Assembly: GCA_049582445.1 (NCBI GenBank)
Contig: JBAUTZ010000102.1
Span: 1-57,600, forward strand
Source: Burkholderiales bacterium
GTDB taxonomy: Bacteria; Pseudomonadota; Gammaproteobacteria; Burkholderiales; SG8-39
Reading direction: 5' to 3'
Length of the DNA: 57,600 bases
Below, one piece after another: positions 1-57,600 of this stretch; within the stretch, counting starts at the first letter, position 1; each line of letters opens with the position of its first letter. The notes under the pieces are model-generated. The model was not told where the DNA came from and did no database searches. It saw only the letters and a list, made by a program, of their open reading frames with translations. The position numbers were made by a program, and so were the translations under genes.

Positions 1-1429
1 CCGCCGCGGCGCCCTGGCGCTCTTCCAGCGCCGCGCACTCGGCTTGCAGCGATTCCAGCTCCTTTTGGGCCTGGCCGATCGCCGCATCGAGCTGCGCGAT
101 GCGTCCTTGCAGGGCGTCCAGGGCCACCGGGTCGGGCTGCCCCAGAGTCGCCAGCTCGGCTTCCAGGCGCTCCCGGCGTTGCTCGAGCGGCCTGGCGTTG
201 CTCTCGATGTGAGACAGATTCGTCCGCTCGAGCTCGAGCCGGCCCTCGGCCTGCATGAGTCCGCTGCGCGCCTCGTTGAGGCGCTCCTGCGCCGAGCGGA
301 ACGCCTGCTCGGCCTGGGGCAGCTTGGCCTGCTCCTGCGCGAGGCGCGTCTGTGCCTCGGTGACGCGCTGCCTGGCGCTCGCGGCACGAGCGGCCCACAT
401 GTGTAGCGCCTGGGTGAGCTGCGAGCGCTGGTCACGCCACGATGTAAGCTGGGTCACGCGCTCGGTGTGCTGATTTTCGAGTCGCTGGCGCGTTTCCTCG
501 ACGTGGCGCAGTTCCGATTCGTGCCGCGCCACCTCCGCGTTCGCCGCGTAAAGAGCCGCTTGCGCTCCGTTCATCGCGTCGCCAGCCTGGTAGTGGGCGG
601 AACGCGCCGCCTCCAGCCGCGCCTCAACTTCCCTCAGCCGCGCGGTTTCCGCCTCGAGCTCGTTGGCGGTCCTGGCGATCTCCAGGGCATGGCGCTCGCG
701 CTCCGTCGCCGCGTCGCGTCGCCGCAGGTACCACAGCAACTGCTGCTTGAGCCGCAGGTCCGACTGGTATTCCTTGTACCGGCTCGCCACCTCGGCCTGT
801 GCTTGCAGCTTCTCGAGCTGGGCGCCGAGCTCGCCACGGATATCGGTCACCCGCGCAAGGTTTTCGCGCGTGTCACCCAGCCTGTTCTCCGTCTCCTTGC
901 GGCGCTCCTTGTATTTCGATATTCCTGCCGCTTCCTCGAGGAACACGCGCAGCTCCTCGGGCTTGGCCTCGATCACGCGCGAAATCATTCCCTGCTCGAT
1001 GATCGCGTAAGCGCGCGGACCGAGACCGGTGCCAAGGAACATGTCCGTGATGTCGCGCCGCCTGACGTGCACGTTGTTGATGTGGTACGAGGACTCGCCG
1101 TCGCGCTGCAATACCCGGCGGACGGAGATCTCCGCGTACTGCGACCACTGGCCGGCCGCGCGGCCTTGCGAATTGTCGAAGATGAGCTCGACGCTGGCGC
1201 GCGCCATCGGCTTGCGGTTGACCGAGCCGTTGAAGATCACGTCCTGCATGGAATCGCCTCGCAATGCCGAGGCGCGCGACTCGCCGAGCACCCAGCGCAC
1301 CGCGTCGATCACGTTCGACTTTCCGCAACCGTTTGGACCGACGATCCCGACGAGCTGGCCCGGAATGTGAATCGATGTTGGATCGACGAACGACTTGAAA
1401 CCGGAAAGCTTGATCTGCGTGAGGCGCAC
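1..1429 (-). CDS. smc: Chromosome segregation protein SMC, N-terminal ~476 codons; gene continues past the left window edge
   Basis: Reverse translation from GTG (1429-1427) reads [58 protein letters not shown], the SMC head with Walker A GPNGCGKS. The same frame read at the left edge (codons 58 to 2) gives coiled-coil-like [19 protein letters not shown]. It is absent from the ORF track, consistent with no stop in the window. Confidence 0.9.
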
Positions 1430-1475
1430 GGACAGTGTTCGGGTCGCGATAAACGAGACGCGTCTAGAGGGAAGC

Positions 1476-1499
1476 GCCGTTGGAGAAGCCGTTGGAGAA
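1476..1499. repeat. Perfect tandem duplication of a 12-mer (GCCGTTGGAGAA x2) in the smc/queF divergent intergenic region
   Basis: Read directly: gccgttggagaa at 1476-1487 and again at 1488-1499. Confidence 0.9.
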
Positions 1500-1556
1500 A
1501 ATGCTCGTTATGATACCATTTTCACGCAATTCTCCCGCCCAGCGCGCATCTCCCAA

Positions 1557-1970
1557 ATGGCTTCGCGACCGAGCAGACGGCTGCAGACTTTTACCAATCC
1601 GTCGCCGGATCGCGACTACCGCATTCACATGGAGCTGCCGGAGTTCACCTGTCTGTGCCCAATGACCGGGCAGCCGGATTTCGCGACGCTGGAGCTCGAC
1701 TACGTGCCCGACCGGCTGTGCATCGAGCTGAAGTCGCTCAAATTGTACGTCTGGTCCTACCGCGACGAGGGAGCGTTTCACGAGGCGGTGACCAACCGCG
1801 TTCTCGACGACGTCGTGCGCGCGATTCGCCCGCGTTTCGCGCGACTCACGGCGCGCTTCAACGTCCGCGGCGGCATCTTCACGACGGTGGTCGCAGAGCA
1901 CCGCAAGCGAGGCTGGAGGCCCCCGGCACCCGTCCCGCTCGACGCGCTGCCCGGCGCTGTGCCCCGCTAA
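1557..1970 (+). CDS. queF: NADPH-dependent 7-cyano-7-deazaguanine (preQ0) reductase, unimodular type
   Basis: ATG at 1557 inside ORF 1395-1970. Catalytic Cys context [14 protein letters not shown] and QueF motif [12 protein letters not shown]; ~137 aa. Confidence 0.9.
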
Positions 1971-3163
1971 TGAACCCTCGTCTCGCGGCGCTGCAACCGT
2001 ACCCCTTCGAGAAGCTGCGCGGGCTCCTGCAAGGCGTCACGCCAAACGAGCGGCTGCGCCCGATCAATCTCTCCATCGGCGAGCCCAAGCACCCTACGCC
2101 CGAGCTGGTGCGGCGCACGCTCGCCGACACCCTCGACGGCCTGGCCGCGTACCCGGCCACTGCGGGCACGCCCGAGCTGCGCGAAGCCATCGCCGGATGG
2201 CTGATGCGGCGCTACCGCCTGCCGCGCGTCGACGCGATGACCCAGGTGCTGCCGGTCAACGGTTCGCGCGAGGCCCTCTTCGCCTTCGCCCAGACGGTGA
2301 TCGATTCCGGTCGCCCGAGTGCCAAGGTGGCGTGCCCCAACCCCTTCTATCAGATCTACGAGGGCGCGGCGCTGCTCGGCGGCGCAAACCCGGTCTACCT
2401 GAATGCCGTGGCGGAAAACGGCTACCGGGCGCGCTACGGCGATCTCGCGGATAGCGTGTGGGGCGACGTGCAGCTCGTCTATGCCTGCTCGCCGGCGAAC
2501 CCGAGCGGCAGCGTGATGACCCTCGAGGACTGGAGCACGCTGTTCGCGCTGGCCGATCGCCACGGCTTCGTGGTCGCGTCCGACGAGTGCTATTCGGAGC
2601 TCTACTACGACGAAGCGCACCCCCCGCTTGGCGGCCTCGAGGCCGCTCACCGGCTCGGCCGGGACGATTTTTCGCGCCTGGTCGTATTCTCAAGCCTGTC
2701 CAAGCGATCCAACGCGCCGGGCATGCGCTCCGGTTTCGTCGCCGGTGACGCATCGCTGCTCAGGAGTTTTCTGCTGTACCGGACCTACCACGGCTCCGCC
2801 ATGAGCCTGCCCGTGCAGCGCGCGTCGATCGCGGCCTGGAACGACGAGCGCCACGTACGGGAAAACCGGCGCATGTACGCGGAGAAGTTCGCCGCGGTCC
2901 TTCCCGAACTGAAGCCGTCTCTTTCTGCCTACATGCCGGAAGGGGGTTTTTACCTGTGGATGCGTACGCCGATCGACGACTGCGAGTTCGCGCGCCGTTT
3001 GCAGCATGAATATAATGTCCTCGTACTGCCGGGCAGCTACCTGGCGCGCATGTCGCAGGGGCTGAATCCGGGCAAAGACCGGGTGCGCATTGCGCTGGTG
3101 GCTCCGCTCGCCGAATGCGTCGAGGCCATTGCGCGGATCAACGACTTCGCCCGCAAGCTCTGA
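1970..3163 (+). CDS. dapC: Succinyldiaminopimelate transaminase (class I/II aminotransferase)
   Basis: Starts [20 protein letters not shown] at ATG 1970, overlapping the queF stop (TAATG). PLP-lysine region [16 protein letters not shown]. Lies directly upstream of dapD. The 502-aa track ORF is an artefactual N-terminal extension. Confidence 0.85.
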
Positions 3164-3170
3164 GAGAAGA

Positions 3171-3992
3171 ATGGAATCCGCAAGAAAGCTCATCGACGAG
3201 GCCTGGGAAAACCGCGCCGCGCTCAATCCTTCCGCGGCGCCGAAAGCGTTGCGGGAGGCGGTGGAGTTCGTGATCGCGGGCCTGGACGCTGGTCGCCTGC
3301 GCGTCGCCGAGAAATCCGGCGGCGAATGGATCACGTATCAGTGGATCAAGAAGGCGGTATTGCTTTCCTTCCGCATCGAAGACAACCGGCTGCTCGAGGG
3401 TGGCGCCACCCGCTACTACGACAAGGTACCGGCGAAATTTGCGACCTATGACGGCGCGGCCTTCGCTGCCGGAGGATTCCGCGTGGTGCCGCCCGCGATG
3501 GCGCGGCGCGGCGCCTATGTGGCGCGCAACGTGGTGCTGATGCCGTCCTACGTGAACATCGGCGCCTACGTCGACGAAGGCACGATGGTGGACACCTGGG
3601 CCACGGTGGGTTCCTGTGCTCAGATCGGGAAGAACGTGCACCTGTCCGGAGGCGTCGGCATCGGCGGCGTGCTCGAGCCATTGCAAGCCAATCCGGTCAT
3701 CATCGAGGACAACTGCTTCATCGGCGCGCGCTCCGAGGTCGTCGAGGGGGTTATCGTCGAAGAGAACAGCGTCATCTCGATGGGCGTGTTCCTCGGCCAG
3801 AGCACCCGCATTCTGGACCGCGCGAGCGGAGAAGTGCTTTACGGACGGATCCCGGCGGGATCGGTCGTCGTCCCCGGAACTTTGCCCTCGGCGGACGGCC
3901 GTTACGGCCTGTATTGTGCAGTCATCGTCAAGCGCGTGGACGCCAAGACACGCGCGAAGACCAGCCTGAACGAACTGCTGCGCGGGGATTAG
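3171..3992 (+). CDS. dapD: 2,3,4,5-tetrahydropyridine-2,6-dicarboxylate N-succinyltransferase
   Basis: Starts [18 protein letters not shown]. Left-handed beta-helix hexapeptide repeats ([42 protein letters not shown]) and DapD-like C-terminus KTSLNELLR. Confidence 0.9.
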
Positions 3993-4026
3993 ACCGGCGT
4001 AACGGCACTTGGCGGGGGGAAGAGAC

Positions 4027-6373
<2,347 letters not shown>

Positions 6374-6380
6374 CACTCCC

Positions 6381-7352
6381 GTGGCGGCGCGCGCCCCGAT
6401 CACTGTCGGCGAATTCATACGCGCCGCGACGCGGCGCTTCGAGCGCGCGGGACTGCATTTCGGCCACGGGACGCACAGCGCGCGCGACGAGGCGGCCTAC
6501 CTCGTGCTGCATACGCTGCGCCTGCCCTACGAGGCGCTGCGCGCGAGCCTCGCGCGCCGCCTCATCCCCGCCGAGCGCGCGATGCTAGACGCGATCATCG
6601 CGCGCCGCATCGGCGAGCGCCTGCCCTCGCCCTACCTCACCCACGAAGCCTGGCTCGGCGAGTACCGCTTCTACATCGACCCGCGCGCGATCGTGCCGCG
6701 CGCGTTCATCGCCGAGCTGCAGCGGGAAGGTCTGCACCCCTGGCTGCGCCGACCGGTGCGCAGCGCCCTCGACCTGTGCACCGGCTCGGGCTGCCTCGCG
6801 GTGCTGCTCGCGAAGGGCTTTCCCGAGGCGCACGTCGACGCGGCCGACCTGTCTGCCGCGGCGCTCGCCGTGGCGCGAAGAAACGTCGCGCGCTACAGCC
6901 TGGAGCGGCGCGTGCGGCTCGTGCGCTCCGACCTCTTTTCGGCACTCGGCGCACGGCGCTACGACCTGATCGTCAGCAACCCGCCCTATGTCAACGCGGC
7001 CTCGATGCGCACCCTTCCCCCTGAGTACCGCCACGAGCCGCGCATGGCGCTTGCCGGCGGCGTCGACGGCCTCGACCTGGTGCGGCGGATCCTCGCTGAG
7101 GCAGGCGAGCATCTGTCGGAACGGGGGCTGCTCGTGTGCGAGATCGGCCATAACCGCCGCGCCCTGGAAAGGGCATTCCCCGCGCTGCCGTTCGTCTGGC
7201 CCGAAACGAGCGCCGGACCGCAGCACGTGTTCGTCATCGAGCGCGAGCAGCTGCCGCTCACCACGGCTGCTTCGCCTTCCGCCACGCGCGCCAGACGACG
7301 CCAAGGCGCTTCACCAGGCGCTTCTCGCGCAGAACGAGTTCGGCGCGCATGA
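6381..7352 (+). CDS. prmB: 50S ribosomal protein L3 N5-glutamine methyltransferase
   Basis: GTG start. SAM motif LDLCTGSGCLAV and catalytic SNPPYV, with end-to-end PrmB-like layout. The last ~35 aa look like read-through tail that overlaps the convergent gene. Confidence 0.85.
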   Translation: MAARAPITVGEFIRAATRRFERAGLHFGHGTHSARDEAAYLVLHTLRLPYEALRASLARRLIPAERAMLDAIIARRIGERLPSPYLTHEAWLGEYRFYIDPRAIVPRAFIAELQREGLHPWLRRPVRSALDLCTGSGCLAVLLAKGFPEAHVDAADLSAAALAVARRNVARYSLERRVRLVRSDLFSALGARRYDLIVSNPPYVNAASMRTLPPEYRHEPRMALAGGVDGLDLVRRILAEAGEHLSERGLLVCEIGHNRRALERAFPALPFVWPETSAGPQHVFVIEREQLPLTTAASPSATRARRRQGASPGASRAERVRRA

Positions 7353-8739
7353 GCCGGGCCTCCGCGGCTACTTTCCCGCCGTCCAGCTCGCGCAGCAGCC
7401 GCCGGCCGACTGCGATGTCATTCAGCTCGCCGAGCGCGTCCTGCAGCGCCTCGAGCCGCTCGAGATAGCGCAGCGTCCTGCGGGGCGGATAGAGAGAAAC
7501 GAACGGCTCGCAGGCGTAACGCAGCCGCTTGGCGCAAATGCGCAGTCGATGGCGCGCGGCAGCATCCGCCCAATCGATCTCGGCCCCCTCGCGCTTAAGC
7601 CTTCTCTCCGCGCGCGCCAGTGCGCGCCGCGCGTACGCGGGTACCGGTTGCTCCCACAGACGACGCTCTTTGTCGCCGCTCCGGCGCCACGACGCTTGGT
7701 GCATCCAGCGCAGCAGGTCGAGCAGAAACGCCTGCAAGGGCGCCGAACCCGCGAGCTCGCGTGCCTGTGCACGTACAGCGGCGCGCCGCCGGCGCGCCCG
7801 CCGCAGGAGTCGTGCGTACGGCGCAAGGCCGGCACAGAACACATCCCGGTCGCGCGCGCTTCCCAGCACCGGCGAGAATTCCCTCAAGCGTGCAATGGGC
7901 CCGCGAATATCCGCGGATGACGCGAGCGGCTTGAAAACGCGCAGCGCGGCGCGCAGCCGGCGCAAGCCTACGCGCAGCTGGTGCAGATACTCCGGATCGC
8001 GCGCGTGCGCAACGCCCCAGGCATTGGCCTCGACCTGCGCCAGGCACGCCTGCAGCACCGCGAGCATTGCGGCCTCGGCGGAGCCGTCCCGCGTCAGGGC
8101 AGGTCGCTGCGCCTTGACCGGCGCCGACGGCTCGGCGGCAGCGAGTCCATAGCCGCGCTCGGCCTTGCTCAAGGGCTCCAGCGCGAGAGCCAACGGCGCC
8201 ACCAGGCCGGCGGCGAACTCCAGCATCGCGTCGAGGCTGCCTTCGCGCAGCTCGAGCTCCAGCTCGCGAAGCGGAACGCTGCGGCGCCCCGCGACGATCC
8301 GTCCTTCGTCGATGCACAGCTCCGCCGTCGTGCCCCCGGGGAGCGCGATCTCCACCGATTGCCGCGTGAAGCGCGTCGTGAACACCGGCGCAAGGTGCGG
8401 GATGAGCCGCCGCAGGTCGATCTGCGTCGCCTCGGCGATTTCCTCCAGCGGCAGCGCCTCCGGTGCCAGCATGCCACGCATTACCGGAACCTCCCATTCG
8501 CTTCGCTGCGCGAGCCCGGCGGCCAACACGCCTTCCCACTTGAAGCACATCAGCCAGCGCCGGCCATCGCGCCGCAGGCGCAGCGCCGCGTGCGCGGTGC
8601 GCAGACGACGATGAGGCGTGTCGTAATAGACGCTCTCTACCGAGCGCCGCCGAACCGCGGGAGTTCCGGAAAGCAGATTCCAGACACGGGATGCCAAGCG
8701 CGCCGGAAGCCGGAACTTGAGCTCGCGCTCGATTTGCAT
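7258..8739 (-). CDS. CYTH domain plus CHAD domain protein (triphosphate tunnel metalloenzyme fused to a polyphosphate-granule-associated domain)
   Basis: N-terminal MQIERELKFRLP carries the CYTH ExExK signature. The C-terminal ~270 aa are a helical, His/Arg-rich CHAD-like region (LHQLRVGLRRLRAALRVF, RHRLRICAKRLRYACE). Confidence 0.8.
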   Translation of the reverse strand: MQIERELKFRLPARLASRVWNLLSGTPAVRRRSVESVYYDTPHRRLRTAHAALRLRRDGRRWLMCFKWEGVLAAGLAQRSEWEVPVMRGMLAPEALPLEEIAEATQIDLRRLIPHLAPVFTTRFTRQSVEIALPGGTTAELCIDEGRIVAGRRSVPLRELELELREGSLDAMLEFAAGLVAPLALALEPLSKAERGYGLAAAEPSAPVKAQRPALTRDGSAEAAMLAVLQACLAQVEANAWGVAHARDPEYLHQLRVGLRRLRAALRVFKPLASSADIRGPIARLREFSPVLGSARDRDVFCAGLAPYARLLRRARRRRAAVRAQARELAGSAPLQAFLLDLLRWMHQASWRRSGDKERRLWEQPVPAYARRALARAERRLKREGAEIDWADAAARHRLRICAKRLRYACEPFVSLYPPRRTLRYLERLEALQDALGELNDIAVGRRLLRELDGGKVAAEARLMRAELVLREKRLVKRLGVVWRAWRKAKQPW

Positions 8740-8758
8740 CCGTCGCTAATAGAAAGTT

Positions 8759-8834
8759 TGGGGTGGCCGATGGGATTCGAACCCACAACAACTGGAATCA
8801 CAATCCAGGACTCTACCGTTGAGCTACGGCCACC
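8759..8834 (-). tRNA. tRNA-His (anticodon GTG)
   Basis: Reverse complement GGTGGCCGTAGCTCAACGGTAGAGTCCTGGATTGTGATTCCAG...GGTTCGAATCCCATCGGCCACCCCA. It has the extra G-1 paired with C73, anticodon loop TTGTGAT, T-loop GGTTCGAATCC and an encoded CCA. Confidence 0.95.
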
Positions 8835-8887
8835 GTCGTACTACAAGCCTGCTGCGCCTCGCGGCGCTTCACTTCATTCGGGCGCTC

Positions 8888-8964
8888 TGGCCTGCCCGGC
8901 GGGACTCGAACCCACAACCCCCAGCTTAGAAGGCTGGTGCTCTATCCGGTTGAGCTACGGGCAG
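8888..8964 (-). tRNA. tRNA-Arg (anticodon TCT)
   Basis: Reverse complement CTGCCCGTAGCTCAACCGGATAGAGCACCAGCCTTCTAAGCTGG...GGGTTCGAGTCCCGCCGGGCAGGCCA. Anticodon loop CTTCTAA; cloverleaf pairs check by hand. Confidence 0.95.
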
Positions 8965-8991
8965 TCCCGTTGCCGCAAGCCCCTGCAAACG

Positions 8992-9068
8992 TGGTCGGGG
9001 TGGAGAGATTCGAACTCCCGACATCTTGCTCCCAAAGCAAGCGCGCTACCAGGCTGCGCCACACCCCG
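8992..9068 (-). tRNA. tRNA-Pro (anticodon TGG)
   Basis: Reverse complement CGGGGTGTGGCGCAGCCTGGTAGCGCGCTTGCTTTGGGAGCAAG...GGAGTTCGAATCTCTCCACCCCGACCA. Anticodon loop TTTGGGA. Confidence 0.95.
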
Positions 9069-9216
9069 AAAATGGCGGCACATGATACCCTCGCGGCCCG
9101 TTGTAGGCAACGCAACTCGGTGAAAAGTCAAGCATAACCTCGCACCGAGAGTTTGCTTGCCGCAGGGGGTCTTTTCTGCTACAAAGCGCCTTTCATTTTT
9201 TCAGACTACAGCATCG

Positions 9217-9642
9217 ATGGCTGTCGAACTGACACGAAAAAGCTTCACGCCTTACGCTCCCAAGAAGGGCGAGGAGTACATGAACACCCGGCAACGGACG
9301 CATTTCAGGAAGATTCTCGAGCAGCTGAAAAGCGAACTGTCGGAGGAGATCGATCGCACCGTGCACACGATGCAGGACGAGGCGACCGTGTTCGCGGACC
9401 CGAACGACCGCGCGAGCCAGGAGTCCGACATGGCGCTCGAGCTTCGCAACCGCGACCGGGAGCGCAAGCTGATCAAGAAGATCGACGAGACGATCGCACG
9501 CATCGATGCGAACGACTACGGCTACTGCGACAGCTGCGGGGTCGAGATCGGGCTCAAGCGCCTCGAGGCGCGCCCGACGGCCACGCTGTGCATCGACTGC
9601 AAGACGCTCGACGAGATGCGCGAGAAGCAGGTCGCGAAGTAG
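9217..9642 (+). CDS. dksA: RNA polymerase-binding transcription factor DksA
   Basis: MAVELTRKSFTPYAPKKGEEYMN, coiled-coil tip FADPNDRASQESD, and C4 zinc finger CDSCGVEIGLKRLEARPTATLCIDC. Confidence 0.95.
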   Translation: MAVELTRKSFTPYAPKKGEEYMNTRQRTHFRKILEQLKSELSEEIDRTVHTMQDEATVFADPNDRASQESDMALELRNRDRERKLIKKIDETIARIDANDYGYCDSCGVEIGLKRLEARPTATLCIDCKTLDEMREKQVAK

Positions 9643-9659
9643 AGTCCCCGTCGGGGGCG

Positions 9660-9690
9660 AAAAAAAGGGGCGCTGCGGCGCCCCTTTTCT
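9660..9690. terminator. Bidirectional rho-independent terminator between convergent dksA and pnp
   Basis: AAAAAAA-GGGGCGC-TGCG-GCGCCCC-TTTT: a 7-bp GC stem flanked by an A-run and a T-run. Confidence 0.85.
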
Positions 9691-9708
9691 ATTGACGAAC
9701 GGCCTGGC

Positions 9709-11823
9709 TCAGCCCTGCTTCGCGGCCTCGGGCTGGTTGATTGCCTTCATCGACAGCCGCACCCGCCCCTTGTCGTCCGCTTCGAGCACCTTCACCTTCA
9801 CCGACTGGCCCTCCTTGAGGTGATCGGACACGGCGTTGACGCGCTCGTGGCTGATCTGCGAGATGTGGAGCAACCCATCCCGTCCCGGCAGCAGCTGGAC
9901 GATGGCGCCGAAATCGAGCAGGCGAAGGACCGTTCCCTCGTAGACCTTGCCCACCTCGACGTCCGCGGTCAGCTCCTGGATCTTCTTCCTCGCGGCCTCG
10001 CCTCCTTCGGAAGTCACGCAGGCGATATTGATCGTGCCGTCGTCCTCGATCTCGATCGTGGTGCCCGTTTCCTCCTGGATGCCGCGGATCACCACGCCGC
10101 CCTTGCCGATCACGTCGCGGATCTTGTCCGGGTTGATCTTGATCTTGATGATGCGCGGCGCGTACGTCGACAACTCGGTACGCGAACCCTCGATCGCACG
10201 CTTCATGATGTCCAGGATGTGCATGCGACCTTCGCGCGCCTGGTTCAGCGCCACCTGCATGATTTCCTTGGTGATCGACTCGATCTTGAGATCCATTTGC
10301 AGCGCCGTGACGCCGCGCTCGGTTCCGGCCACCTTGAAGTCCATGTCTCCGAGATGGTCCTCGTCACCGAGGATGTCAGTAAGGACCGCGAAGCGGTTGC
10401 CTTCCTTGATCAACCCCATGGCGATACCAGCGACGTGGGCCTTCGACGGCACCCCCGCATCCATCAGGGCCAGGCTTCCGCCGCATACCGACGCCATCGA
10501 CGATGAGCCGTTGGATTCGGTGATCTCGGACACGACCCTGATCGAATAACCGAACTCCTCCTGGCCCGGCAGCACCGCTACCAGGGCGCGCTTGGCGAGC
10601 CGTCCATGGCCGATCTCCCGGCGCTTCGGAGGCCCCATGCGCCCCACCTCGCCCGTCGCGTAGGGCGGCATGTTGTAGTGGAGCATGAAGCGCTCGCGGT
10701 ACTCGCCGGTGATCGCATCGACGATCTGCTCGTCGCGCCCGGTGCCGAGCGTTACGGTCACCAGGGCCTGCGTTTCACCGCGCGTGAACAGCGCCGAACC
10801 GTGCGTACGTGGCAGCACGCCGACGCGGACGTCGATCGGCCTCACGGTGCGCGTGTCGCGGCCGTCGATGCGGGGCTCGCCGTCCAGAATCTGTCCGCGG
10901 ACGATCTTCGATTCGAGGCCGAAGAAGATATCCTTGACTTCGTTCGCATCCATCTTCTCGCCGGAAGCGGCAGCCACTTCCTCGAGATTGGCGAACGTGT
11001 TCCTGCGGATCTCGGAAAGCCGTGCATTGCGCTGCTGCTTTTGCTTCATCTCGAAGGCGGCGCGCAGATCCGCCTCGGCCAGCGCCGTAATGCGGCCGAT
11101 CAGCGCCTCGTTTGCGGGCGCGGGCTTCCAGTCCCAGGCCGGCTTGCCGGCCGTCTCGGCGAGCTCGTCGATCGCCTGGATGGCCGCCTGCATCTGCTCA
11201 TGACCGAAGACGACCGCCCCGAGCATCACGTCCTCGGGAAGCTCGAATGCCTCGGACTCGACCATCAGGACGCCCTGCACGGTTCCCGCCACAACCAGGT
11301 TGAGCTTGGACTCCTTGAGCTGCGTCGCCGTGGGGTTGAGCACGTATCCGCCGTCGATATATCCAACGCGGCAGGCGCCGATCGGGCCGTTGAACGGTAT
11401 TCCCGAGATTGTCAGGGCCGCCGACACCGCGATCATCGCCGGAATGTCCGGGTCCACCTCGGGGTTGACCGAGACGACCGTCGCGACGACCTGCACTTCG
11501 TTGTAGAAGCCCTCCGGAAACAGCGGTCGGATGGGACGGTCGATCAGGCGGCACGTGAGCGTCTCCTTTTCGGAGAGCCGGCCTTCGCGTTTGAAGAACC
11601 CCCCTGGGATCTTTCCGGCCGCGTAAGTCTTTTCCACGTAATCCACGGTGAGGGGAAAGAAGTCCTGTCCCGCGCGCGGTTCCTTGGCGGCGACAACCGT
11701 GGCGAGAACGACCGTGTCGTCCATGGTGCACACAACCGCACCTCCGGCCTGACGCGCGATCTCGCCCGTTTCGAGGGTGACCTCGCGGCCACCGAATGCA
11801 AATGTCTTCTTGATCGGATTCAA
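9709..11823 (-). CDS. pnp: Polyribonucleotide nucleotidyltransferase (PNPase)
   Basis: 704 aa: two RNase PH domains, then KH ([20 protein letters not shown]) and S1 ([34 protein letters not shown]). TTG start (11823-11821) preceded by GAAGGAAC; E. coli pnp also uses a UUG start. Confidence 0.97.
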
Positions 11824-11846
11824 GGCGTGTTCCTTCTAGCTGATAA

Positions 11847-11868
11847 GGCGCGCCACCCTGGGCGCGCC
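11847..11868 (-). promoter_or_regulatory. GC-rich hairpin in the pnp 5' leader, a candidate RNase III/PNPase autoregulation stem
   Basis: GGCGCGCC-ACCCTG-GGCGCGCC: a perfect 8-bp stem lying ~25 nt upstream of the pnp start. Confidence 0.45.
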
Positions 11869-11901
11869 GTCGCCGTGCTCAGGGCAGGCGGCGAACGCAA
11901 T

Positions 11902-11932
11902 AAAAAAAAACGCCCATCCGACGAATGAGCGT
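11902..11932 (-). terminator. rpsO rho-independent terminator
   Basis: Sense strand ACGCTCAT-TCGTCGG-ATGGGCGT followed by a run of 9 T. It lies ~27 nt after the rpsO stop. Confidence 0.85.
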
Positions 11933-11958
11933 TTTCCTAGGATGCATCGAGACGAGTT

Positions 11959-12228
11959 CTACTTGCGCAGGCTGAGTTGTTCGATCAGCGACCGATATTT
12001 GTCTGCGTCGTTGCGCTTCAGGTAATCGAGCAACTTGCGTCGCTGACTCACGAGCTTCAGGAGCCCGCGGCGCGAGTGAAAATCCTTCACGTGGGTCTTG
12101 AAATGCTCCGTCAAGCCATTGATGCGCTCGGTGAGCAGCGCGACCTGCACCTCTGGCGAACCGGTGTCGTTACCGGTCCGTTGAAACTGTTTCACGACTT
12201 GCGCCTTCTGCGCGACCTGCAAAGCCAT
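11959..12228 (-). CDS. rpsO: 30S ribosomal protein S15
   Basis: [72 protein letters not shown]; 89 aa. Confidence 0.98.
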
Positions 12229-12292
12229 AATCTCTCCTCGAGCAAACCGGGATTTTACCCGAACGTTCCGCTCAAGAACAAGTTTTTTGATG

Positions 12293-13201
12293 TTATTCAG
12301 CTGGTTGCGCCGCCCCTGGCCCGGCTTCGGTCAGCCGTATCGGGCGCAGCTGCCCATCTTCGCCCAGCTGACCAAGGCCGATCAGGGACCCGCCCGCACC
12401 AAACACGCCGCACAGGCCCGTCTCTCCACGCGGGTACCGCACCGGTTGCCCGTTACGGAAGCGCGATTCCAGGCTCGTCTCGAGCTCGGCCCGCGGCAGG
12501 CCCTTGAGCAACGCCTCGAGCGGCACCAGCTTCGCCTCGCGCGCGGTGTCATTCAGGCCCTCGAGCTCGGCGAGCGGCGTTGCCCCGCGGATGTCGAGCG
12601 GACCGACCGCCGTCCGGCGAAGCGCCGCGAGGTGGCCGCCGACCCCCAGCGCAGCCCCGATGTCCTCGGCGAGCGTACGCACGTAGGTGCCCTTGCTGCA
12701 ACGTACGCGCAAGTCCAGCTCATCGGCCGTACGACCCAGCAGTTCGAGCTCGTGGATCAGGACTTCCCTTGGCTGCCGCTCCACGCTCCTGCCCTCGCGC
12801 GCGAGGCTGTAGAGGGGGCGCCCCTGATGCTTCAGCGCCGAGTACATCGGCGGCACCTGGCGGATCGGGCCCCGAAAGCGGCTCAGCGCCGCCTCGATCT
12901 CCGAATCCCTCAGCCGAACGTCGCGGCGTTCGATCGTGTCGCCCTCGGCATCTCCCGTCGTGGTGGTCTCACCCAGCTTGACTCGCGCGAGGTATTCCTT
13001 CGCGGAGTCGAGCAGCGGTCCGGCGAACTTCGTCGCCTCGCCGAAAAGGATCAGCAAGAGCCCCGACGCGAGCGGATCCAGCGTGCCGGCGTGTCCGGCT
13101 TTCCGCGCACCGTAGAGCCGCTTGACCGTCTGCAGCGCGGCGTTGGACGTGATGCCTACGGGTTTGTCGAGCAGCAGTGCCGCATTCAGCTTGCGACGCA
13201 T
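12293..13201 (-). CDS. truB: tRNA pseudouridine(55) synthase
   Basis: The ATG at 13201 gives [47 protein letters not shown], which includes the catalytic Asp motif. The longer track ORF would run into rbfA. Confidence 0.93.
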
Positions 13202-13220
13202 CGGGCGACGCGCCGGATTC

Positions 13221-13583
13221 TCAGGACTTGGACCCGCCGGAAACGCTGTCGATGAGCTGCGACAGGTGCGCGCCCCGCTCGATCGATTCGTCATAGATGA
13301 AGTGCAGTTCCGGGGCCGAGTAGAGCTTCATGCGCTTGGCCACCTGTGATCGCAAAAAGCCCGCCGCGTGCTTCAGGCCCCTCGACGCCTCCGGCACATG
13401 CGCCGCATCGAGACAGGTATAGAACACGTCCGCGTGGGCGAAGTCGGGCGAGACCTGAACCCCGGTCAGGGTGATCATCCCTACCCGAGGATCGCGCAGA
13501 TCGCGGCGCAAAACGTCGGACAGTTCGCGCTGGATCTGGTCGGCGACCCTTTGCGGTCGCCCTCCTACTCCTTGGCGCCGCAT
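13221..13583 (-). CDS. rbfA: Ribosome-binding factor A
   Basis: RPQRVADQIQRELSDVLRRDLRDPRVGMITLTGVQVSPDFAHADVF, in the infB-rbfA-truB context. Confidence 0.95.
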   Translation of the reverse strand: MRRQGVGGRPQRVADQIQRELSDVLRRDLRDPRVGMITLTGVQVSPDFAHADVFYTCLDAAHVPEASRGLKHAAGFLRSQVAKRMKLYSAPELHFIYDESIERGAHLSQLIDSVSGGSKS

Positions 13584-13592
13584 GCGCGACCG

Positions 13593-16148
13593 CTACAAAG
13601 TGCGGGCGACTTCGAGCACTTCGAATGCCTCGAATTGGTCACCCTCTTTCAGGTCATTGAAGTTCTTCAGTGAAATTCCGCACTCGAATCCCGCCTTGAC
13701 TTCGCGCACGTCGTCCTTGAAGCGCTTGAGCGAATCGATTTCCCCGGTGTGGATCACCACGTTCTCGCGCAGAACGCGCAGCTGCGCATTGCGCTTGACG
13801 ACGCCCTCGAGCACGTAGCAGCCCGCCACCGCGCCAACCTTGGAGATCCGGAACACCTGACGAACTTCGACCAGCCCGATGACCTGCTCCTTCTTCTCCG
13901 GGGCAAGCATCCCCGACAGGGCCGCCTTGATCTCTTCGACCGCCTCGTAAATGATGTTGTAGTAACGCACTTCCATACCTGCGCTCTCGATCAGCTTGCG
14001 CGCAGTCGCGTCGGCCCGCGTGTTGAACCCGATGATGATCGCGCGCGAGGCCATCGCGAGGTTGACATCGGATTCTGTGATTCCTCCGACGCCGGCGTGC
14101 ACCACGTTCACCCTGACCTCGTCGGTCGAAAGACGCGTAAGTGCATGCACCAGCGCTTCCTGCGAGCCCTGCACATCGGCCTTCAGGACGATGGACAGGG
14201 TCTTCTTTTCCCCCTCGCCCATCTGCTCGAACATGTTCTCCAGCTTCGCGGCCTGCTGCTTGGCGAGCTTGACGTCGCGGAACTTGCCTTGGCGGAACAA
14301 GGCGATCTCGCGCGCCTTGCGCTCGTCCGCGATGACGACGATCTCGGCCCCGGCCTGCGGCACGTCCGACAGGCCCTGGACTTCCACCGGGATCGAAGGG
14401 CCGGCCGACTGAACGGCCTTCCCGTTCTCGTCGAGCATGGCGCGCACGCGTCCGTAGACGGCGCCTGCGAGGACCACGTCACCGCGCCGCAGGGTTCCCG
14501 ATTGCACCAGCAGCGTCGCCACCGGACCGCGTCCCTTGTCGAGTCGGGCCTCGATGACGACCCCTTTGGCGAGGGTTTCCACCGGCGCCTTGAGCTCGAG
14601 CACCTCGGCTTGCAGCAGCACGCGCTCCAGCAAATCATCGATGCCTTGGCCGGTCTTCGCCGACACCTGGACAAATGGCGACTCTCCGCCGTACTCCTCG
14701 GGGACGACGCCGTGGCTCAGCAGCTCCTGCTTCACCCGCTCCGGATTGGCCTCCGGCTTGTCGATCTTGTTGATCGCCACCACCAGCGGGACGGCAGCCG
14801 CCTTCGAGTGATTGATGGCCTCGATCGTCTGCGGCATTACGCCGTCGTCTGCGGCCACTACGAGAATCACCAGGTCGGTGACTTTCGCGCCACGCGCACG
14901 CATCGCCGTGAACGCCTCGTGGCCCGGCGTATCGAGAAAAGTCACCACGCCGCGTGGAGTCTCCACGTGGTAGGCGCCAATATGCTGGGTAATGCCGCCC
15001 GCTTCTCCGGCGGCCACCTTGGTTCGCCGGATGTAGTCCAGCAACGAGGTCTTCCCGTGATCGACGTGGCCCATCACGGTGACGACCGGCGGGCGAGTGC
15101 GCGCCTCCGTGGCGTGCTCTTCTACCGACTCGACCAGGTAGGCCTCCGGATCGTCGAGCTTGGCCGGCCTACCCTTGTGTCCCATCTCCTCGATCACGAT
15201 CATCGCAGTGTCCTGGTCGAGCACCTGGTTGATCGTCGCCATCGTGCCGAGCTTCATGAGGGCCTTGATCACCTCTGCGGCTTTGACCGACATCTTGTGC
15301 GCCAGCTCGCCGACGGTGATCGTCTCGGGAACGGCCACTTCCCGCACGATCGGCTCCGAAGGCTGCGCAAAGCTCGCTTGCTCCGCCACTCCTGCGCCCG
15401 GGCGATGGCGTGCGCCGCCACGGACGTGCCAGCCGCCGACACCCCCACCCATGTCGCCGCGCGTCTTGATCATGCGCCTGCGCGCCGAATCGTCCCGCAG
15501 CACGGTCGTGGTCTTGACCTTCTTGGCTTTCTTCTCCGCCTTGCCCTCTTCGGGTTTGGCCTTCGGCGCATGCAACGTGCCCTCCGAGGGGGCCGGTGCG
15601 GCGCCTGGCGCTGCCGCCTTGGTTAGCGCCGCTTGGGCCTCGCGCTCCGCCTGCTTCTGATCGGCGTCGCGCTTCTCGCGTTCCTGCTTCTCCTTGAGCT
15701 CCTGCGCCTGGATCTCGGCCAGTTGCTGCTGACGGCGCGCTTCCGCCTCGCGCAGCTCGATCTCCCTGGCGTCGATCGTCGGGGCCAGGGGCGCCGCAGG
15801 CGCCCCTGGCGGCGCTTCCGCGGGGACCGCTTCCACCGCCCCTTCGTTCTGATCGCGCTTAACGAACACGCGCTTCTTGCGCACCTCCACCTGAATGGTG
15901 CGCGCCTTGCCCATCGAGTCGGATTTCTTGATCTCGCTGGTCTGCTTGCGGGTCAGCGTAATCTTGTTCTTCGCTTCCGCCGAGCCATGCGCCTTGCGAA
16001 GGTATTCCAGGAGCCTCGACTTGTCCTGCTCGGTGAGCGAGTCCTCGGCGACGCGCTTCTCCACTCCCGCAGCGCGGAGCTGCTCGAGCAGTACCGAGGG
16101 CGGGACCTTCAGCTCGCTGGCGAATTGTGCGACGCTGGTCTGTGCCAC
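13593..16148 (-). CDS. infB: Translation initiation factor IF-2
   Basis: 851 aa. GTPase motifs [20 protein letters not shown] and NKID, with a charged K/E/A-rich N-terminal region. GTG start 1 nt after the nusA stop. Confidence 0.98.
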
Positions 16149-16149
16149 G

Positions 16150-17667
16150 TTACTGCACCTCCTTGTGCTCGATCTGCCCGCCGGCGGCGGTTTCCTCCGC
16201 GAACCAATGCGCGCGTGCCGCCATGATCAACCTGTTGGCCTGTTCCGCGTCAAGCCCGCTCAGTTCGCGGAGCTCGTCGCCGGAAAGGTCCGCCAGGTCG
16301 TCGCGCGTGCGCACCCCGCCCTCGGCCAGCTTAGCCGCGAGCTGCGTGTCCATTCCCTCGAGTTTCAGCAGGTCCGGATCCACGCCCTCGACTTTCTCCT
16401 CGTTCGCGATCGCCGCCACCAGAAGCGCGTTGCGCGCACGGTTGCGAAGCTCGTTCACGGTATCTTCGTCGAAGGCCTCGATTTCCAGCAGCTCGTTGAT
16501 CGGCACGTAGGCGACTTCCTCGAGGGTGGAGAACCCCTCCTGGATGAGGATATCGGCAACCTCTTCGTCGACATCCAGCCGCTGCATGAACAATTCGCGA
16601 GTTCGGCCGCTCTCTTCCTGCTGCTTCTTGACGGACTCCTCCTCGGTCATCAGGTTGATCTGCCAGCCCGTAAGCTCGGAGGCGAGCCGGACGTTCTGGC
16701 CGCTGCGCCCGATGGCGATCGCGAGGTTTTCCTCGTCGACCACGACGTCCATTGCGTGCTTTTCCTCGTCGACCACGATGGAAGTAACTTCGGCCGGCGC
16801 AAGCGCCCCGATCACGAACTGTGCGGGGTCCGCAGACCACAGCACGATGTCGACGCGCTCGCCCGCAAGCTCCTGCGTCACGGCCTGAACGCGGGACCCG
16901 CGCATGCCGACGCAAGTGCCGATCGGATCGATGCGCTTGTCGTTGGAATGCACCGCGATCTTGGCGCGGATTCCAGGATCACGCGCGGCCGACTTGATCT
17001 CGAGCAAGCCTTCCTCGATTTCCGGAACCTCCAGCTCGAACAGCTTCATGATGAACTGCGGCGCGGTGCGCGACAGGATCAGTTGCGGGCCGCGCGCGCT
17101 GCGGTCAATCTTCATGACCCAGGCGCGCACGCGGTCACCGACGCGAAGGTTTTCCTTCGGAATCATCTGCTCCCGCGGCAGCAGCGCCTCGAGGCGCCCG
17201 GACTCGACGATCGCGTTGCCACGCTCCATGCGCTTGACCGTACCGGTCACCAGCTCGTCGCCGCGCGACAGGAAATCGTTCAGGATCTGCTCGCGCTCGG
17301 CGTCGCGGATGCGCTGCAGGATCACTTGCTTGGCTGTCTGCGCACCGATGCGGCCGAATTCGATCGCCTCGAGCGGCTCCTCGACGAAGTCCTCCAGCTG
17401 AATGTCGGACTTGCGCTTCTGCGCTTCGGAAAGCGCGATCTGCGCCGGGGGCAGCTCGACCGCGTCGTCGGCTACGACCTTCCAGCGGCGAAACGACTCG
17501 TAGCTCCCGGTGTTGCGGTCGATCGCGACGCGCACGTCCACGTCGTCGCTGAAGCGCTTCTTGGTCGCCGACGCGAGCGCCATTTCCAGGGCGCCGAACA
17601 CCACGTCGCGATTGACGTTCTTTTCGCGCGCCAAGGCGTCCACCAGAAGCAGAAGTTCACGACTCAT
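16150..17667 (-). CDS. nusA: Transcription termination/antitermination factor NusA
   Basis: [28 protein letters not shown], followed by S1 and two KH domains and a C-terminal acidic repeat region. Confidence 0.98.
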
Positions 17668-17682
17668 CTCGATACTCTCCGT

Positions 17683-18117
17683 TCAAAGGTCTGGAACGAG
17701 CCTCGCCCGCTCCATGCCCGCCAAATCCAACGCGACCCGCGCGCCATCCACGACCAGCGTCGCGGCCCCACCCTCGAGCCCTTCGAGCCGGCCGACGAAC
17801 CTGCGCCGGCCACTCGCGTCCGGGGCCCTCATGCGCACGTCGATCCGCTGGCCGGCGAAACGCTCGAAATCCGACGGCTTGCGCAGCGGCCGGTCCAGGC
17901 CCGGCGACGACACCTCGAGCCGATCGAAATCGATGCCCTCAACCGCAAACACCCGCGTCAGATGGCGGCTGACTTCGGCGCAGTCGTCGACCGTGATGCC
18001 ACCTGCCTTGTCGATGAACACGCGCACGACGCGGCCCCGGTTCGACACCTGCGTGTCCACCAGCTCGAACCCCAAGCCTGTGACGGCGGGTTCAACAATG
18101 CCGGCGATGGCGCCCAT
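17683..18117 (-). CDS. rimP: Ribosome maturation factor RimP
   Basis: 144 aa immediately upstream of nusA. GLGFELVDTQVSNRGRVVRVFIDKAGGITVDDCAEVSRHL is typical of RimP. Confidence 0.93.
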   Translation of the reverse strand: MGAIAGIVEPAVTGLGFELVDTQVSNRGRVVRVFIDKAGGITVDDCAEVSRHLTRVFAVEGIDFDRLEVSSPGLDRPLRKPSDFERFAGQRIDVRMRAPDASGRRRFVGRLEGLEGGAATLVVDGARVALDLAGMERARLVPDL

Positions 18118-18136
18118 GACGCAGATTCCGGTCGCT

Positions 18137-18163
18137 CAAACAAAAAATGGGCCGAAGCCCATC
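18137..18163 (-). terminator. Rho-independent terminator or attenuator ~20 nt upstream of the rimP start
   Basis: Sense strand AUGGGC-UUCG-GCCCAU followed by UUUUUGUUU: a UUCG tetraloop on a GC-rich stem. Confidence 0.8.
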
Positions 18164-18256
18164 TTTACCTGCCGGGAGTCCGCCCCCGGCCCTTAAAGCT
18201 TTTGAAGGATAACAGCTTTTCGGTCTCGAAACAATGTTCCGCGGGCCCGCCGCGGG

Positions 18257-18997
18257 CTATTGGCGCAGGCCCACGTGGCGCAAGAGCTGCTCCACCTCGC
18301 CCGCCTCCAGCGCGCGCCACCGGCCGGGCTGAAGATCTCTCGGCAAGGTGACAGGACCGAAGCGGATCCGCACCAGCCGATTGACCCTCATGCCGACCGC
18401 CTCGAACAGGCGCCGCACCTCCCGGTTTCGCCCTTCGCGCAGGCTGACGCGGTACCAGCGATTGGCGCCCGCGCCCCCCTCCCCTTCGGCGGAGGTTTCG
18501 AGCCGCTCAAACGCGGCGCGCCCGTCCGCCAGCTCGACACCGGTCAGCAACGCGCGCCGCTCGGCGGGCCCCAGCCGTCCGAGCGCTCGCACGGCGTATT
18601 CGCGCTCCGCGCCGTAGCGTGGATGCATCAGGCGATTCGCGAGTTCACCGGAATCGGTCATCAACAGCAGCCCGGAAGTGTTGACGTCCAGCCGCCCGAT
18701 CGCGGTCCACTTCGCCCCCAGCAACGCGGGTAGTTGGGCGAACACCGTCTGGCGACCGCCGGGATCGCTGCGCGTCACGATTTCGCCAACGGGCTTGTGG
18801 TACAGGAGCACCCGCGGCGGGCGCGACGGCTCCGGCAGCCGCGTGAGCGGCTTGCCGTCGAGGCACACGGTTTCGGAGGGCCGCGCCCGGTCGCCGAGCT
18901 TCGCGATGCGCCCAGCAACCGAGACGCGTCCCGCGGCGATCCAACCCTCGATTTCCCGACGCGAGCCCAGGCCAGCCGCCGCCAGCAGCTTCTGCAA
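18257..18997 (-). CDS. rluB: 23S rRNA pseudouridine synthase, RluB-like (S4 domain plus RsuA/RluB catalytic domain); start codon uncertain
   Basis: S4 region LQKLLAAAGLGSRREIEGWIAAGRVSVAGR and catalytic GRLDVNTSGLLLMTDSGEL. The first start candidate after the scpB stop is TTG at 18997. The 329-aa track ORF would overlap scpB by 230 nt. Confidence 0.8.
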   Translation of the reverse strand: MQKLLAAAGLGSRREIEGWIAAGRVSVAGRIAKLGDRARPSETVCLDGKPLTRLPEPSRPPRVLLYHKPVGEIVTRSDPGGRQTVFAQLPALLGAKWTAIGRLDVNTSGLLLMTDSGELANRLMHPRYGAEREYAVRALGRLGPAERRALLTGVELADGRAAFERLETSAEGEGGAGANRWYRVSLREGRNREVRRLFEAVGMRVNRLVRIRFGPVTLPRDLQPGRWRALEAGEVEQLLRHVGLRQ

Positions 18998-19016
18998 GCG
19001 CTCGCCGCGCAGGTCT

Positions 19017-19631
19017 TCAGCCGTCGGTGACGGATTCGGCGCGCTGCTGGGCGGGTGGCGCTTGCGTGCCACCCGCGACGGTCGCGGGCGTGACGGGTTC
19101 AAGCTCCAGCGTCCTCGCAATTTCCTCGAGCGGGGGGAGCTCCTGCAGCGTGAGCAGCCCGAGGTCGTCCAGGAAGCGTCTCGTCGTAGCGTAGAGCGCC
19201 GGCCGACCCGGCGTTTCGCGGTGACCAACGGCGTCGATCCAGCCACGATTCTCCAGCGTCTGGATGATCTGCGCAGAGACCGCCACGCCCCGGATGTCCT
19301 CGATGTCGCCCCGCGTCACCGGCTGGCGGTACGCGATGATGGCGAGCGTCTCCATGACCGCCCGGGAATAGCGCGGGGCCCGCTCCGGATTGAGACGATC
19401 GACATAGACCTGGAACTCGGGGCGCGTCTGAAATCGCCACCCGCTCGCAAGATTGACGAGTTCCACGGCCCGCGTGGCCCACTCCTCGCGCAGCTCACCC
19501 AGCAACCGCCGTAGCGTGTCCGGGCCGATCTCCTCATCGAACAGGCGCTTCAGATCGGCCAGCGACAGAGGTTCCTGGGACACGAGCAGCGCCGCTTCGA
19601 GCACTCGCTTGACTTCAGTGGGACTCAGCAT
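19017..19631 (-). CDS. scpB: Segregation and condensation protein B
   Basis: [31 protein letters not shown] and [17 protein letters not shown] (winged-helix ScpB motifs). Follows scpA with a 17-nt overlap. Confidence 0.93.
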
Positions 19632-20421
19632 TGGCCAATTTTACGTAAATTGGGGCGAATCCATCGCCCTGGGTGATCTGCACCAGGAGCTCGCGCGCGA
19701 GCTCGAGCAGGGCGAGGAAATTGACCACGAGCACGGCAACGCCTCGCGAGGGGTCGAACAACTCCGTGAACTCGAGCACCCGGTGCTCGCGCAGACGCCG
19801 CATGATGGAGCTCATGTGCTCCCGAACCGACAGCTCCTCGCGCGATACGTGATGATGGGCAACGAGGCGCGCGCGATGCAGCAGGCTGCGCCAGGCCTCG
19901 GCCAGATCCTGCGAATTGACCTCGGGCAGCCGCTCGACCACGGTTTTCTCGATCCACACCGAGATCGCGACCACGTCTCGTCCAGCCTGCGGCAGCTGGT
20001 CGAGCTTCAGCGCCGCCTTCTTCATTTGCTCGTACTCGAGTAGCCGGCGTACCAACTCGGCCCGCGGGTCTTCCTCCTCGTCGCCAACCGCGGGCGGGCG
20101 GGGCAGCAACATGCGCGACTTGATCGCCATCAGCATGGCCGCCATCACGAGGTATTCAGCGGCGAGCTCGAGGTTCTTGGTCCGCATCACTTCGACGTAC
20201 TCGAGGTACTGACGCGTCAACGGTGCCATCGGGATGTCGAGCACGTCCAGATTCTGCTTGCGGATCAGGTAGAGCAACAGATCGAGCGGTCCCTGAAACG
20301 CTTCCAGGAAGATCTCCAGCGCGTCGGGCGGGATGTAGAGATCCTGGGGCAGCTCGATCAGCGGCTCGCCATAGATACGGGCGACCGGCGTGGGGATCGT
20401 CTGCTGTACCGGTTCGCTCAT
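19615..20421 (-). CDS. scpA: Segregation and condensation protein A (kleisin)
   Basis: [34 protein letters not shown]. The start ATG shares one base with the trpS stop (TGATG). Confidence 0.93.
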
Positions 20422-21623
20422 CAGCCGTAGGACAAGCCCATTGCCTCGCGCACGTCGCGCATGGTCTCACCGGCCATCTTGCGTGCCCGGTCGCAGCCGT
20501 CGGCGATGATGTTCTTCACGAGCGTGGGATCGTCGCGATAGATCTGCGCGCGCTCGCGCATCGGCGCAAGCTCCGCGAGCACGGATTCGATGACCGGCTG
20601 CTTGCAATCGAGGCATCCGATCGCCGCGGTGGTGCATCCGTTCTGTACCCATTGCTTGCGCGCTTCGTCGGAATACACGCGATGCAGCTGCCACACCGGA
20701 CAGCGCTCCGGGTTGCCCGGATCGCTTCGTTTCACGCGCGCCGGATCGGTGGGCATGGTGCGGATCTTCCTCGTCACGACGGACGGCTCGTCGCGCAATT
20801 CGATCGCGTTGCCGTACGACTTCGACATCTTCTGGCCGTCCAGGCCGGGCAGCCGGGACGCCTCGGTAAGCAGGACCTCCGGCTCGACCAGGATCTTCTT
20901 GCCGCTGCCCTCCAGCCAGCCGTAGAGGCGCTCCCGGTCGCCGCGCGGCAGGTTCTGCTGCTCCTCCAGAAGCGCCTGCGCCCGCTGCAGCGCCTCGGAA
21001 TCGCCCTGCTCGAGGAATTTGTTGCGCAGCTCGCCGAACAGGCGCGCCTTCTTCGAGCCCATCTTCTTGACCGCCGCCTTGGCCTTGTCTTCGAAACCGG
21101 TCTCGCGGCCGTAGAGATGATTGAAACGTCGCGCCACTTCGCGCGTGAATTCCACGTGTGGCACCTGGTCTTCGCCCACGGGAACGTACCGCGCACGGTA
21201 GATGAGGATGTCGGCAGATTGCAGCAATGGGTAGCCGAGAAAGCCGTACGTGGAAAGGTCGCGGTCCGAGAGCTTTTCCTGCTGGTCCTTGTAGGTCGGA
21301 ACGCGCTCGAGCCAGCCGAGCGGCGTCATCATGGACAGCAGCAGGTGGAGCTCCGCATGCTCCGGGACGAGCGACTGCACGAACAAGGTGGCCTGGTTCG
21401 GGTCGACCCCCGAGGCGAGCCAATCGACGACCATCTCCCAGGCGTTGCGCTGTACCTGGCCGGGCGCCTCGTAGTCAGTCGTAAGAGCGTGCCAGTCAGC
21501 GATGAAAAACAGGCACGGATACTCGTTCTGCAGCCGCACCCAGTTCTTCAGCACCCCGTGGTAGTGCCCCAGGTGCAGGGCCCCCGTGGGTCTCATGCCC
21601 GAGAGCACGCGCGTTTCGTACAT
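20421..21623 (-). CDS. trpS: Tryptophan--tRNA ligase
   Basis: The ATG at 21623 gives MYETRVLSGMRPTGALHLGHYHGVLKNW (HIGH-type motif), with KMSKS later. The 535-aa track ORF is an Arg-rich artefactual extension. Confidence 0.95.
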   Translation of the reverse strand: MYETRVLSGMRPTGALHLGHYHGVLKNWVRLQNEYPCLFFIADWHALTTDYEAPGQVQRNAWEMVVDWLASGVDPNQATLFVQSLVPEHAELHLLLSMMTPLGWLERVPTYKDQQEKLSDRDLSTYGFLGYPLLQSADILIYRARYVPVGEDQVPHVEFTREVARRFNHLYGRETGFEDKAKAAVKKMGSKKARLFGELRNKFLEQGDSEALQRAQALLEEQQNLPRGDRERLYGWLEGSGKKILVEPEVLLTEASRLPGLDGQKMSKSYGNAIELRDEPSVVTRKIRTMPTDPARVKRSDPGNPERCPVWQLHRVYSDEARKQWVQNGCTTAAIGCLDCKQPVIESVLAELAPMRERAQIYRDDPTLVKNIIADGCDRARKMAGETMRDVREAMGLSYG

Positions 21624-21637
21624 GCCGTGCGCGCCCC

Positions 21638-22366
21638 TTAAAGCAGCACGAAGGCGCGAATCAGCGCCTCGGTTTCGTTGAACAGCGGGTTCAGCACCAC
21701 GCCGAGCACGTTGGTCACGAGCAGCAACATCAGGATCGGCAGTCCCCAAGGCTCGATTCGCGCGAAGCGCCCTGCGGCCCCCTGGGGAAGGAGGCTGGTC
21801 AGAATGCGCCCGCCGTCGAGCGGAGGGATCGGCAGGAGATTGAGGAGCATCAGCACCAGGTTGACGAGTATGCCCGCGGCCCCGACGCCGATCAGAAATT
21901 CGACCACGCCGTGTCCCTCCCTGAGCACCGCCGAGACGAGCCCCCCTGCTCCGTAATGCTTCATGACAGCGAGCCAGGCATCGGCACGGCCGCTCAGCGA
22001 CACGGCGGCGCGCAGCACCAGCGCCCACATGATCGCCATCGCCAGATTCGCCGCCGGCCCGGCGGCGGCGACCCAGGCCATGTGCTGCTTGGGCCGGCGC
22101 AGGGCCGAGTAATTGACCGGGACAGGTTTAGCCCAGCCAAACAGGAACTTGCCCCCGGAGAGAAACAGGATCAGCAGCGGCGCCACGATCGTTCCCAGCG
22201 CATCGATGTGGCGCACCGGATTGAGGCTGATGCGCCCCTGCGCAAAGGCGGTCATGTCGCCGAACTGGCGCGCCACGTATCCATGCGCCGCCTCGTGCAG
22301 CGTGATCGCCAGCAGGACCGGGAGCGCGTAGACGGCGACCGTCTGTAAGAGTTGGGGAACTTCCAT
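21638..22366 (-). CDS. Site-2 protease family (peptidase M50) membrane metalloprotease
   Basis: HEAAHG zinc motif in the first TM region, a polytopic profile, and LLPIPPLDGGRIL (NPDG-like). Confidence 0.85.
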   Translation of the reverse strand: MEVPQLLQTVAVYALPVLLAITLHEAAHGYVARQFGDMTAFAQGRISLNPVRHIDALGTIVAPLLILFLSGGKFLFGWAKPVPVNYSALRRPKQHMAWVAAAGPAANLAMAIMWALVLRAAVSLSGRADAWLAVMKHYGAGGLVSAVLREGHGVVEFLIGVGAAGILVNLVLMLLNLLPIPPLDGGRILTSLLPQGAAGRFARIEPWGLPILMLLLVTNVLGVVLNPLFNETEALIRAFVLL

Positions 22367-22444
22367 CGACGCCGCGTGCGAAAGGCGGCAATTCTAGCAG
22401 ACCGGGCTATCAGGCCGGACCGGCGCGGGCGCGCTCTGCGCGCC

Positions 22445-23074
22445 TCAGGCAGGAACCCCGATGCTTTCGAGCGAGCCGCGCCCCTTGCGTATCACCAGCG
22501 GCTCACCGGTGGTCAAATCGATCACCGTAGTTGGCTCGACTCCGCAAGGTCCGGAGTCGATCACCAGGTCCAGCGCATGCTCCAGTCGGTCGCGAATTTC
22601 GCTCACGTCCGAGGGCGGGGTGGCCTCGCCGGGTAGCGAGAGGGTGGCCGAGAGCATCGGCTCGTCGAGCTCGGCGAGCAGAGCATGCGCCACGGCGTGT
22701 TTCGGAACCCGGACGCCGATCGTCTTGCGCTTGGGATGCATCAGGCGCCGCGGCACTTCCCGCGTGGCGCGCAGGATGAACGTATAGCTCCCCGGAGTCG
22801 CCGCCCGCAACAGACGGTACTGTGCGTTATCGACCATGGCGTAGGTCGCAATCTCCGAAAGGTCCCGGCACATGAGCGTGAGGTGGTGCTTCTCGTCGAT
22901 CCCGCGCACCCGCCGCAGGCGCTCAAGCGCCTTGGCATCGCCCAGATGACAGCCAAGCGCATAGCAGGAATCCGTGGGATAGGCGATGAGACCGCCGTGA
23001 CGAACGATCTCGGCCGCCTTGCGCACGAGTCGCACCTGTGGGTGCGTGGCATGGACCGCGAAATATTGCGCCAC
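22445..23074 (-). CDS. yciO: YrdC/Sua5-family protein, YciO-like (threonylcarbamoyl-AMP synthase fold)
   Basis: The GTG at 23074, 4 nt after the upstream stop, gives AQYFAVHATHPQVRLVRKAAEIVRHGGLIAYPTDSCYALGCHLGD...HHLTLMCRDLSEI. This is near-collinear with E. coli YciO as I recall it, and it keeps the E. coli yciV-yciO adjacency. Confidence 0.85.
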   Translation of the reverse strand: MAQYFAVHATHPQVRLVRKAAEIVRHGGLIAYPTDSCYALGCHLGDAKALERLRRVRGIDEKHHLTLMCRDLSEIATYAMVDNAQYRLLRAATPGSYTFILRATREVPRRLMHPKRKTIGVRVPKHAVAHALLAELDEPMLSATLSLPGEATPPSDVSEIRDRLEHALDLVIDSGPCGVEPTTVIDLTTGEPLVIRKGRGSLESIGVPA

Positions 23075-23078
23075 GCGC

Positions 23079-23909
23079 TCAAAGCTCCCAGCCTTGCCAG
23101 ATCGGTCGCAGGCGCGGGTCCAGCGCAGGCAGCCCGCCGAGCTCGGCGCCTTCGGCGGGGCCATGGAAGTCCGAGCCGCGCGATGCCGCCAGGCCATGAT
23201 GCGTCGCGAGCGCCGCGAACAGGCCATACTGGTCAGGCGAGTGGCTTCCCGTGACCACTTCGATGCCCTCGCCGCCTCCACCGCAGAATTCAAGCAGCAG
23301 CTCGTCCATGGCGCCCGACGAAAGCCCATAGCGACCCGGATGCGCCAGTACCGCATGCCCGCCGGCCGCCCGGATCCAGCCCAGCGCCTCGCCAAGCGCC
23401 GCCCAGCGGTGTGGAACGAAGCCGGGCTTTCCGGGCACGAGGTAACGGCGAAAGGCGCCGCGCACGTCCGACACGGCGCCGATATCTACGAGGTAGCGCG
23501 CAAAGTGGGTCCGGCCCACCATCGCGGGATCCTCCGCATGTCGCAGGGCCCCTTCGAAGCTTCCCGCGATGCCGACTTCGTCCAGCGAGCGTGCCATGTC
23601 GCGCGCTCGTTCCAGACGCCCCGCGCGCACGGCGCGCAGCCCAACAACCAGCGATTCCGAGGTCGGGTCGACGCGTAGGCCGAGGACGTGCAGCGTTGCG
23701 CCGCGCCAGCTCACCGAGATCTCCACGCCGTCCACGAACTTGATGCGCGCCGCATGCGCCGCCTCACGCGCCTCCGCAAGCCCATCGAGCTGATCGTGGT
23801 CGGTCAAGGCCAGGACGTCGACCCCTCTCGCCGCGGCGCGCTCGACCACGGCCGCCGGCTCAAGCGCGCCGTCCGACGCGGTGGAATGGCAATGGAGGTC
23901 GACTCTCAT
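23079..23909 (-). CDS. yciV: PHP-domain phosphoesterase, YciV/TrpH (RNase AM)-like
   Basis: The ATG at 23909 gives MRVDLHCHSTASDGALEPAAVVERAAARGVDVLALTDHD, with AVLAHPGRY and SRGSDFHGP later. The start overlaps the upstream gene stop (ATGA). Confidence 0.88.
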   Translation of the reverse strand: MRVDLHCHSTASDGALEPAAVVERAAARGVDVLALTDHDQLDGLAEAREAAHAARIKFVDGVEISVSWRGATLHVLGLRVDPTSESLVVGLRAVRAGRLERARDMARSLDEVGIAGSFEGALRHAEDPAMVGRTHFARYLVDIGAVSDVRGAFRRYLVPGKPGFVPHRWAALGEALGWIRAAGGHAVLAHPGRYGLSSGAMDELLLEFCGGGGEGIEVVTGSHSPDQYGLFAALATHHGLAASRGSDFHGPAEGAELGGLPALDPRLRPIWQGWEL

Positions 23910-24781
23910 TCGGCCTCCATTAAGAAATCTTCGATCAGCCGCGCGAGCCGCTCCGGCTGGTCGTGATGCAGCATGTGCCCTGCGCCAGCGAGCGTCTCGT
24001 GGCGCAATCTGCGAAATGCGGCGCGCCGCTCCGCATACTCGTGCTCGGCGATTCCCATCCGTTTGAGGGAATCCGATTCGCTGGCGTCGACCCATAGCAC
24101 GGCCGCTGTGGCCTGCTGCCAGATTGCGCGCGCTTCCTCGTAGCGGTAGAGGATCGGATTGACGATCTTGTGCGCCGGGTCTCCGCGCAGCACCACCTTG
24201 CCGTCCGAGGCTTCGCGCCCCCAGTGCCGCGCGAGGAACTCGGCGCGCTCCCGCGTCAGCCGCGGGTTGTTCTTCTGCAGCCGGTCGGCGAGGGCAGCGA
24301 AGCTCGCGTAAGGCCATAGGCGCGGCCGGTCGCGCAGTTCGCGCAGCCATCGCGCATAGCGCTCGGGCGCCTGCTCCGGCCGAGTGGCGGACATGCCGAA
24401 GCCTTCCAGGTTGACGAGCTTCGCGATGCGCGACGGCCGGATTCCGGCGTACAGCGCAGCGACGTTTCCCCCGAGGCTATGCCCCACCAGGTTGACGGCT
24501 TCATCGGGCTGGATGTGCTCGAGCAACGCGTCGAGGTCGGCCACGTAGTCCGGAAACCAGTAGCAATCGGATTGCCCCCAGTCGGTCATGCCGTATCCGC
24601 GCCAGTCGGGCGCGTACACGTCCCAGTCGCCGGCCAGCGCGTCCACGAGGAACTGGAACGACGCCGATACGTCCATCCAGCCATGCAGCAGCACCATCCG
24701 CCGTGCGCGATCGCCGCGCCAGTGCCGCACGTGGTAGCGCAAGCGACGGATCTCGAAGTACAGCGACTCGCTGGGACGCAT
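23906..24781 (-). CDS. Alpha/beta-fold hydrolase
   Basis: The ATG at 24781 gives MRPSESLYFEIRRLRYHVRHW. Oxyanion region VLLHGWMD, nucleophile elbow GHSLGG, and a C-terminal GAGHMLHHDQPE histidine motif. Confidence 0.85.
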   Translation of the reverse strand: MRPSESLYFEIRRLRYHVRHWRGDRARRMVLLHGWMDVSASFQFLVDALAGDWDVYAPDWRGYGMTDWGQSDCYWFPDYVADLDALLEHIQPDEAVNLVGHSLGGNVAALYAGIRPSRIAKLVNLEGFGMSATRPEQAPERYARWLRELRDRPRLWPYASFAALADRLQKNNPRLTRERAEFLARHWGREASDGKVVLRGDPAHKIVNPILYRYEEARAIWQQATAAVLWVDASESDSLKRMGIAEHEYAERRAAFRRLRHETLAGAGHMLHHDQPERLARLIEDFLMEAE

Positions 24782-24834
24782 TGGAGGACGGCGAAAAGTC
24801 GCGATGTTACCAAGCGACTGGCCGCGGGCGAACA

Positions 24835-26085
24835 CTACAGAAAGCCGAATGTCGGCTGAGGCCGCTTCCCGGAGACCAGATCGGACAGCGCACGCGCCGA
24901 TCCGCAGGCAAGCGTCCAGCCCAGCGTGCCGTGACCAGTGTTTAGGAACAGGTTTCGCAGCCGCGTGCGGCCAATGAGCGGCACGTTGTTCGGCGTCGCA
25001 GGTCGCAGCCCGGCCCAGTACGTGACTTCGCGCACCTTCGCGAGCGAAGGGAACAGCTGCCGCAAGCGTGCGACGATCGCCTGGCACCGCGCAGGGTTTA
25101 CGGTGTCGTCATAGCCGGTGAGCTCCGCGGTGCCGGCGCTGCGCAGCCTGGCACCGAGCCGCGTGATGACGATCTTGCTCGCCTCGTCGGTAAGGCTGAC
25201 GCTGGGCACGGCGCTGTCGCCATCGTCAGGTAACGGCAAGGTGACGGAATAGCCTTTGAGGGGATAGACGGGAATGCGAACGCCGAGCGGCGCGAGGAAC
25301 AGTGGACTGTAGCTTCCGAGCGCCACCACATAGGCATCCGCGGTGACGCGCGCGGCACCGCCGTCTTTTAGCCGCACGCCAGTCACCGAATCCCCGGCCG
25401 CATCGATCGCCTCGACGCTACGCCCGTGCACGAACGTGACGCCGCGCTCGCGCGCCATTCCGGCGAGCGTCAGCGTAAACGCGTGTGCGTCGCCAGACTC
25501 GTCCAGCGGTGTGTAGATTCCTCCGACCACCGGTACGAGGCTGTGGCTCAGTGCGGGCTCGATCGCGGTGCATTCGCCCGCGCTCTTTACCTCGCGCGCG
25601 ATGCCCAGCTGGTGCATCACCGCCGCATGCCGTGCGAGCGCTTCGAAATCGCGCTCGTCGGTACAAAAATGCAGGATGCCGCGGCTCATCTGGTCGTACT
25701 GGATGCCCGTGCGCTCGCGCATTTCGATCAAGCATTCCCGGCTGTACAGCGCAAGTCCCGCAAGTTCACGCGTGTTGCGTTCGAGCCGGCCGGGGAGGCA
25801 CTCCGCGAGAAACCGCAAGCCCCACTCCCATTGCGCCAGGCTGAGCCGGGGCCGGAACAGCAGCGGCGCATCCTCGCGCCCGAGCCAACGGAAGATTTTC
25901 GGCAGCACCCCCGGGCGCGCCCAGGGCTCCGCGTGTCCCGCCGAGATCTGGCCGCCGTTCGCGAACGAAGTCTCGAGTCCCGGCTCGGGTTGACGGTCGA
26001 TCACGGTCACCTCGTGGCCCGCCTCGGCGAGATACCACGCGGTGGTCACGCCGATGACGCCCGCCCCCAGCACAACGACTCTCAC
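24835..26085 (-). CDS. dadA: D-amino acid dehydrogenase (FAD-dependent)
   Basis: GTG start. MRVVVLGAGVIGVTTAWYLAEAGHEVTVIDRQ (dinucleotide fold), PVYPLKGYSVT, and C-terminal LNTGHGTLGWTLACGSARALSDLVSG. Collinear with E. coli DadA. Confidence 0.9.
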   Translation of the reverse strand: MRVVVLGAGVIGVTTAWYLAEAGHEVTVIDRQPEPGLETSFANGGQISAGHAEPWARPGVLPKIFRWLGREDAPLLFRPRLSLAQWEWGLRFLAECLPGRLERNTRELAGLALYSRECLIEMRERTGIQYDQMSRGILHFCTDERDFEALARHAAVMHQLGIAREVKSAGECTAIEPALSHSLVPVVGGIYTPLDESGDAHAFTLTLAGMARERGVTFVHGRSVEAIDAAGDSVTGVRLKDGGAARVTADAYVVALGSYSPLFLAPLGVRIPVYPLKGYSVTLPLPDDGDSAVPSVSLTDEASKIVITRLGARLRSAGTAELTGYDDTVNPARCQAIVARLRQLFPSLAKVREVTYWAGLRPATPNNVPLIGRTRLRNLFLNTGHGTLGWTLACGSARALSDLVSGKRPQPTFGFL

Positions 26086-26166
26086 CTCGACTCCTCGACG
26101 GGCACGAACCGCCCTTCAGCACACGCTATGATAGCGGCTCGCTTCGCCTCTGCTACGAGCATCCAG

Positions 26167-26712
26167 ATGCCCATTTTTTCCCTCGGAGACCGCCGGGTCG
26201 AATTACGTGGTGCGAGTCATTTCATTGCTTACGACGCGACGTTGGTCGGCAACATCACGCTGGACACCGACGTCAGCATCTGGTTCAAGGTGGTCGTCCG
26301 CGCCGAAAACGACTGCGTGCAGATCGGCGAGGCCACCAACGTGCAGGATGGCTCGGTATTGCACGTGGACCCGGGCTACCCGATGACCTTGGGGCGCATG
26401 GTGACCATCGGCCACAAGGTCATGCTGCACGGATGCACCGTCGGCGACGGGAGTCTGGTCGGCATCAACAGCGTCATCATGAACGGTGCGCGCATCGGAA
26501 AGGGTTCGCTGATCGGCGCGAACACGCTGATCGCCGAGGGCAAGGAGATTCCCGACGGCGTGCTGGTGCTCGGCTCGCCAGGCAAAGTGGTGCGCGACCT
26601 GAAGAAAGAAGAGCAGGACCAGCTGCTCAAGATCGCGCGCGGCTACGTCGAGCGCTCCAGAATGTATGTGCGCGAGCTGCGCGAGGAGCCGTTGCCTCCT
26701 TCGGCCCGCTGA
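26167..26712 (+). CDS. Gamma-class carbonic anhydrase-like / hexapeptide-repeat protein (YrdA/PaaY family)
   Basis: The ATG at 26167 gives MPIFSLGDRRVELRGASHFIAYDATLVGNITL. Hexapeptide repeats and the His ligand context NVQDGSVLH...IGHKVMLHGC. The upstream 247 aa of the track ORF are antisense to dadA. Confidence 0.85.
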   Translation: MPIFSLGDRRVELRGASHFIAYDATLVGNITLDTDVSIWFKVVVRAENDCVQIGEATNVQDGSVLHVDPGYPMTLGRMVTIGHKVMLHGCTVGDGSLVGINSVIMNGARIGKGSLIGANTLIAEGKEIPDGVLVLGSPGKVVRDLKKEEQDQLLKIARGYVERSRMYVRELREEPLPPSAR

Positions 26713-26727
26713 CGCTCCTCCGCGGCG

Positions 26728-27495
26728 TCACTTCGGCGCCATGCGGATCGCGCCGTCAAGCCTGATCACCTCGCCGTTCAGCATCTCGTTTTCGACGATG
26801 CTGCGCGCGAGTTGCGCGTACTCCGCCGGCCGTCCGAGTCGCGACGGAAACGGAACCATCTTGCCCAGCGCGTCCTGCACGTCTTTCGGCATGCCGAGGA
26901 GCATCGGCGTCTCGAATATCCCGGGCGCGATGGTGCACACGCGGATCCCGCTACGCGCCAGGTCGCGTGCAATGGGCAGCGTCATGCCGACCACGCCGCC
27001 TTTGGAAGCCGAATAGGCTGCCTGACCGATCTGTCCATCGAAGGCCGCGACCGAGGCGGTATTGATGATCACGCCGCGCTCGCCGGCCGCGTTCGGACCC
27101 GCCTTCGCCATGGCGTCGGCAACCAGCCGGATCATATTGAAGGTCCCGATGAGATTGACGGTGATCACGCGCGTGAAGCTCGCCAGCTGATGCGGCCCGT
27201 CCTTGCCGATCGTCTTCTCGCCGATGGCGATGCCGGCGCAATTGACGAGCACATGGAGGCCGCCGAACTCCTTGAGCGCTAGGTCGACCGCGCTCTTGGC
27301 GTCCGCCTCGGCAGTCACGTCGGTCTTGACGAAGCGCGCGACGGCGCCAAGCTCCTTGGCCAATTTTTGTCCCGCATCGGCCTGCATGTCCGCGATCACG
27401 ACTTTGCCGCCGTTCTCGGCCGCCATACGGGCCGTGGCGGCGCCCAGCCCGGATGCGCCCCCGGTGACTAGAAATACGCTGTTCTTGATCTGCAT
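26728..27495 (-). CDS. Short-chain dehydrogenase/reductase, 3-hydroxyacyl-CoA dehydrogenase type-2-like
   Basis: TGGASGLG cofactor motif, NCAGI, catalytic [15 protein letters not shown]. Confidence 0.85.
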
Positions 27496-27681
27496 TGGAA
27501 CTCCCTTTATGGGCAGATGTGTACCGCGGGCCAGCGCCCGCGAGCGAGAGAGTTGCGCATGCTAAACGCTCGGCTCGGCTCGCGGCAAATGTATCCGAAC
27601 CATAACGCTCCGAGCGATGAGTCTTGAGATGGCGCCATCAATCGGCGAGAATTTGGCGTTTTACAACGCAAATAGCGGATT

Positions 27682-30600
27682 TTGGCCTCCTCCCCGTCCT
27701 CGGACCTGCGCCTCGCGTTCGACTTCTCCTTTGGCGACCTCTACCGGCGCGACGGCCTGGTGCGCCTGGACGGCGCCTTTCTCTCCTGGATCGGCGATGC
27801 CGACGCAGCCTTGCGCACGCGCCTGGAAAGCGCCCGTGCCCACCCCGACAAGCTTGCTCCGAAGGATGAGTCCGACCTGCTGGTCGCGCTGTCGCCGTTG
27901 CTGGAGGACTTCCTTGCACGGCTGTTCGGCATCGAATCGGAGTGTCAGGCTCTCGCCGCGCGGCACCACGAGCTGGCACCGCTTTACTCGGTAAAGCGGC
28001 TGTTCGTGCAGCGGCGAGCCCTGCATAAGGTCAAACCCGAGGCGCTCGAGGCATTCGATGCCGCGGCCGCAGAGCGCGAGCTCGAACAGGCGTTTGGCGA
28101 GGCGTTTAGCGAGCTTGCCTTCGCACGCGCCGTCACCGATTGGCAGAAGGATGAGGCAGCACACGCGGAACGGCTGGAACTTGCCGCCCGCTACGCGGCC
28201 TGGGCTGCGACCACACCGCAAGGGCGCGCCAGACATGGCGGGGGCGTGCTGTTCAAGGCACCGCGCAAGCTCGACTTCATGCGCCTGGTTCCGGTGCATA
28301 CCGAATCAGCTCAGGGCGTCGCGCAGCACACCCTTCCCGCCGAACACCTGCGTCGACGTGAGGGCTTCGCGCTCACCGATCCCGGAACGGACCTCGTGGG
28401 CGCGCTCGACCAGGCGAATTACTGCATCTGGTGCCACGAGCAGGGCAAGGACTCGTGCTCCAAGGGCCTCAAGGAGAAGCCGCCCGCGCAGGCCTTCAAG
28501 AAGACCGTGTTCGGCGTCACGCTTGCTGGCTGCCCGCTCGAAGAGAAGATCTCCGAGTTCCATATGGTCAAGACGCGCGGGCTGCCAGTGGCGGCGCTCG
28601 CCATGATCGTCGTCGACAACGCCATGGTCGCCGGAACCGGGCATCGTATATGCAACGACTGTATGAAATCTTGCATCTACCAGAAGCAGGAGCCGGTCGA
28701 CATTCCGCAGGCCGAGACGCGTACCCTCAAGGACGTACTCGAGCTTCCCTGGGGCTTCGAGATCTATTCGCTTCTCACGCGCTGGAATCCGCTCAACCTG
28801 CGCCGCCCCTACCCAAGGGCCGCGACCGGCAAGCGCGTGCTGGTGGTCGGCCTCGGACCGGCCGGGTTCACCGTCGCCCACCACCTGCTAAACGACGGTC
28901 ATGCCGTGGTCGGCATCGACGGACTCAAGATCGAGCCGCTCGACGCCCCGCTCTCGAGCGTCGATGCGCATGGCCTGCGACACGCGTTTCGACCGGTGCG
29001 CGATATCGGCGAACTGCGTGAACCGCTCGACGCCCGGGTGATGGCGGGATTCGGCGGCGTCGCCGAATACGGCATCACGGTACGCTGGGACAAGAACTTC
29101 CTCAAGATGGTGCGCTTGCTGCTCGAGCGGCGCAGCCAGTTCGCGATGTTCGGCGGCGTGCGCTTCGGCGGAACGATCACCGCCGAGTCGGCATTTGCAG
29201 CGGGCTTCGACCACATCGTGCTCGCCGCGGGCGCGGGCCGTCCGACGCTTCTAGACGTTCCGAACGGCCTGGTGCGCGGCGTGCGAGCGGCCTCGGATTT
29301 CCTCATGGCGCTGCAGCTTACGGGCGCCGCGCGGCGCGACTCGATCGCCAACCTGCAGATAAGGCTGCCGGTAGTGGTGATCGGCGGCGGCCTCACCGCC
29401 ATCGATACGGCAACCGAGACGCTCGCGTACTACGTGGTGCAGGTGGAGAAGTTTCTCGCGCGCTACGAGCAGCTGTGTGCAGAGCGCGGCGAGCATGCCG
29501 TGCGGGCTCCCTGGAACGGCGAAGAAGCGGGCGTCGCCGACGAATTCCTGGCGCACGCGAGGGGCATTCGGGCCGAGCGCGAGCGGGCGCAGGCCGAGGG
29601 CCGCGAGGCGCGCGTGGTCGAGCTCCTGAAGGCCTGGGGCGGGGTAAAGATCGTCTACCGCCGGCGGCTGGTGGATTCGCCCTCCTACACCCTGAATCAC
29701 GAGGAGGTGGAGAAGGCGCTCGAGGAAGGCATCAGCTTTGCCGAGGGCCTGTCGCCGACGCGCGTCGAGGTGGACGAGTTCGGCCACGCGCGCGCCGTGC
29801 GCTTTGCGCAACAGGGCGGCAGCGAGGTGGAGCTGCCGGCGCGTGCGGTGCTCGTGGCGGCGGGCACGCAGCCCAACACGGTTCTCGGCCGCGAGGATCC
29901 CCAGCACTTCAAGCTCGATGGCAAGTACTTCGAGGCCTGCGACCGCGACGGCAACCCGGTCAAGCCCGAGCGCGCAATCTCCAAGCCGACGCAGCCGGAT
30001 ATCCTGATGTGGCGCACGCCGGACGGCCGCTTCGTGAGCTACTTCGGCGACCTCCACCCATCCTTTTTCGGCAATGTGGTCAAGGCCATGGGCGGCGCGA
30101 AGCAGGGTTATCCCCTGGTAAGCGAGGTGCTAGCCCGAGTCAAACCCGCCTCGCCGCTAAGCGACGCCGCTTTTTTCGAACGGCTGAACGCGGAGCTCCG
30201 CGCGGTGGTGCATCAGGTCAAGCGCTTGACGCCGAGCATCGTCGAAGTGGTCGTGCGCGCCCCCCGCGCCGCGCGCGAGTTTCACCCGGGCCAGTTCTAC
30301 CGGCTGCAGAACTTCGAAACGCTCGCGCCGCGAATCGACGGGACGACGCTCGCGATGGAAGGGATCGCGCTTACCGGCGCGTGGGTCGACAAGGATCAGG
30401 GTCTGCTCTCGACCATCATCCTGGAGATGGGCGGTTCGTCGGACCTTTGCGCCCACCTCAAGCCGGGCGAGCCGGTGATCCTCATGGGGCCGACCGGCAC
30501 GCCAACGGAGATTCCGAGCGACGAGACGGTGGTGCTCGCCGGCGGCGGCCTAGGCAACGCGGTATTGTTCTCGATCGGCCAGGCACTGCGCGCAGCCGGC

Positions 30601-31182
30601 TCCAGGGTGCTCTACTTCGCGGGGTACAAGCGAGTCATGGACCGATACAAGGTCGACGAGATCGAGAAGGCCGCCGACGTGGTCGTCTGGTGCTGTGACG
30701 AGGCCCCGGGTTTCGAGCCCGCGCGTGCCCAGGACCGCGCCTTCGTCGGCAACATTGTCGAGGCGATGCGGGCCTACGCGACCGGCAATCTGGGCTCCCT
30801 TCCGATCGAGTTTCACGACTGCGACCGCCTGATCGCCATCGGCTCGGACCGGATGATGGCCGCCGTGGCCCGCGCGCGACATGGCGTGCTCAAGGATTGC
30901 CTCAAGTCGGCGCACCTCGGCATCGGATCGATCAATTCGCCCATGCAATGCATGATGAAGGAAGTCTGCGCGCAATGCCTTCAGCCTCATGTCGACCCGA
31001 TAAGCGGCGACCGAACCTACGTCTTCTCCTGCTTCAACCAGGACCAGCCGCTCGATGTAGTCGACTTTGCAGCGCTCGACCAGCGGCTGAGGCAGAATGG
31101 CGTGCAGGAAAAGCTCACCGCACAATGGATCGACCGCTGCCTCAAGCGCCTCGGGATGCGCGCCGAGAGGAAAGCGGCATAG
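27682..31182 (+). CDS. Large multi-domain oxidoreductase: N-terminal uncharacterised helical region, then a GltD/NfnB-like Fe-S plus FAD/NAD(P) module, then a PyrK/NfnA-like ferredoxin-reductase module with a C-terminal Cys cluster
   Basis: Cys motifs NYCIWCHEQGKDSCSKG, GCPLEEKISEF (GltD-like) and HRICNDCMKSCIYQ. Rossmann motifs VLVVGLGPAGFTVAH and VVVIGGGLTAIDTA. C-terminal part FHPGQFYRL, VVLAGGGLGNAVLFS and CMMKEVCAQCLQ...FSCFNQD. The first possible start is TTG at 27682, right after an in-frame TAG. Confidence 0.75.
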   Translation: MASSPSSDLRLAFDFSFGDLYRRDGLVRLDGAFLSWIGDADAALRTRLESARAHPDKLAPKDESDLLVALSPLLEDFLARLFGIESECQALAARHHELAPLYSVKRLFVQRRALHKVKPEALEAFDAAAAERELEQAFGEAFSELAFARAVTDWQKDEAAHAERLELAARYAAWAATTPQGRARHGGGVLFKAPRKLDFMRLVPVHTESAQGVAQHTLPAEHLRRREGFALTDPGTDLVGALDQANYCIWCHEQGKDSCSKGLKEKPPAQAFKKTVFGVTLAGCPLEEKISEFHMVKTRGLPVAALAMIVVDNAMVAGTGHRICNDCMKSCIYQKQEPVDIPQAETRTLKDVLELPWGFEIYSLLTRWNPLNLRRPYPRAATGKRVLVVGLGPAGFTVAHHLLNDGHAVVGIDGLKIEPLDAPLSSVDAHGLRHAFRPVRDIGELREPLDARVMAGFGGVAEYGITVRWDKNFLKMVRLLLERRSQFAMFGGVRFGGTITAESAFAAGFDHIVLAAGAGRPTLLDVPNGLVRGVRAASDFLMALQLTGAARRDSIANLQIRLPVVVIGGGLTAIDTATETLAYYVVQVEKFLARYEQLCAERGEHAVRAPWNGEEAGVADEFLAHARGIRAERERAQAEGREARVVELLKAWGGVKIVYRRRLVDSPSYTLNHEEVEKALEEGISFAEGLSPTRVEVDEFGHARAVRFAQQGGSEVELPARAVLVAAGTQPNTVLGREDPQHFKLDGKYFEACDRDGNPVKPERAISKPTQPDILMWRTPDGRFVSYFGDLHPSFFGNVVKAMGGAKQGYPLVSEVLARVKPASPLSDAAFFERLNAELRAVVHQVKRLTPSIVEVVVRAPRAAREFHPGQFYRLQNFETLAPRIDGTTLAMEGIALTGAWVDKDQGLLSTIILEMGGSSDLCAHLKPGEPVILMGPTGTPTEIPSDETVVLAGGGLGNAVLFSIGQALRAAGSRVLYFAGYKRVMDRYKVDEIEKAADVVVWCCDEAPGFEPARAQDRAFVGNIVEAMRAYATGNLGSLPIEFHDCDRLIAIGSDRMMAAVARARHGVLKDCLKSAHLGIGSINSPMQCMMKEVCAQCLQPHVDPISGDRTYVFSCFNQDQPLDVVDFAALDQRLRQNGVQEKLTAQWIDRCLKRLGMRAERKAA

Positions 31183-31196
31183 ACCGGGAGAAGGCA

Positions 31197-32399
31197 ATGA
31201 AGATCGGAAACGCTGTACTCTCGCTCGCGCTCGCTGTCTCATCCGTGCTCGCGCCGAGCGGCAGCGCCGTGGCACAGCCGATCAAGGTCGGCGAGCTCAA
31301 CAGTTACAAGGTTTTCCCCGCGTTTCTGGAACCTTACAAGAAGGGCTGGCAGCTCGCGCTGGAGGAGATCAACAAGTCCGGCGGCGTGAACGGGCGCGCG
31401 CTGGAGGTTGTATCGCGCGACGACGGCGGCGATCCCGGAAGTGCGGTCAGGGTCGCGGAAGAACTCCTCTCGCGCGACAAGGTGAGCCTCCTGATGGGGA
31501 CGTTCGCGTCCAACGTCGGTCTTGCCGTGGCGAACCTTGCCAACCAGCGCAAGGTGGTTTTCATCGCGGCGGAGCCGCTGACCGACAAAATCGTCTGGGA
31601 AAACGGCAACCACTATACGTTCAGACTCCGGCCGTCCACCTACATGCAGGTCGCCATGCTGGTGCCCGAGGCGGCAAAGCTCAACAAGAAGCGCTGGGCG
31701 GTGGTATATCCGAATTACGAGTACGGCCAGTCAGCCACCGCGTCCTTTAAGCTGCTGATGGGCAAGGCGCAGCCCGGATTCGAGATCGTTACCGAGCAGG
31801 CTCCGCCTCTGGGCAAGATCGACGCCGGCGCAGTGGTGCAGGCGCTTGTCGACGCGAAGCCCGACGCGATCTTCAGCTCGCTGTTCGCGGCGGACCTGCA
31901 GAAGTTCGTGCGCGAAGGCAATATCCGGGGACTATTCAAGGGACGTACGGTGGTCAACCTGCTCGCGGGCGAGCCCGAATACCTCGATCCGCTCAAGGAC
32001 GAGACGCCGGAAGGCTGGTGGGTCACCGGCTATCCCTGGAGCCAGATCAAGACGCCGGCCCACAGGAAGTTCGTCGAATCCTACGAGAAGCGCTGGAAGG
32101 ACTACCCGAGGCTCGGTTCGGTGGTTGGCTACACGACCATGTACACCGTGGCCAACGCGCTCAGGAAAGCGGGCACTACGGACACCGAACAGGTGATCGC
32201 GGCGCTCGAAGGCCTGGAGATGGATACGTTATTCGGGCCGATCGTGTACCGGGCCGTCGACCACCAATCGACGATGGGCGCCTACGTGGGACAGCTTGCC
32301 CGGAAGAACGGCAAGGGCGTGATGGTCAACTGGCACTTCGCCGATGGCGCCATGTTCCTGCCTCCTCCGGCAGAGGTGAAGATGATGCGCAAGCAGTAG
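31197..32399 (+). CDS. ABC transporter substrate-binding protein, Leu/Ile/Val-binding (type I PBP) family
   Basis: The ATG at 31197 gives MKIGNAVLSLALAVSSVLAPSGSAVAQ (signal peptide), then PIKVGELNSYKVFPAFLEPYKKGWQLALEEINKSGGVNGR. Confidence 0.85.
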   Translation: MKIGNAVLSLALAVSSVLAPSGSAVAQPIKVGELNSYKVFPAFLEPYKKGWQLALEEINKSGGVNGRALEVVSRDDGGDPGSAVRVAEELLSRDKVSLLMGTFASNVGLAVANLANQRKVVFIAAEPLTDKIVWENGNHYTFRLRPSTYMQVAMLVPEAAKLNKKRWAVVYPNYEYGQSATASFKLLMGKAQPGFEIVTEQAPPLGKIDAGAVVQALVDAKPDAIFSSLFAADLQKFVREGNIRGLFKGRTVVNLLAGEPEYLDPLKDETPEGWWVTGYPWSQIKTPAHRKFVESYEKRWKDYPRLGSVVGYTTMYTVANALRKAGTTDTEQVIAALEGLEMDTLFGPIVYRAVDHQSTMGAYVGQLARKNGKGVMVNWHFADGAMFLPPPAEVKMMRKQ

Positions 32400-32424
32400 C
32401 AGCGGCCGTCCCGATGCGCCACCG

Positions 32425-34308
32425 ATGAGCGCATCAGCAATCCTGGTCCAATTCCTAAACGGGCTGGCGAGCGCCAGCTCGCTGTTCCTCGTCGCCGCCG
32501 GCCTCTCGCTCATCTTCGGCGTGACGCGCATCGTTAATTTCGCCCACGGCTCGCTCTACATGCTCGGCCTGTATCTGGCGTACAGCCTGGTGCAGCACCT
32601 CGGCCATGGCCCCGCGGGATTCTGGGGCGCGGTATTGCTGGCGGGGATTGCGGTCGCCCTGGCCGGCGCGCTCATCGAGAGCCTGCTGCTACGGCGACTG
32701 TACGCCGCGCCTGAGCTGCTGCAACTGCTCGCGACGTTTGCGCTCGTGCTGGTGATCAAGGATTTCACGCTCTGGACCTGGGGCCCCGAAGACCTGCTCG
32801 GTCCCCGTGCACCCGGCCTCGACGGCGCGATCGCCATCGCCGGGTACCGCTTTCCGCAATACGACCTGCTGCTCATCCTGCTTGGCCCCCTGGTGCTGCT
32901 CGCGCTGCACCTGCTGCTGACCCGCACTCGCTGGGGCACTCTGGTCCGGGCCGCGACGCAAGACCGCGAAATGGCGGACGCCCTCGGCGTCAACCAGAAG
33001 TGGCTGTTCACCGCAGTATTCGCGCTCGGCGCCTTGCTCGCCGGTGCGGGCGGTGCCCTGCAGTTGCCGCGCGAGCCGGCCAATCTGTTCCTCGACCTGT
33101 CCGTCATTTCCGACGCGTTCGTGGTGGTCGTGGTGGGCGGCCTCGGTTCGATCGGCGGCGCATTCCTTGCCGCTTTGCTGATCGCGGAAATCAAGGCGTT
33201 CTGCATCGGTATCGGGGACGTGACACTTGCCGGGGAAGTCTTCTCCTTCTCCAAGCTCACGATCGTGGTCGAGTTCATCGTGATGGCCGTGGTGCTCGTC
33301 CTGCGGCCCTGGGGCCTGTTCGGGCGGACGCCCGCGCAAGTGCGCGGCTCCGGGGTGGCGGAGCGCGTGTGGCGACGGCCTTCGCGCGCGGCGCTTTACG
33401 CGCTCGGAGCGCTCGCCGTCTGTCTCGCACTGGTCCCGCTGCTCTCCTCCGGCTACAGCCTGATCCTGCTCACCGATGTCCTGGTGTTCGCCCTGTTCGC
33501 CGCGAGCCTGCACTTCATCATGGGGCCCGGCGGGCTGCATTCGTTCGGGCACGCCGCCTATTTCGGCCTTGGCGCCTACGGCGCAGCACTGCTGTTGCAG
33601 CGTGCGGCCGTGCCAATGGAGCTCGCCCTGCTGCTCGGCCCTTTCCTCGGCGGCTTGGGTGCGCTGCTGTTCGGCTGGTTCTGCGTCAGGCTGTCCGGCG
33701 TCTACCTCGCCATGCTGACCCTCGCCTTTGCGCAGATCGCATGGTCGGTCGTCTTTCAATGGGACGCCGTTACCGGCGGGTCGAACGGCATGATCGGCAT
33801 CTGGCCGGCCGCATGGCTTTCCTCCAAGATCGCCTATTACTACCTCACGCTCTGCGTGTGCGCGGCCAGCCTCGTCGTGCTCTGGCGTGTGCTCTATTCG
33901 CCGTTTGGCTACGCGTTGCGAGCGGGCCGCGATTCCCCGCTGCGGGCGGACGCGATCGGCATCGACGTGCGCGCCCAGCAATGGGCTGCATTCGTGATCG
34001 CAGGCTTGTTCGCCGGAATCGGCGGCGCCTTGTATGCCTTTTCCAAAGGTTCGATCTCGCCCGACTCGCTTGCGGTTCCACGCTCGGTCGATGGCCTGGT
34101 CATGGTCCTGCTCGGAGGTGTCCAGACGCTTACCGGGCCGGTCTGGGGGGCCGCCCTCTTCACGTGGCTGCAGGATGCCGTATCGCGCAGCTTCGAATAC
34201 TGGCGCGCGGTCATCGGCGCCGTGATCCTGGCTCTGGTTCTCGCGTTTCCCCAAGGCCTCGCCGGATTCCTGCAACGGCGGTTCTCGGGCGACGAGGCGC
34301 GAGGATGA
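32425..34308 (+). CDS. Fused LivH-like plus LivM-like ABC transporter permease
   Basis: One 627-aa frame. The N-terminal half (FLNGLASASSLFLVAAGLSLIFGVTRIVNFAHGSLYMLG) is LivH-like. The second half (FALFAASLHFIMGPGGLHSFGHAAYFGLGAY) is LivM-like. Confidence 0.85.
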   Translation: MSASAILVQFLNGLASASSLFLVAAGLSLIFGVTRIVNFAHGSLYMLGLYLAYSLVQHLGHGPAGFWGAVLLAGIAVALAGALIESLLLRRLYAAPELLQLLATFALVLVIKDFTLWTWGPEDLLGPRAPGLDGAIAIAGYRFPQYDLLLILLGPLVLLALHLLLTRTRWGTLVRAATQDREMADALGVNQKWLFTAVFALGALLAGAGGALQLPREPANLFLDLSVISDAFVVVVVGGLGSIGGAFLAALLIAEIKAFCIGIGDVTLAGEVFSFSKLTIVVEFIVMAVVLVLRPWGLFGRTPAQVRGSGVAERVWRRPSRAALYALGALAVCLALVPLLSSGYSLILLTDVLVFALFAASLHFIMGPGGLHSFGHAAYFGLGAYGAALLLQRAAVPMELALLLGPFLGGLGALLFGWFCVRLSGVYLAMLTLAFAQIAWSVVFQWDAVTGGSNGMIGIWPAAWLSSKIAYYYLTLCVCAASLVVLWRVLYSPFGYALRAGRDSPLRADAIGIDVRAQQWAAFVIAGLFAGIGGALYAFSKGSISPDSLAVPRSVDGLVMVLLGGVQTLTGPVWGAALFTWLQDAVSRSFEYWRAVIGAVILALVLAFPQGLAGFLQRRFSGDEARG

Positions 34309-35063
34309 GCGTACCCATCCTCGAGGTGAATGCCCTGTCCAAGGCCTACGGCGGCGTGCGCGCGCTGTCCGGTGTGAGCTTCACGCTGGCAGCCGGTGAG
34401 CTGCTCGCGATGATCGGCCCGAACGGCGCCGGCAAGACTACCTGCTTCAACATGGTGAACGGTCAGACTCGTCCAGACTCGGGGGCGATCGTGTTCGACG
34501 GCCGCAATCTCGCTGGCCTGAAGCCGCGACAGATCTGGCGCGCCGGGGTCGGGCGCACCTTCCAAGTCACCGCCACCTTCGGCTCCATGACCGTGCGCGA
34601 AAACGTTCAGATGGCCTTGCTCGCGCACCGGCGAGCCCTTCGCTCGCTGTTCACCCTGGCGGGCAAGCAGGATGTGGAAGAGGCCGATGCCTTGCTCGAG
34701 CAAGTCGGCATGCGCGGCCAGGCGGGCCGCGCATGTTCCGTGCTCGCCTATGGCGATCTGAAGCGCGTGGAGCTTGCGGTGGCTCTAGCCAACAAGCCGC
34801 GGCTGCTGCTGATGGACGAACCGACCGCAGGCATGGCGCCCAGGGAGCGCGGCGAGCTGATGCGGCTCGTCGCCGACTTGGCCCACAGAGCGAACGTGGC
34901 CGTGTTGTTTACCGAGCACGACATGGACGTCGTTTTCGCCCATGCCGACCGCATCATCGTACTCAATCGGGGAGAGCTGATCGCCCAGGGGCGGCCGCAG
35001 GACGTGCGCGGCGACGCGCGGGTACGCGAGGTCTACCTCGGGAGCCGCTTCGCTCATGCTTGA
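34305..35063 (+). CDS. ABC transporter ATP-binding protein, LivG-like
   Basis: The ATG at 34305 overlaps the permease stop (ATGA). Walker A GPNGAGKTT, signature YGDLKRVELA, Walker B LLLMDEP. Confidence 0.9.
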   Translation: MSVPILEVNALSKAYGGVRALSGVSFTLAAGELLAMIGPNGAGKTTCFNMVNGQTRPDSGAIVFDGRNLAGLKPRQIWRAGVGRTFQVTATFGSMTVRENVQMALLAHRRALRSLFTLAGKQDVEEADALLEQVGMRGQAGRACSVLAYGDLKRVELAVALANKPRLLLMDEPTAGMAPRERGELMRLVADLAHRANVAVLFTEHDMDVVFAHADRIIVLNRGELIAQGRPQDVRGDARVREVYLGSRFAHA

Positions 35064-35757
35064 CGTGAAGCGGCTAAACGCCGGCTACGGGCTCGCCCAC
35101 ATCCTGTTCGATCTCCAGCTCGACGTCCGCGAGGGAGAAGTCGTGGTGCTGCTCGGCCGCAACGGGGCGGGAAAGTCCACGACGCTCAAGGCGATCATTG
35201 GACTAGTGCCGCTGTGGTCCGGCGAAGTCCTGTTCGCCGGACAGCGTATCCACCGCTTGCAGCCGTTTCAAATCGCCCGGGCCGGGCTGGGCTACGTTCC
35301 GGAAGACCGGCGCATCTTCACCGATCTCACGGTGCTGGAAAATCTCGAAGTCGGGCGCCAGCCGGCACGCAGCAACGCGCCGCATTGGACCGCGGAGAAG
35401 CTATTTCGGCTGTTCCCGAATCTCGGCGAGATGCGTCATCGCCGCGGCGGGCAGATGTCGGGCGGTGAGCAGCAGATGCTAACCATCGCGCGAACGCTGA
35501 TGGGAAATCCACGTGCGATTCTTCTGGACGAGCCCTCCGAGGGGCTGGCACCGCTGATCGTGCAGCAAATGGCCGATACCGTGCTCGAGCTGAAGAAGGA
35601 AGGCTTGAGCGTGCTGCTCTGTGAGCAGAACCTGTTGTTCGCGCAGCGGGTCGCGGACCGCGCCTACATTCTCGAAATGGGACATGTCCGCTACTCGGGC
35701 ACCGTGCGCGAGCTCGAATCCGACCTTGCCGTGCGCGAGCAATACCTGTCGCTGTGA
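35056..35757 (+). CDS. ABC transporter ATP-binding protein, LivF-like
   Basis: Walker A GRNGAGKST, signature MSGGEQQML, Walker B AILLDEPSEGLAP. 8-nt overlap with the preceding ATPase gene. Confidence 0.9.
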   Translation: MLDVKRLNAGYGLAHILFDLQLDVREGEVVVLLGRNGAGKSTTLKAIIGLVPLWSGEVLFAGQRIHRLQPFQIARAGLGYVPEDRRIFTDLTVLENLEVGRQPARSNAPHWTAEKLFRLFPNLGEMRHRRGGQMSGGEQQMLTIARTLMGNPRAILLDEPSEGLAPLIVQQMADTVLELKKEGLSVLLCEQNLLFAQRVADRAYILEMGHVRYSGTVRELESDLAVREQYLSL

Positions 35758-35770
35758 GCGCGGTACGCGC

Positions 35771-36934
35771 CTAGCCGGACACGGCCCCCGCCGCCACGAT
35801 CTGGTTGCGTCCCGCGTTCTTCGCGGCATAGAGCGCGTTGTCGGCCGCGATCAGAAGCGAATCCCAGTCGTGGCCGTCCAGCTGGAAAGTCGCCACGCCG
35901 CCGCTGACGGTGAGGTCGACCCGCTTGCCGCCGATCTCCGCCCCTTTCAGCTCGATCCCACGACGAATCCGCTCCGCCACCCGCAGCGCCGTGTCCTTCC
36001 CCGTGTTGGGCATCAGCAGCGCAAATTCCTCCCCGCCGTAGCGCCCGATGAGATCGTGCCGCCGGATCGTCAGGCGCATGATATCGACGACGTTCTTCAG
36101 CACGCGGTCGCCCATCGGGTGCCCGAAGCGATCGTTGAGCCGCTTGAAATGGTCGAGATCGAATATCGCGAGGCTGAAGACCGTGGCATCGCGCTCGCTG
36201 CGCGAGACTTCGCGTCCGAACTCCTCCAGGAACGTACCGCGGTTGAGCACTCCGGTGAGCGCATCGATCCGCGCGGAGTGGACCAGCGCGCGCTCCAGGC
36301 TCTGGATCTCCATCCACATCACCCCAAGCGTCGCCGCGGTGAGCAGGATCGCGTAGAGCAGGAACGAGACGCCGCGCAGCATTCCAGGCGTTAGCATCTC
36401 CGCCCGCATTTCGAATAGTCCTCCTACTGCCCGCGCGAGCAGCAGCGCGGTCATCGTCCAGAACGTGTACTGCGTGAACGCGTACGAGTGCGCACATTCC
36501 GGCGGCACCTCGCCACGCAAGGCGAGTGCGCAACGCATGAGCAAAAGCGCCACGCACAGCGACATCACCACGACGCGGGCCCCATAACTTGGCGCATATT
36601 CGGTAAACGCGATCAGCAAGGCGAAGCCAACCACGACCAGCCCCCAGGCGAATGGCTCCGCGCGATCGACCCCGCGAATCGACCGTAGCCCCCGCAGCGC
36701 CACGACGAACGCGATCAGAATGAGCGTATTGGCGACCACGATCGACAGGAAATCCGTGATCGCGCCACGCAATGCGAGACCTGCGAGACCGACGGCCGCC
36801 AGGATCATCGCGCGGCCCCACCCGCCGATAGCGCGGGTGCCCGTTTGCACGCCCGCGAACGAGATCGAGATCACGCCAAGCAGCATCACGTTGACCGCTG
36901 CCGTCACGATCAGCGTGCGGGTGTCGAGTTCCAT
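35771..36934 (-). CDS. Membrane-anchored diguanylate cyclase (GGDEF domain)
   Basis: The ATG at 36934 gives MELDTRTLIVTAAVNVMLLGV. A polytopic N-terminal half is followed by DALTGVLNRGTF and RRHDLIGRYGGEEFALLMP, with an intact GGEEF active site and an RxxD I-site five residues upstream. Confidence 0.88.
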   Translation of the reverse strand: MELDTRTLIVTAAVNVMLLGVISISFAGVQTGTRAIGGWGRAMILAAVGLAGLALRGAITDFLSIVVANTLILIAFVVALRGLRSIRGVDRAEPFAWGLVVVGFALLIAFTEYAPSYGARVVVMSLCVALLLMRCALALRGEVPPECAHSYAFTQYTFWTMTALLLARAVGGLFEMRAEMLTPGMLRGVSFLLYAILLTAATLGVMWMEIQSLERALVHSARIDALTGVLNRGTFLEEFGREVSRSERDATVFSLAIFDLDHFKRLNDRFGHPMGDRVLKNVVDIMRLTIRRHDLIGRYGGEEFALLMPNTGKDTALRVAERIRRGIELKGAEIGGKRVDLTVSGGVATFQLDGHDWDSLLIAADNALYAAKNAGRNQIVAAGAVSG

Positions 36935-37022
36935 ATTTCGATGATGGGCCGCCGCCCCAAGGGCGGCAATTCGCGGCGAGGGAATCCGTGTTGCGGCGCA
37001 CAAGCCATTACAATTCCGCATT

Positions 37023-37910
37023 ATGGAACGCTACGCTTGGCTTTCGGTCGGCGCGGCGCTCGCGACCATCGCTCTGAAGACGCTCGCCTGGTGGATCACG
37101 GGTTCCGTTGGTTTGCTTTCCGACGCCATGGAATCAATGGTGAACCTGGTCGCGGCCATGCTTGCCCTGTGGATGCTGCGGCTGGCGGCCGCACCCCCGG
37201 ACGTCGACCATCCGTTCGGGCGCTCCAAGGCCGAATATTTCTCAAGCGGGTTCGAAGGTGCGCTGATTGTCCTGGCGGCTGCGGGCATCATCTACACGGC
37301 GGTGCCCCGCTTGAGCGAACCCAGGCCGATCGAGACCCCCGTGCTCGGTATCATCATCTCCATCATCGCCTCCGCCATCAATTTCTGGACCGCGCGCGTG
37401 CTGCTCGCGGCAAGCGCCCGGTATCACAGCATCACGCTCGAGGCGGATGCCCGGCATCTGCTGACGGACGTCTGGACTTCAGTCGGAGTCCTCGTCGCGG
37501 TGGCGCTGGTTGCCCTTAGCGGATGGCTATTGCTCGACCCGCTGGTCGCCATTGCGGTCGCGGTGAACATCTTGTGGACGGGTGCGAAGCTGATGCGGCG
37601 CTCCGTCGCGGGGCTGCTCGACGCCGCGATCCCGGAAAGCGAGCGCAACGACATCTCCGGGGTTCTGCAGGAATACACCAAGCGCTATGGTGTGGCCTTC
37701 CATGCGGTGCGCACCCGCCGGGCCGGAGTGCGGCGCTTCGTTTCGTTTCACCTGCTGGTTCCGGACGACTGGACCGTTCACCGCGCCCACCATATGGCCG
37801 AGGAGATCGAAGCGCGCATCGCAGCGCTGGTGCCGCATGCGTCGCTGTTCAGTCACATCGAGCCAATCTCCGACCCGCGCTCCTACGACGACATCGAGCT
37901 CGAGCGCTAG
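37023..37910 (+). CDS. Cation diffusion facilitator family transporter
   Basis: Six-TM CDF layout: SVGLLSDAMESMVNLV (TM2 metal-site motif), HLLTDVWTSVGVLVA (TM5 HxxxD), and a cytoplasmic C-terminal domain. Confidence 0.88.
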   Translation: MERYAWLSVGAALATIALKTLAWWITGSVGLLSDAMESMVNLVAAMLALWMLRLAAAPPDVDHPFGRSKAEYFSSGFEGALIVLAAAGIIYTAVPRLSEPRPIETPVLGIIISIIASAINFWTARVLLAASARYHSITLEADARHLLTDVWTSVGVLVAVALVALSGWLLLDPLVAIAVAVNILWTGAKLMRRSVAGLLDAAIPESERNDISGVLQEYTKRYGVAFHAVRTRRAGVRRFVSFHLLVPDDWTVHRAHHMAEEIEARIAALVPHASLFSHIEPISDPRSYDDIELER

Positions 37911-37937
37911 CAGGGGCGGTACGCCCGTGCGCCCCGC

Positions 37938-38528
37938 CTACAGGATCTTGCAGGACTCGTCGAATTCGAGGCGCGGATTACGCGGAAATACCTTGGAGGG
38001 GTCGCCGTGCCCCAGGTTGATGAGGAAGTTCGACTTGTAGCGGCCATCCGGAAAGAACGCAGCGTCGACTTTCGCATTGTCGAATCCGGACATCGGTCCG
38101 CAATCCAGTCCAAGCGCACGCGCAGCGAGGATGAAGTATGCGCCCTGCAAAGAGCTGTTGCGCAATGCGGTCCGCTCAACGTGTACTTTTTTGTCCTCCC
38201 CTTCGTAGTTACCCTTGGCCGCCGGGTTGTTGGGAAACGTGCGCGGCAGGTGCTCGTAGAAGCGCGTGTCATAGGCGACGATCGCCGTCACCGGAGCTTT
38301 CATCGTCTTGTCCAGGTTCCCCGGGCTCAATGCCGGCGCGAGCTTTTCCTTTGCCTGCTTCGAGCGCACGAACACGATCCGCATTGGCTGGCTGTTCTGG
38401 GTGGTCGGCCCCCACTTCATCAGGTCATAGATCTGGCGCAACTGGTCGTCGCTCACCGGCCCGTCGAGAAAGCCGTTTTGAGTGCGCGCCGTGCGAAACA
38501 GGACATCTAGAGCTTTCGAATCGATCAT
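37938..38528 (-). CDS. Nitroreductase-fold protein, RutE-like malonic semialdehyde reductase family
   Basis: [45 protein letters not shown] and [11 protein letters not shown]. Collinear with E. coli RutE, but no other rut genes are nearby. Confidence 0.8.
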
Positions 38529-38571
38529 GACGTTCCCCTCGGCCGATGGCGGCGGATGTTAGCATCGCCGC

Positions 38572-39843
38572 ATGGGGCGTGTTGTTTCGTCTGACGAACT
38601 TGACCTGTCCGGAGTCGTTCGCCCGGGAGACGGCGTGCTGTGGGGACAGGCCTGCGCCGAACCGCAGACACTGGTCGAGTCGCTCGTCGCGCAACGCGGT
38701 GCGTATTCGGGCGCCAGCGTGTTTCTTGGCATCAACTATTCCGGCATCGTGCGCCCCGAGCACGCCGATCACCTGCGCCTGACTGCCTATTGCGGCGCGG
38801 GCCACAACCGCAAGCTCGCCGACTCGGGTGCGCTCGAGATCTACCCCGTGCCGTATTCCAGGCTCGCCGGGTACATCCGTGCGCGCCGCATCCGCGCGGA
38901 CGTGCTGCTGCTGCAGGTTAGTCCCGCCAATGCGCGCGGCGAGCACAGCCTCGGCCTCGCGGCGGATTACCTCGTTCCGGCATTGGAGAGCGCGCGTGCA
39001 GTGATCGCCGAGATCAACGAACAGGTTCCATGGACGCACGGCGATCGCTTACTGCGCGCCGAGGACATCGCCCTTGCGGTGCGGACGTCGCGCACGCCGG
39101 CGCCCGCACCCTACGGCGCGCCGGGGGAACTCGAGCGGCGCATCGCGGCGCATGCGGCAGATTACGTTCCGGACGGCGCCACGCTCGAGTTCGGCCTGGG
39201 CACCCTGCCCGACGCCGTGCTCGGCGCCCTTGCCGACCGGCGCGATTTGGGCGTGCACTCGGGCGCGCTCGGCGACGGCATCGTCGACCTGATGCGCTGC
39301 GGAGTGATCAACAACGTCCGCAAGCCCCTGGATTCCGGGCGCACCGTCGGTGGCCTGCTGCTCGGGTCGCGCAAGCTTTTCGACTTCGCCCGCGAGAATC
39401 CCGAGATCTGGCTGCGCAGCGTCGAGCACACGCACGATCCACGGGTACTTGCCCAGTTACCGAACTTCGTCGCGATCAACTCCGCGGTCGAAGTCGACCT
39501 GACCGGCCAGGTCAACGCTGAAATCGCCGGCGGCTCGTACGTCGGCGCCATCGGCGGCGCGCCGGATTTCGTGCGCGCCGCGAACCAATCGCCGGGCGGA
39601 GTCTCGCTTATCCTCCTTCCCTCGAGCATCGGTAGCAAAGCATCGCGCATCGTCGCCAAACTCTCGGGTCCGGTCGCTACGCCGCGTGCCGAAGCGGGAG
39701 TGTTCGTCACCGAGCATGGAGCAGCCGATCTGCGCGGCCTGACCATCGCCGAGCGCGTGCCACGCATGATCGCCATCGCCCACCCGGCCTTTCGCGACAC
39801 TCTGCGGCAGTCGGCTCGCGAACAGGGCCTGCTGCGCCGCTAA
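38572..39843 (+). CDS. Acetyl-CoA hydrolase/transferase family protein
   Basis: 423 aa. Family-typical regions are LEFGLGTLPDAV, VAINSAVEVDLTGQVNAE and GGAPDFVRAA. Confidence 0.8.
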   Translation: MGRVVSSDELDLSGVVRPGDGVLWGQACAEPQTLVESLVAQRGAYSGASVFLGINYSGIVRPEHADHLRLTAYCGAGHNRKLADSGALEIYPVPYSRLAGYIRARRIRADVLLLQVSPANARGEHSLGLAADYLVPALESARAVIAEINEQVPWTHGDRLLRAEDIALAVRTSRTPAPAPYGAPGELERRIAAHAADYVPDGATLEFGLGTLPDAVLGALADRRDLGVHSGALGDGIVDLMRCGVINNVRKPLDSGRTVGGLLLGSRKLFDFARENPEIWLRSVEHTHDPRVLAQLPNFVAINSAVEVDLTGQVNAEIAGGSYVGAIGGAPDFVRAANQSPGGVSLILLPSSIGSKASRIVAKLSGPVATPRAEAGVFVTEHGAADLRGLTIAERVPRMIAIAHPAFRDTLRQSAREQGLLRR

Positions 39844-41078
39844 CGGAACTCGCGCAGCGCCCGAACGGTCCAGAACGGCGCCGCGGCGAGGGCGACGAAG
39901 CACCATGCGAAGACGAACCCCGTGCGGTAGCCTCCTGTCAGGTCGTGGAGCACTCCGCCCATCAGGGATCCGAACGCCGCGCCGAGCGCGTTCATCGCGT
40001 AGATCGTGCCGTAGATGGTCGCAACACGCGGACCTGCGAAGTATCGCGTGCAGACCGACGATATGATCGGGCCGCGCACGCCCTGGCACAGGCCGAACAC
40101 GGCGACGTAGGCGATCAGCATGGACATCGACGGGTACCCGGCAAGGATCATCAGCAGCCCGATGCCGGTTGCCGTTCCGGCAAAGCTCGCAGTCACGGTC
40201 TGCCGGTAGCCGAAGCGCTCCGAGAGCAATCCGCTCCCCGTCACGCTTACTGCCGAAAGCATACCGACGAAGCCGAATGCGCTCGCGGCGACCAGCGGCG
40301 AAAATCCCGCGTCGATCAGGAACGCGACGGTCTGCACGATGACGACGAACATGGCGGTCGCCGTGCAGAAGAATGCCTGGCCCATCGCCCAGTAGATGCG
40401 CGTGCGGGCCGCTGCGCGCAGCGTCCAACCCTCGGGCGACGCCTTCTCGCGGGCTTCCGTGCGGTAGGCGGGATGCCCGGCCACGATCTTGCGCCATGGC
40501 ACCACCATGAGGGACACGGGAAGCGCGATCACCAGCAGGACGCCGAGCGCCCGGTAGGCGACATGCCAACCATAGTGCTCGACCAGCCATTGAGCAAGCG
40601 GCACCAGAGTGATGGCGCCCGCTCCGACGGCCGAAAAGACCACGCCAATCGCCGTCGACAGTCGCTTGCGGAACCAGCGCGACAGCAGCCCGGAGGCCGG
40701 CACCATCCCGGTAAGCGCCGCGCCCACGCCGACCGCGATCCCCATCAAGAGATAGAACTGCCAGAGGCTGCCAAGGCCACCGGCCAGAAAGAACGCCGCG
40801 CCGAGGAGCGCCAAGCCGGCACCGTAGACGGACCGCGGCCCGAGCCGATCGAAGACGTGTCCGACCAGGGGAGAGGTGAACCCGCTCACCAGCAGGTACA
40901 GCGAATACACTCCGGTAAGCTGCGATCGGCTCCAGCCAAATTCGTGCTGCAACGGTAGCAGGAACACGGTGTATGTGTCGCTGATGCCGCGCCCGAGCAT
41001 GTTGAACGCGAAACACGCTGCGAGCGCTGCAATCGCGGTACGGCGATGACGCGCTGAATCGTCCAACGTGCGCTGCAA
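39840..41078 (-). CDS. MFS transporter
   Basis: The TTG at 41078 is preceded by GGAG (spacing 5) directly after the pncB stop. 12-TM-like profile with MFS loop motif GHVFDRLGPR. Its stop overlaps the convergent CoA-transferase stop. Confidence 0.8.
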   Translation of the reverse strand: MQRTLDDSARHRRTAIAALAACFAFNMLGRGISDTYTVFLLPLQHEFGWSRSQLTGVYSLYLLVSGFTSPLVGHVFDRLGPRSVYGAGLALLGAAFFLAGGLGSLWQFYLLMGIAVGVGAALTGMVPASGLLSRWFRKRLSTAIGVVFSAVGAGAITLVPLAQWLVEHYGWHVAYRALGVLLVIALPVSLMVVPWRKIVAGHPAYRTEAREKASPEGWTLRAAARTRIYWAMGQAFFCTATAMFVVIVQTVAFLIDAGFSPLVAASAFGFVGMLSAVSVTGSGLLSERFGYRQTVTASFAGTATGIGLLMILAGYPSMSMLIAYVAVFGLCQGVRGPIISSVCTRYFAGPRVATIYGTIYAMNALGAAFGSLMGGVLHDLTGGYRTGFVFAWCFVALAAAPFWTVRALREFR

Positions 41079-41086
41079 TTCGCTCC

Positions 41087-42268
41087 TCAGGCGGGTGGCG
41101 CGAGCCCGAAGACCTGGCGCAGGTACGCCAGATATTTCTCGTCCTTGCACATCGTCTTTCCGGGCGAATCCGAGACCTTCGCCACGGGCTGTCCGTTGCA
41201 CTCGGTCATCTTGATCACGATATTGAGGGGCTCGTATCCAACGTCGTTGGTCAGGTTGGTGCCGATACCGAAGCCCGTCATGGCGCGGCCGTGGAAGCGG
41301 CGTGCGATCTCGATCGCCAGCGGGAACGAGAGCTGGTCGGAAAAAATCAGGGTCTTGGAACGCGGATCGACCTTGTTTTTCTGGTAGTGCGCGATCAGAC
41401 GCTCGGCCCATTCGAACGGATCACCCGAATCATGGCGCGCTCCGTCGAAAAGTTTGCAGAAGTACATGTCGAAATCGCGCAGGAAGGCGTCGAGACCGTA
41501 GGTATCCGACAGCGCGATGCCAAGGTCGCCGCGGTATTCCTTCGCCCAGGTATCGAAGGCAAATACCTGGGAGTCGCGCAGCCGCGGGCCAAGCGCCTGG
41601 CAGGCCTGCATGTATTCGTGGCCGAAGGTACCCAGCGGGGTGAAGTTGTTACGCATCGAAAACCAGACGTTCGAGGTGCCGGCGAAGCTCTCCGGGACCT
41701 CGCGCCTGAGCGTCTTGAGCGCCTCCTCGTGCCACGCGGACGAAAACCGGCGCCGGGTGCCAAAATCGGAGATCTTGAACCCGAGCGCCGGGTCCACCGT
41801 CCGCACCAGATCTATTTTCGCCTTGAGGCGCCGCCTTCCCTCGTCCAGATCGAACTGCGGCTGCGACCTCCTGAAATACACCTCGGAGACGATCGCTAGC
41901 ACGGGGATCTCCAGGAGGATCGTGTGCAGCCAGGGACCGCGTATCGTGATGTCGATCTCGCCGGGCGAGCCCTCGATCGGCTCGATGCTTATGAAGCGGC
42001 GATTGAATTGGAACAGGCCAAGGAAATCGACGAAGTCCGACTTGATGAAACGCATTGCGCGCAGATAGTCGAGCTCCTCGTCGCGAAAGCGGAGGCTGCA
42101 CAGCTTGCTTACTTCGTCTCGGATCTCGTGCAGATAGGGGGCGAGCTTGACGCCCTCGGTCCGGCATTTGAACTTGTACTCCACCTGGGCACCGGGAAAA
42201 TGGTGCAGCACCACCTGCATCATGGTGAACTTGTACAGGTCGGTATCGAGCAGCGACTTGATGATCAC
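41087..42268 (-). CDS. pncB: Nicotinate phosphoribosyltransferase
   Basis: The GTG at 42268 gives [33 protein letters not shown] and the overall length (~393 aa) fit PncB. Confidence 0.92.
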
Positions 42269-42355
42269 GACGGACCCCGGAGCGCGGCATTGTAACCGAC
42301 GCCTCACGACCGGCACGTGCGAGGCAGCCACGCCTAGCCATCCTCATGTGTTCGC

Positions 42356-42406
42356 TTGCTTTGGTGAGGATACTGGATATAATTTCACTGGTGTAAATAG
42401 AGACAG
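42356..42406 (+). promoter_or_regulatory. Putative lexA promoter (-35 TTGCTT, 16-nt spacer, -10 TATAAT) with two imperfect SOS-box-like sites
   Basis: TTGCTT 42356-42361; TATAAT 42378-42383. Site 1 is CTGGATATAATTTCAC at 42373-42388 (2 mismatches to CTGT-N8-ACAG, overlapping the -10). Site 2 is GTGTAAATAGAGACAG at 42391-42406 (1 mismatch), 12 nt before the ATG. Confidence 0.45.
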
Positions 42407-42418
42407 TGCGCCTACGGC

Positions 42419-43045
42419 ATGGACACGCTCACCGATCGCCAGACTGAAATCCTGCGCCTCATCCGCGAACTGACCGAGGCGTCGGGGTATCCGCCGACCC
42501 GCGCCGAGATCGCACGCTCGATGGGATTCCGCTCGGTCAATGCGGCCGAGCAACACTTGCGCGCGCTGGAAAGGAAGGGAGCGCTCGAAATTTCTTCGGG
42601 TGCCTCGCGCGGCATTCGGGTGCGCGATCGCGCGCCCCATCGGCTTGGTCGATTGATGGAACTGCCGGTCGTCGGTCGGGTCGCGGCCGGCAGCCCGATC
42701 CTTGCGGAGGAGCATGTCCAGGGACGCTACCAAGTCGACCCCAATCTCTTCACGCCGCGCGCCGACTACCTCCTGCGGGTGCGAGGCCTGTCCATGCGCG
42801 ATGCCGGCATCCTGGAAGGGGATCTGCTGGCGGTACACCGTACCCAGGAGGCGCGCAGCGGCCAGATCGTCGTTGCGCGGCTTGCAGACGAGGTGACAGT
42901 GAAGCGGCTGCGTCGGCGTGGGCACGCCGTGCAACTGCTTCCCGAGAATCCGGATTTCTCGCCGATCGATCTCGATCTGCGCCGTGATTCGCTCACAATC
43001 GAGGGTATCGCCGTGGGCGTGATCCGCAACAGCAAGAATTTGTAA
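42419..43045 (+). CDS. lexA: LexA repressor
   Basis: [57 protein letters not shown]. Ala-Gly cleavage site in [10 protein letters not shown], catalytic Ser in [10 protein letters not shown], and Lys in VTVKRL. Confidence 0.97.
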
Positions 43046-43138
43046 AGCGGGGCTCAGGGGAGACCGGGGCGTGCGAATGCCGCGGGCGGCGGTGCCCGCT
43101 ATCCCCCTATAATGGTGGTCACGTTCCGCGCCCAATAA

Positions 43139-44968
43139 ATGGACCACGCCAAGGACGCAGCCTTTCTGGACCTGACCTCCGCGGCAGACACGCCCGTGTC
43201 GGCGCCGCCGGTACGTGAGCTAGCCGATCAGCGAAAGGTCTTCGCGGACCAGGTCGACCTGCTGTTCCGACATTCTCCGATGGGCGTCCTGATCACGATC
43301 GTGGTCGGGGGCATCGCCACCTATGAGTTGTGGGGCGAGCACAACAACGACTTGGTGAGTCTATGGTGCGTGATGATGCTCTTCATCGGCGCCGCCCGTC
43401 ATATACTCTACCGAGCCTACTACCGTCGGCGCGACGCCGACTACGGCAATTGGCTGCGCTGGTTCGCGATCGGGGCATTCGCCTCCGGTGCTGTATGGGG
43501 ATTCGCAGGAACGGTTTTTTTCCCCGCGCACACCGATGCTCAGCAGGTATTTCTCGCGTTCCTGCTCGCCGGTATCGTCGCGGGAGGAATACCGATCTAC
43601 TCGGCGGTCTGGTGGGTCTACGCGCTCTACGGCGTCGCCATCATCGTGCCGTTCACGTACATTCTGGCAACCTATGGCAGCCGCCAGTTCATCGAGCTGG
43701 CGGTCCTGGTCCCACTGTTCCTCGCCGTCAATATCAGCATCGCCATGCGGCTTTCGAGGGTGTTCGCCGACGGTTTCCGGCTGCGCCACGCCTACGCGCA
43801 CCTGGGACAGGACCACTCGATGCTCAACGCGCAGCTCCAGGAGCAGATCGAGGAACTCCTGCAGGCGCAGCGCGAGGTCGAAGCGTCGGGAAGGAAGCTC
43901 GCACTGTTCGCCGAACGAGCGCCTATTGCGGTGTTCGAGGTCGATCGCAACGGCACGATTCTGGAAATGAACCCCTCGGCCGAGAATACCTTCGGCTATT
44001 CCAGCACCGAGATGATCGGCCGCAGCATGATCCGGATGCTCATTCCGTCCGATGAGCCGGTGCTTAGCAGCGATTGGTGGAAGAATTTCGTGGCGGATGC
44101 CCATCCCGAGGCAGGCCTCAAGGTCCGGTGCCGCCGCCGCGACGCCGTTGAGCTGATTTGCGAATTCTCGCTCACCCCCCTCGTCAACGACGTCGGCGAG
44201 CTGATCTCCGTCATCACGCAGTGCCAGGACATTACCCAGCAGCTCGAGGCCGAGCGGCTGAAGAAGGAGTTTACGTCGACCTTGTCCCACGAGCTGCGCA
44301 CGCCGCTGACCTCTATCATCGGGTCGCTGCAGCTGATCAATACGGGCATGCTCGGGGACCTGGACAAGGAGGTCTCCGAGCTGACCAATATAGCCGAGCG
44401 GAATGGCCAGCGGCTGCTCGACTTGATCAACGATCTGCTCGATATCGACAAGATCGAATCGGGCAAGCTCACGACCTATCCCGAGCCGCTCTCACTCGAC
44501 GAGCTCGTTCGGGAATCGCTGATTCTGAACCGTGCGTTTGCCGATCGTTTCGGGGTACGCATGGCCCTGCGGGGCGAACCGGTTCCGATGACCGTCAATG
44601 CCGATAAGAAGCGGTTGATCCAGGTGATGACGAACCTGATGTCCAACGCCTCCAAGTTCTCGCCCGAGGGGGGGCTCGTCGAGGTCGGGCTGGATCTTGT
44701 TGATAACAACATGGCGCGCGTCAGCGTGATGGACCGTGGAAGCGGGATCCCGCCCGAGTTCCGCAGCCGCATATTCGGACGCTTCGCGCAAGCAGATTCG
44801 GCTGCGACTCGCCAGAAGGGCGGCACGGGCCTCGGCCTGGCGATCTGCAAGCGGCTCATCGAGCTGATGGGCGGGCGCATCGGCTTCGCCGACCGCGATG
44901 GCGGCGGTACCACTTTTTTCTTCGAGCTGCCGCTGATGGATCAGCCGCCGGCAGCCACATCAACGTAG
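43139..44968 (+). CDS. Membrane-bound PAS-domain sensor histidine kinase, non-hybrid
   Basis: ~230-aa polytopic N-terminus, a coiled coil, and a PAS region (APIAVFEVDRNGTILEMNPSAENTFGYSSTEMIGRSM). H-box FTSTLSHELRTPLTSI, N-box MTNLMSNASKFSP, and G-boxes DRGSGIP and GGTGLGLAICK. There is no receiver or Hpt domain. Confidence 0.9.
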   Translation: MDHAKDAAFLDLTSAADTPVSAPPVRELADQRKVFADQVDLLFRHSPMGVLITIVVGGIATYELWGEHNNDLVSLWCVMMLFIGAARHILYRAYYRRRDADYGNWLRWFAIGAFASGAVWGFAGTVFFPAHTDAQQVFLAFLLAGIVAGGIPIYSAVWWVYALYGVAIIVPFTYILATYGSRQFIELAVLVPLFLAVNISIAMRLSRVFADGFRLRHAYAHLGQDHSMLNAQLQEQIEELLQAQREVEASGRKLALFAERAPIAVFEVDRNGTILEMNPSAENTFGYSSTEMIGRSMIRMLIPSDEPVLSSDWWKNFVADAHPEAGLKVRCRRRDAVELICEFSLTPLVNDVGELISVITQCQDITQQLEAERLKKEFTSTLSHELRTPLTSIIGSLQLINTGMLGDLDKEVSELTNIAERNGQRLLDLINDLLDIDKIESGKLTTYPEPLSLDELVRESLILNRAFADRFGVRMALRGEPVPMTVNADKKRLIQVMTNLMSNASKFSPEGGLVEVGLDLVDNNMARVSVMDRGSGIPPEFRSRIFGRFAQADSAATRQKGGTGLGLAICKRLIELMGGRIGFADRDGGGTTFFFELPLMDQPPAATST

Positions 44969-44980
44969 CGAGGTCTGCGC

Positions 44981-45370
44981 ATGCCAGCCACCCCACTGAA
45001 CCGAATCTGCTACGTCGAGGACGACGAGGACATCCAGCGTATCGTGCGCATGTCGCTGGAGCGCGTGGGCAAAATGACCGTCAGGGTTGTGGGCGACCCG
45101 GCCGATGCCATAGACGCGATAAAGGAATTCAAACCAGACCTTGTGATGCTGGACTGGATGATGCCTGGCATGGACGGGCCGACACTGTTTCGCAAGATGC
45201 GCGAGATGCCCGAGGTGCGGCACTTGCCGGTCGTCTTCATTACGGCGAAGGCCTCGTCGGCCGAAATGGACGAACTGCGCGCCATGGGCGCAGCCGGCGC
45301 GATTTCCAAGCCCTTTTCGCCTAAGGACTTGCCCGACCAGCTGCGCGGCATCTGGAGCGCCCTGCCCTGA
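44981..45370 (+). CDS. Single-domain (CheY-like) response regulator
   Basis: 129 aa. Acidic pocket YVEDDED, phospho-acceptor context LVMLDWMMPGMDG, then FITAK and ISKPF. GAGG lies 8 nt upstream of the ATG. Confidence 0.92.
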   Translation: MPATPLNRICYVEDDEDIQRIVRMSLERVGKMTVRVVGDPADAIDAIKEFKPDLVMLDWMMPGMDGPTLFRKMREMPEVRHLPVVFITAKASSAEMDELRAMGAAGAISKPFSPKDLPDQLRGIWSALP

Positions 45371-45388
45371 AGGGGCGAAATACGCGCC

Positions 45389-46618
45389 CTAGATCATGAC
45401 GTCCTTGACGCTGATGCCTGAACGCCCGTACTCGAGCGTGCGCCGGATTCGATAGATCTCGTCCGCACTGATCTTCGGTCCACGCGAAAGGTCGATCAGC
45501 TTCTGCGGCCGGATCGGATTCCCCTTGTCATCGCGCACCACCATGACGCGCGGCTGGAGACGCTTCGCGACGTTTTGCGAAATGACGATCCCTACCTCTC
45601 CGTTGTTCAGCTCGACCACGCTGCCGACGGGAAAGACTCCGATGCAGCGGATGAATTCTTCGACCAGAACGGGGTTGAAGGCCTTTCCGCGCCACTTGTG
45701 GAGCATCCCGAGCGCGTTCGACGGTGTCATCGGCTCGGCATATGGACGCTTGGCGGTCATCGCGCAATACGTGTCCACAATGCCGGCACAGCCGCCGATG
45801 GTGCCGAGCGCTTCCTTGCTCAGACCCTGCGGATAGCCCGTCCCGTCGAAACGTTCATGATGCATTGCCGCAATGTCTGCGATGTCGGCTGACATTCCCG
45901 GAGTGCCGTGCAAGATCTCTACCCCCCGCGTGACGTGATTCCGGACGAGCTTTTGTTCATCCGGATCCAACGGACCGGTCTTTCCGACGACGTCCTCGGG
46001 CAACTCCAACATCCCGATGTCCTGCAACAGCCCAACCATTCCCGCACGCTCGATGTCGTCCTCGGTCATGCCCAGGAATCTGGCGAACATGATCATGTAG
46101 ATCGACCCTTGCATCGCCCGATCGAGAAAGTATCCGCCTCGCTCCCTTAGCGCGGAGAACAGCACGAGCGCATCGGGGTTCCGCATCACGCTCGCGGTCA
46201 TTTCGGTCACGGCCGCTCTGATCGCCATGCCGTCGAGTTCGGCATCCTTTCCCAAGGAGGATGCGACGGACTCCCATGTGGTCTTTGCGGCCGAGTACGC
46301 GGTCTCCGCGCGGTTAAGCTCCAACTCAACCGACACACGCGTTACGTGCTCCACGCGCCGAATGCCGCGCGGCAACGTGCCGCGCGACACCGCGGACTGC
46401 TGCCCCACGAGCGGTTCTCGCCTGATCACGTTCGGCTCGTCGCTGCGCTCCACGTCGATATAAACTTCCTTGCAGAACTTGCGCAGGGTTTCGAGCTGCT
46501 CGGGTTCGCTCAGCAGGAATCCCTGGAATAGGAAGGGCGTCTCGGTCCAGGGACGGTCGAGCTGGGTGACGTACATCCCGAACTTGAGCTCGCCGACGCT
46601 TATTTTCTTGCTGATCAC
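45389..46618 (-). CDS. DUF3391-type N-terminus plus HD-GYP domain protein with degenerate metal-binding motifs
   Basis: GTG start. MISKKISVGELKFGMYVTQLDRPW, RNHVTRGVEIL and HHERFDGTGYPQGL are present, but the canonical LLHDIGK reads LLQDIGM and DxxDA reads DTYCA. Confidence 0.85.
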   Translation of the reverse strand: MISKKISVGELKFGMYVTQLDRPWTETPFLFQGFLLSEPEQLETLRKFCKEVYIDVERSDEPNVIRREPLVGQQSAVSRGTLPRGIRRVEHVTRVSVELELNRAETAYSAAKTTWESVASSLGKDAELDGMAIRAAVTEMTASVMRNPDALVLFSALRERGGYFLDRAMQGSIYMIMFARFLGMTEDDIERAGMVGLLQDIGMLELPEDVVGKTGPLDPDEQKLVRNHVTRGVEILHGTPGMSADIADIAAMHHERFDGTGYPQGLSKEALGTIGGCAGIVDTYCAMTAKRPYAEPMTPSNALGMLHKWRGKAFNPVLVEEFIRCIGVFPVGSVVELNNGEVGIVISQNVAKRLQPRVMVVRDDKGNPIRPQKLIDLSRGPKISADEIYRIRRTLEYGRSGISVKDVMI

Positions 46619-46654
46619 GGTTTTACTTGCCTCTAGACCGCCTCACTCCCGGGC

Positions 46655-47920
46655 TCAGGCAGCCCTCGCCACGGAGGCTTCGCCGCCAGCGGGCTCCTGA
46701 TAGTACTTACGCGCAAGGAATCCGATCACCTCGTCCGCATTGCGAAAGCGGGCATCGCGATCCTTCTCGACCAGTTTGTCGACCAGACGCTGGTAGGCGA
46801 CCAGCGCCTCCGGTAGTGCCGGCGGCGGTTTGTTCAGGTGTTGCAATGCGACCTCGATTGCCGTCGGCGCATCGAACAGATGCTTTCCGCTCAGCATCTG
46901 GTAGAGGAGAACACCGGCGCTGTAGATGTCCGTTCTGAGGTCGAGCGCCATTCCACGCACCTGCTCGGGACTCATGTAGCGTGGCGTGCCAAGGACCTCG
47001 CCGTGGCTGGTACGGTCCACGGAGTCGATGTGCTTGGCGATGCCGAAGTCCACGATCGCCAGGCTTCCGTCGGAGCGGAACATCAGGTTCTGCGGTTTCA
47101 GGTCCCGGTGCAAGACCCCGCACTCGTGGATGTCGCCCAGCGCGAACATCAGCTCGCGAAATATGCGCAGCGCCTCGGACGGCGGTGCCGCCTTACCGCC
47201 AAGGCGCTTGTTGAGATCGCCTCCGTCGAAAAATTCCATGACCAGGTAGGCGTGCCCTTCCGATACGCCGTGGCCGTGAATCTTCGCGACGTGCCGGCTT
47301 CGAATTCGTTCGGCGAGGCTGTATTCTTCCATGAAGCGGTCGAGCGCGAGCTTGTCATCCGTCACCTCGGTGCGCAGAATCTTCACCACCAGCGGCTCGT
47401 CGTCCTTTTCCCGCGAAGCGAGATATACGCGGGACATGCCCCCCTCGCCGATCAGCCGCAGAACGCGAATCCCCGGAATCCTGATGCGCGCACCGAGGAG
47501 ATGCCCTTCCAGCCGCGCCGCAAGCTCGGGCGAAAGCGTGCGTTCGTCCTCTACGTGCGTGAGATCGCGGAGCGACGTTACCAGTCGCTCGCGCGTGAGC
47601 TCCTGTTTGCGCTGATAGTCGTCCGCGCCAGCCTTCATCGCGCGCACGGCGATGATTTCGTTTCCTGCGCCCGTCAGGAACAGAATTGGGGGGCAGTCCT
47701 TGCGCTGCTTGAACGCTTGCAGCCACTCGAGGCCGTCGCCGCGACCGAGCATATAGTCAAGGATGATGACGTCGTAATGTCCCAGCGGAAAATCATTGCC
47801 GGGCATGTCCCGCGTCAGAGGATCAAACTGCTCGACGTCTGCACTGGGCCATTGCTGTCGAATGTAATGCGCGAGAAGGCTCCGCAGATCCTCGTCGTCG
47901 TCGATGATCAGCGCGCGCAT
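46655..47920 (-). CDS. Receiver domain fused to a Hanks-type Ser/Thr protein kinase
   Basis: The ATG at 47920 gives MRALIIDDDEDLRSLL...DVIILDYMLGRGDG...FLTGAG (REC). The kinase part has GEGGMSRVYLA, VVKIL, HRDLKPQNLMF, DFGIAK and GTPRYMSPEQ. Confidence 0.9.
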   Translation of the reverse strand: MRALIIDDDEDLRSLLAHYIRQQWPSADVEQFDPLTRDMPGNDFPLGHYDVIILDYMLGRGDGLEWLQAFKQRKDCPPILFLTGAGNEIIAVRAMKAGADDYQRKQELTRERLVTSLRDLTHVEDERTLSPELAARLEGHLLGARIRIPGIRVLRLIGEGGMSRVYLASREKDDEPLVVKILRTEVTDDKLALDRFMEEYSLAERIRSRHVAKIHGHGVSEGHAYLVMEFFDGGDLNKRLGGKAAPPSEALRIFRELMFALGDIHECGVLHRDLKPQNLMFRSDGSLAIVDFGIAKHIDSVDRTSHGEVLGTPRYMSPEQVRGMALDLRTDIYSAGVLLYQMLSGKHLFDAPTAIEVALQHLNKPPPALPEALVAYQRLVDKLVEKDRDARFRNADEVIGFLARKYYQEPAGGEASVARAA

Positions 47921-47927
47921 CTGTATA

Positions 47928-49058
47928 TCAGACCCGCACGGCGTATACCGGCACGGACTCGGCCTTGCCTCGCAAGGTGATGTCACCGCGGGGCGCCATC
48001 GTGCCGGCCGGCAGCAGGTCGCGAACCGCCTCATATACACGTCCGCAAACCAGAATCTCGTTGGCGTTCGCGGCCTGCATCAGGCGCGCGGCCGTGGCGA
48101 CGGGGTCGCCGATCACCGTGTAGTTCATGTAGTGCGGGGATCCGACGTTCGCGATGATCGCTTCGCCCATGCAGATGCCAACGCCGACTCCCGTCCGCAC
48201 ACCGAGGCGCCGTTCCCACCTTGCGGACACCGGCGCAAAGCGGCTCACCATATCCTGCGCCGCCCGCAGCGCACGAGTCGCCGCGTCGCTCTGCAGGAAC
48301 GGCACGTTGAAGCCGATCAGCAGGCTGTCGCCCGACATGCTGAAGACCGTGCCGTCGTGCTGATACGCCGCATCGGTGAGGATCGAGAAATACTCGTTAA
48401 GCATCTCTACCACCTCGCCCACCTCGCCCCCTTCCGTGAGGCTGGAAAGTCCTCTCAGGTCGGCGAATACCGCTACAACGTTAATCCTCTGCGCGTTCCC
48501 TTTGAACGGGCCACCCTCTATGCCGATGTCCTGGATGATGCGGTCGGCCAGCCGCGGCGAGATGTAGCGCGAGAAGGCCTTCCGGATCGCCTCCTTGCGT
48601 TGAATTTCCGCCGACTGGCGCCTCGTCTCCAGCTCGCGTCGGGTCTCGTGCAGACGGCGCAGCGTGTTGACGCGCGCCAGAAGTTCCGACGGATTGACGG
48701 GTTTCGACAGAAAATCATCGGCCCCTGCCTCGATACCCTTTACGCGACTGTCTTTATCCTCGAGCGCCGTGATCAATACGATCGGCATCAGGGCCGTGTC
48801 GTGCCGGGACTTCAGCTTCTTGCATATGTCGAATCCGCTCGGGCCGGGCATCATGACGTCGAGCAGCACAAGGTCCGGGCGCTCCGCGGCAACGCGTTCC
48901 AGCGCCGCGTCGCCGTCGCCGGCCGTGTCGACGACGATGCCTTGCTTGCGCAGGAGGTGCGCAAGAAATCCAGTCATGTCCGGATCATCGTCGACGACGA
49001 GCACCCTGAACGCGGCTTCGGTTCGCGGCGAGAGATTTACGGAGGCGACCTCAGCCAT
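47928..49058 (-). CDS. Receiver domain, coiled-coil linker and class III nucleotidyl cyclase domain (non-canonical active-site positions)
   Basis: The ATG at 49058 gives MAEVASVNLSPRTEAAFRVLVVDDDPD...LVLLDVMMPGPSG...ITAL...SKP (REC). Linker FSRYISPRLADRI. Cyclase motifs are VAVFADLRGLSSL, GTVFSMSGDSLLIGF and YTVIGDPVATAARL. Confidence 0.88.
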   Translation of the reverse strand: MAEVASVNLSPRTEAAFRVLVVDDDPDMTGFLAHLLRKQGIVVDTAGDGDAALERVAAERPDLVLLDVMMPGPSGFDICKKLKSRHDTALMPIVLITALEDKDSRVKGIEAGADDFLSKPVNPSELLARVNTLRRLHETRRELETRRQSAEIQRKEAIRKAFSRYISPRLADRIIQDIGIEGGPFKGNAQRINVVAVFADLRGLSSLTEGGEVGEVVEMLNEYFSILTDAAYQHDGTVFSMSGDSLLIGFNVPFLQSDAATRALRAAQDMVSRFAPVSARWERRLGVRTGVGVGICMGEAIIANVGSPHYMNYTVIGDPVATAARLMQAANANEILVCGRVYEAVRDLLPAGTMAPRGDITLRGKAESVPVYAVRV

Positions 49059-49356
49059 ATACGATGCTGACGCGCCCCAGGAATTCGTCGTACTCGGCAA
49101 TGCAGGTTTCGAGCGCGGCCCGGTCACCGCTGCGCGCCCCGTCCTCGATCCGCTTCCCCAGCACCGATACCTTCTCGAAGCCATACGAATTTCCGACACC
49201 CTTCATGCGATGACCCAGCTGCCGAAGCTGTTCCAGGTCAAGGGCCGCAAGCGCCGAACGCAGGGTCTCGAGTTCCTTCTTGCGGTTGCTCATGAACATC
49301 GGAATGAGGTCTTCGAGGTCCTTGGGAACGGTAACGATATATGCGCTCTCGGTCAT
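49051..49356 (-). CDS. Stand-alone histidine phosphotransfer (Hpt) protein
   Basis: 101 aa. The LRQLGHRMKGVGNSYGF motif is the HxxKG phospho-histidine signature. The stop overlaps the cyclase start by 8 nt (ATGGCTGA). Confidence 0.85.
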   Translation of the reverse strand: MTESAYIVTVPKDLEDLIPMFMSNRKKELETLRSALAALDLEQLRQLGHRMKGVGNSYGFEKVSVLGKRIEDGARSGDRAALETCIAEYDEFLGRVSIVYG

Positions 49357-49522
49357 GGCTGCTTCTGTTCCCCTCTAGGTGGTGGCCAGGCGCACGAATT
49401 GCCTGCGTTGCCCGTCCACGACGCCATGATTTTATAGGCAATTAACGCCACGCCCGACCCCTGGATCGTCAATCCTGTACCGGGGATTGTTAATTCGTGT
49501 CCAAGTGCCCGCCGTGCGCTCA

Positions 49523-50047
49523 TCATGGTCTGGCGCCGCCGACGACTTCGCGTGCACGCGCCAGATGCGGATGCAAGGAGAGGGCACAGGAAAACGCATA
49601 TCTGGCCGCCTCCTCTTGATGGTCACCCAGAAGGATCTCGCCGAAGCTGCACAGCGCTCCGAAATGACGTGGCTCGAGTTCCAGCGTCCGGCGAAGATCG
49701 AGGACGCAAGGTTCATCGTATTCCAGCAGGTAATACAGCGTCGCCCGCTTGTGCCAGGCCTCGGCGAAGTCCGGCGCGCATCGCAGCAGGCGGTGCAGAC
49801 GGGTCTCCGCGATGTCGTAGCGGCGCGCCGCAATATCACGGGTTGCAAGCTCGAGCGCTTCGGCCGCGGACCGATGAGGGTGGTACATCCATAGGTCCCA
49901 TATGCGATCCTCGGTCACGCTGGCCTCGTCCTGCCTCGAGCAGTGCGCGAGACGGCGAAACAGTACATCGAGCGCGGGGAAAGGACGTGCTGGCCGCCGC
50001 ATCCGCCGTGCAGCGATCAAGCAGAGTGTGTCCGTGTATCCGGGCAT
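49523..50047 (-). CDS. Small TPR-like repeat protein, function unknown; start uncertain
   Basis: PDFAEAWHKRATLYYLLEYDEPCVLDLRRTLELEPRHFGALCSFGEILLGDHQEEAARYAFSCALSLHP reads as TPR-type helical hairpins. It begins 24 nt after the dnaE2 stop on the same strand. Confidence 0.6.
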   Translation of the reverse strand: MPGYTDTLCLIAARRMRRPARPFPALDVLFRRLAHCSRQDEASVTEDRIWDLWMYHPHRSAAEALELATRDIAARRYDIAETRLHRLLRCAPDFAEAWHKRATLYYLLEYDEPCVLDLRRTLELEPRHFGALCSFGEILLGDHQEEAARYAFSCALSLHPHLARAREVVGGARP

Positions 50048-50071
50048 CGCTTGCTTCGGATGTTAGCACTG

Positions 50072-53000
50072 TCAGCGGAAGTTACGAGAGGTCACGGTAA
50101 GACGTCCCAGCAGGGAATCATGGTTGGAAAGCCGACGGGCGACCAGGTGCACCACTTCCCCATCGCGCTCGATGACCCCCTCCACACCCAGCAGGCGCGC
50201 GCCGAGCAGTTCGCGACGCTGGCGCTCGGCGCATTTCCGCCAGACGACCACGTTGACGCAGCCGGTTTCATCTTCGAGCGTGACAAATATCACACCGCTC
50301 GCGGTGTCGGGGCGTTGCCGACAAGTGACGAGCCCCGCCGTGCGAGCAACGCGCCCATGGGGCAGAGCCCGCAACCTCTCCGCCGTGAGGAGCCTGAGAC
50401 AGGAAAGTCGGTCGCGCAGCAGCGCAAGCGGATGGCGCCCCAGCGTCAGGCCGAGGCTTGCATAGTCCGCAACGATGTCCTCGCCCTCCTTTGGGGGCAC
50501 GAGATCGGCCGGCGTTTCGCGCACCGGCATTGTGCGCAACATGCCGGGCGCATGCTCCACGCCCGCTGCAAGCCAATGGGCCTGCCGGCGATGTCCCGCG
50601 AGAGACGAGAGCGCACCGGCCGCGGCGAGATGACCGAGTTCGCTCCGATCGAGTTTGGCGCGATGAGCGATATCATCGACGGAATCGAACGGCCGCGCCG
50701 CCATAATCCTCTTTGCCGCCGCCTCGGAAATGCCGTTCACCATTCGCATCCCGAGGCGCAGCGCCCGCCCTTCCAGCGTGCAGTCCCAGTCGCTCGTTGC
50801 GACGTCGACAGACCTCACCTCGACACCGTGGCGCTGCGCGTCCTGGACCAGCTGCGCGGGTGCGTAGAAGCCCATCGGCTGGCTGTTCAGCAGCGCCGCG
50901 CAGAACGCTGCTGGCGCGTGGCATTTGAGCCAGGCCGATACATAGACGAGCAACGCAAAACTTGCAGAATGCGATTCCGGAAAACCGTACTCCCCGAATC
51001 CAAGGATCTGTTTGTAGACCACCTCTGCGAAATCCCGGGCATAGCCACGCTCGAGCATGCCCCGCACCAGCCGCTCTTCAAACCGCTCGAGCTCACCTTT
51101 CCTGCGCCAAGCCGCCATCGAGCGACGCAGCTGGTCCGCCTCACCCGCGGAGAATCCGGCCGCGACCATCGCCAGCTGCATCACCTGCTCCTGGAAGATC
51201 GGCACGCCGAGAGTGCGCTCGAGGACTCGCTTTACCTCCTCGCTCGGGTATGTGACCGGCTCGAGGCCCTGACGACGACTCAGGTAAGGGTGCACCATGC
51301 CGCCCTGGATTGGTCCCGGACGCACGATCGCAACTTCGATCACCAGATCGTAGAAATTGCATGGTCTCAGGCGCGGCAACATGCTCATCTGGGCGCGTGA
51401 TTCGATCTGGAAAACACCGACCGTATCGCCGTGCTGGATCATTTCGTAGACCGCCGGATCGTCCACAGGCACGTCCTGCATCCTCAGACCCAAGAATTCC
51501 AGAGCACGGCGAATGGCCGACAGCATGCCGAGCGCCAGCACGTCTACTTTGATCAGTCCGAGGGCATCAATGTCGTCCTTGTCCCACTGGATCACCGTAC
51601 GGTCCTGCATCGCGGCATTTTCGATGGGCACCAGCTCGGCCAGCGGCCCGCGTGAAATGACGAAACCACCGACGTGCTGCGATAGATGGCGCGGAAACCC
51701 GACCAGCGTGGAAGTAAGCTCGAGCAGCTGCTGCACCACCCGACTTTCCGGGTCTAGCCCTGCATCGCGCACCCGCTCCGGCAGCCGGCTAGGGTCATCC
51801 CACCATGCGAGGCTGCGCGATAGACGCTCGATCTGATCGGGGGTGAGGCCCAGCGCCTTGCCTACGTCGCGCACCGCGCTGCGTGGTCGATAGCAAATCA
51901 CGGTCGCCGCGAGCGCGGCACGCTCGCGGCCGTACTTCGAGTAGATGTACTGAATCACCTCTTCGCGCCGCTGGTGCTCGAAATCGACGTCGATGTCCGG
52001 CGGTTCGTTGCGTTCCCTGGAGACGAAGCGCTCGAACAGCGTGCTCATTCTGCCGGGGTCCACCTCGGTAATGCCGAGCGCGTAACACACCGCGGAGTTG
52101 GCCGCCGAACCGCGTCCCTGGCACAGGATCCCCCTGCTTCTCGCGAACCTGACCACATCGTGCACGGTCAGGAAGAACGCCTCGTAGCGCAACTCGGCGA
52201 TCAGCTCCAGCTCGTGCTCGACGAGCTCACGCACCCTGTCGGGAACCCCGCCCGGAAAGCGCCAGCCAAGGCCCTCCTGCGTGAGCCGGCGCAACCAGCT
52301 CGCGGGGGTTTCACCCGCCGGAGCCAGCTCCGTCGGATATTCGTAACGCAGCTCGTCGAGCGAGAAGCTGCAACGCTCGGCAATTGCCAGCGTCTCGGCA
52401 AGCAGACCGGGCGAATAAAGCTGCGCCAGGCGCATGCGCAACCGCAGGCTGCGTTCCGCGTTCGGATATAACGCATGGCCGCACTGCGCCACCGGCTTGC
52501 CAAGACGGATCGCGGTGATCGTGTCCTGCAGCCGTCTGCGTGAGCGCACGTGCATGTGCACGTCGCCTGCGGCGACGAGCGGCAGCCCGGACGCTGCGGC
52601 CAGCTCGCCCAGTAGCTCGAGCCGTGCCCGGTCGTTGGCCCCGCAATGCAGTTCGGCGGCAACCCAGGCACGCGCTGGGAAGAATCCCGCAAGCCAGCAT
52701 GCGTTGTCGAGTACCGGCTGCTCGCCCGGCACGAGCAATGCGAGCACACCACCCCCCGCAAGCGGCTCGATATCGCGGCGCGCCAGCACATAACCACCCT
52801 TCCCCGCCCGCCTGCGTCCGAGGGTGACAAGCGTACATAGCGCGCCATACGCGCGCCGGTCGGTGGCGAGCAAGACGAGCCTTGTACCGTCGTCGAGCCC
52901 CACCTCGGTTCCCACGATCAACTTCAGCCCGGAAGCTTTCGCGGCGAGATGCGCACGCACTACCCCCGCAACCGAACATTCGTCGGTCAACGCCAGCGCA

Positions 53001-53116
53001 GAGTAGCCGAGCGCCGCGGCCCGTTCTACCAGTTCCTCCGGATGCGACGCGCCGCGCAGGAACGTGAAGTTCGACAGGCAATGGAGTTCCGCGTACGCGG
53101 GCAGGACGGAAGGCAT
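50072..53116 (-). CDS. dnaE2: Error-prone DNA polymerase (Pol III alpha paralogue)
   Basis: MPSVLPAYAELHCLSNFTFLRGASHPEELVERAAALGYSALALTDECSVAG (PHP domain). 1014 aa, last gene of the imuA-imuB-dnaE2 order. Confidence 0.96.
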   Translation of the reverse strand: MPSVLPAYAELHCLSNFTFLRGASHPEELVERAAALGYSALALTDECSVAGVVRAHLAAKASGLKLIVGTEVGLDDGTRLVLLATDRRAYGALCTLVTLGRRRAGKGGYVLARRDIEPLAGGGVLALLVPGEQPVLDNACWLAGFFPARAWVAAELHCGANDRARLELLGELAAASGLPLVAAGDVHMHVRSRRRLQDTITAIRLGKPVAQCGHALYPNAERSLRLRMRLAQLYSPGLLAETLAIAERCSFSLDELRYEYPTELAPAGETPASWLRRLTQEGLGWRFPGGVPDRVRELVEHELELIAELRYEAFFLTVHDVVRFARSRGILCQGRGSAANSAVCYALGITEVDPGRMSTLFERFVSRERNEPPDIDVDFEHQRREEVIQYIYSKYGRERAALAATVICYRPRSAVRDVGKALGLTPDQIERLSRSLAWWDDPSRLPERVRDAGLDPESRVVQQLLELTSTLVGFPRHLSQHVGGFVISRGPLAELVPIENAAMQDRTVIQWDKDDIDALGLIKVDVLALGMLSAIRRALEFLGLRMQDVPVDDPAVYEMIQHGDTVGVFQIESRAQMSMLPRLRPCNFYDLVIEVAIVRPGPIQGGMVHPYLSRRQGLEPVTYPSEEVKRVLERTLGVPIFQEQVMQLAMVAAGFSAGEADQLRRSMAAWRRKGELERFEERLVRGMLERGYARDFAEVVYKQILGFGEYGFPESHSASFALLVYVSAWLKCHAPAAFCAALLNSQPMGFYAPAQLVQDAQRHGVEVRSVDVATSDWDCTLEGRALRLGMRMVNGISEAAAKRIMAARPFDSVDDIAHRAKLDRSELGHLAAAGALSSLAGHRRQAHWLAAGVEHAPGMLRTMPVRETPADLVPPKEGEDIVADYASLGLTLGRHPLALLRDRLSCLRLLTAERLRALPHGRVARTAGLVTCRQRPDTASGVIFVTLEDETGCVNVVVWRKCAERQRRELLGARLLGVEGVIERDGEVVHLVARRLSNHDSLLGRLTVTSRNFR

Positions 53117-53120
53117 TGGT

Positions 53121-54557
53121 CTACGCGAACAGCCCGTGCAGGTACCAGCTGCCGCTTCGCTCGCGATATATCCAGAGCAGCGCGCTGCTCGATGTCCTCG
53201 CGATGAAGTAATCGCGCGCGATCTCTCCTCCGTCCCACCAGCCGGATTCGATGCGCTCGGGGCCGGACAGCAATTCGAGCCGGCCGCCGTCGTGAGGCAC
53301 GCCGCCCGACTCCTTGAGCCGGCGCGGCGGCTCGATCAGCCAGAGGGGTCGCGCGCCAGTGCGCGTTTCTCCGCCTGGTGGCTGCGCGTCGGCGCCGAGC
53401 GCCCGCCAAGCACGCTCCGGACGGTGCTCCGCCTGCAGGCCGATCCCGTGCACGGCATCCCCGCCCAGGCGCGCCCGCAGGCGCTCGAGCAGCCGTGCCC
53501 AATCCTCTCTTTCGGTACGCGCGCCGCGAAACAACTCCGCCGTATAGCCATGCAGCGGTTCGAAATCGGCGGCTTCGATACGGATTGCCTCGACTGGCTC
53601 GATCAGCACGACGGTCGAAAGCTTCTCCCGGAGCAACCTAAGCAAACGGTCGATATCGCGGCTGGGGGAGACAAGCCCGACTTCGACGACCGACGCAGGA
53701 GCCGCCCGATGCAGCAGCGTCAGAACAAACCGCCGCACGCCCGCCTGGCGGGCCGTGAGCAAACCCTCGAGCTGCACTAGAAGTCGCCGCGCAGCGAACA
53801 GCACTCCTTCCGCATGCTCCACCTCACCGTGCAACTCGAGCTTCGCGGCAAAGCGCGCCGGCGGGACGAACAACGTGCGCGGCTCCGGTGCTCTTCCCGA
53901 CGCGCGTTCCCAGCCTTCGAGCAGCGCCCGGCCCAAGCGCCGCCCTACGCCCTCTCGTGGCAGAGCGAGCAATTCCCCCATGGTCGTGACACCGATGCCG
54001 CGCAGGAGATCGAGTGCATCCCGGCCGGGGCAGGCCACCGAGACAGGCAACGCGGCAAGCGCCGTCTCGAGGAGTGCCGCGTCAGTGATCAGCTGCTCGC
54101 TCCCTGCGCTCGCAAGCCACCACGCACCGCGCACGGTCGGCGCTGCGGCGAGCATCGCCCTGAAACCCATTTCTTCAAGGCTGCTGCGTATCCGACCGAT
54201 CAACGGCGCAAGGCCATGAAACAGGCGCAGGCTGCCCTCGATCTCCATAAGCACGCCCTGCGGCGGCTCGAGCGACACGTAAGGCGTGAAGCGGCATGCC
54301 CAGGCCGCGATACCCTCGAGCGCTTCGTGTTCGGCTGCCTGCTCACGCGGCCGTACGCGCAGTCGCGGCGCGAACGCCCAGGCTGCGGCAAGCCCCATGC
54401 CGGAGCGCACGCCCAGCGCTTCCGCCTGCGCATTGCAAGCGAGCACCTCGCGACCGTCGGCGATCACCCACGGAACGCCCGCTAACTCATGCGGGGCACG
54501 GTCGCGCGACAGGGCTTCGAGCGCGAGCGAAGGAAAGCGCAGGGCCACCCACAGCAT
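53121..54557 (-). CDS. imuB: ImuB, Y-family polymerase-like accessory protein
   Basis: MLWVALRFPSLALEALSRD...PWVIADGREVLACNAQAEALGVRSGM. 478 aa, between imuA and dnaE2. Confidence 0.93.
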   Translation of the reverse strand: MLWVALRFPSLALEALSRDRAPHELAGVPWVIADGREVLACNAQAEALGVRSGMGLAAAWAFAPRLRVRPREQAAEHEALEGIAAWACRFTPYVSLEPPQGVLMEIEGSLRLFHGLAPLIGRIRSSLEEMGFRAMLAAAPTVRGAWWLASAGSEQLITDAALLETALAALPVSVACPGRDALDLLRGIGVTTMGELLALPREGVGRRLGRALLEGWERASGRAPEPRTLFVPPARFAAKLELHGEVEHAEGVLFAARRLLVQLEGLLTARQAGVRRFVLTLLHRAAPASVVEVGLVSPSRDIDRLLRLLREKLSTVVLIEPVEAIRIEAADFEPLHGYTAELFRGARTEREDWARLLERLRARLGGDAVHGIGLQAEHRPERAWRALGADAQPPGGETRTGARPLWLIEPPRRLKESGGVPHDGGRLELLSGPERIESGWWDGGEIARDYFIARTSSSALLWIYRERSGSWYLHGLFA

Positions 54558-55182
54558 GAACAGGCCTTTTGAGCGGAAGAAACACGGGCGCTGCAGCCAG
54601 CGCGCCGCGGCGCTTGAGGAGGCGCACCGTGATCCCTCCGTGTACAGGCTCGAGCGCGATACGCAGGCAGGCTGGCGACGGTTCGGGCGCTACTTCTGGA
54701 CGACGGAATAGGGCGCAAAAGACACGACTCGTCTCCGCCGCAACCGCAAGCCGCCGCAGTTCGGGATAGCGAATGTCGCGGAACCAGGCGATGAGCGCAT
54801 CGCAGCTGCCTGCACGCAGCACCTGCTCGGCGGCCCAAAGCGCATCGCGCCGTCCTGGGGCGCGCACCACCGATAGCTGAGCAAGGTCGATACCCGCGGC
54901 GGCGAGTGCCGGTGCATAGGGCAAATGCGGCGGGGCAAGCCACACGATACGCCGCCCTCTCCTGGAGAGCTTCACGAGCGCCGGCAGCACGAGCTGCAGC
55001 TCGCCGACGCCCTCATGCAAGCCGAGAATCTCGGTCAGTGCCCCGCTGGGCCAGCCCCCGCCGGGCAGCTCGCGATCCAGAGCGGCGAACCCGGTCGGCA
55101 CCGCCGGCGCCGGCAGGGGCGCAAGAGCGCCGCCGCGCCAGACGGAATGTCGCGCAAGGATATCGGCGAGCAATGTCTTCAT
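54487..55182 (-). CDS. imuA: ImuA, SulA/RecA-fold translesion synthesis accessory protein
   Basis: The ATG at 55182 gives MKTLLADILARHSVWRGG...TGFAALDRELPGGGWPSGALTEIL. First gene behind a perfect SOS box. Its 3' end overlaps imuB by 71 nt. Confidence 0.9.
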   Translation of the reverse strand: MKTLLADILARHSVWRGGALAPLPAPAVPTGFAALDRELPGGGWPSGALTEILGLHEGVGELQLVLPALVKLSRRGRRIVWLAPPHLPYAPALAAAGIDLAQLSVVRAPGRRDALWAAEQVLRAGSCDALIAWFRDIRYPELRRLAVAAETSRVFCALFRRPEVAPEPSPACLRIALEPVHGGITVRLLKRRGALAAAPVFLPLKRPVHAVGGPALSFARARSPVARPCPA

Positions 55183-55184
55183 AG

Positions 55185-55222
55185 CCACCCGTATACTGTA
55201 TTTATATACAGTATACGGGTGG
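55185..55222. repeat. 38-nt inverted repeat (17-nt perfect arms, 4-nt centre) enclosing the SOS box
   Basis: CCACCCGTATACTGTAT-TTAT-ATACAGTATACGGGTGG. The arms were checked by hand as exact reverse complements. Confidence 0.95.
55196..55211. promoter_or_regulatory. LexA operator (SOS box) CTGTATTTATATACAG
   Basis: Exact CTGT-N8-ACAG with an AT-rich core and flanking TA (TACTGTATTTATATACAGTA), 14 nt upstream of the imuA ATG. Confidence 0.9.
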
Positions 55223-55229
55223 CTGGCAA
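55201..55229 (-). promoter_or_regulatory. Putative sigma70 promoter of imuA-imuB-dnaE2
   Basis: Minus-strand reading gives -35 TTGCCA (55229-55224), a 17-nt spacer, and -10 TATAAA (55206-55201). The -10 lies inside the SOS box. Confidence 0.55.
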
Positions 55230-55235
55230 GGCCTG

Positions 55236-55679
55236 CTACTTAGCCCAGCTCTTTACCGCCTTCAGGATGCGCTCGTCCGCGAAGCCGAGCTGCGCCAGAA
55301 CCGGCGCGCGCTCGAAGATTTCGCCATAACGCCTGATATGACTGCCTTCCAGCATGCAGAAACTGATCCCCGAGAAACCGATGCGCCGACCCTCGCTGCC
55401 CCCGATCTTCGATACATAGGAGAACCGGTAACGTGCATAGCCCATGCGACCATCGCTGCACGTATCAGACAGGCACCACTCAAAATCCCGCGCATCGCGG
55501 TGAAAGAAATGCGTGATCATTCGTGCGATTGCCTCGCGCCCGGCAAACTCGCCGTAAAAACCGTCGTGATACACGCCCTCGGGCGTGAAGCACGCTGCAG
55601 CGGCTTCGGCATCTCCGTCGCAGATCGCCGTAGTCATGCGCACGAGAAGCTGGTCGAAATTTCGGCTGGTTTCAGTCAT
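55236..55679 (-). CDS. NTF2-like / SnoaL-fold protein, function unknown
   Basis: The ATG at 55679 gives MTETSRNFDQLLVRMTTAICDGDAEAAAACFTPEGVYHDGFYGEFAGREAI, a typical SnoaL-like N-terminus. ~147 aa. Confidence 0.65.
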   Translation of the reverse strand: MTETSRNFDQLLVRMTTAICDGDAEAAAACFTPEGVYHDGFYGEFAGREAIARMITHFFHRDARDFEWCLSDTCSDGRMGYARYRFSYVSKIGGSEGRRIGFSGISFCMLEGSHIRRYGEIFERAPVLAQLGFADERILKAVKSWAK

Positions 55680-55702
55680 AGGGTTCCTCCGGAACAGGAC
55701 CT

Positions 55703-56362
55703 TCACGAACCCGTCGGCCAACTCACCACATCCCAGCAACGGGAACGCGCGAGTTGCTCGAGCCTCGCGTCCGGATGCACTGCGACGGCGCGCCCCACAG
55801 CCTGGAGAAGCGGCGCATCATCGCTGGAATCCCCGTATGCGATGGCCTGCTCGATTGGGTGTCTCCTCGCCTCGCAGAAGGCACGTGCCAGGGAAAGCTT
55901 CTCTGCGCCGAATGGATGCAGGCGCGCAGGCAGCGCAGTGAAATATCCGTTGCGTACGTCGCATTGCGCGGCGATGCAATGCGCGATCCCAAGGCGCGCG
56001 CACAGCGGGCGAGCGATGAAGTCAGGCGCACCGCTCAGCAGCAGCACTTCGGTACCCGCGGCCTGGTGCCCTCTCAGCCGGGCCAGCATGGAGGGGCGCA
56101 AGAGGTCCACGAGTACCTCATGGACGAATCGCTCTGCGCTGCTCTGAACCTCCGCGACGTCGGCGCCTGCGAGATAGGCTTTGCTCCTTTTCCAAGTATG
56201 CCATCCATGATGTCGCAATTCGCCTATTCCGCATCCGAGCCAGCGCAGCAGCCCCAGCGGGCCAAGGCTACCCTCCCGTACGCGCTTCACCGCGAAACGC
56301 AGCTCGGCGCTGGGTCGCGGGATTAGTGTGCCATCCAGATCGAAGATCGCGATCGAGTCCAC
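55703..56362 (-). CDS. HAD-IB family hydrolase (SerB-like phosphatase subfamily)
   Basis: The GTG at 56362, 1 nt after the upstream stop, gives MDSIAIFDLDGTLIP (motif I DxDGT). LLLSGAP is motif II and YGDSSDDAPLL is motif IV. Confidence 0.8.
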   Translation of the reverse strand: MDSIAIFDLDGTLIPRPSAELRFAVKRVREGSLGPLGLLRWLGCGIGELRHHGWHTWKRSKAYLAGADVAEVQSSAERFVHEVLVDLLRPSMLARLRGHQAAGTEVLLLSGAPDFIARPLCARLGIAHCIAAQCDVRNGYFTALPARLHPFGAEKLSLARAFCEARRHPIEQAIAYGDSSDDAPLLQAVGRAVAVHPDARLEQLARSRCWDVVSWPTGS

Positions 56363-56363
56363 G

Positions 56364-56996
56364 TCAGGGACGCTCACGGCGCGGTCGCAGCCCAATCAGC
56401 CTCCCATCGCCGGGGCCGAATTCGAGGAGCACGGGGAGCGCGCGGGCAATGCACATCAGCACTGCCAGGTGCACCAGCACAGCGGTCACGAATTCCAGTT
56501 GGGACTGCCATTGTGCCCAACGTTCCGGTGCGAGCACTGGCCAGGGCCGCAGAAGAAAGATCCACACGAATGTGAGCGCCTTGGTGACGCCATAGGCGCC
56601 ACGCATCAATCGGCTCCCGACCAGAAAGCGCCCGATCCCGGAAGTGCCGAGTTCGAAGGGATTCCGCCCCCGGGAGGCGCCGACGCTCCGCACCGCATCG
56701 ACTAAGATTCCGCGCGTGATGAACACCAAGGTGATCCACAGTGGGACAAGGCCCATGTCTGCGAGAACGATCCAGAGCACGCTCTCGACGATACGGTCGG
56801 CCGCGATGTCATAAATCGAGCCAAATAGTGATTCCTCGTGAAAGTTGCGCGCAATCCAGCCGTCAAGCGCATCAAGCACAAAGATCAGAATCAGCACTGG
56901 TGCGACGGCAAGCTGCCACGCGGGCGACGCCCGGTACGCAATCCATACCGTGGCAAACAGAAGCACCAGCCTTAACGTGGTGATCGTGTTGGCCAT
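56364..56996 (-). CDS. CDP-alcohol phosphatidyltransferase family protein
   Basis: The ATG at 56996 has AGGA 9-12 nt upstream. The full signature DALDGWIARNFHEESLFGSIYDIAADR matches D-x2-DG-x2-AR-x8-G-x3-D-x3-D. Polytopic, ~210 aa. Confidence 0.88.
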   Translation of the reverse strand: MANTITTLRLVLLFATVWIAYRASPAWQLAVAPVLILIFVLDALDGWIARNFHEESLFGSIYDIAADRIVESVLWIVLADMGLVPLWITLVFITRGILVDAVRSVGASRGRNPFELGTSGIGRFLVGSRLMRGAYGVTKALTFVWIFLLRPWPVLAPERWAQWQSQLEFVTAVLVHLAVLMCIARALPVLLEFGPGDGRLIGLRPRRERP

Positions 56997-57088
56997 CAAC
57001 TTGTTCCTTCAGTGTCAGGCGCGAAGCGGATTGCGAAGGATACTGCTCGCGCTTGCGTCGTCCAGGCAAGCGGTTGGGTATCCCCGCC

Positions 57089-57126
57089 AAAAAAGTAAAA
57101 AGCCCCGAAGGCAATGCCTCCGGGGC
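57089..57126 (-). terminator. Rho-independent terminator of the rRNA operon
   Basis: Sense strand GCCCCGGAGGC-AUU-GCCUUCGGGGC followed by UUUUUACUUUUUU, ~12 nt after the 5S 3' end. Confidence 0.85.
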
Positions 57127-57137
57127 TTTGGGATGTG

Positions 57138-57250
57138 GCCTGGCGGTAACCTACTTTCGCGTACGAATGCACACTATCATCGGCGCAAACCCGTTTCACT
57201 GTCCTGTTCGGGATGGGAAGGAGTGGGTCCAGGCTGCTATGGCCGCCAGA
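57138..57250 (-). rRNA. rrf: 5S ribosomal RNA (ends +/- 3 nt)
   Basis: Reverse complement TCTGGCGGCCATAGCAGCCTGGACCCACTCCTTCCCATCCCGAACAGGACAGTGAAACGGGTTTGCGCCGATGATAGTGTGCATTCG...GTAGGTTACCGCCAGG aligns with E. coli 5S landmarks (CCGAAC, GTGAAAC, GCGCCGATGGTAGTGTG). Confidence 0.95.
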
Positions 57251-57365
57251 TTGACTCTGGGCCCGTCGCGTTGGCGGCTTAGGCCGCCGCGGCACGGACC
57301 GCGATTCGGATTGAAGTGAACCTGGGCGCGAGATTGCGCGCTCTTTAACCGTCTGCTCACGGTTA

Positions 57366-57600
57366 TAGGGTCAAGCCACACGGGCAATTAGTACGGGTTA
57401 GCTCAGAGCCTCACAGCCCTTGCACACCCCGCCTATCAACGTCCTGGTCTAGGACGACCCTTTAGGGAGTTCGAGCCTCCGGGAAGTCTCATCTTGAGGC
57501 GAGTTTCCCGCTTAGATGCTTTCAGCGGTTATCTCTTCCGCACATAGCTACCCGGCAATGCCACTGGCGTGACAACCGGTACACCAGAGGTGCGTCCACT
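57366..57600 (-). rRNA. rrl: 23S ribosomal RNA, 3'-terminal ~235 nt; gene continues past the right edge
   Basis: Reverse complement ...GGAAGAGATAACCGCTGAAAGCATCTAAGCGGGAAAC...GACGTTGATAGGCGGGGTGTGCAAG...GAGCTAACCCGTACTAATTGCCCGTGTGGCTTGACCCT matches the conserved 3' end of bacterial 23S (E. coli ...GCTGAAAGCATCTAAG...GTTGATAGGCCGGGTGTGTAAG...GCTAACCGGTACTAATGAACCGTGAGGCTTAACCTT). Confidence 0.95.

Follow-up and report, generated by a model that had tools for sequence, protein, structure and literature searches.

A conserved gene cluster of uncultured Burkholderiales encodes the parts of a proposed split His-Asp-His-Asp phosphorelay with a receiver-linked Hanks-type kinase

Results

Within a 57.6-kb stretch of Burkholderiales DNA (the window) lie six adjacent signalling genes, for which open reading frames, coordinates and Pfam matches agree with the domains assigned in a preliminary description of this locus, with all domains scoring well over the Pfam gathering score. 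On the plus strand are genes for a PAS histidine kinase (HK; 43139-44968) and a stand-alone receiver (REC; 44981-45370), separated by a 12-nt gap, and facing them on the minus strand is an operon encoding a stand-alone Hpt protein (49051-49356), a receiver-class III cyclase (REC-cyclase; 47928-49058), a receiver-Ser/Thr kinase (REC-kinase; 46655-47920) and a DUF3391/HD-GYP protein (45389-46618). Reading the junctions directly from the sequence bore out the tight packing noted previously: the hpt and cyclase genes overlap by 8 nt (ATGGCTGA) at the cyclase start, followed by gaps of 7 nt between the cyclase and kinase genes and 36 nt between the kinase and HD-GYP genes, while the REC and HD-GYP genes are convergent with 18 nt between their stop codons. 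The hpt gene is translationally coupled to whichever gene comes next in the operon. The DNA around the cluster has no gene for a kinase substrate, a phosphatase or an FHA partner.

The HK is a membrane protein of 609 residues, with six TM helices predicted from hydropathy at approximately residues 41-202, a region matched by no Pfam family, followed by PAS (254-368), HisKA (375-442) and HATPase_c (489-599) domains. As had been claimed, it is non-hybrid, with neither a REC nor an Hpt domain in the Pfam search. Its H384, N-box Asn, and G1 and G2 boxes are invariant (n=67; 66 species and the window). The single REC (129 aa; Pfam Response_reg, 89 bits) carries D14/D15, D58, T88 and K110, and these five acceptor-site residues show little or no variation across 78 sequences (77 species and the window), with D15 being Asp in 76. 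The position of its β5 switch residue is non-aromatic and variable, being Thr in 33, Ala in 23 and Ile in 13 sequences, although this is not universal, as both single RECs of a distant cluster (L087) have Tyr at the switch position.

Hpt is a 101-residue protein (Pfam Hpt, 37.9 bits) with its phosphorylatable histidine, H49, in the motif GHRMKG, and this residue is invariant in 74 species and the window (n=75). The nearest solved chains are the ArcB Hpt domain and the 116-aa Hpt of 7c1i, which is labelled only 'Histidine kinase' in the PDB and which we take to be HptB of Pseudomonas aeruginosa. REC-kinase, read from the ATG at 47920, has 421 residues, the same length as a 99%-identical homologue (P0001), and consists of a receiver (Response_reg, 62 bits) fused to a Hanks-type Ser/Thr kinase domain (Pkinase, 157 bits), whose fold is nearest to PknA and PknB; an AF2 model gave a pLDDT of 75 and a pTM of 0.74. 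The receiver has D7-D9, D55, T83, Y102 and K105, and the kinase domain K180, E199, HRDLKPQN (271-278), DFG (291-293), T304, T312 and SPE, with all motifs invariant in 76 species and the window (n=77) and a median identity of 79% among species. The receiver of REC-cyclase is also intact (D23-D25, D67, T97, F116 and K119), and in both enzyme-linked receivers the aromatic β5 switch residue (F116 in the cyclase, Y102 in the kinase) is invariant. The earlier statement that the acidic pockets and kinase motifs are intact extends to whole families, in which the acceptor His and Asp and all Hanks motifs are invariant (n=67-78 per family).

REC-cyclase is 376 residues long and by Pfam consists of its receiver and a class III nucleotidyl cyclase homology domain; the nearest sequences to the latter are 2w01, the chimeric bacteriophytochrome-cyclase 6fht, P. 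aeruginosa CyaB (3r5g) and photoactivated cyclases. Mapping onto 3r5g and 2w01 showed that the metal-binding D200 and D244 are kept, as are T314 and R325, and identified the deviations at key residues that had been reported: S240 replaces the substrate-specifying Lys and A321 the transition-state Asn (N321A). The substrate-specifying Lys position is Asn or Ser throughout the family, including in the distant (46%) relative. Catalytic-site substitutions are found in all seven members of the window's sub-clade and are confined to it, the nearest relatives having D-to-E, N-to-D or N-to-V, and R-to-Q changes, while the other 63 species keep D-D-N-R. Most family members look catalytically competent, with an unusual Asn/Ser-Thr substrate-specifying pair, and, judged by these residues, the active site is decaying in the window's sub-clade. 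Furthermore, among the 80 species-level genomes, five have no cyclase gene and one more has just a remnant, and so the gene is dispensable in some species. Because of the sub-clade's catalytic substitutions (N321A in the window), it is doubtful that a cyclic nucleotide is an output in this genome; the window's protein has most likely been retained as a scaffold or second phospho-acceptor and not as a nucleotide cyclase.

The HD-GYP protein (409 aa) has an N-terminal DUF3391 and a degenerate HD-GYP domain (Pfam HD_5), and alignment with the solved HD-GYP protein 4mcw showed QD in place of HD and Arg in place of the first metal-binding His, with the HHE, GYP and Asp residues retained. The HD-motif His is Gln, Leu or Ala in all 30 family members, which upholds its description as degenerate; however, the gene is present in only ~30 of the 80 species and is not a core part of the operon. 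The QD-GYP protein is an optional, probably non-catalytic accessory. Likewise, a small protein of 174 aa with weak TPR Pfam matches, encoded between dnaE2 and hpt (49523..50047, minus strand), is an accessory neighbour found in ~29 of the 80 species.

Both flanks of the cluster carry SOS genes. On the plus strand lexA (42419-43045; TIGR00498, 238 bits) lies 93 nt upstream of the HK gene, preceded by a near-consensus SOS box with one mismatch (GTGTAAATAGAGACAG; 42391-42406), for which many relatives have a perfect CTGT-N8-ACAG box, and wherever the flank of a locus is long enough, lexA and the HK gene are neighbours. On the minus strand, upstream of the hpt operon, are open reading frames for imuA (54487-55188), imuB (53121-54557) and dnaE2 (50072-53116), headed by the only perfect CTGT-N8-ACAG LexA box in the window (CTGTATTTATATACAG; 55196-55211), which recurs before imuA in nearly all relatives; the imu cassette is missing upstream of hpt in ~15 species with full flank. 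The SOS mutagenesis neighbourhood noted earlier is thus real, with LexA boxes before both imuA and lexA, but it is conserved within one clade and the signalling operons have boxes of their own. These are the -10-like promoter boxes CCTATAAT (43106..43113, plus strand; 26 nt ahead of the start codon of HK) and CCTATAAA (49431..49438, minus strand; 75-82 nt ahead of that of hpt), the only two matches to CCTATAAW in the window, where two or more occurred in none of 100 shuffles. A TATAAT-like box is present between lexA and HK in 65 of 67 comparison loci holding both genes. The hpt gene is preceded by one in 73 of 74 loci, both with and without the imu cassette upstream, and in 52 of 73 a TGAC(A/G) element lies 30-33 nt further upstream of the hpt box. 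Each signalling operon, therefore, has its own conserved promoter-like box. The two operons share this rare consensus -10-like box.

A genome scan matched 219 genomes, of which we examined 80 at species level, all uncultured Burkholderiales/Betaproteobacteria MAGs by title. Wherever the contig extends far enough, genes in the order Hpt, REC-cyclase and REC-Hanks kinase face those for REC, PAS-HK and LexA, with variable accessory genes, and the same order was seen in several metagenome contigs. The unit, with HK, REC, Hpt and REC-kinase as its core, is conserved among uncultured betaproteobacteria of soil (at least 80 species), and its arrangement is not due to chance. Every close homologue belongs to a single uncultured clade that also shares the order of the neighbouring housekeeping genes (NAPRTase and MFS), so within-clade synteny alone is weak evidence. 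Further afield, a REC-kinase of 46% identity belongs to a cluster with a different gene order (non-hybrid GAF-PAS-HK, REC, REC-cyclase, REC-kinase, Hpt, REC) with no lexA or imu genes. We also found two REC-kinase-Hpt fusions (P0129 and P0137), one gene of this type adjoining an OmpR-type regulator and P0137 adjoining a PAS-HK and single REC, and a REC-cyclase-REC-kinase fusion (P0128), the N-terminal half of which shares 46% identity with REC-cyclase of the window; a short contig with such a fusion (L093) has only a GAF-domain ORF downstream. The HKs of window-type and distant clusters are never hybrid. Synteny, the rearranged distant cluster and the fusions jointly connect HK and the single REC with Hpt, REC-cyclase and REC-kinase, and with the domain content they support the earlier view of one conserved unit with every component that a split His-Asp-His-Asp relay would need.

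Discussion

From the domain content, the intact phospho-sites, the conserved linkage and the fusions of this cluster, we infer a direction and order of transfer and an activation mechanism, along with the kind of signal and substrate, and we lean slightly towards a single multi-step His-Asp network of separate polypeptides whose invariant output would be a receiver-gated Hanks-type Ser/Thr kinase. The six-TM/PAS HK would sense a membrane or cytoplasmic cue and autophosphorylate on H384, with the phosphoryl group passing to D58 of the adjacent single-domain receiver, a candidate shuttle, then to H49 of Hpt, and from there to D55 of REC-kinase and D67 of REC-cyclase. Receiver phosphorylation would activate the fused enzyme domain through the conserved Thr and Tyr/Phe switch residues, probably via dimerisation and, in the kinase, subsequent activation-loop phosphorylation (T304). 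This order (HK, REC, Hpt, output RECs) is plausible, and since the HKs of these clusters are never hybrid, a free receiver would be needed to load Hpt. Aromatic versus non-aromatic β5 switch patterns have been associated with terminal versus intermediary receivers, respectively (PMC9981736), which fits the aromatic residues of the enzyme-linked receivers and the Thr, Ala or Ile of the single REC.

The same parts could be wired differently, with HK phosphorylating the REC-kinase and REC-cyclase receivers and Hpt then passing the group to the single REC as a CheY-like output or sink, or with HK feeding all three receivers and Hpt redistributing or draining; we regard this as possible, though unlikely. 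In the REC-kinase-Hpt fusions REC precedes Hpt as in the REC-Hpt tail of a hybrid kinase, and so transfer from HK through the kinase receiver and Hpt to a terminal receiver fits equally, with the OmpR-type response regulator beside one fusion gene as a possible terminal acceptor and the single RECs of the distant cluster keeping the aromatic switch typical of output receivers. However, the single REC of the window's clade does not have the aromatic switch that the enzyme-linked receivers keep invariantly, it is coupled to the HK gene across 12 nt, as is usual for a cognate pair, and the only evident outputs in the cluster are enzyme domains.

We consider it rather improbable that two separate systems lie side by side, an HK and single-REC pair following lexA, and an Hpt branch loaded by hybrid kinases encoded elsewhere. 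P. aeruginosa HptB is fed by several hybrid kinases in this way, and the solved Hpt chain nearest in sequence is 7c1i; the two gene sets are also convergent, have separate promoter-like boxes, and sit in a region that is syntenic across the clade together with its housekeeping neighbours. Nonetheless, a non-hybrid HK and single REC recur with Hpt and REC-kinase in the two distant loci with readable flanks, in other orders and without lexA, neither half was found alone in any species with enough flank, and these two operons account for both CCTATAAW boxes of the 57.6-kb window. An anti-phage defence island of protein kinase and Pycsar-like cyclase is highly improbable and was set aside: of the PADLOC models, PD-T4-6 matches the kinase domain (E = 2e-71) and PycC the cyclase domain (E = 2e-16), but as generic homology expected of any Hanks kinase or class III cyclase, there is no gene for a cNMP-activated effector, the cluster has complete His-Asp sensory input, and its chromosomal position does not vary among 80 species, whose kinases have a median identity of 79%, when defence islands are usually patchy and fast-evolving.

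In agreement with the preliminary description, we found no characterised equivalent of this composition, although the proposed His-Asp relay resembles several known systems in part. In the sporulation phosphorelay of Bacillus subtilis, the four His-Asp-His-Asp steps are carried out by separate polypeptides (KinA-E, Spo0F, Spo0B and Spo0A) and the kinase is not hybrid; in the relay proposed here, a non-hybrid kinase, single-domain shuttle receiver, histidine phosphotransferase and terminal receiver would likewise all be separate. However, Spo0B is a dimeric DHp-like phosphotransferase and not a monomeric Hpt four-helix bundle, and the Spo0 output is a DNA-binding regulator, while a branched relay to enzymes (the Hanks kinase with or without the cyclase) is predicted here. 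The HptB-HsbR-HsbA-HsbD pathway of P. aeruginosa likewise has a stand-alone Hpt that feeds a receiver in control of a protein Ser kinase/phosphatase, and it connects with an enzyme for a nucleotide second messenger. However, the kinase domain that HsbR carries beside PP2C is of the RsbW type (GHKL) and not Hanks-type, HsbR targets a STAS anti-anti-sigma factor, which the window cluster does not encode, HptB is loaded by hybrid kinases, and the second messenger is c-di-GMP from a GGDEF enzyme. Hpt relays that ultimately control Hanks-type Ser/Thr kinase signalling, cyclic-nucleotide metabolism or both are also known in yeast, where Sln1-Ypd1-Ssk1 acts on the MAPKKK Ssk2, and in Dictyostelium, where DhkA/RdeA/RegA controls cAMP and PKA; both start from hybrid kinases, the yeast receiver protein acts on its kinase in trans and is not fused to it as in this bacterium, and RegA is a phosphodiesterase and not a cyclase.

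Among single components, the architecture of a receiver with a class III cyclase is common to REC-cyclase and receiver-regulated adenylate cyclases such as cyanobacterial CyaC and Stigmatella CyaB. The second substrate position of the window's cyclase is Thr, as in the solved CyaB (3r5g), but the family has Asn or Ser at the substrate-specifying Lys and the window Ala at the transition-state Asn. The HD-GYP protein is comparable to PA2572 of P. aeruginosa, a degenerate YN-GYP protein, in keeping the fold and GYP motif while lacking metal ligands, from which its role is expected to be regulatory and not catalytic, and differs in having DUF3391 in place of an N-terminal receiver and in the lost ligands being the first His and the HD His (QD-GYP). 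If wired as we propose, the module would let a two-component signal turn on protein Ser/Thr phosphorylation.

Organisation of the signalling genes

Open reading frame analysis and Pfam searches bore out the six genes of the preliminary description at the coordinates it gave, arranged as two convergent operons whose ends are 18 nt apart. On the plus strand, the gene for a PAS histidine kinase (HK; 43139-44968) is followed after 12 nt by that for a stand-alone receiver (single REC; 44981-45370), and on the minus strand lie the genes for Hpt (49051-49356), a receiver joined to a class III cyclase domain (REC-cyclase; 47928-49058), a receiver joined to a Hanks-type Ser/Thr kinase (REC-kinase; 46655-47920) and a DUF3391/HD-GYP protein (45389-46618). 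The junctions read off the sequence also match the earlier values exactly, with an 8-nt overlap between hpt and the cyclase gene (ATGGCTGA), a 7-nt gap between cyclase and kinase, and a 36-nt gap between kinase and HD-GYP. We assigned the REC-kinase start to the ATG at 47920 even though the reading frame extends further upstream, because the resulting 421 residues match the length of P0001, a homologue at 99% identity, and that of the remaining closest homologues. Every domain scored above its Pfam gathering threshold by a wide margin and the HK is not a hybrid, while matches to NCBIfam were sub-threshold and at domain level only, which indicates that none of these proteins is claimed by a curated family. 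Elsewhere in the window, a small gene with weak DUF6584 and TPR matches (49523-50047) is found 24 nt downstream of dnaE2, in the interval before hpt, a cluster of three tRNA genes is found at 8762-9068, and the 3' end of an rRNA operon closes the window on the minus strand (57138-57600; 23S 3' end, 57367-57600; 5S, 57138-57250).

Conservation of the locus

Using one genome per GTDB species we identified 219 genomes with a relative and examined the best 80 of these, in which the twelve window proteins of the region were located by tblastn. All 80 are metagenome-assembled genomes (MAGs), with record titles that are overwhelmingly Burkholderiales or Betaproteobacteria. Homologues of the REC-kinase formed more than 120 clusters at 77-99% identity, again almost all metagenomic, and none of the 120 listed close homologues carries an informative name, the best being 'protein kinase' or 'response regulator'. 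In each locus with enough flanking sequence, Hpt, REC-cyclase and REC-kinase are encoded on one strand and opposed by single REC, HK and lexA, with the REC-cyclase gene missing in five species, where the kinase gene directly follows hpt at a distance of 3-21 nt, and reduced to a C-terminal remnant in a sixth. The four-gene operon that had been proposed therefore recurs in the 80 loci as Hpt, REC-cyclase and REC-kinase, but with the cyclase lost in some and the HD-GYP gene present in only about 30. The small TPR gene is likewise found in about 29 of the 80, and roughly 15 loci with full flank lack the SOS mutagenesis genes imuA-imuB-dnaE2 (the imu cassette) upstream of hpt. As HD-GYP, cyclase, TPR and imu genes all vary across loci, the invariant core consists of HK, single REC, Hpt and REC-kinase.

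Median identities to the window were 79% for REC-kinase, 76% for single REC, 66% for Hpt, 64.5% for REC-cyclase, 58% for HK and 55% for the HD-GYP protein, compared with 84% for LexA, 79% for NAPRTase, 74% for DnaE2 and 54.5% for ImuB. REC-kinase and single REC are thus about as constrained as their housekeeping neighbours. Synteny within the clade is weak evidence when taken alone, since all close relatives belong to one clade and the flanking NAPRTase and MFS genes are syntenic there too. In one relative (L003) an IS element with a DDE_Tnp_1 transposase lies between the HD-GYP and single REC genes (12625-14331), with further transposase genes upstream of imuA. The locus also occurs at 76-88% identity in MAGs titled Sphingomonadaceae, Enterobacteriaceae, Bordetella and Clostridia (L010, L035, L054, L064, L086 and others); such titles for a betaproteobacterial locus likely reflect mis-binning or mislabelled public taxonomy.

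Phosphotransfer proteins and receivers

Residue columns were compared across 67-78 sequences per family, with the window included. The HK matched HisKA (68 bits) and HATPase_c (103 bits) in Pfam, and all 67 sequences compared share its H384, N503, DxGxG and GxGLG. It has six predicted transmembrane helices and no receiver of its own, and its membrane domain matched no Pfam family, even at E = 10. Hpt (37.9 bits in Pfam) contains GHRMKG, an HxxKG context, with H49 invariant in 75 sequences. The 78 sequences of the single REC all have D14, D58, T88 and K110, and 76 have D15. All three receivers show little or no variation in the acidic pocket, acceptor Asp, Thr and Lys, in agreement with the preliminary description, which had judged the receiver pockets intact.

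The receivers differ at the β5 switch residue, which is an invariant Phe in REC-cyclase and an invariant Tyr in REC-kinase, so that both receivers joined to output domains combine invariant acceptor residues with an aromatic switch residue, while the single REC has Thr, Ala or Ile. Aromatic and non-aromatic residues at this position have been associated with terminal and intermediary receivers, respectively (PMC9981736). The FATGUY motif of shuttle receivers described in the same study is absent from the single REC, which reads FITAKA, and the single RECs of a distant, rearranged cluster keep Tyr at β5, where the weaker, non-aromatic criterion fails. The non-aromatic residue may mark the single REC as an intermediary receiver, and we treat it as supporting evidence only.

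A receiver joined to a Hanks-type kinase

The kinase domain of REC-kinase (Pkinase, 157 bits in Pfam) has a fold closest to PknA and PknB, and GEGGMSRV (Gly-rich loop), K180, E199, HRDLKPQN, DFG, SPE, D331 (subdomain IX) and R391 (subdomain XI) are invariant in 77 sequences. The full Hanks set is therefore conserved across the family, as well as intact in the window as had been claimed, and T304 and T312 are also invariant or nearly so. Neither sequence nor fold searches of the PDB found a solved structure that combines a receiver with a Hanks kinase, and comparison of an AF2 model of REC-kinase with PDB folds returned kinase-domain matches only, which do not illuminate receiver gating.

Substitutions in the cyclase and HD-GYP domains

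It had also been suggested that both nucleotide-handling domains deviate at key residues, and this was confirmed for each. When cyclase residues were mapped onto CyaB (3r5g) and 2w01, the window protein was found to have the metal-binding D200 and D244, positions at which some of the proteins nearest to it carry Glu. The substrate-specifying position, Lys in CyaB and Glu in 2w01, is S240, and across 70 sequences it is Asn in 42, Ser in 27 and Gly in one, but never Lys or Glu; a distant relative (46%) has Asn here too. The second substrate position, T314, is an invariant Thr. Class III cyclases pair Lys with Asp or Thr for ATP, and Glu with Cys, Ser or Gly for GTP. Those members of the family that are catalytically intact, with their conserved Asn/Ser-Thr pair, could conceivably yield a nucleotide distinct from cAMP and cGMP, though this is improbable.

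The transition-state Asn is replaced by Ala321 in the window, with R325 kept. Outside the window's sub-clade, all 63 species retain Asn, Arg and both metal Asps. Within it, one member (L011) also keeps Asn and Arg, but all seven members (the window and L007-L012) have at least one catalytic substitution each (D200E, D244E, N321D, N321V, N321A or R325Q), while the receiver Asp of REC-cyclase is kept in all seven. Together with the outright gene losses, these substitutions indicate that cyclase activity is dispensable, and decaying in the sub-clade, whereas the receiver is retained, and the protein appears to be on the way from enzyme to pseudo-enzyme. Of the cyclic-nucleotide output that had been anticipated, the domain is present and most family members keep its catalytic residues, but given N321A this output is probably defunct in this genome.

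In the HD-GYP protein, alignment to 4mcw showed QD in place of HD and Arg in place of the first metal-binding His, with HHERFDGTGYP present and the Asp ligands kept. The His of the HD pair is replaced in all 30 members (Gln in 22, Leu in seven, Ala in one), while all 30 sequences have HHE and the first two residues of GYP, and 29 have its P. The protein thus departs from the complete metal-ligand set of HD-GYP phosphodiesterases for c-di-GMP or cGAMP, and is a degenerate, optional member of the cluster.

Distant relatives and gene fusions

When 50%-identity representatives were searched exhaustively, the whole clade fell into a single cluster, and many remoter REC-kinases of about 410 residues emerged at 38-48% identity. 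One of these (P0130, 46% identical) is encoded in a cluster in the order non-hybrid GAF-PAS-HK, REC, REC-cyclase, REC-kinase, Hpt, REC, and so has the same parts as the window in another order, without lexA or imu. Two others (P0137 and P0129) are REC-kinase-Hpt fusions, the former with genes for a PAS-HK and then a single REC downstream and the latter adjoining an OmpR-type regulator. A further protein (P0128), with a GAF-domain gene downstream, is a REC-cyclase-REC-kinase fusion, the N-terminal half of which is 46% identical to the window REC-cyclase over 325 residues. Other REC-kinases lie in a che-like cluster or are solitary. These contexts indicate that REC-kinase is a broader output type, around which Hpt, REC-cyclase, HK and REC form a recurrent module.

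On two groundwater metagenome contigs (L088 and L089), a 44% identical REC-Hanks kinase ends a che-like cluster encoding CheW, CheR, CheD and two CheB proteins, which suggests that the wider family includes chemosensory pathway outputs. Near the distant rearranged cluster (L087) we found a gene for a Crp-family, cNMP-binding regulator, and after the cluster genes for YaiO, HEAT-repeat and family-2 glycosyltransferase proteins (474-1151; 9967-13140), so that this lineage may have a cNMP receptor and may target an exopolysaccharide.

Promoters and the SOS neighbourhood

The signalling genes do adjoin an SOS cassette, as noted at the outset, and LexA boxes precede both imuA and lexA. The sole perfect CTGT-N8-ACAG in the window (CTGTATTTATATACAG, 55196-55211) lies 7 nt upstream of imuA and a one-mismatch box (GTGTAAATAGAGACAG, 42391-42406) lies 12 nt upstream of lexA, with relatives carrying perfect boxes before both genes. 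Since lexA, HK and REC are co-directional, as are imuA, imuB, dnaE2, the TPR gene if present and hpt onward, and since the gaps are short (lexA-HK, about 7-137 nt in most loci; dnaE2-hpt, 49-102 nt in nearly all loci without the TPR gene), read-through from SOS promoters is conceivable. If the SOS response and the relay were functionally wired together, the locus would comprise two convergent transcription units headed by LexA boxes (lexA-HK-REC and imuA-imuB-dnaE2-(TPR)-hpt-REC-cyclase-REC-kinase), DNA damage would raise the dose of the phosphorelay, and the Hanks kinase would target SOS, mutagenesis or cell-cycle proteins, such as LexA, RecA or ImuA/B-DnaE2, giving environmental control over induced mutagenesis.

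We consider such wiring improbable. Species without the imu cassette have no LexA box with at most one mismatch within 250 nt upstream of hpt, which makes selection for SOS control of the hpt operon less likely, and in the window the stretch from lexA to the HK gene contains none either. A TATAAT-like box is present ahead of hpt in 73 of 74 loci, with or without the imu cassette, and ahead of the HK gene in 65 of 67, and CCTATAAW has just two matches in 57.6 kb, at 43106-43113 (+) and 49431-49438 (-), before the two signalling operons. These conserved boxes, together with the lack of a LexA box at hpt where imu is absent, indicate that the signalling genes have their own, apparently shared, promoter type.

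Other features of the hpt leader were also observed. TGAC(A/G) occurs 30-33 nt upstream of the hpt box in 52 of 73 species, at exactly 30 nt in 30 of them; this is too far for a sigma-70 -35 element, and the motif may be an activator site near -45. About half of the related species (L026, L030, L033, L038, L046, L048 and others) have a TATAAT box that begins just 9-16 nt from the inferred hpt start codon, which suggests that their hpt transcripts are leaderless or almost so; in the window's sub-clade the box is about 80 nt upstream. An Rfam search of the hpt leader for a riboswitch or other RNA gave no match.

Discussion

The best-supported reading of the cluster is a single split phosphorelay. 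Its parts are present with catalytic and acceptor residues intact, and they are linked by neighbourhood, by rearrangement in a distant cluster and by gene fusion. We infer the order of transfer and the mechanism of activation, in which phosphate would pass from HK to the single REC, on to Hpt and then to the receivers of the kinase and cyclase, and the phosphorylated receivers would activate the enzymes fused to them. The main rival, in which the same network is wired in reverse or is branched, is credible, since REC-kinase-Hpt fusions exist. A minor alternative is that the HK-REC pair and the Hpt operon are separate systems; against this, the P0130 cluster brings the same parts together in another order, and a PAS-HK and single REC are encoded downstream of the P0137 fusion. 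A role in anti-phage defence (PD-T4-6 kinase or Pycsar) was rejected, as PADLOC gave generic domain matches only, the chromosomal position is fixed in 80 species and the cluster has no gene for a cNMP-activated effector.

Our searches of the literature and databases gave no counterpart to a split phosphorelay of this kind, in keeping with the preliminary description, which knew of no characterised system of the same composition; no REC-Hanks kinase relay was found in the literature searched and no characterised homologue among the listed close homologues. Closest in logic is the Bacillus Kin-Spo0F-Spo0B-Spo0A relay, in which all parts are separate, while the Pseudomonas HptB-HsbR pathway and the eukaryotic Hpt relays upstream of kinases or cAMP enzymes are closest in output. 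HptB/HsbR is distinguished by having Hpt beside a REC-PP2C-GHKL kinase regulator and a STAS anti-anti-sigma substrate, and we found neither the cluster nor the related loci to encode a PP2C domain, a STAS domain or a HATPase-type Ser kinase. With its Hanks-type kinase, non-hybrid HK and lack of a PP2C/STAS partner, the cluster is therefore not a member of the Spo0, HptB-HsbR or eukaryotic relays. All of its domains and the relay principle are familiar, whereas its composition and a receiver-gated Hanks kinase output are uncharacterised.

In the known crosstalk of bacterial two-component systems with eukaryotic-like Ser/Thr kinases, it is mainly the kinases that phosphorylate response regulators (PMC12471899), and the papers and reviews searched describe Ser/Thr kinases acting on response regulators but not receivers gating Hanks kinases. 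The module is well defined, conserved and testable, and is confined to uncultured bacteria, so heterologous work is needed. With its natural fusions of the kinase to Hpt and cyclase, the family offers a clean and strongly conserved test case, and its series from intact through decaying to lost cyclase could show the role of REC-cyclase after catalysis is gone. If the proposed relay is correct, a His-Asp signal would directly gate O-phosphorylation in these bacteria, the reverse of the known connection from Ser/Thr kinase to response regulator and a parallel to the phosphorelay-to-MAPK logic of eukaryotes.
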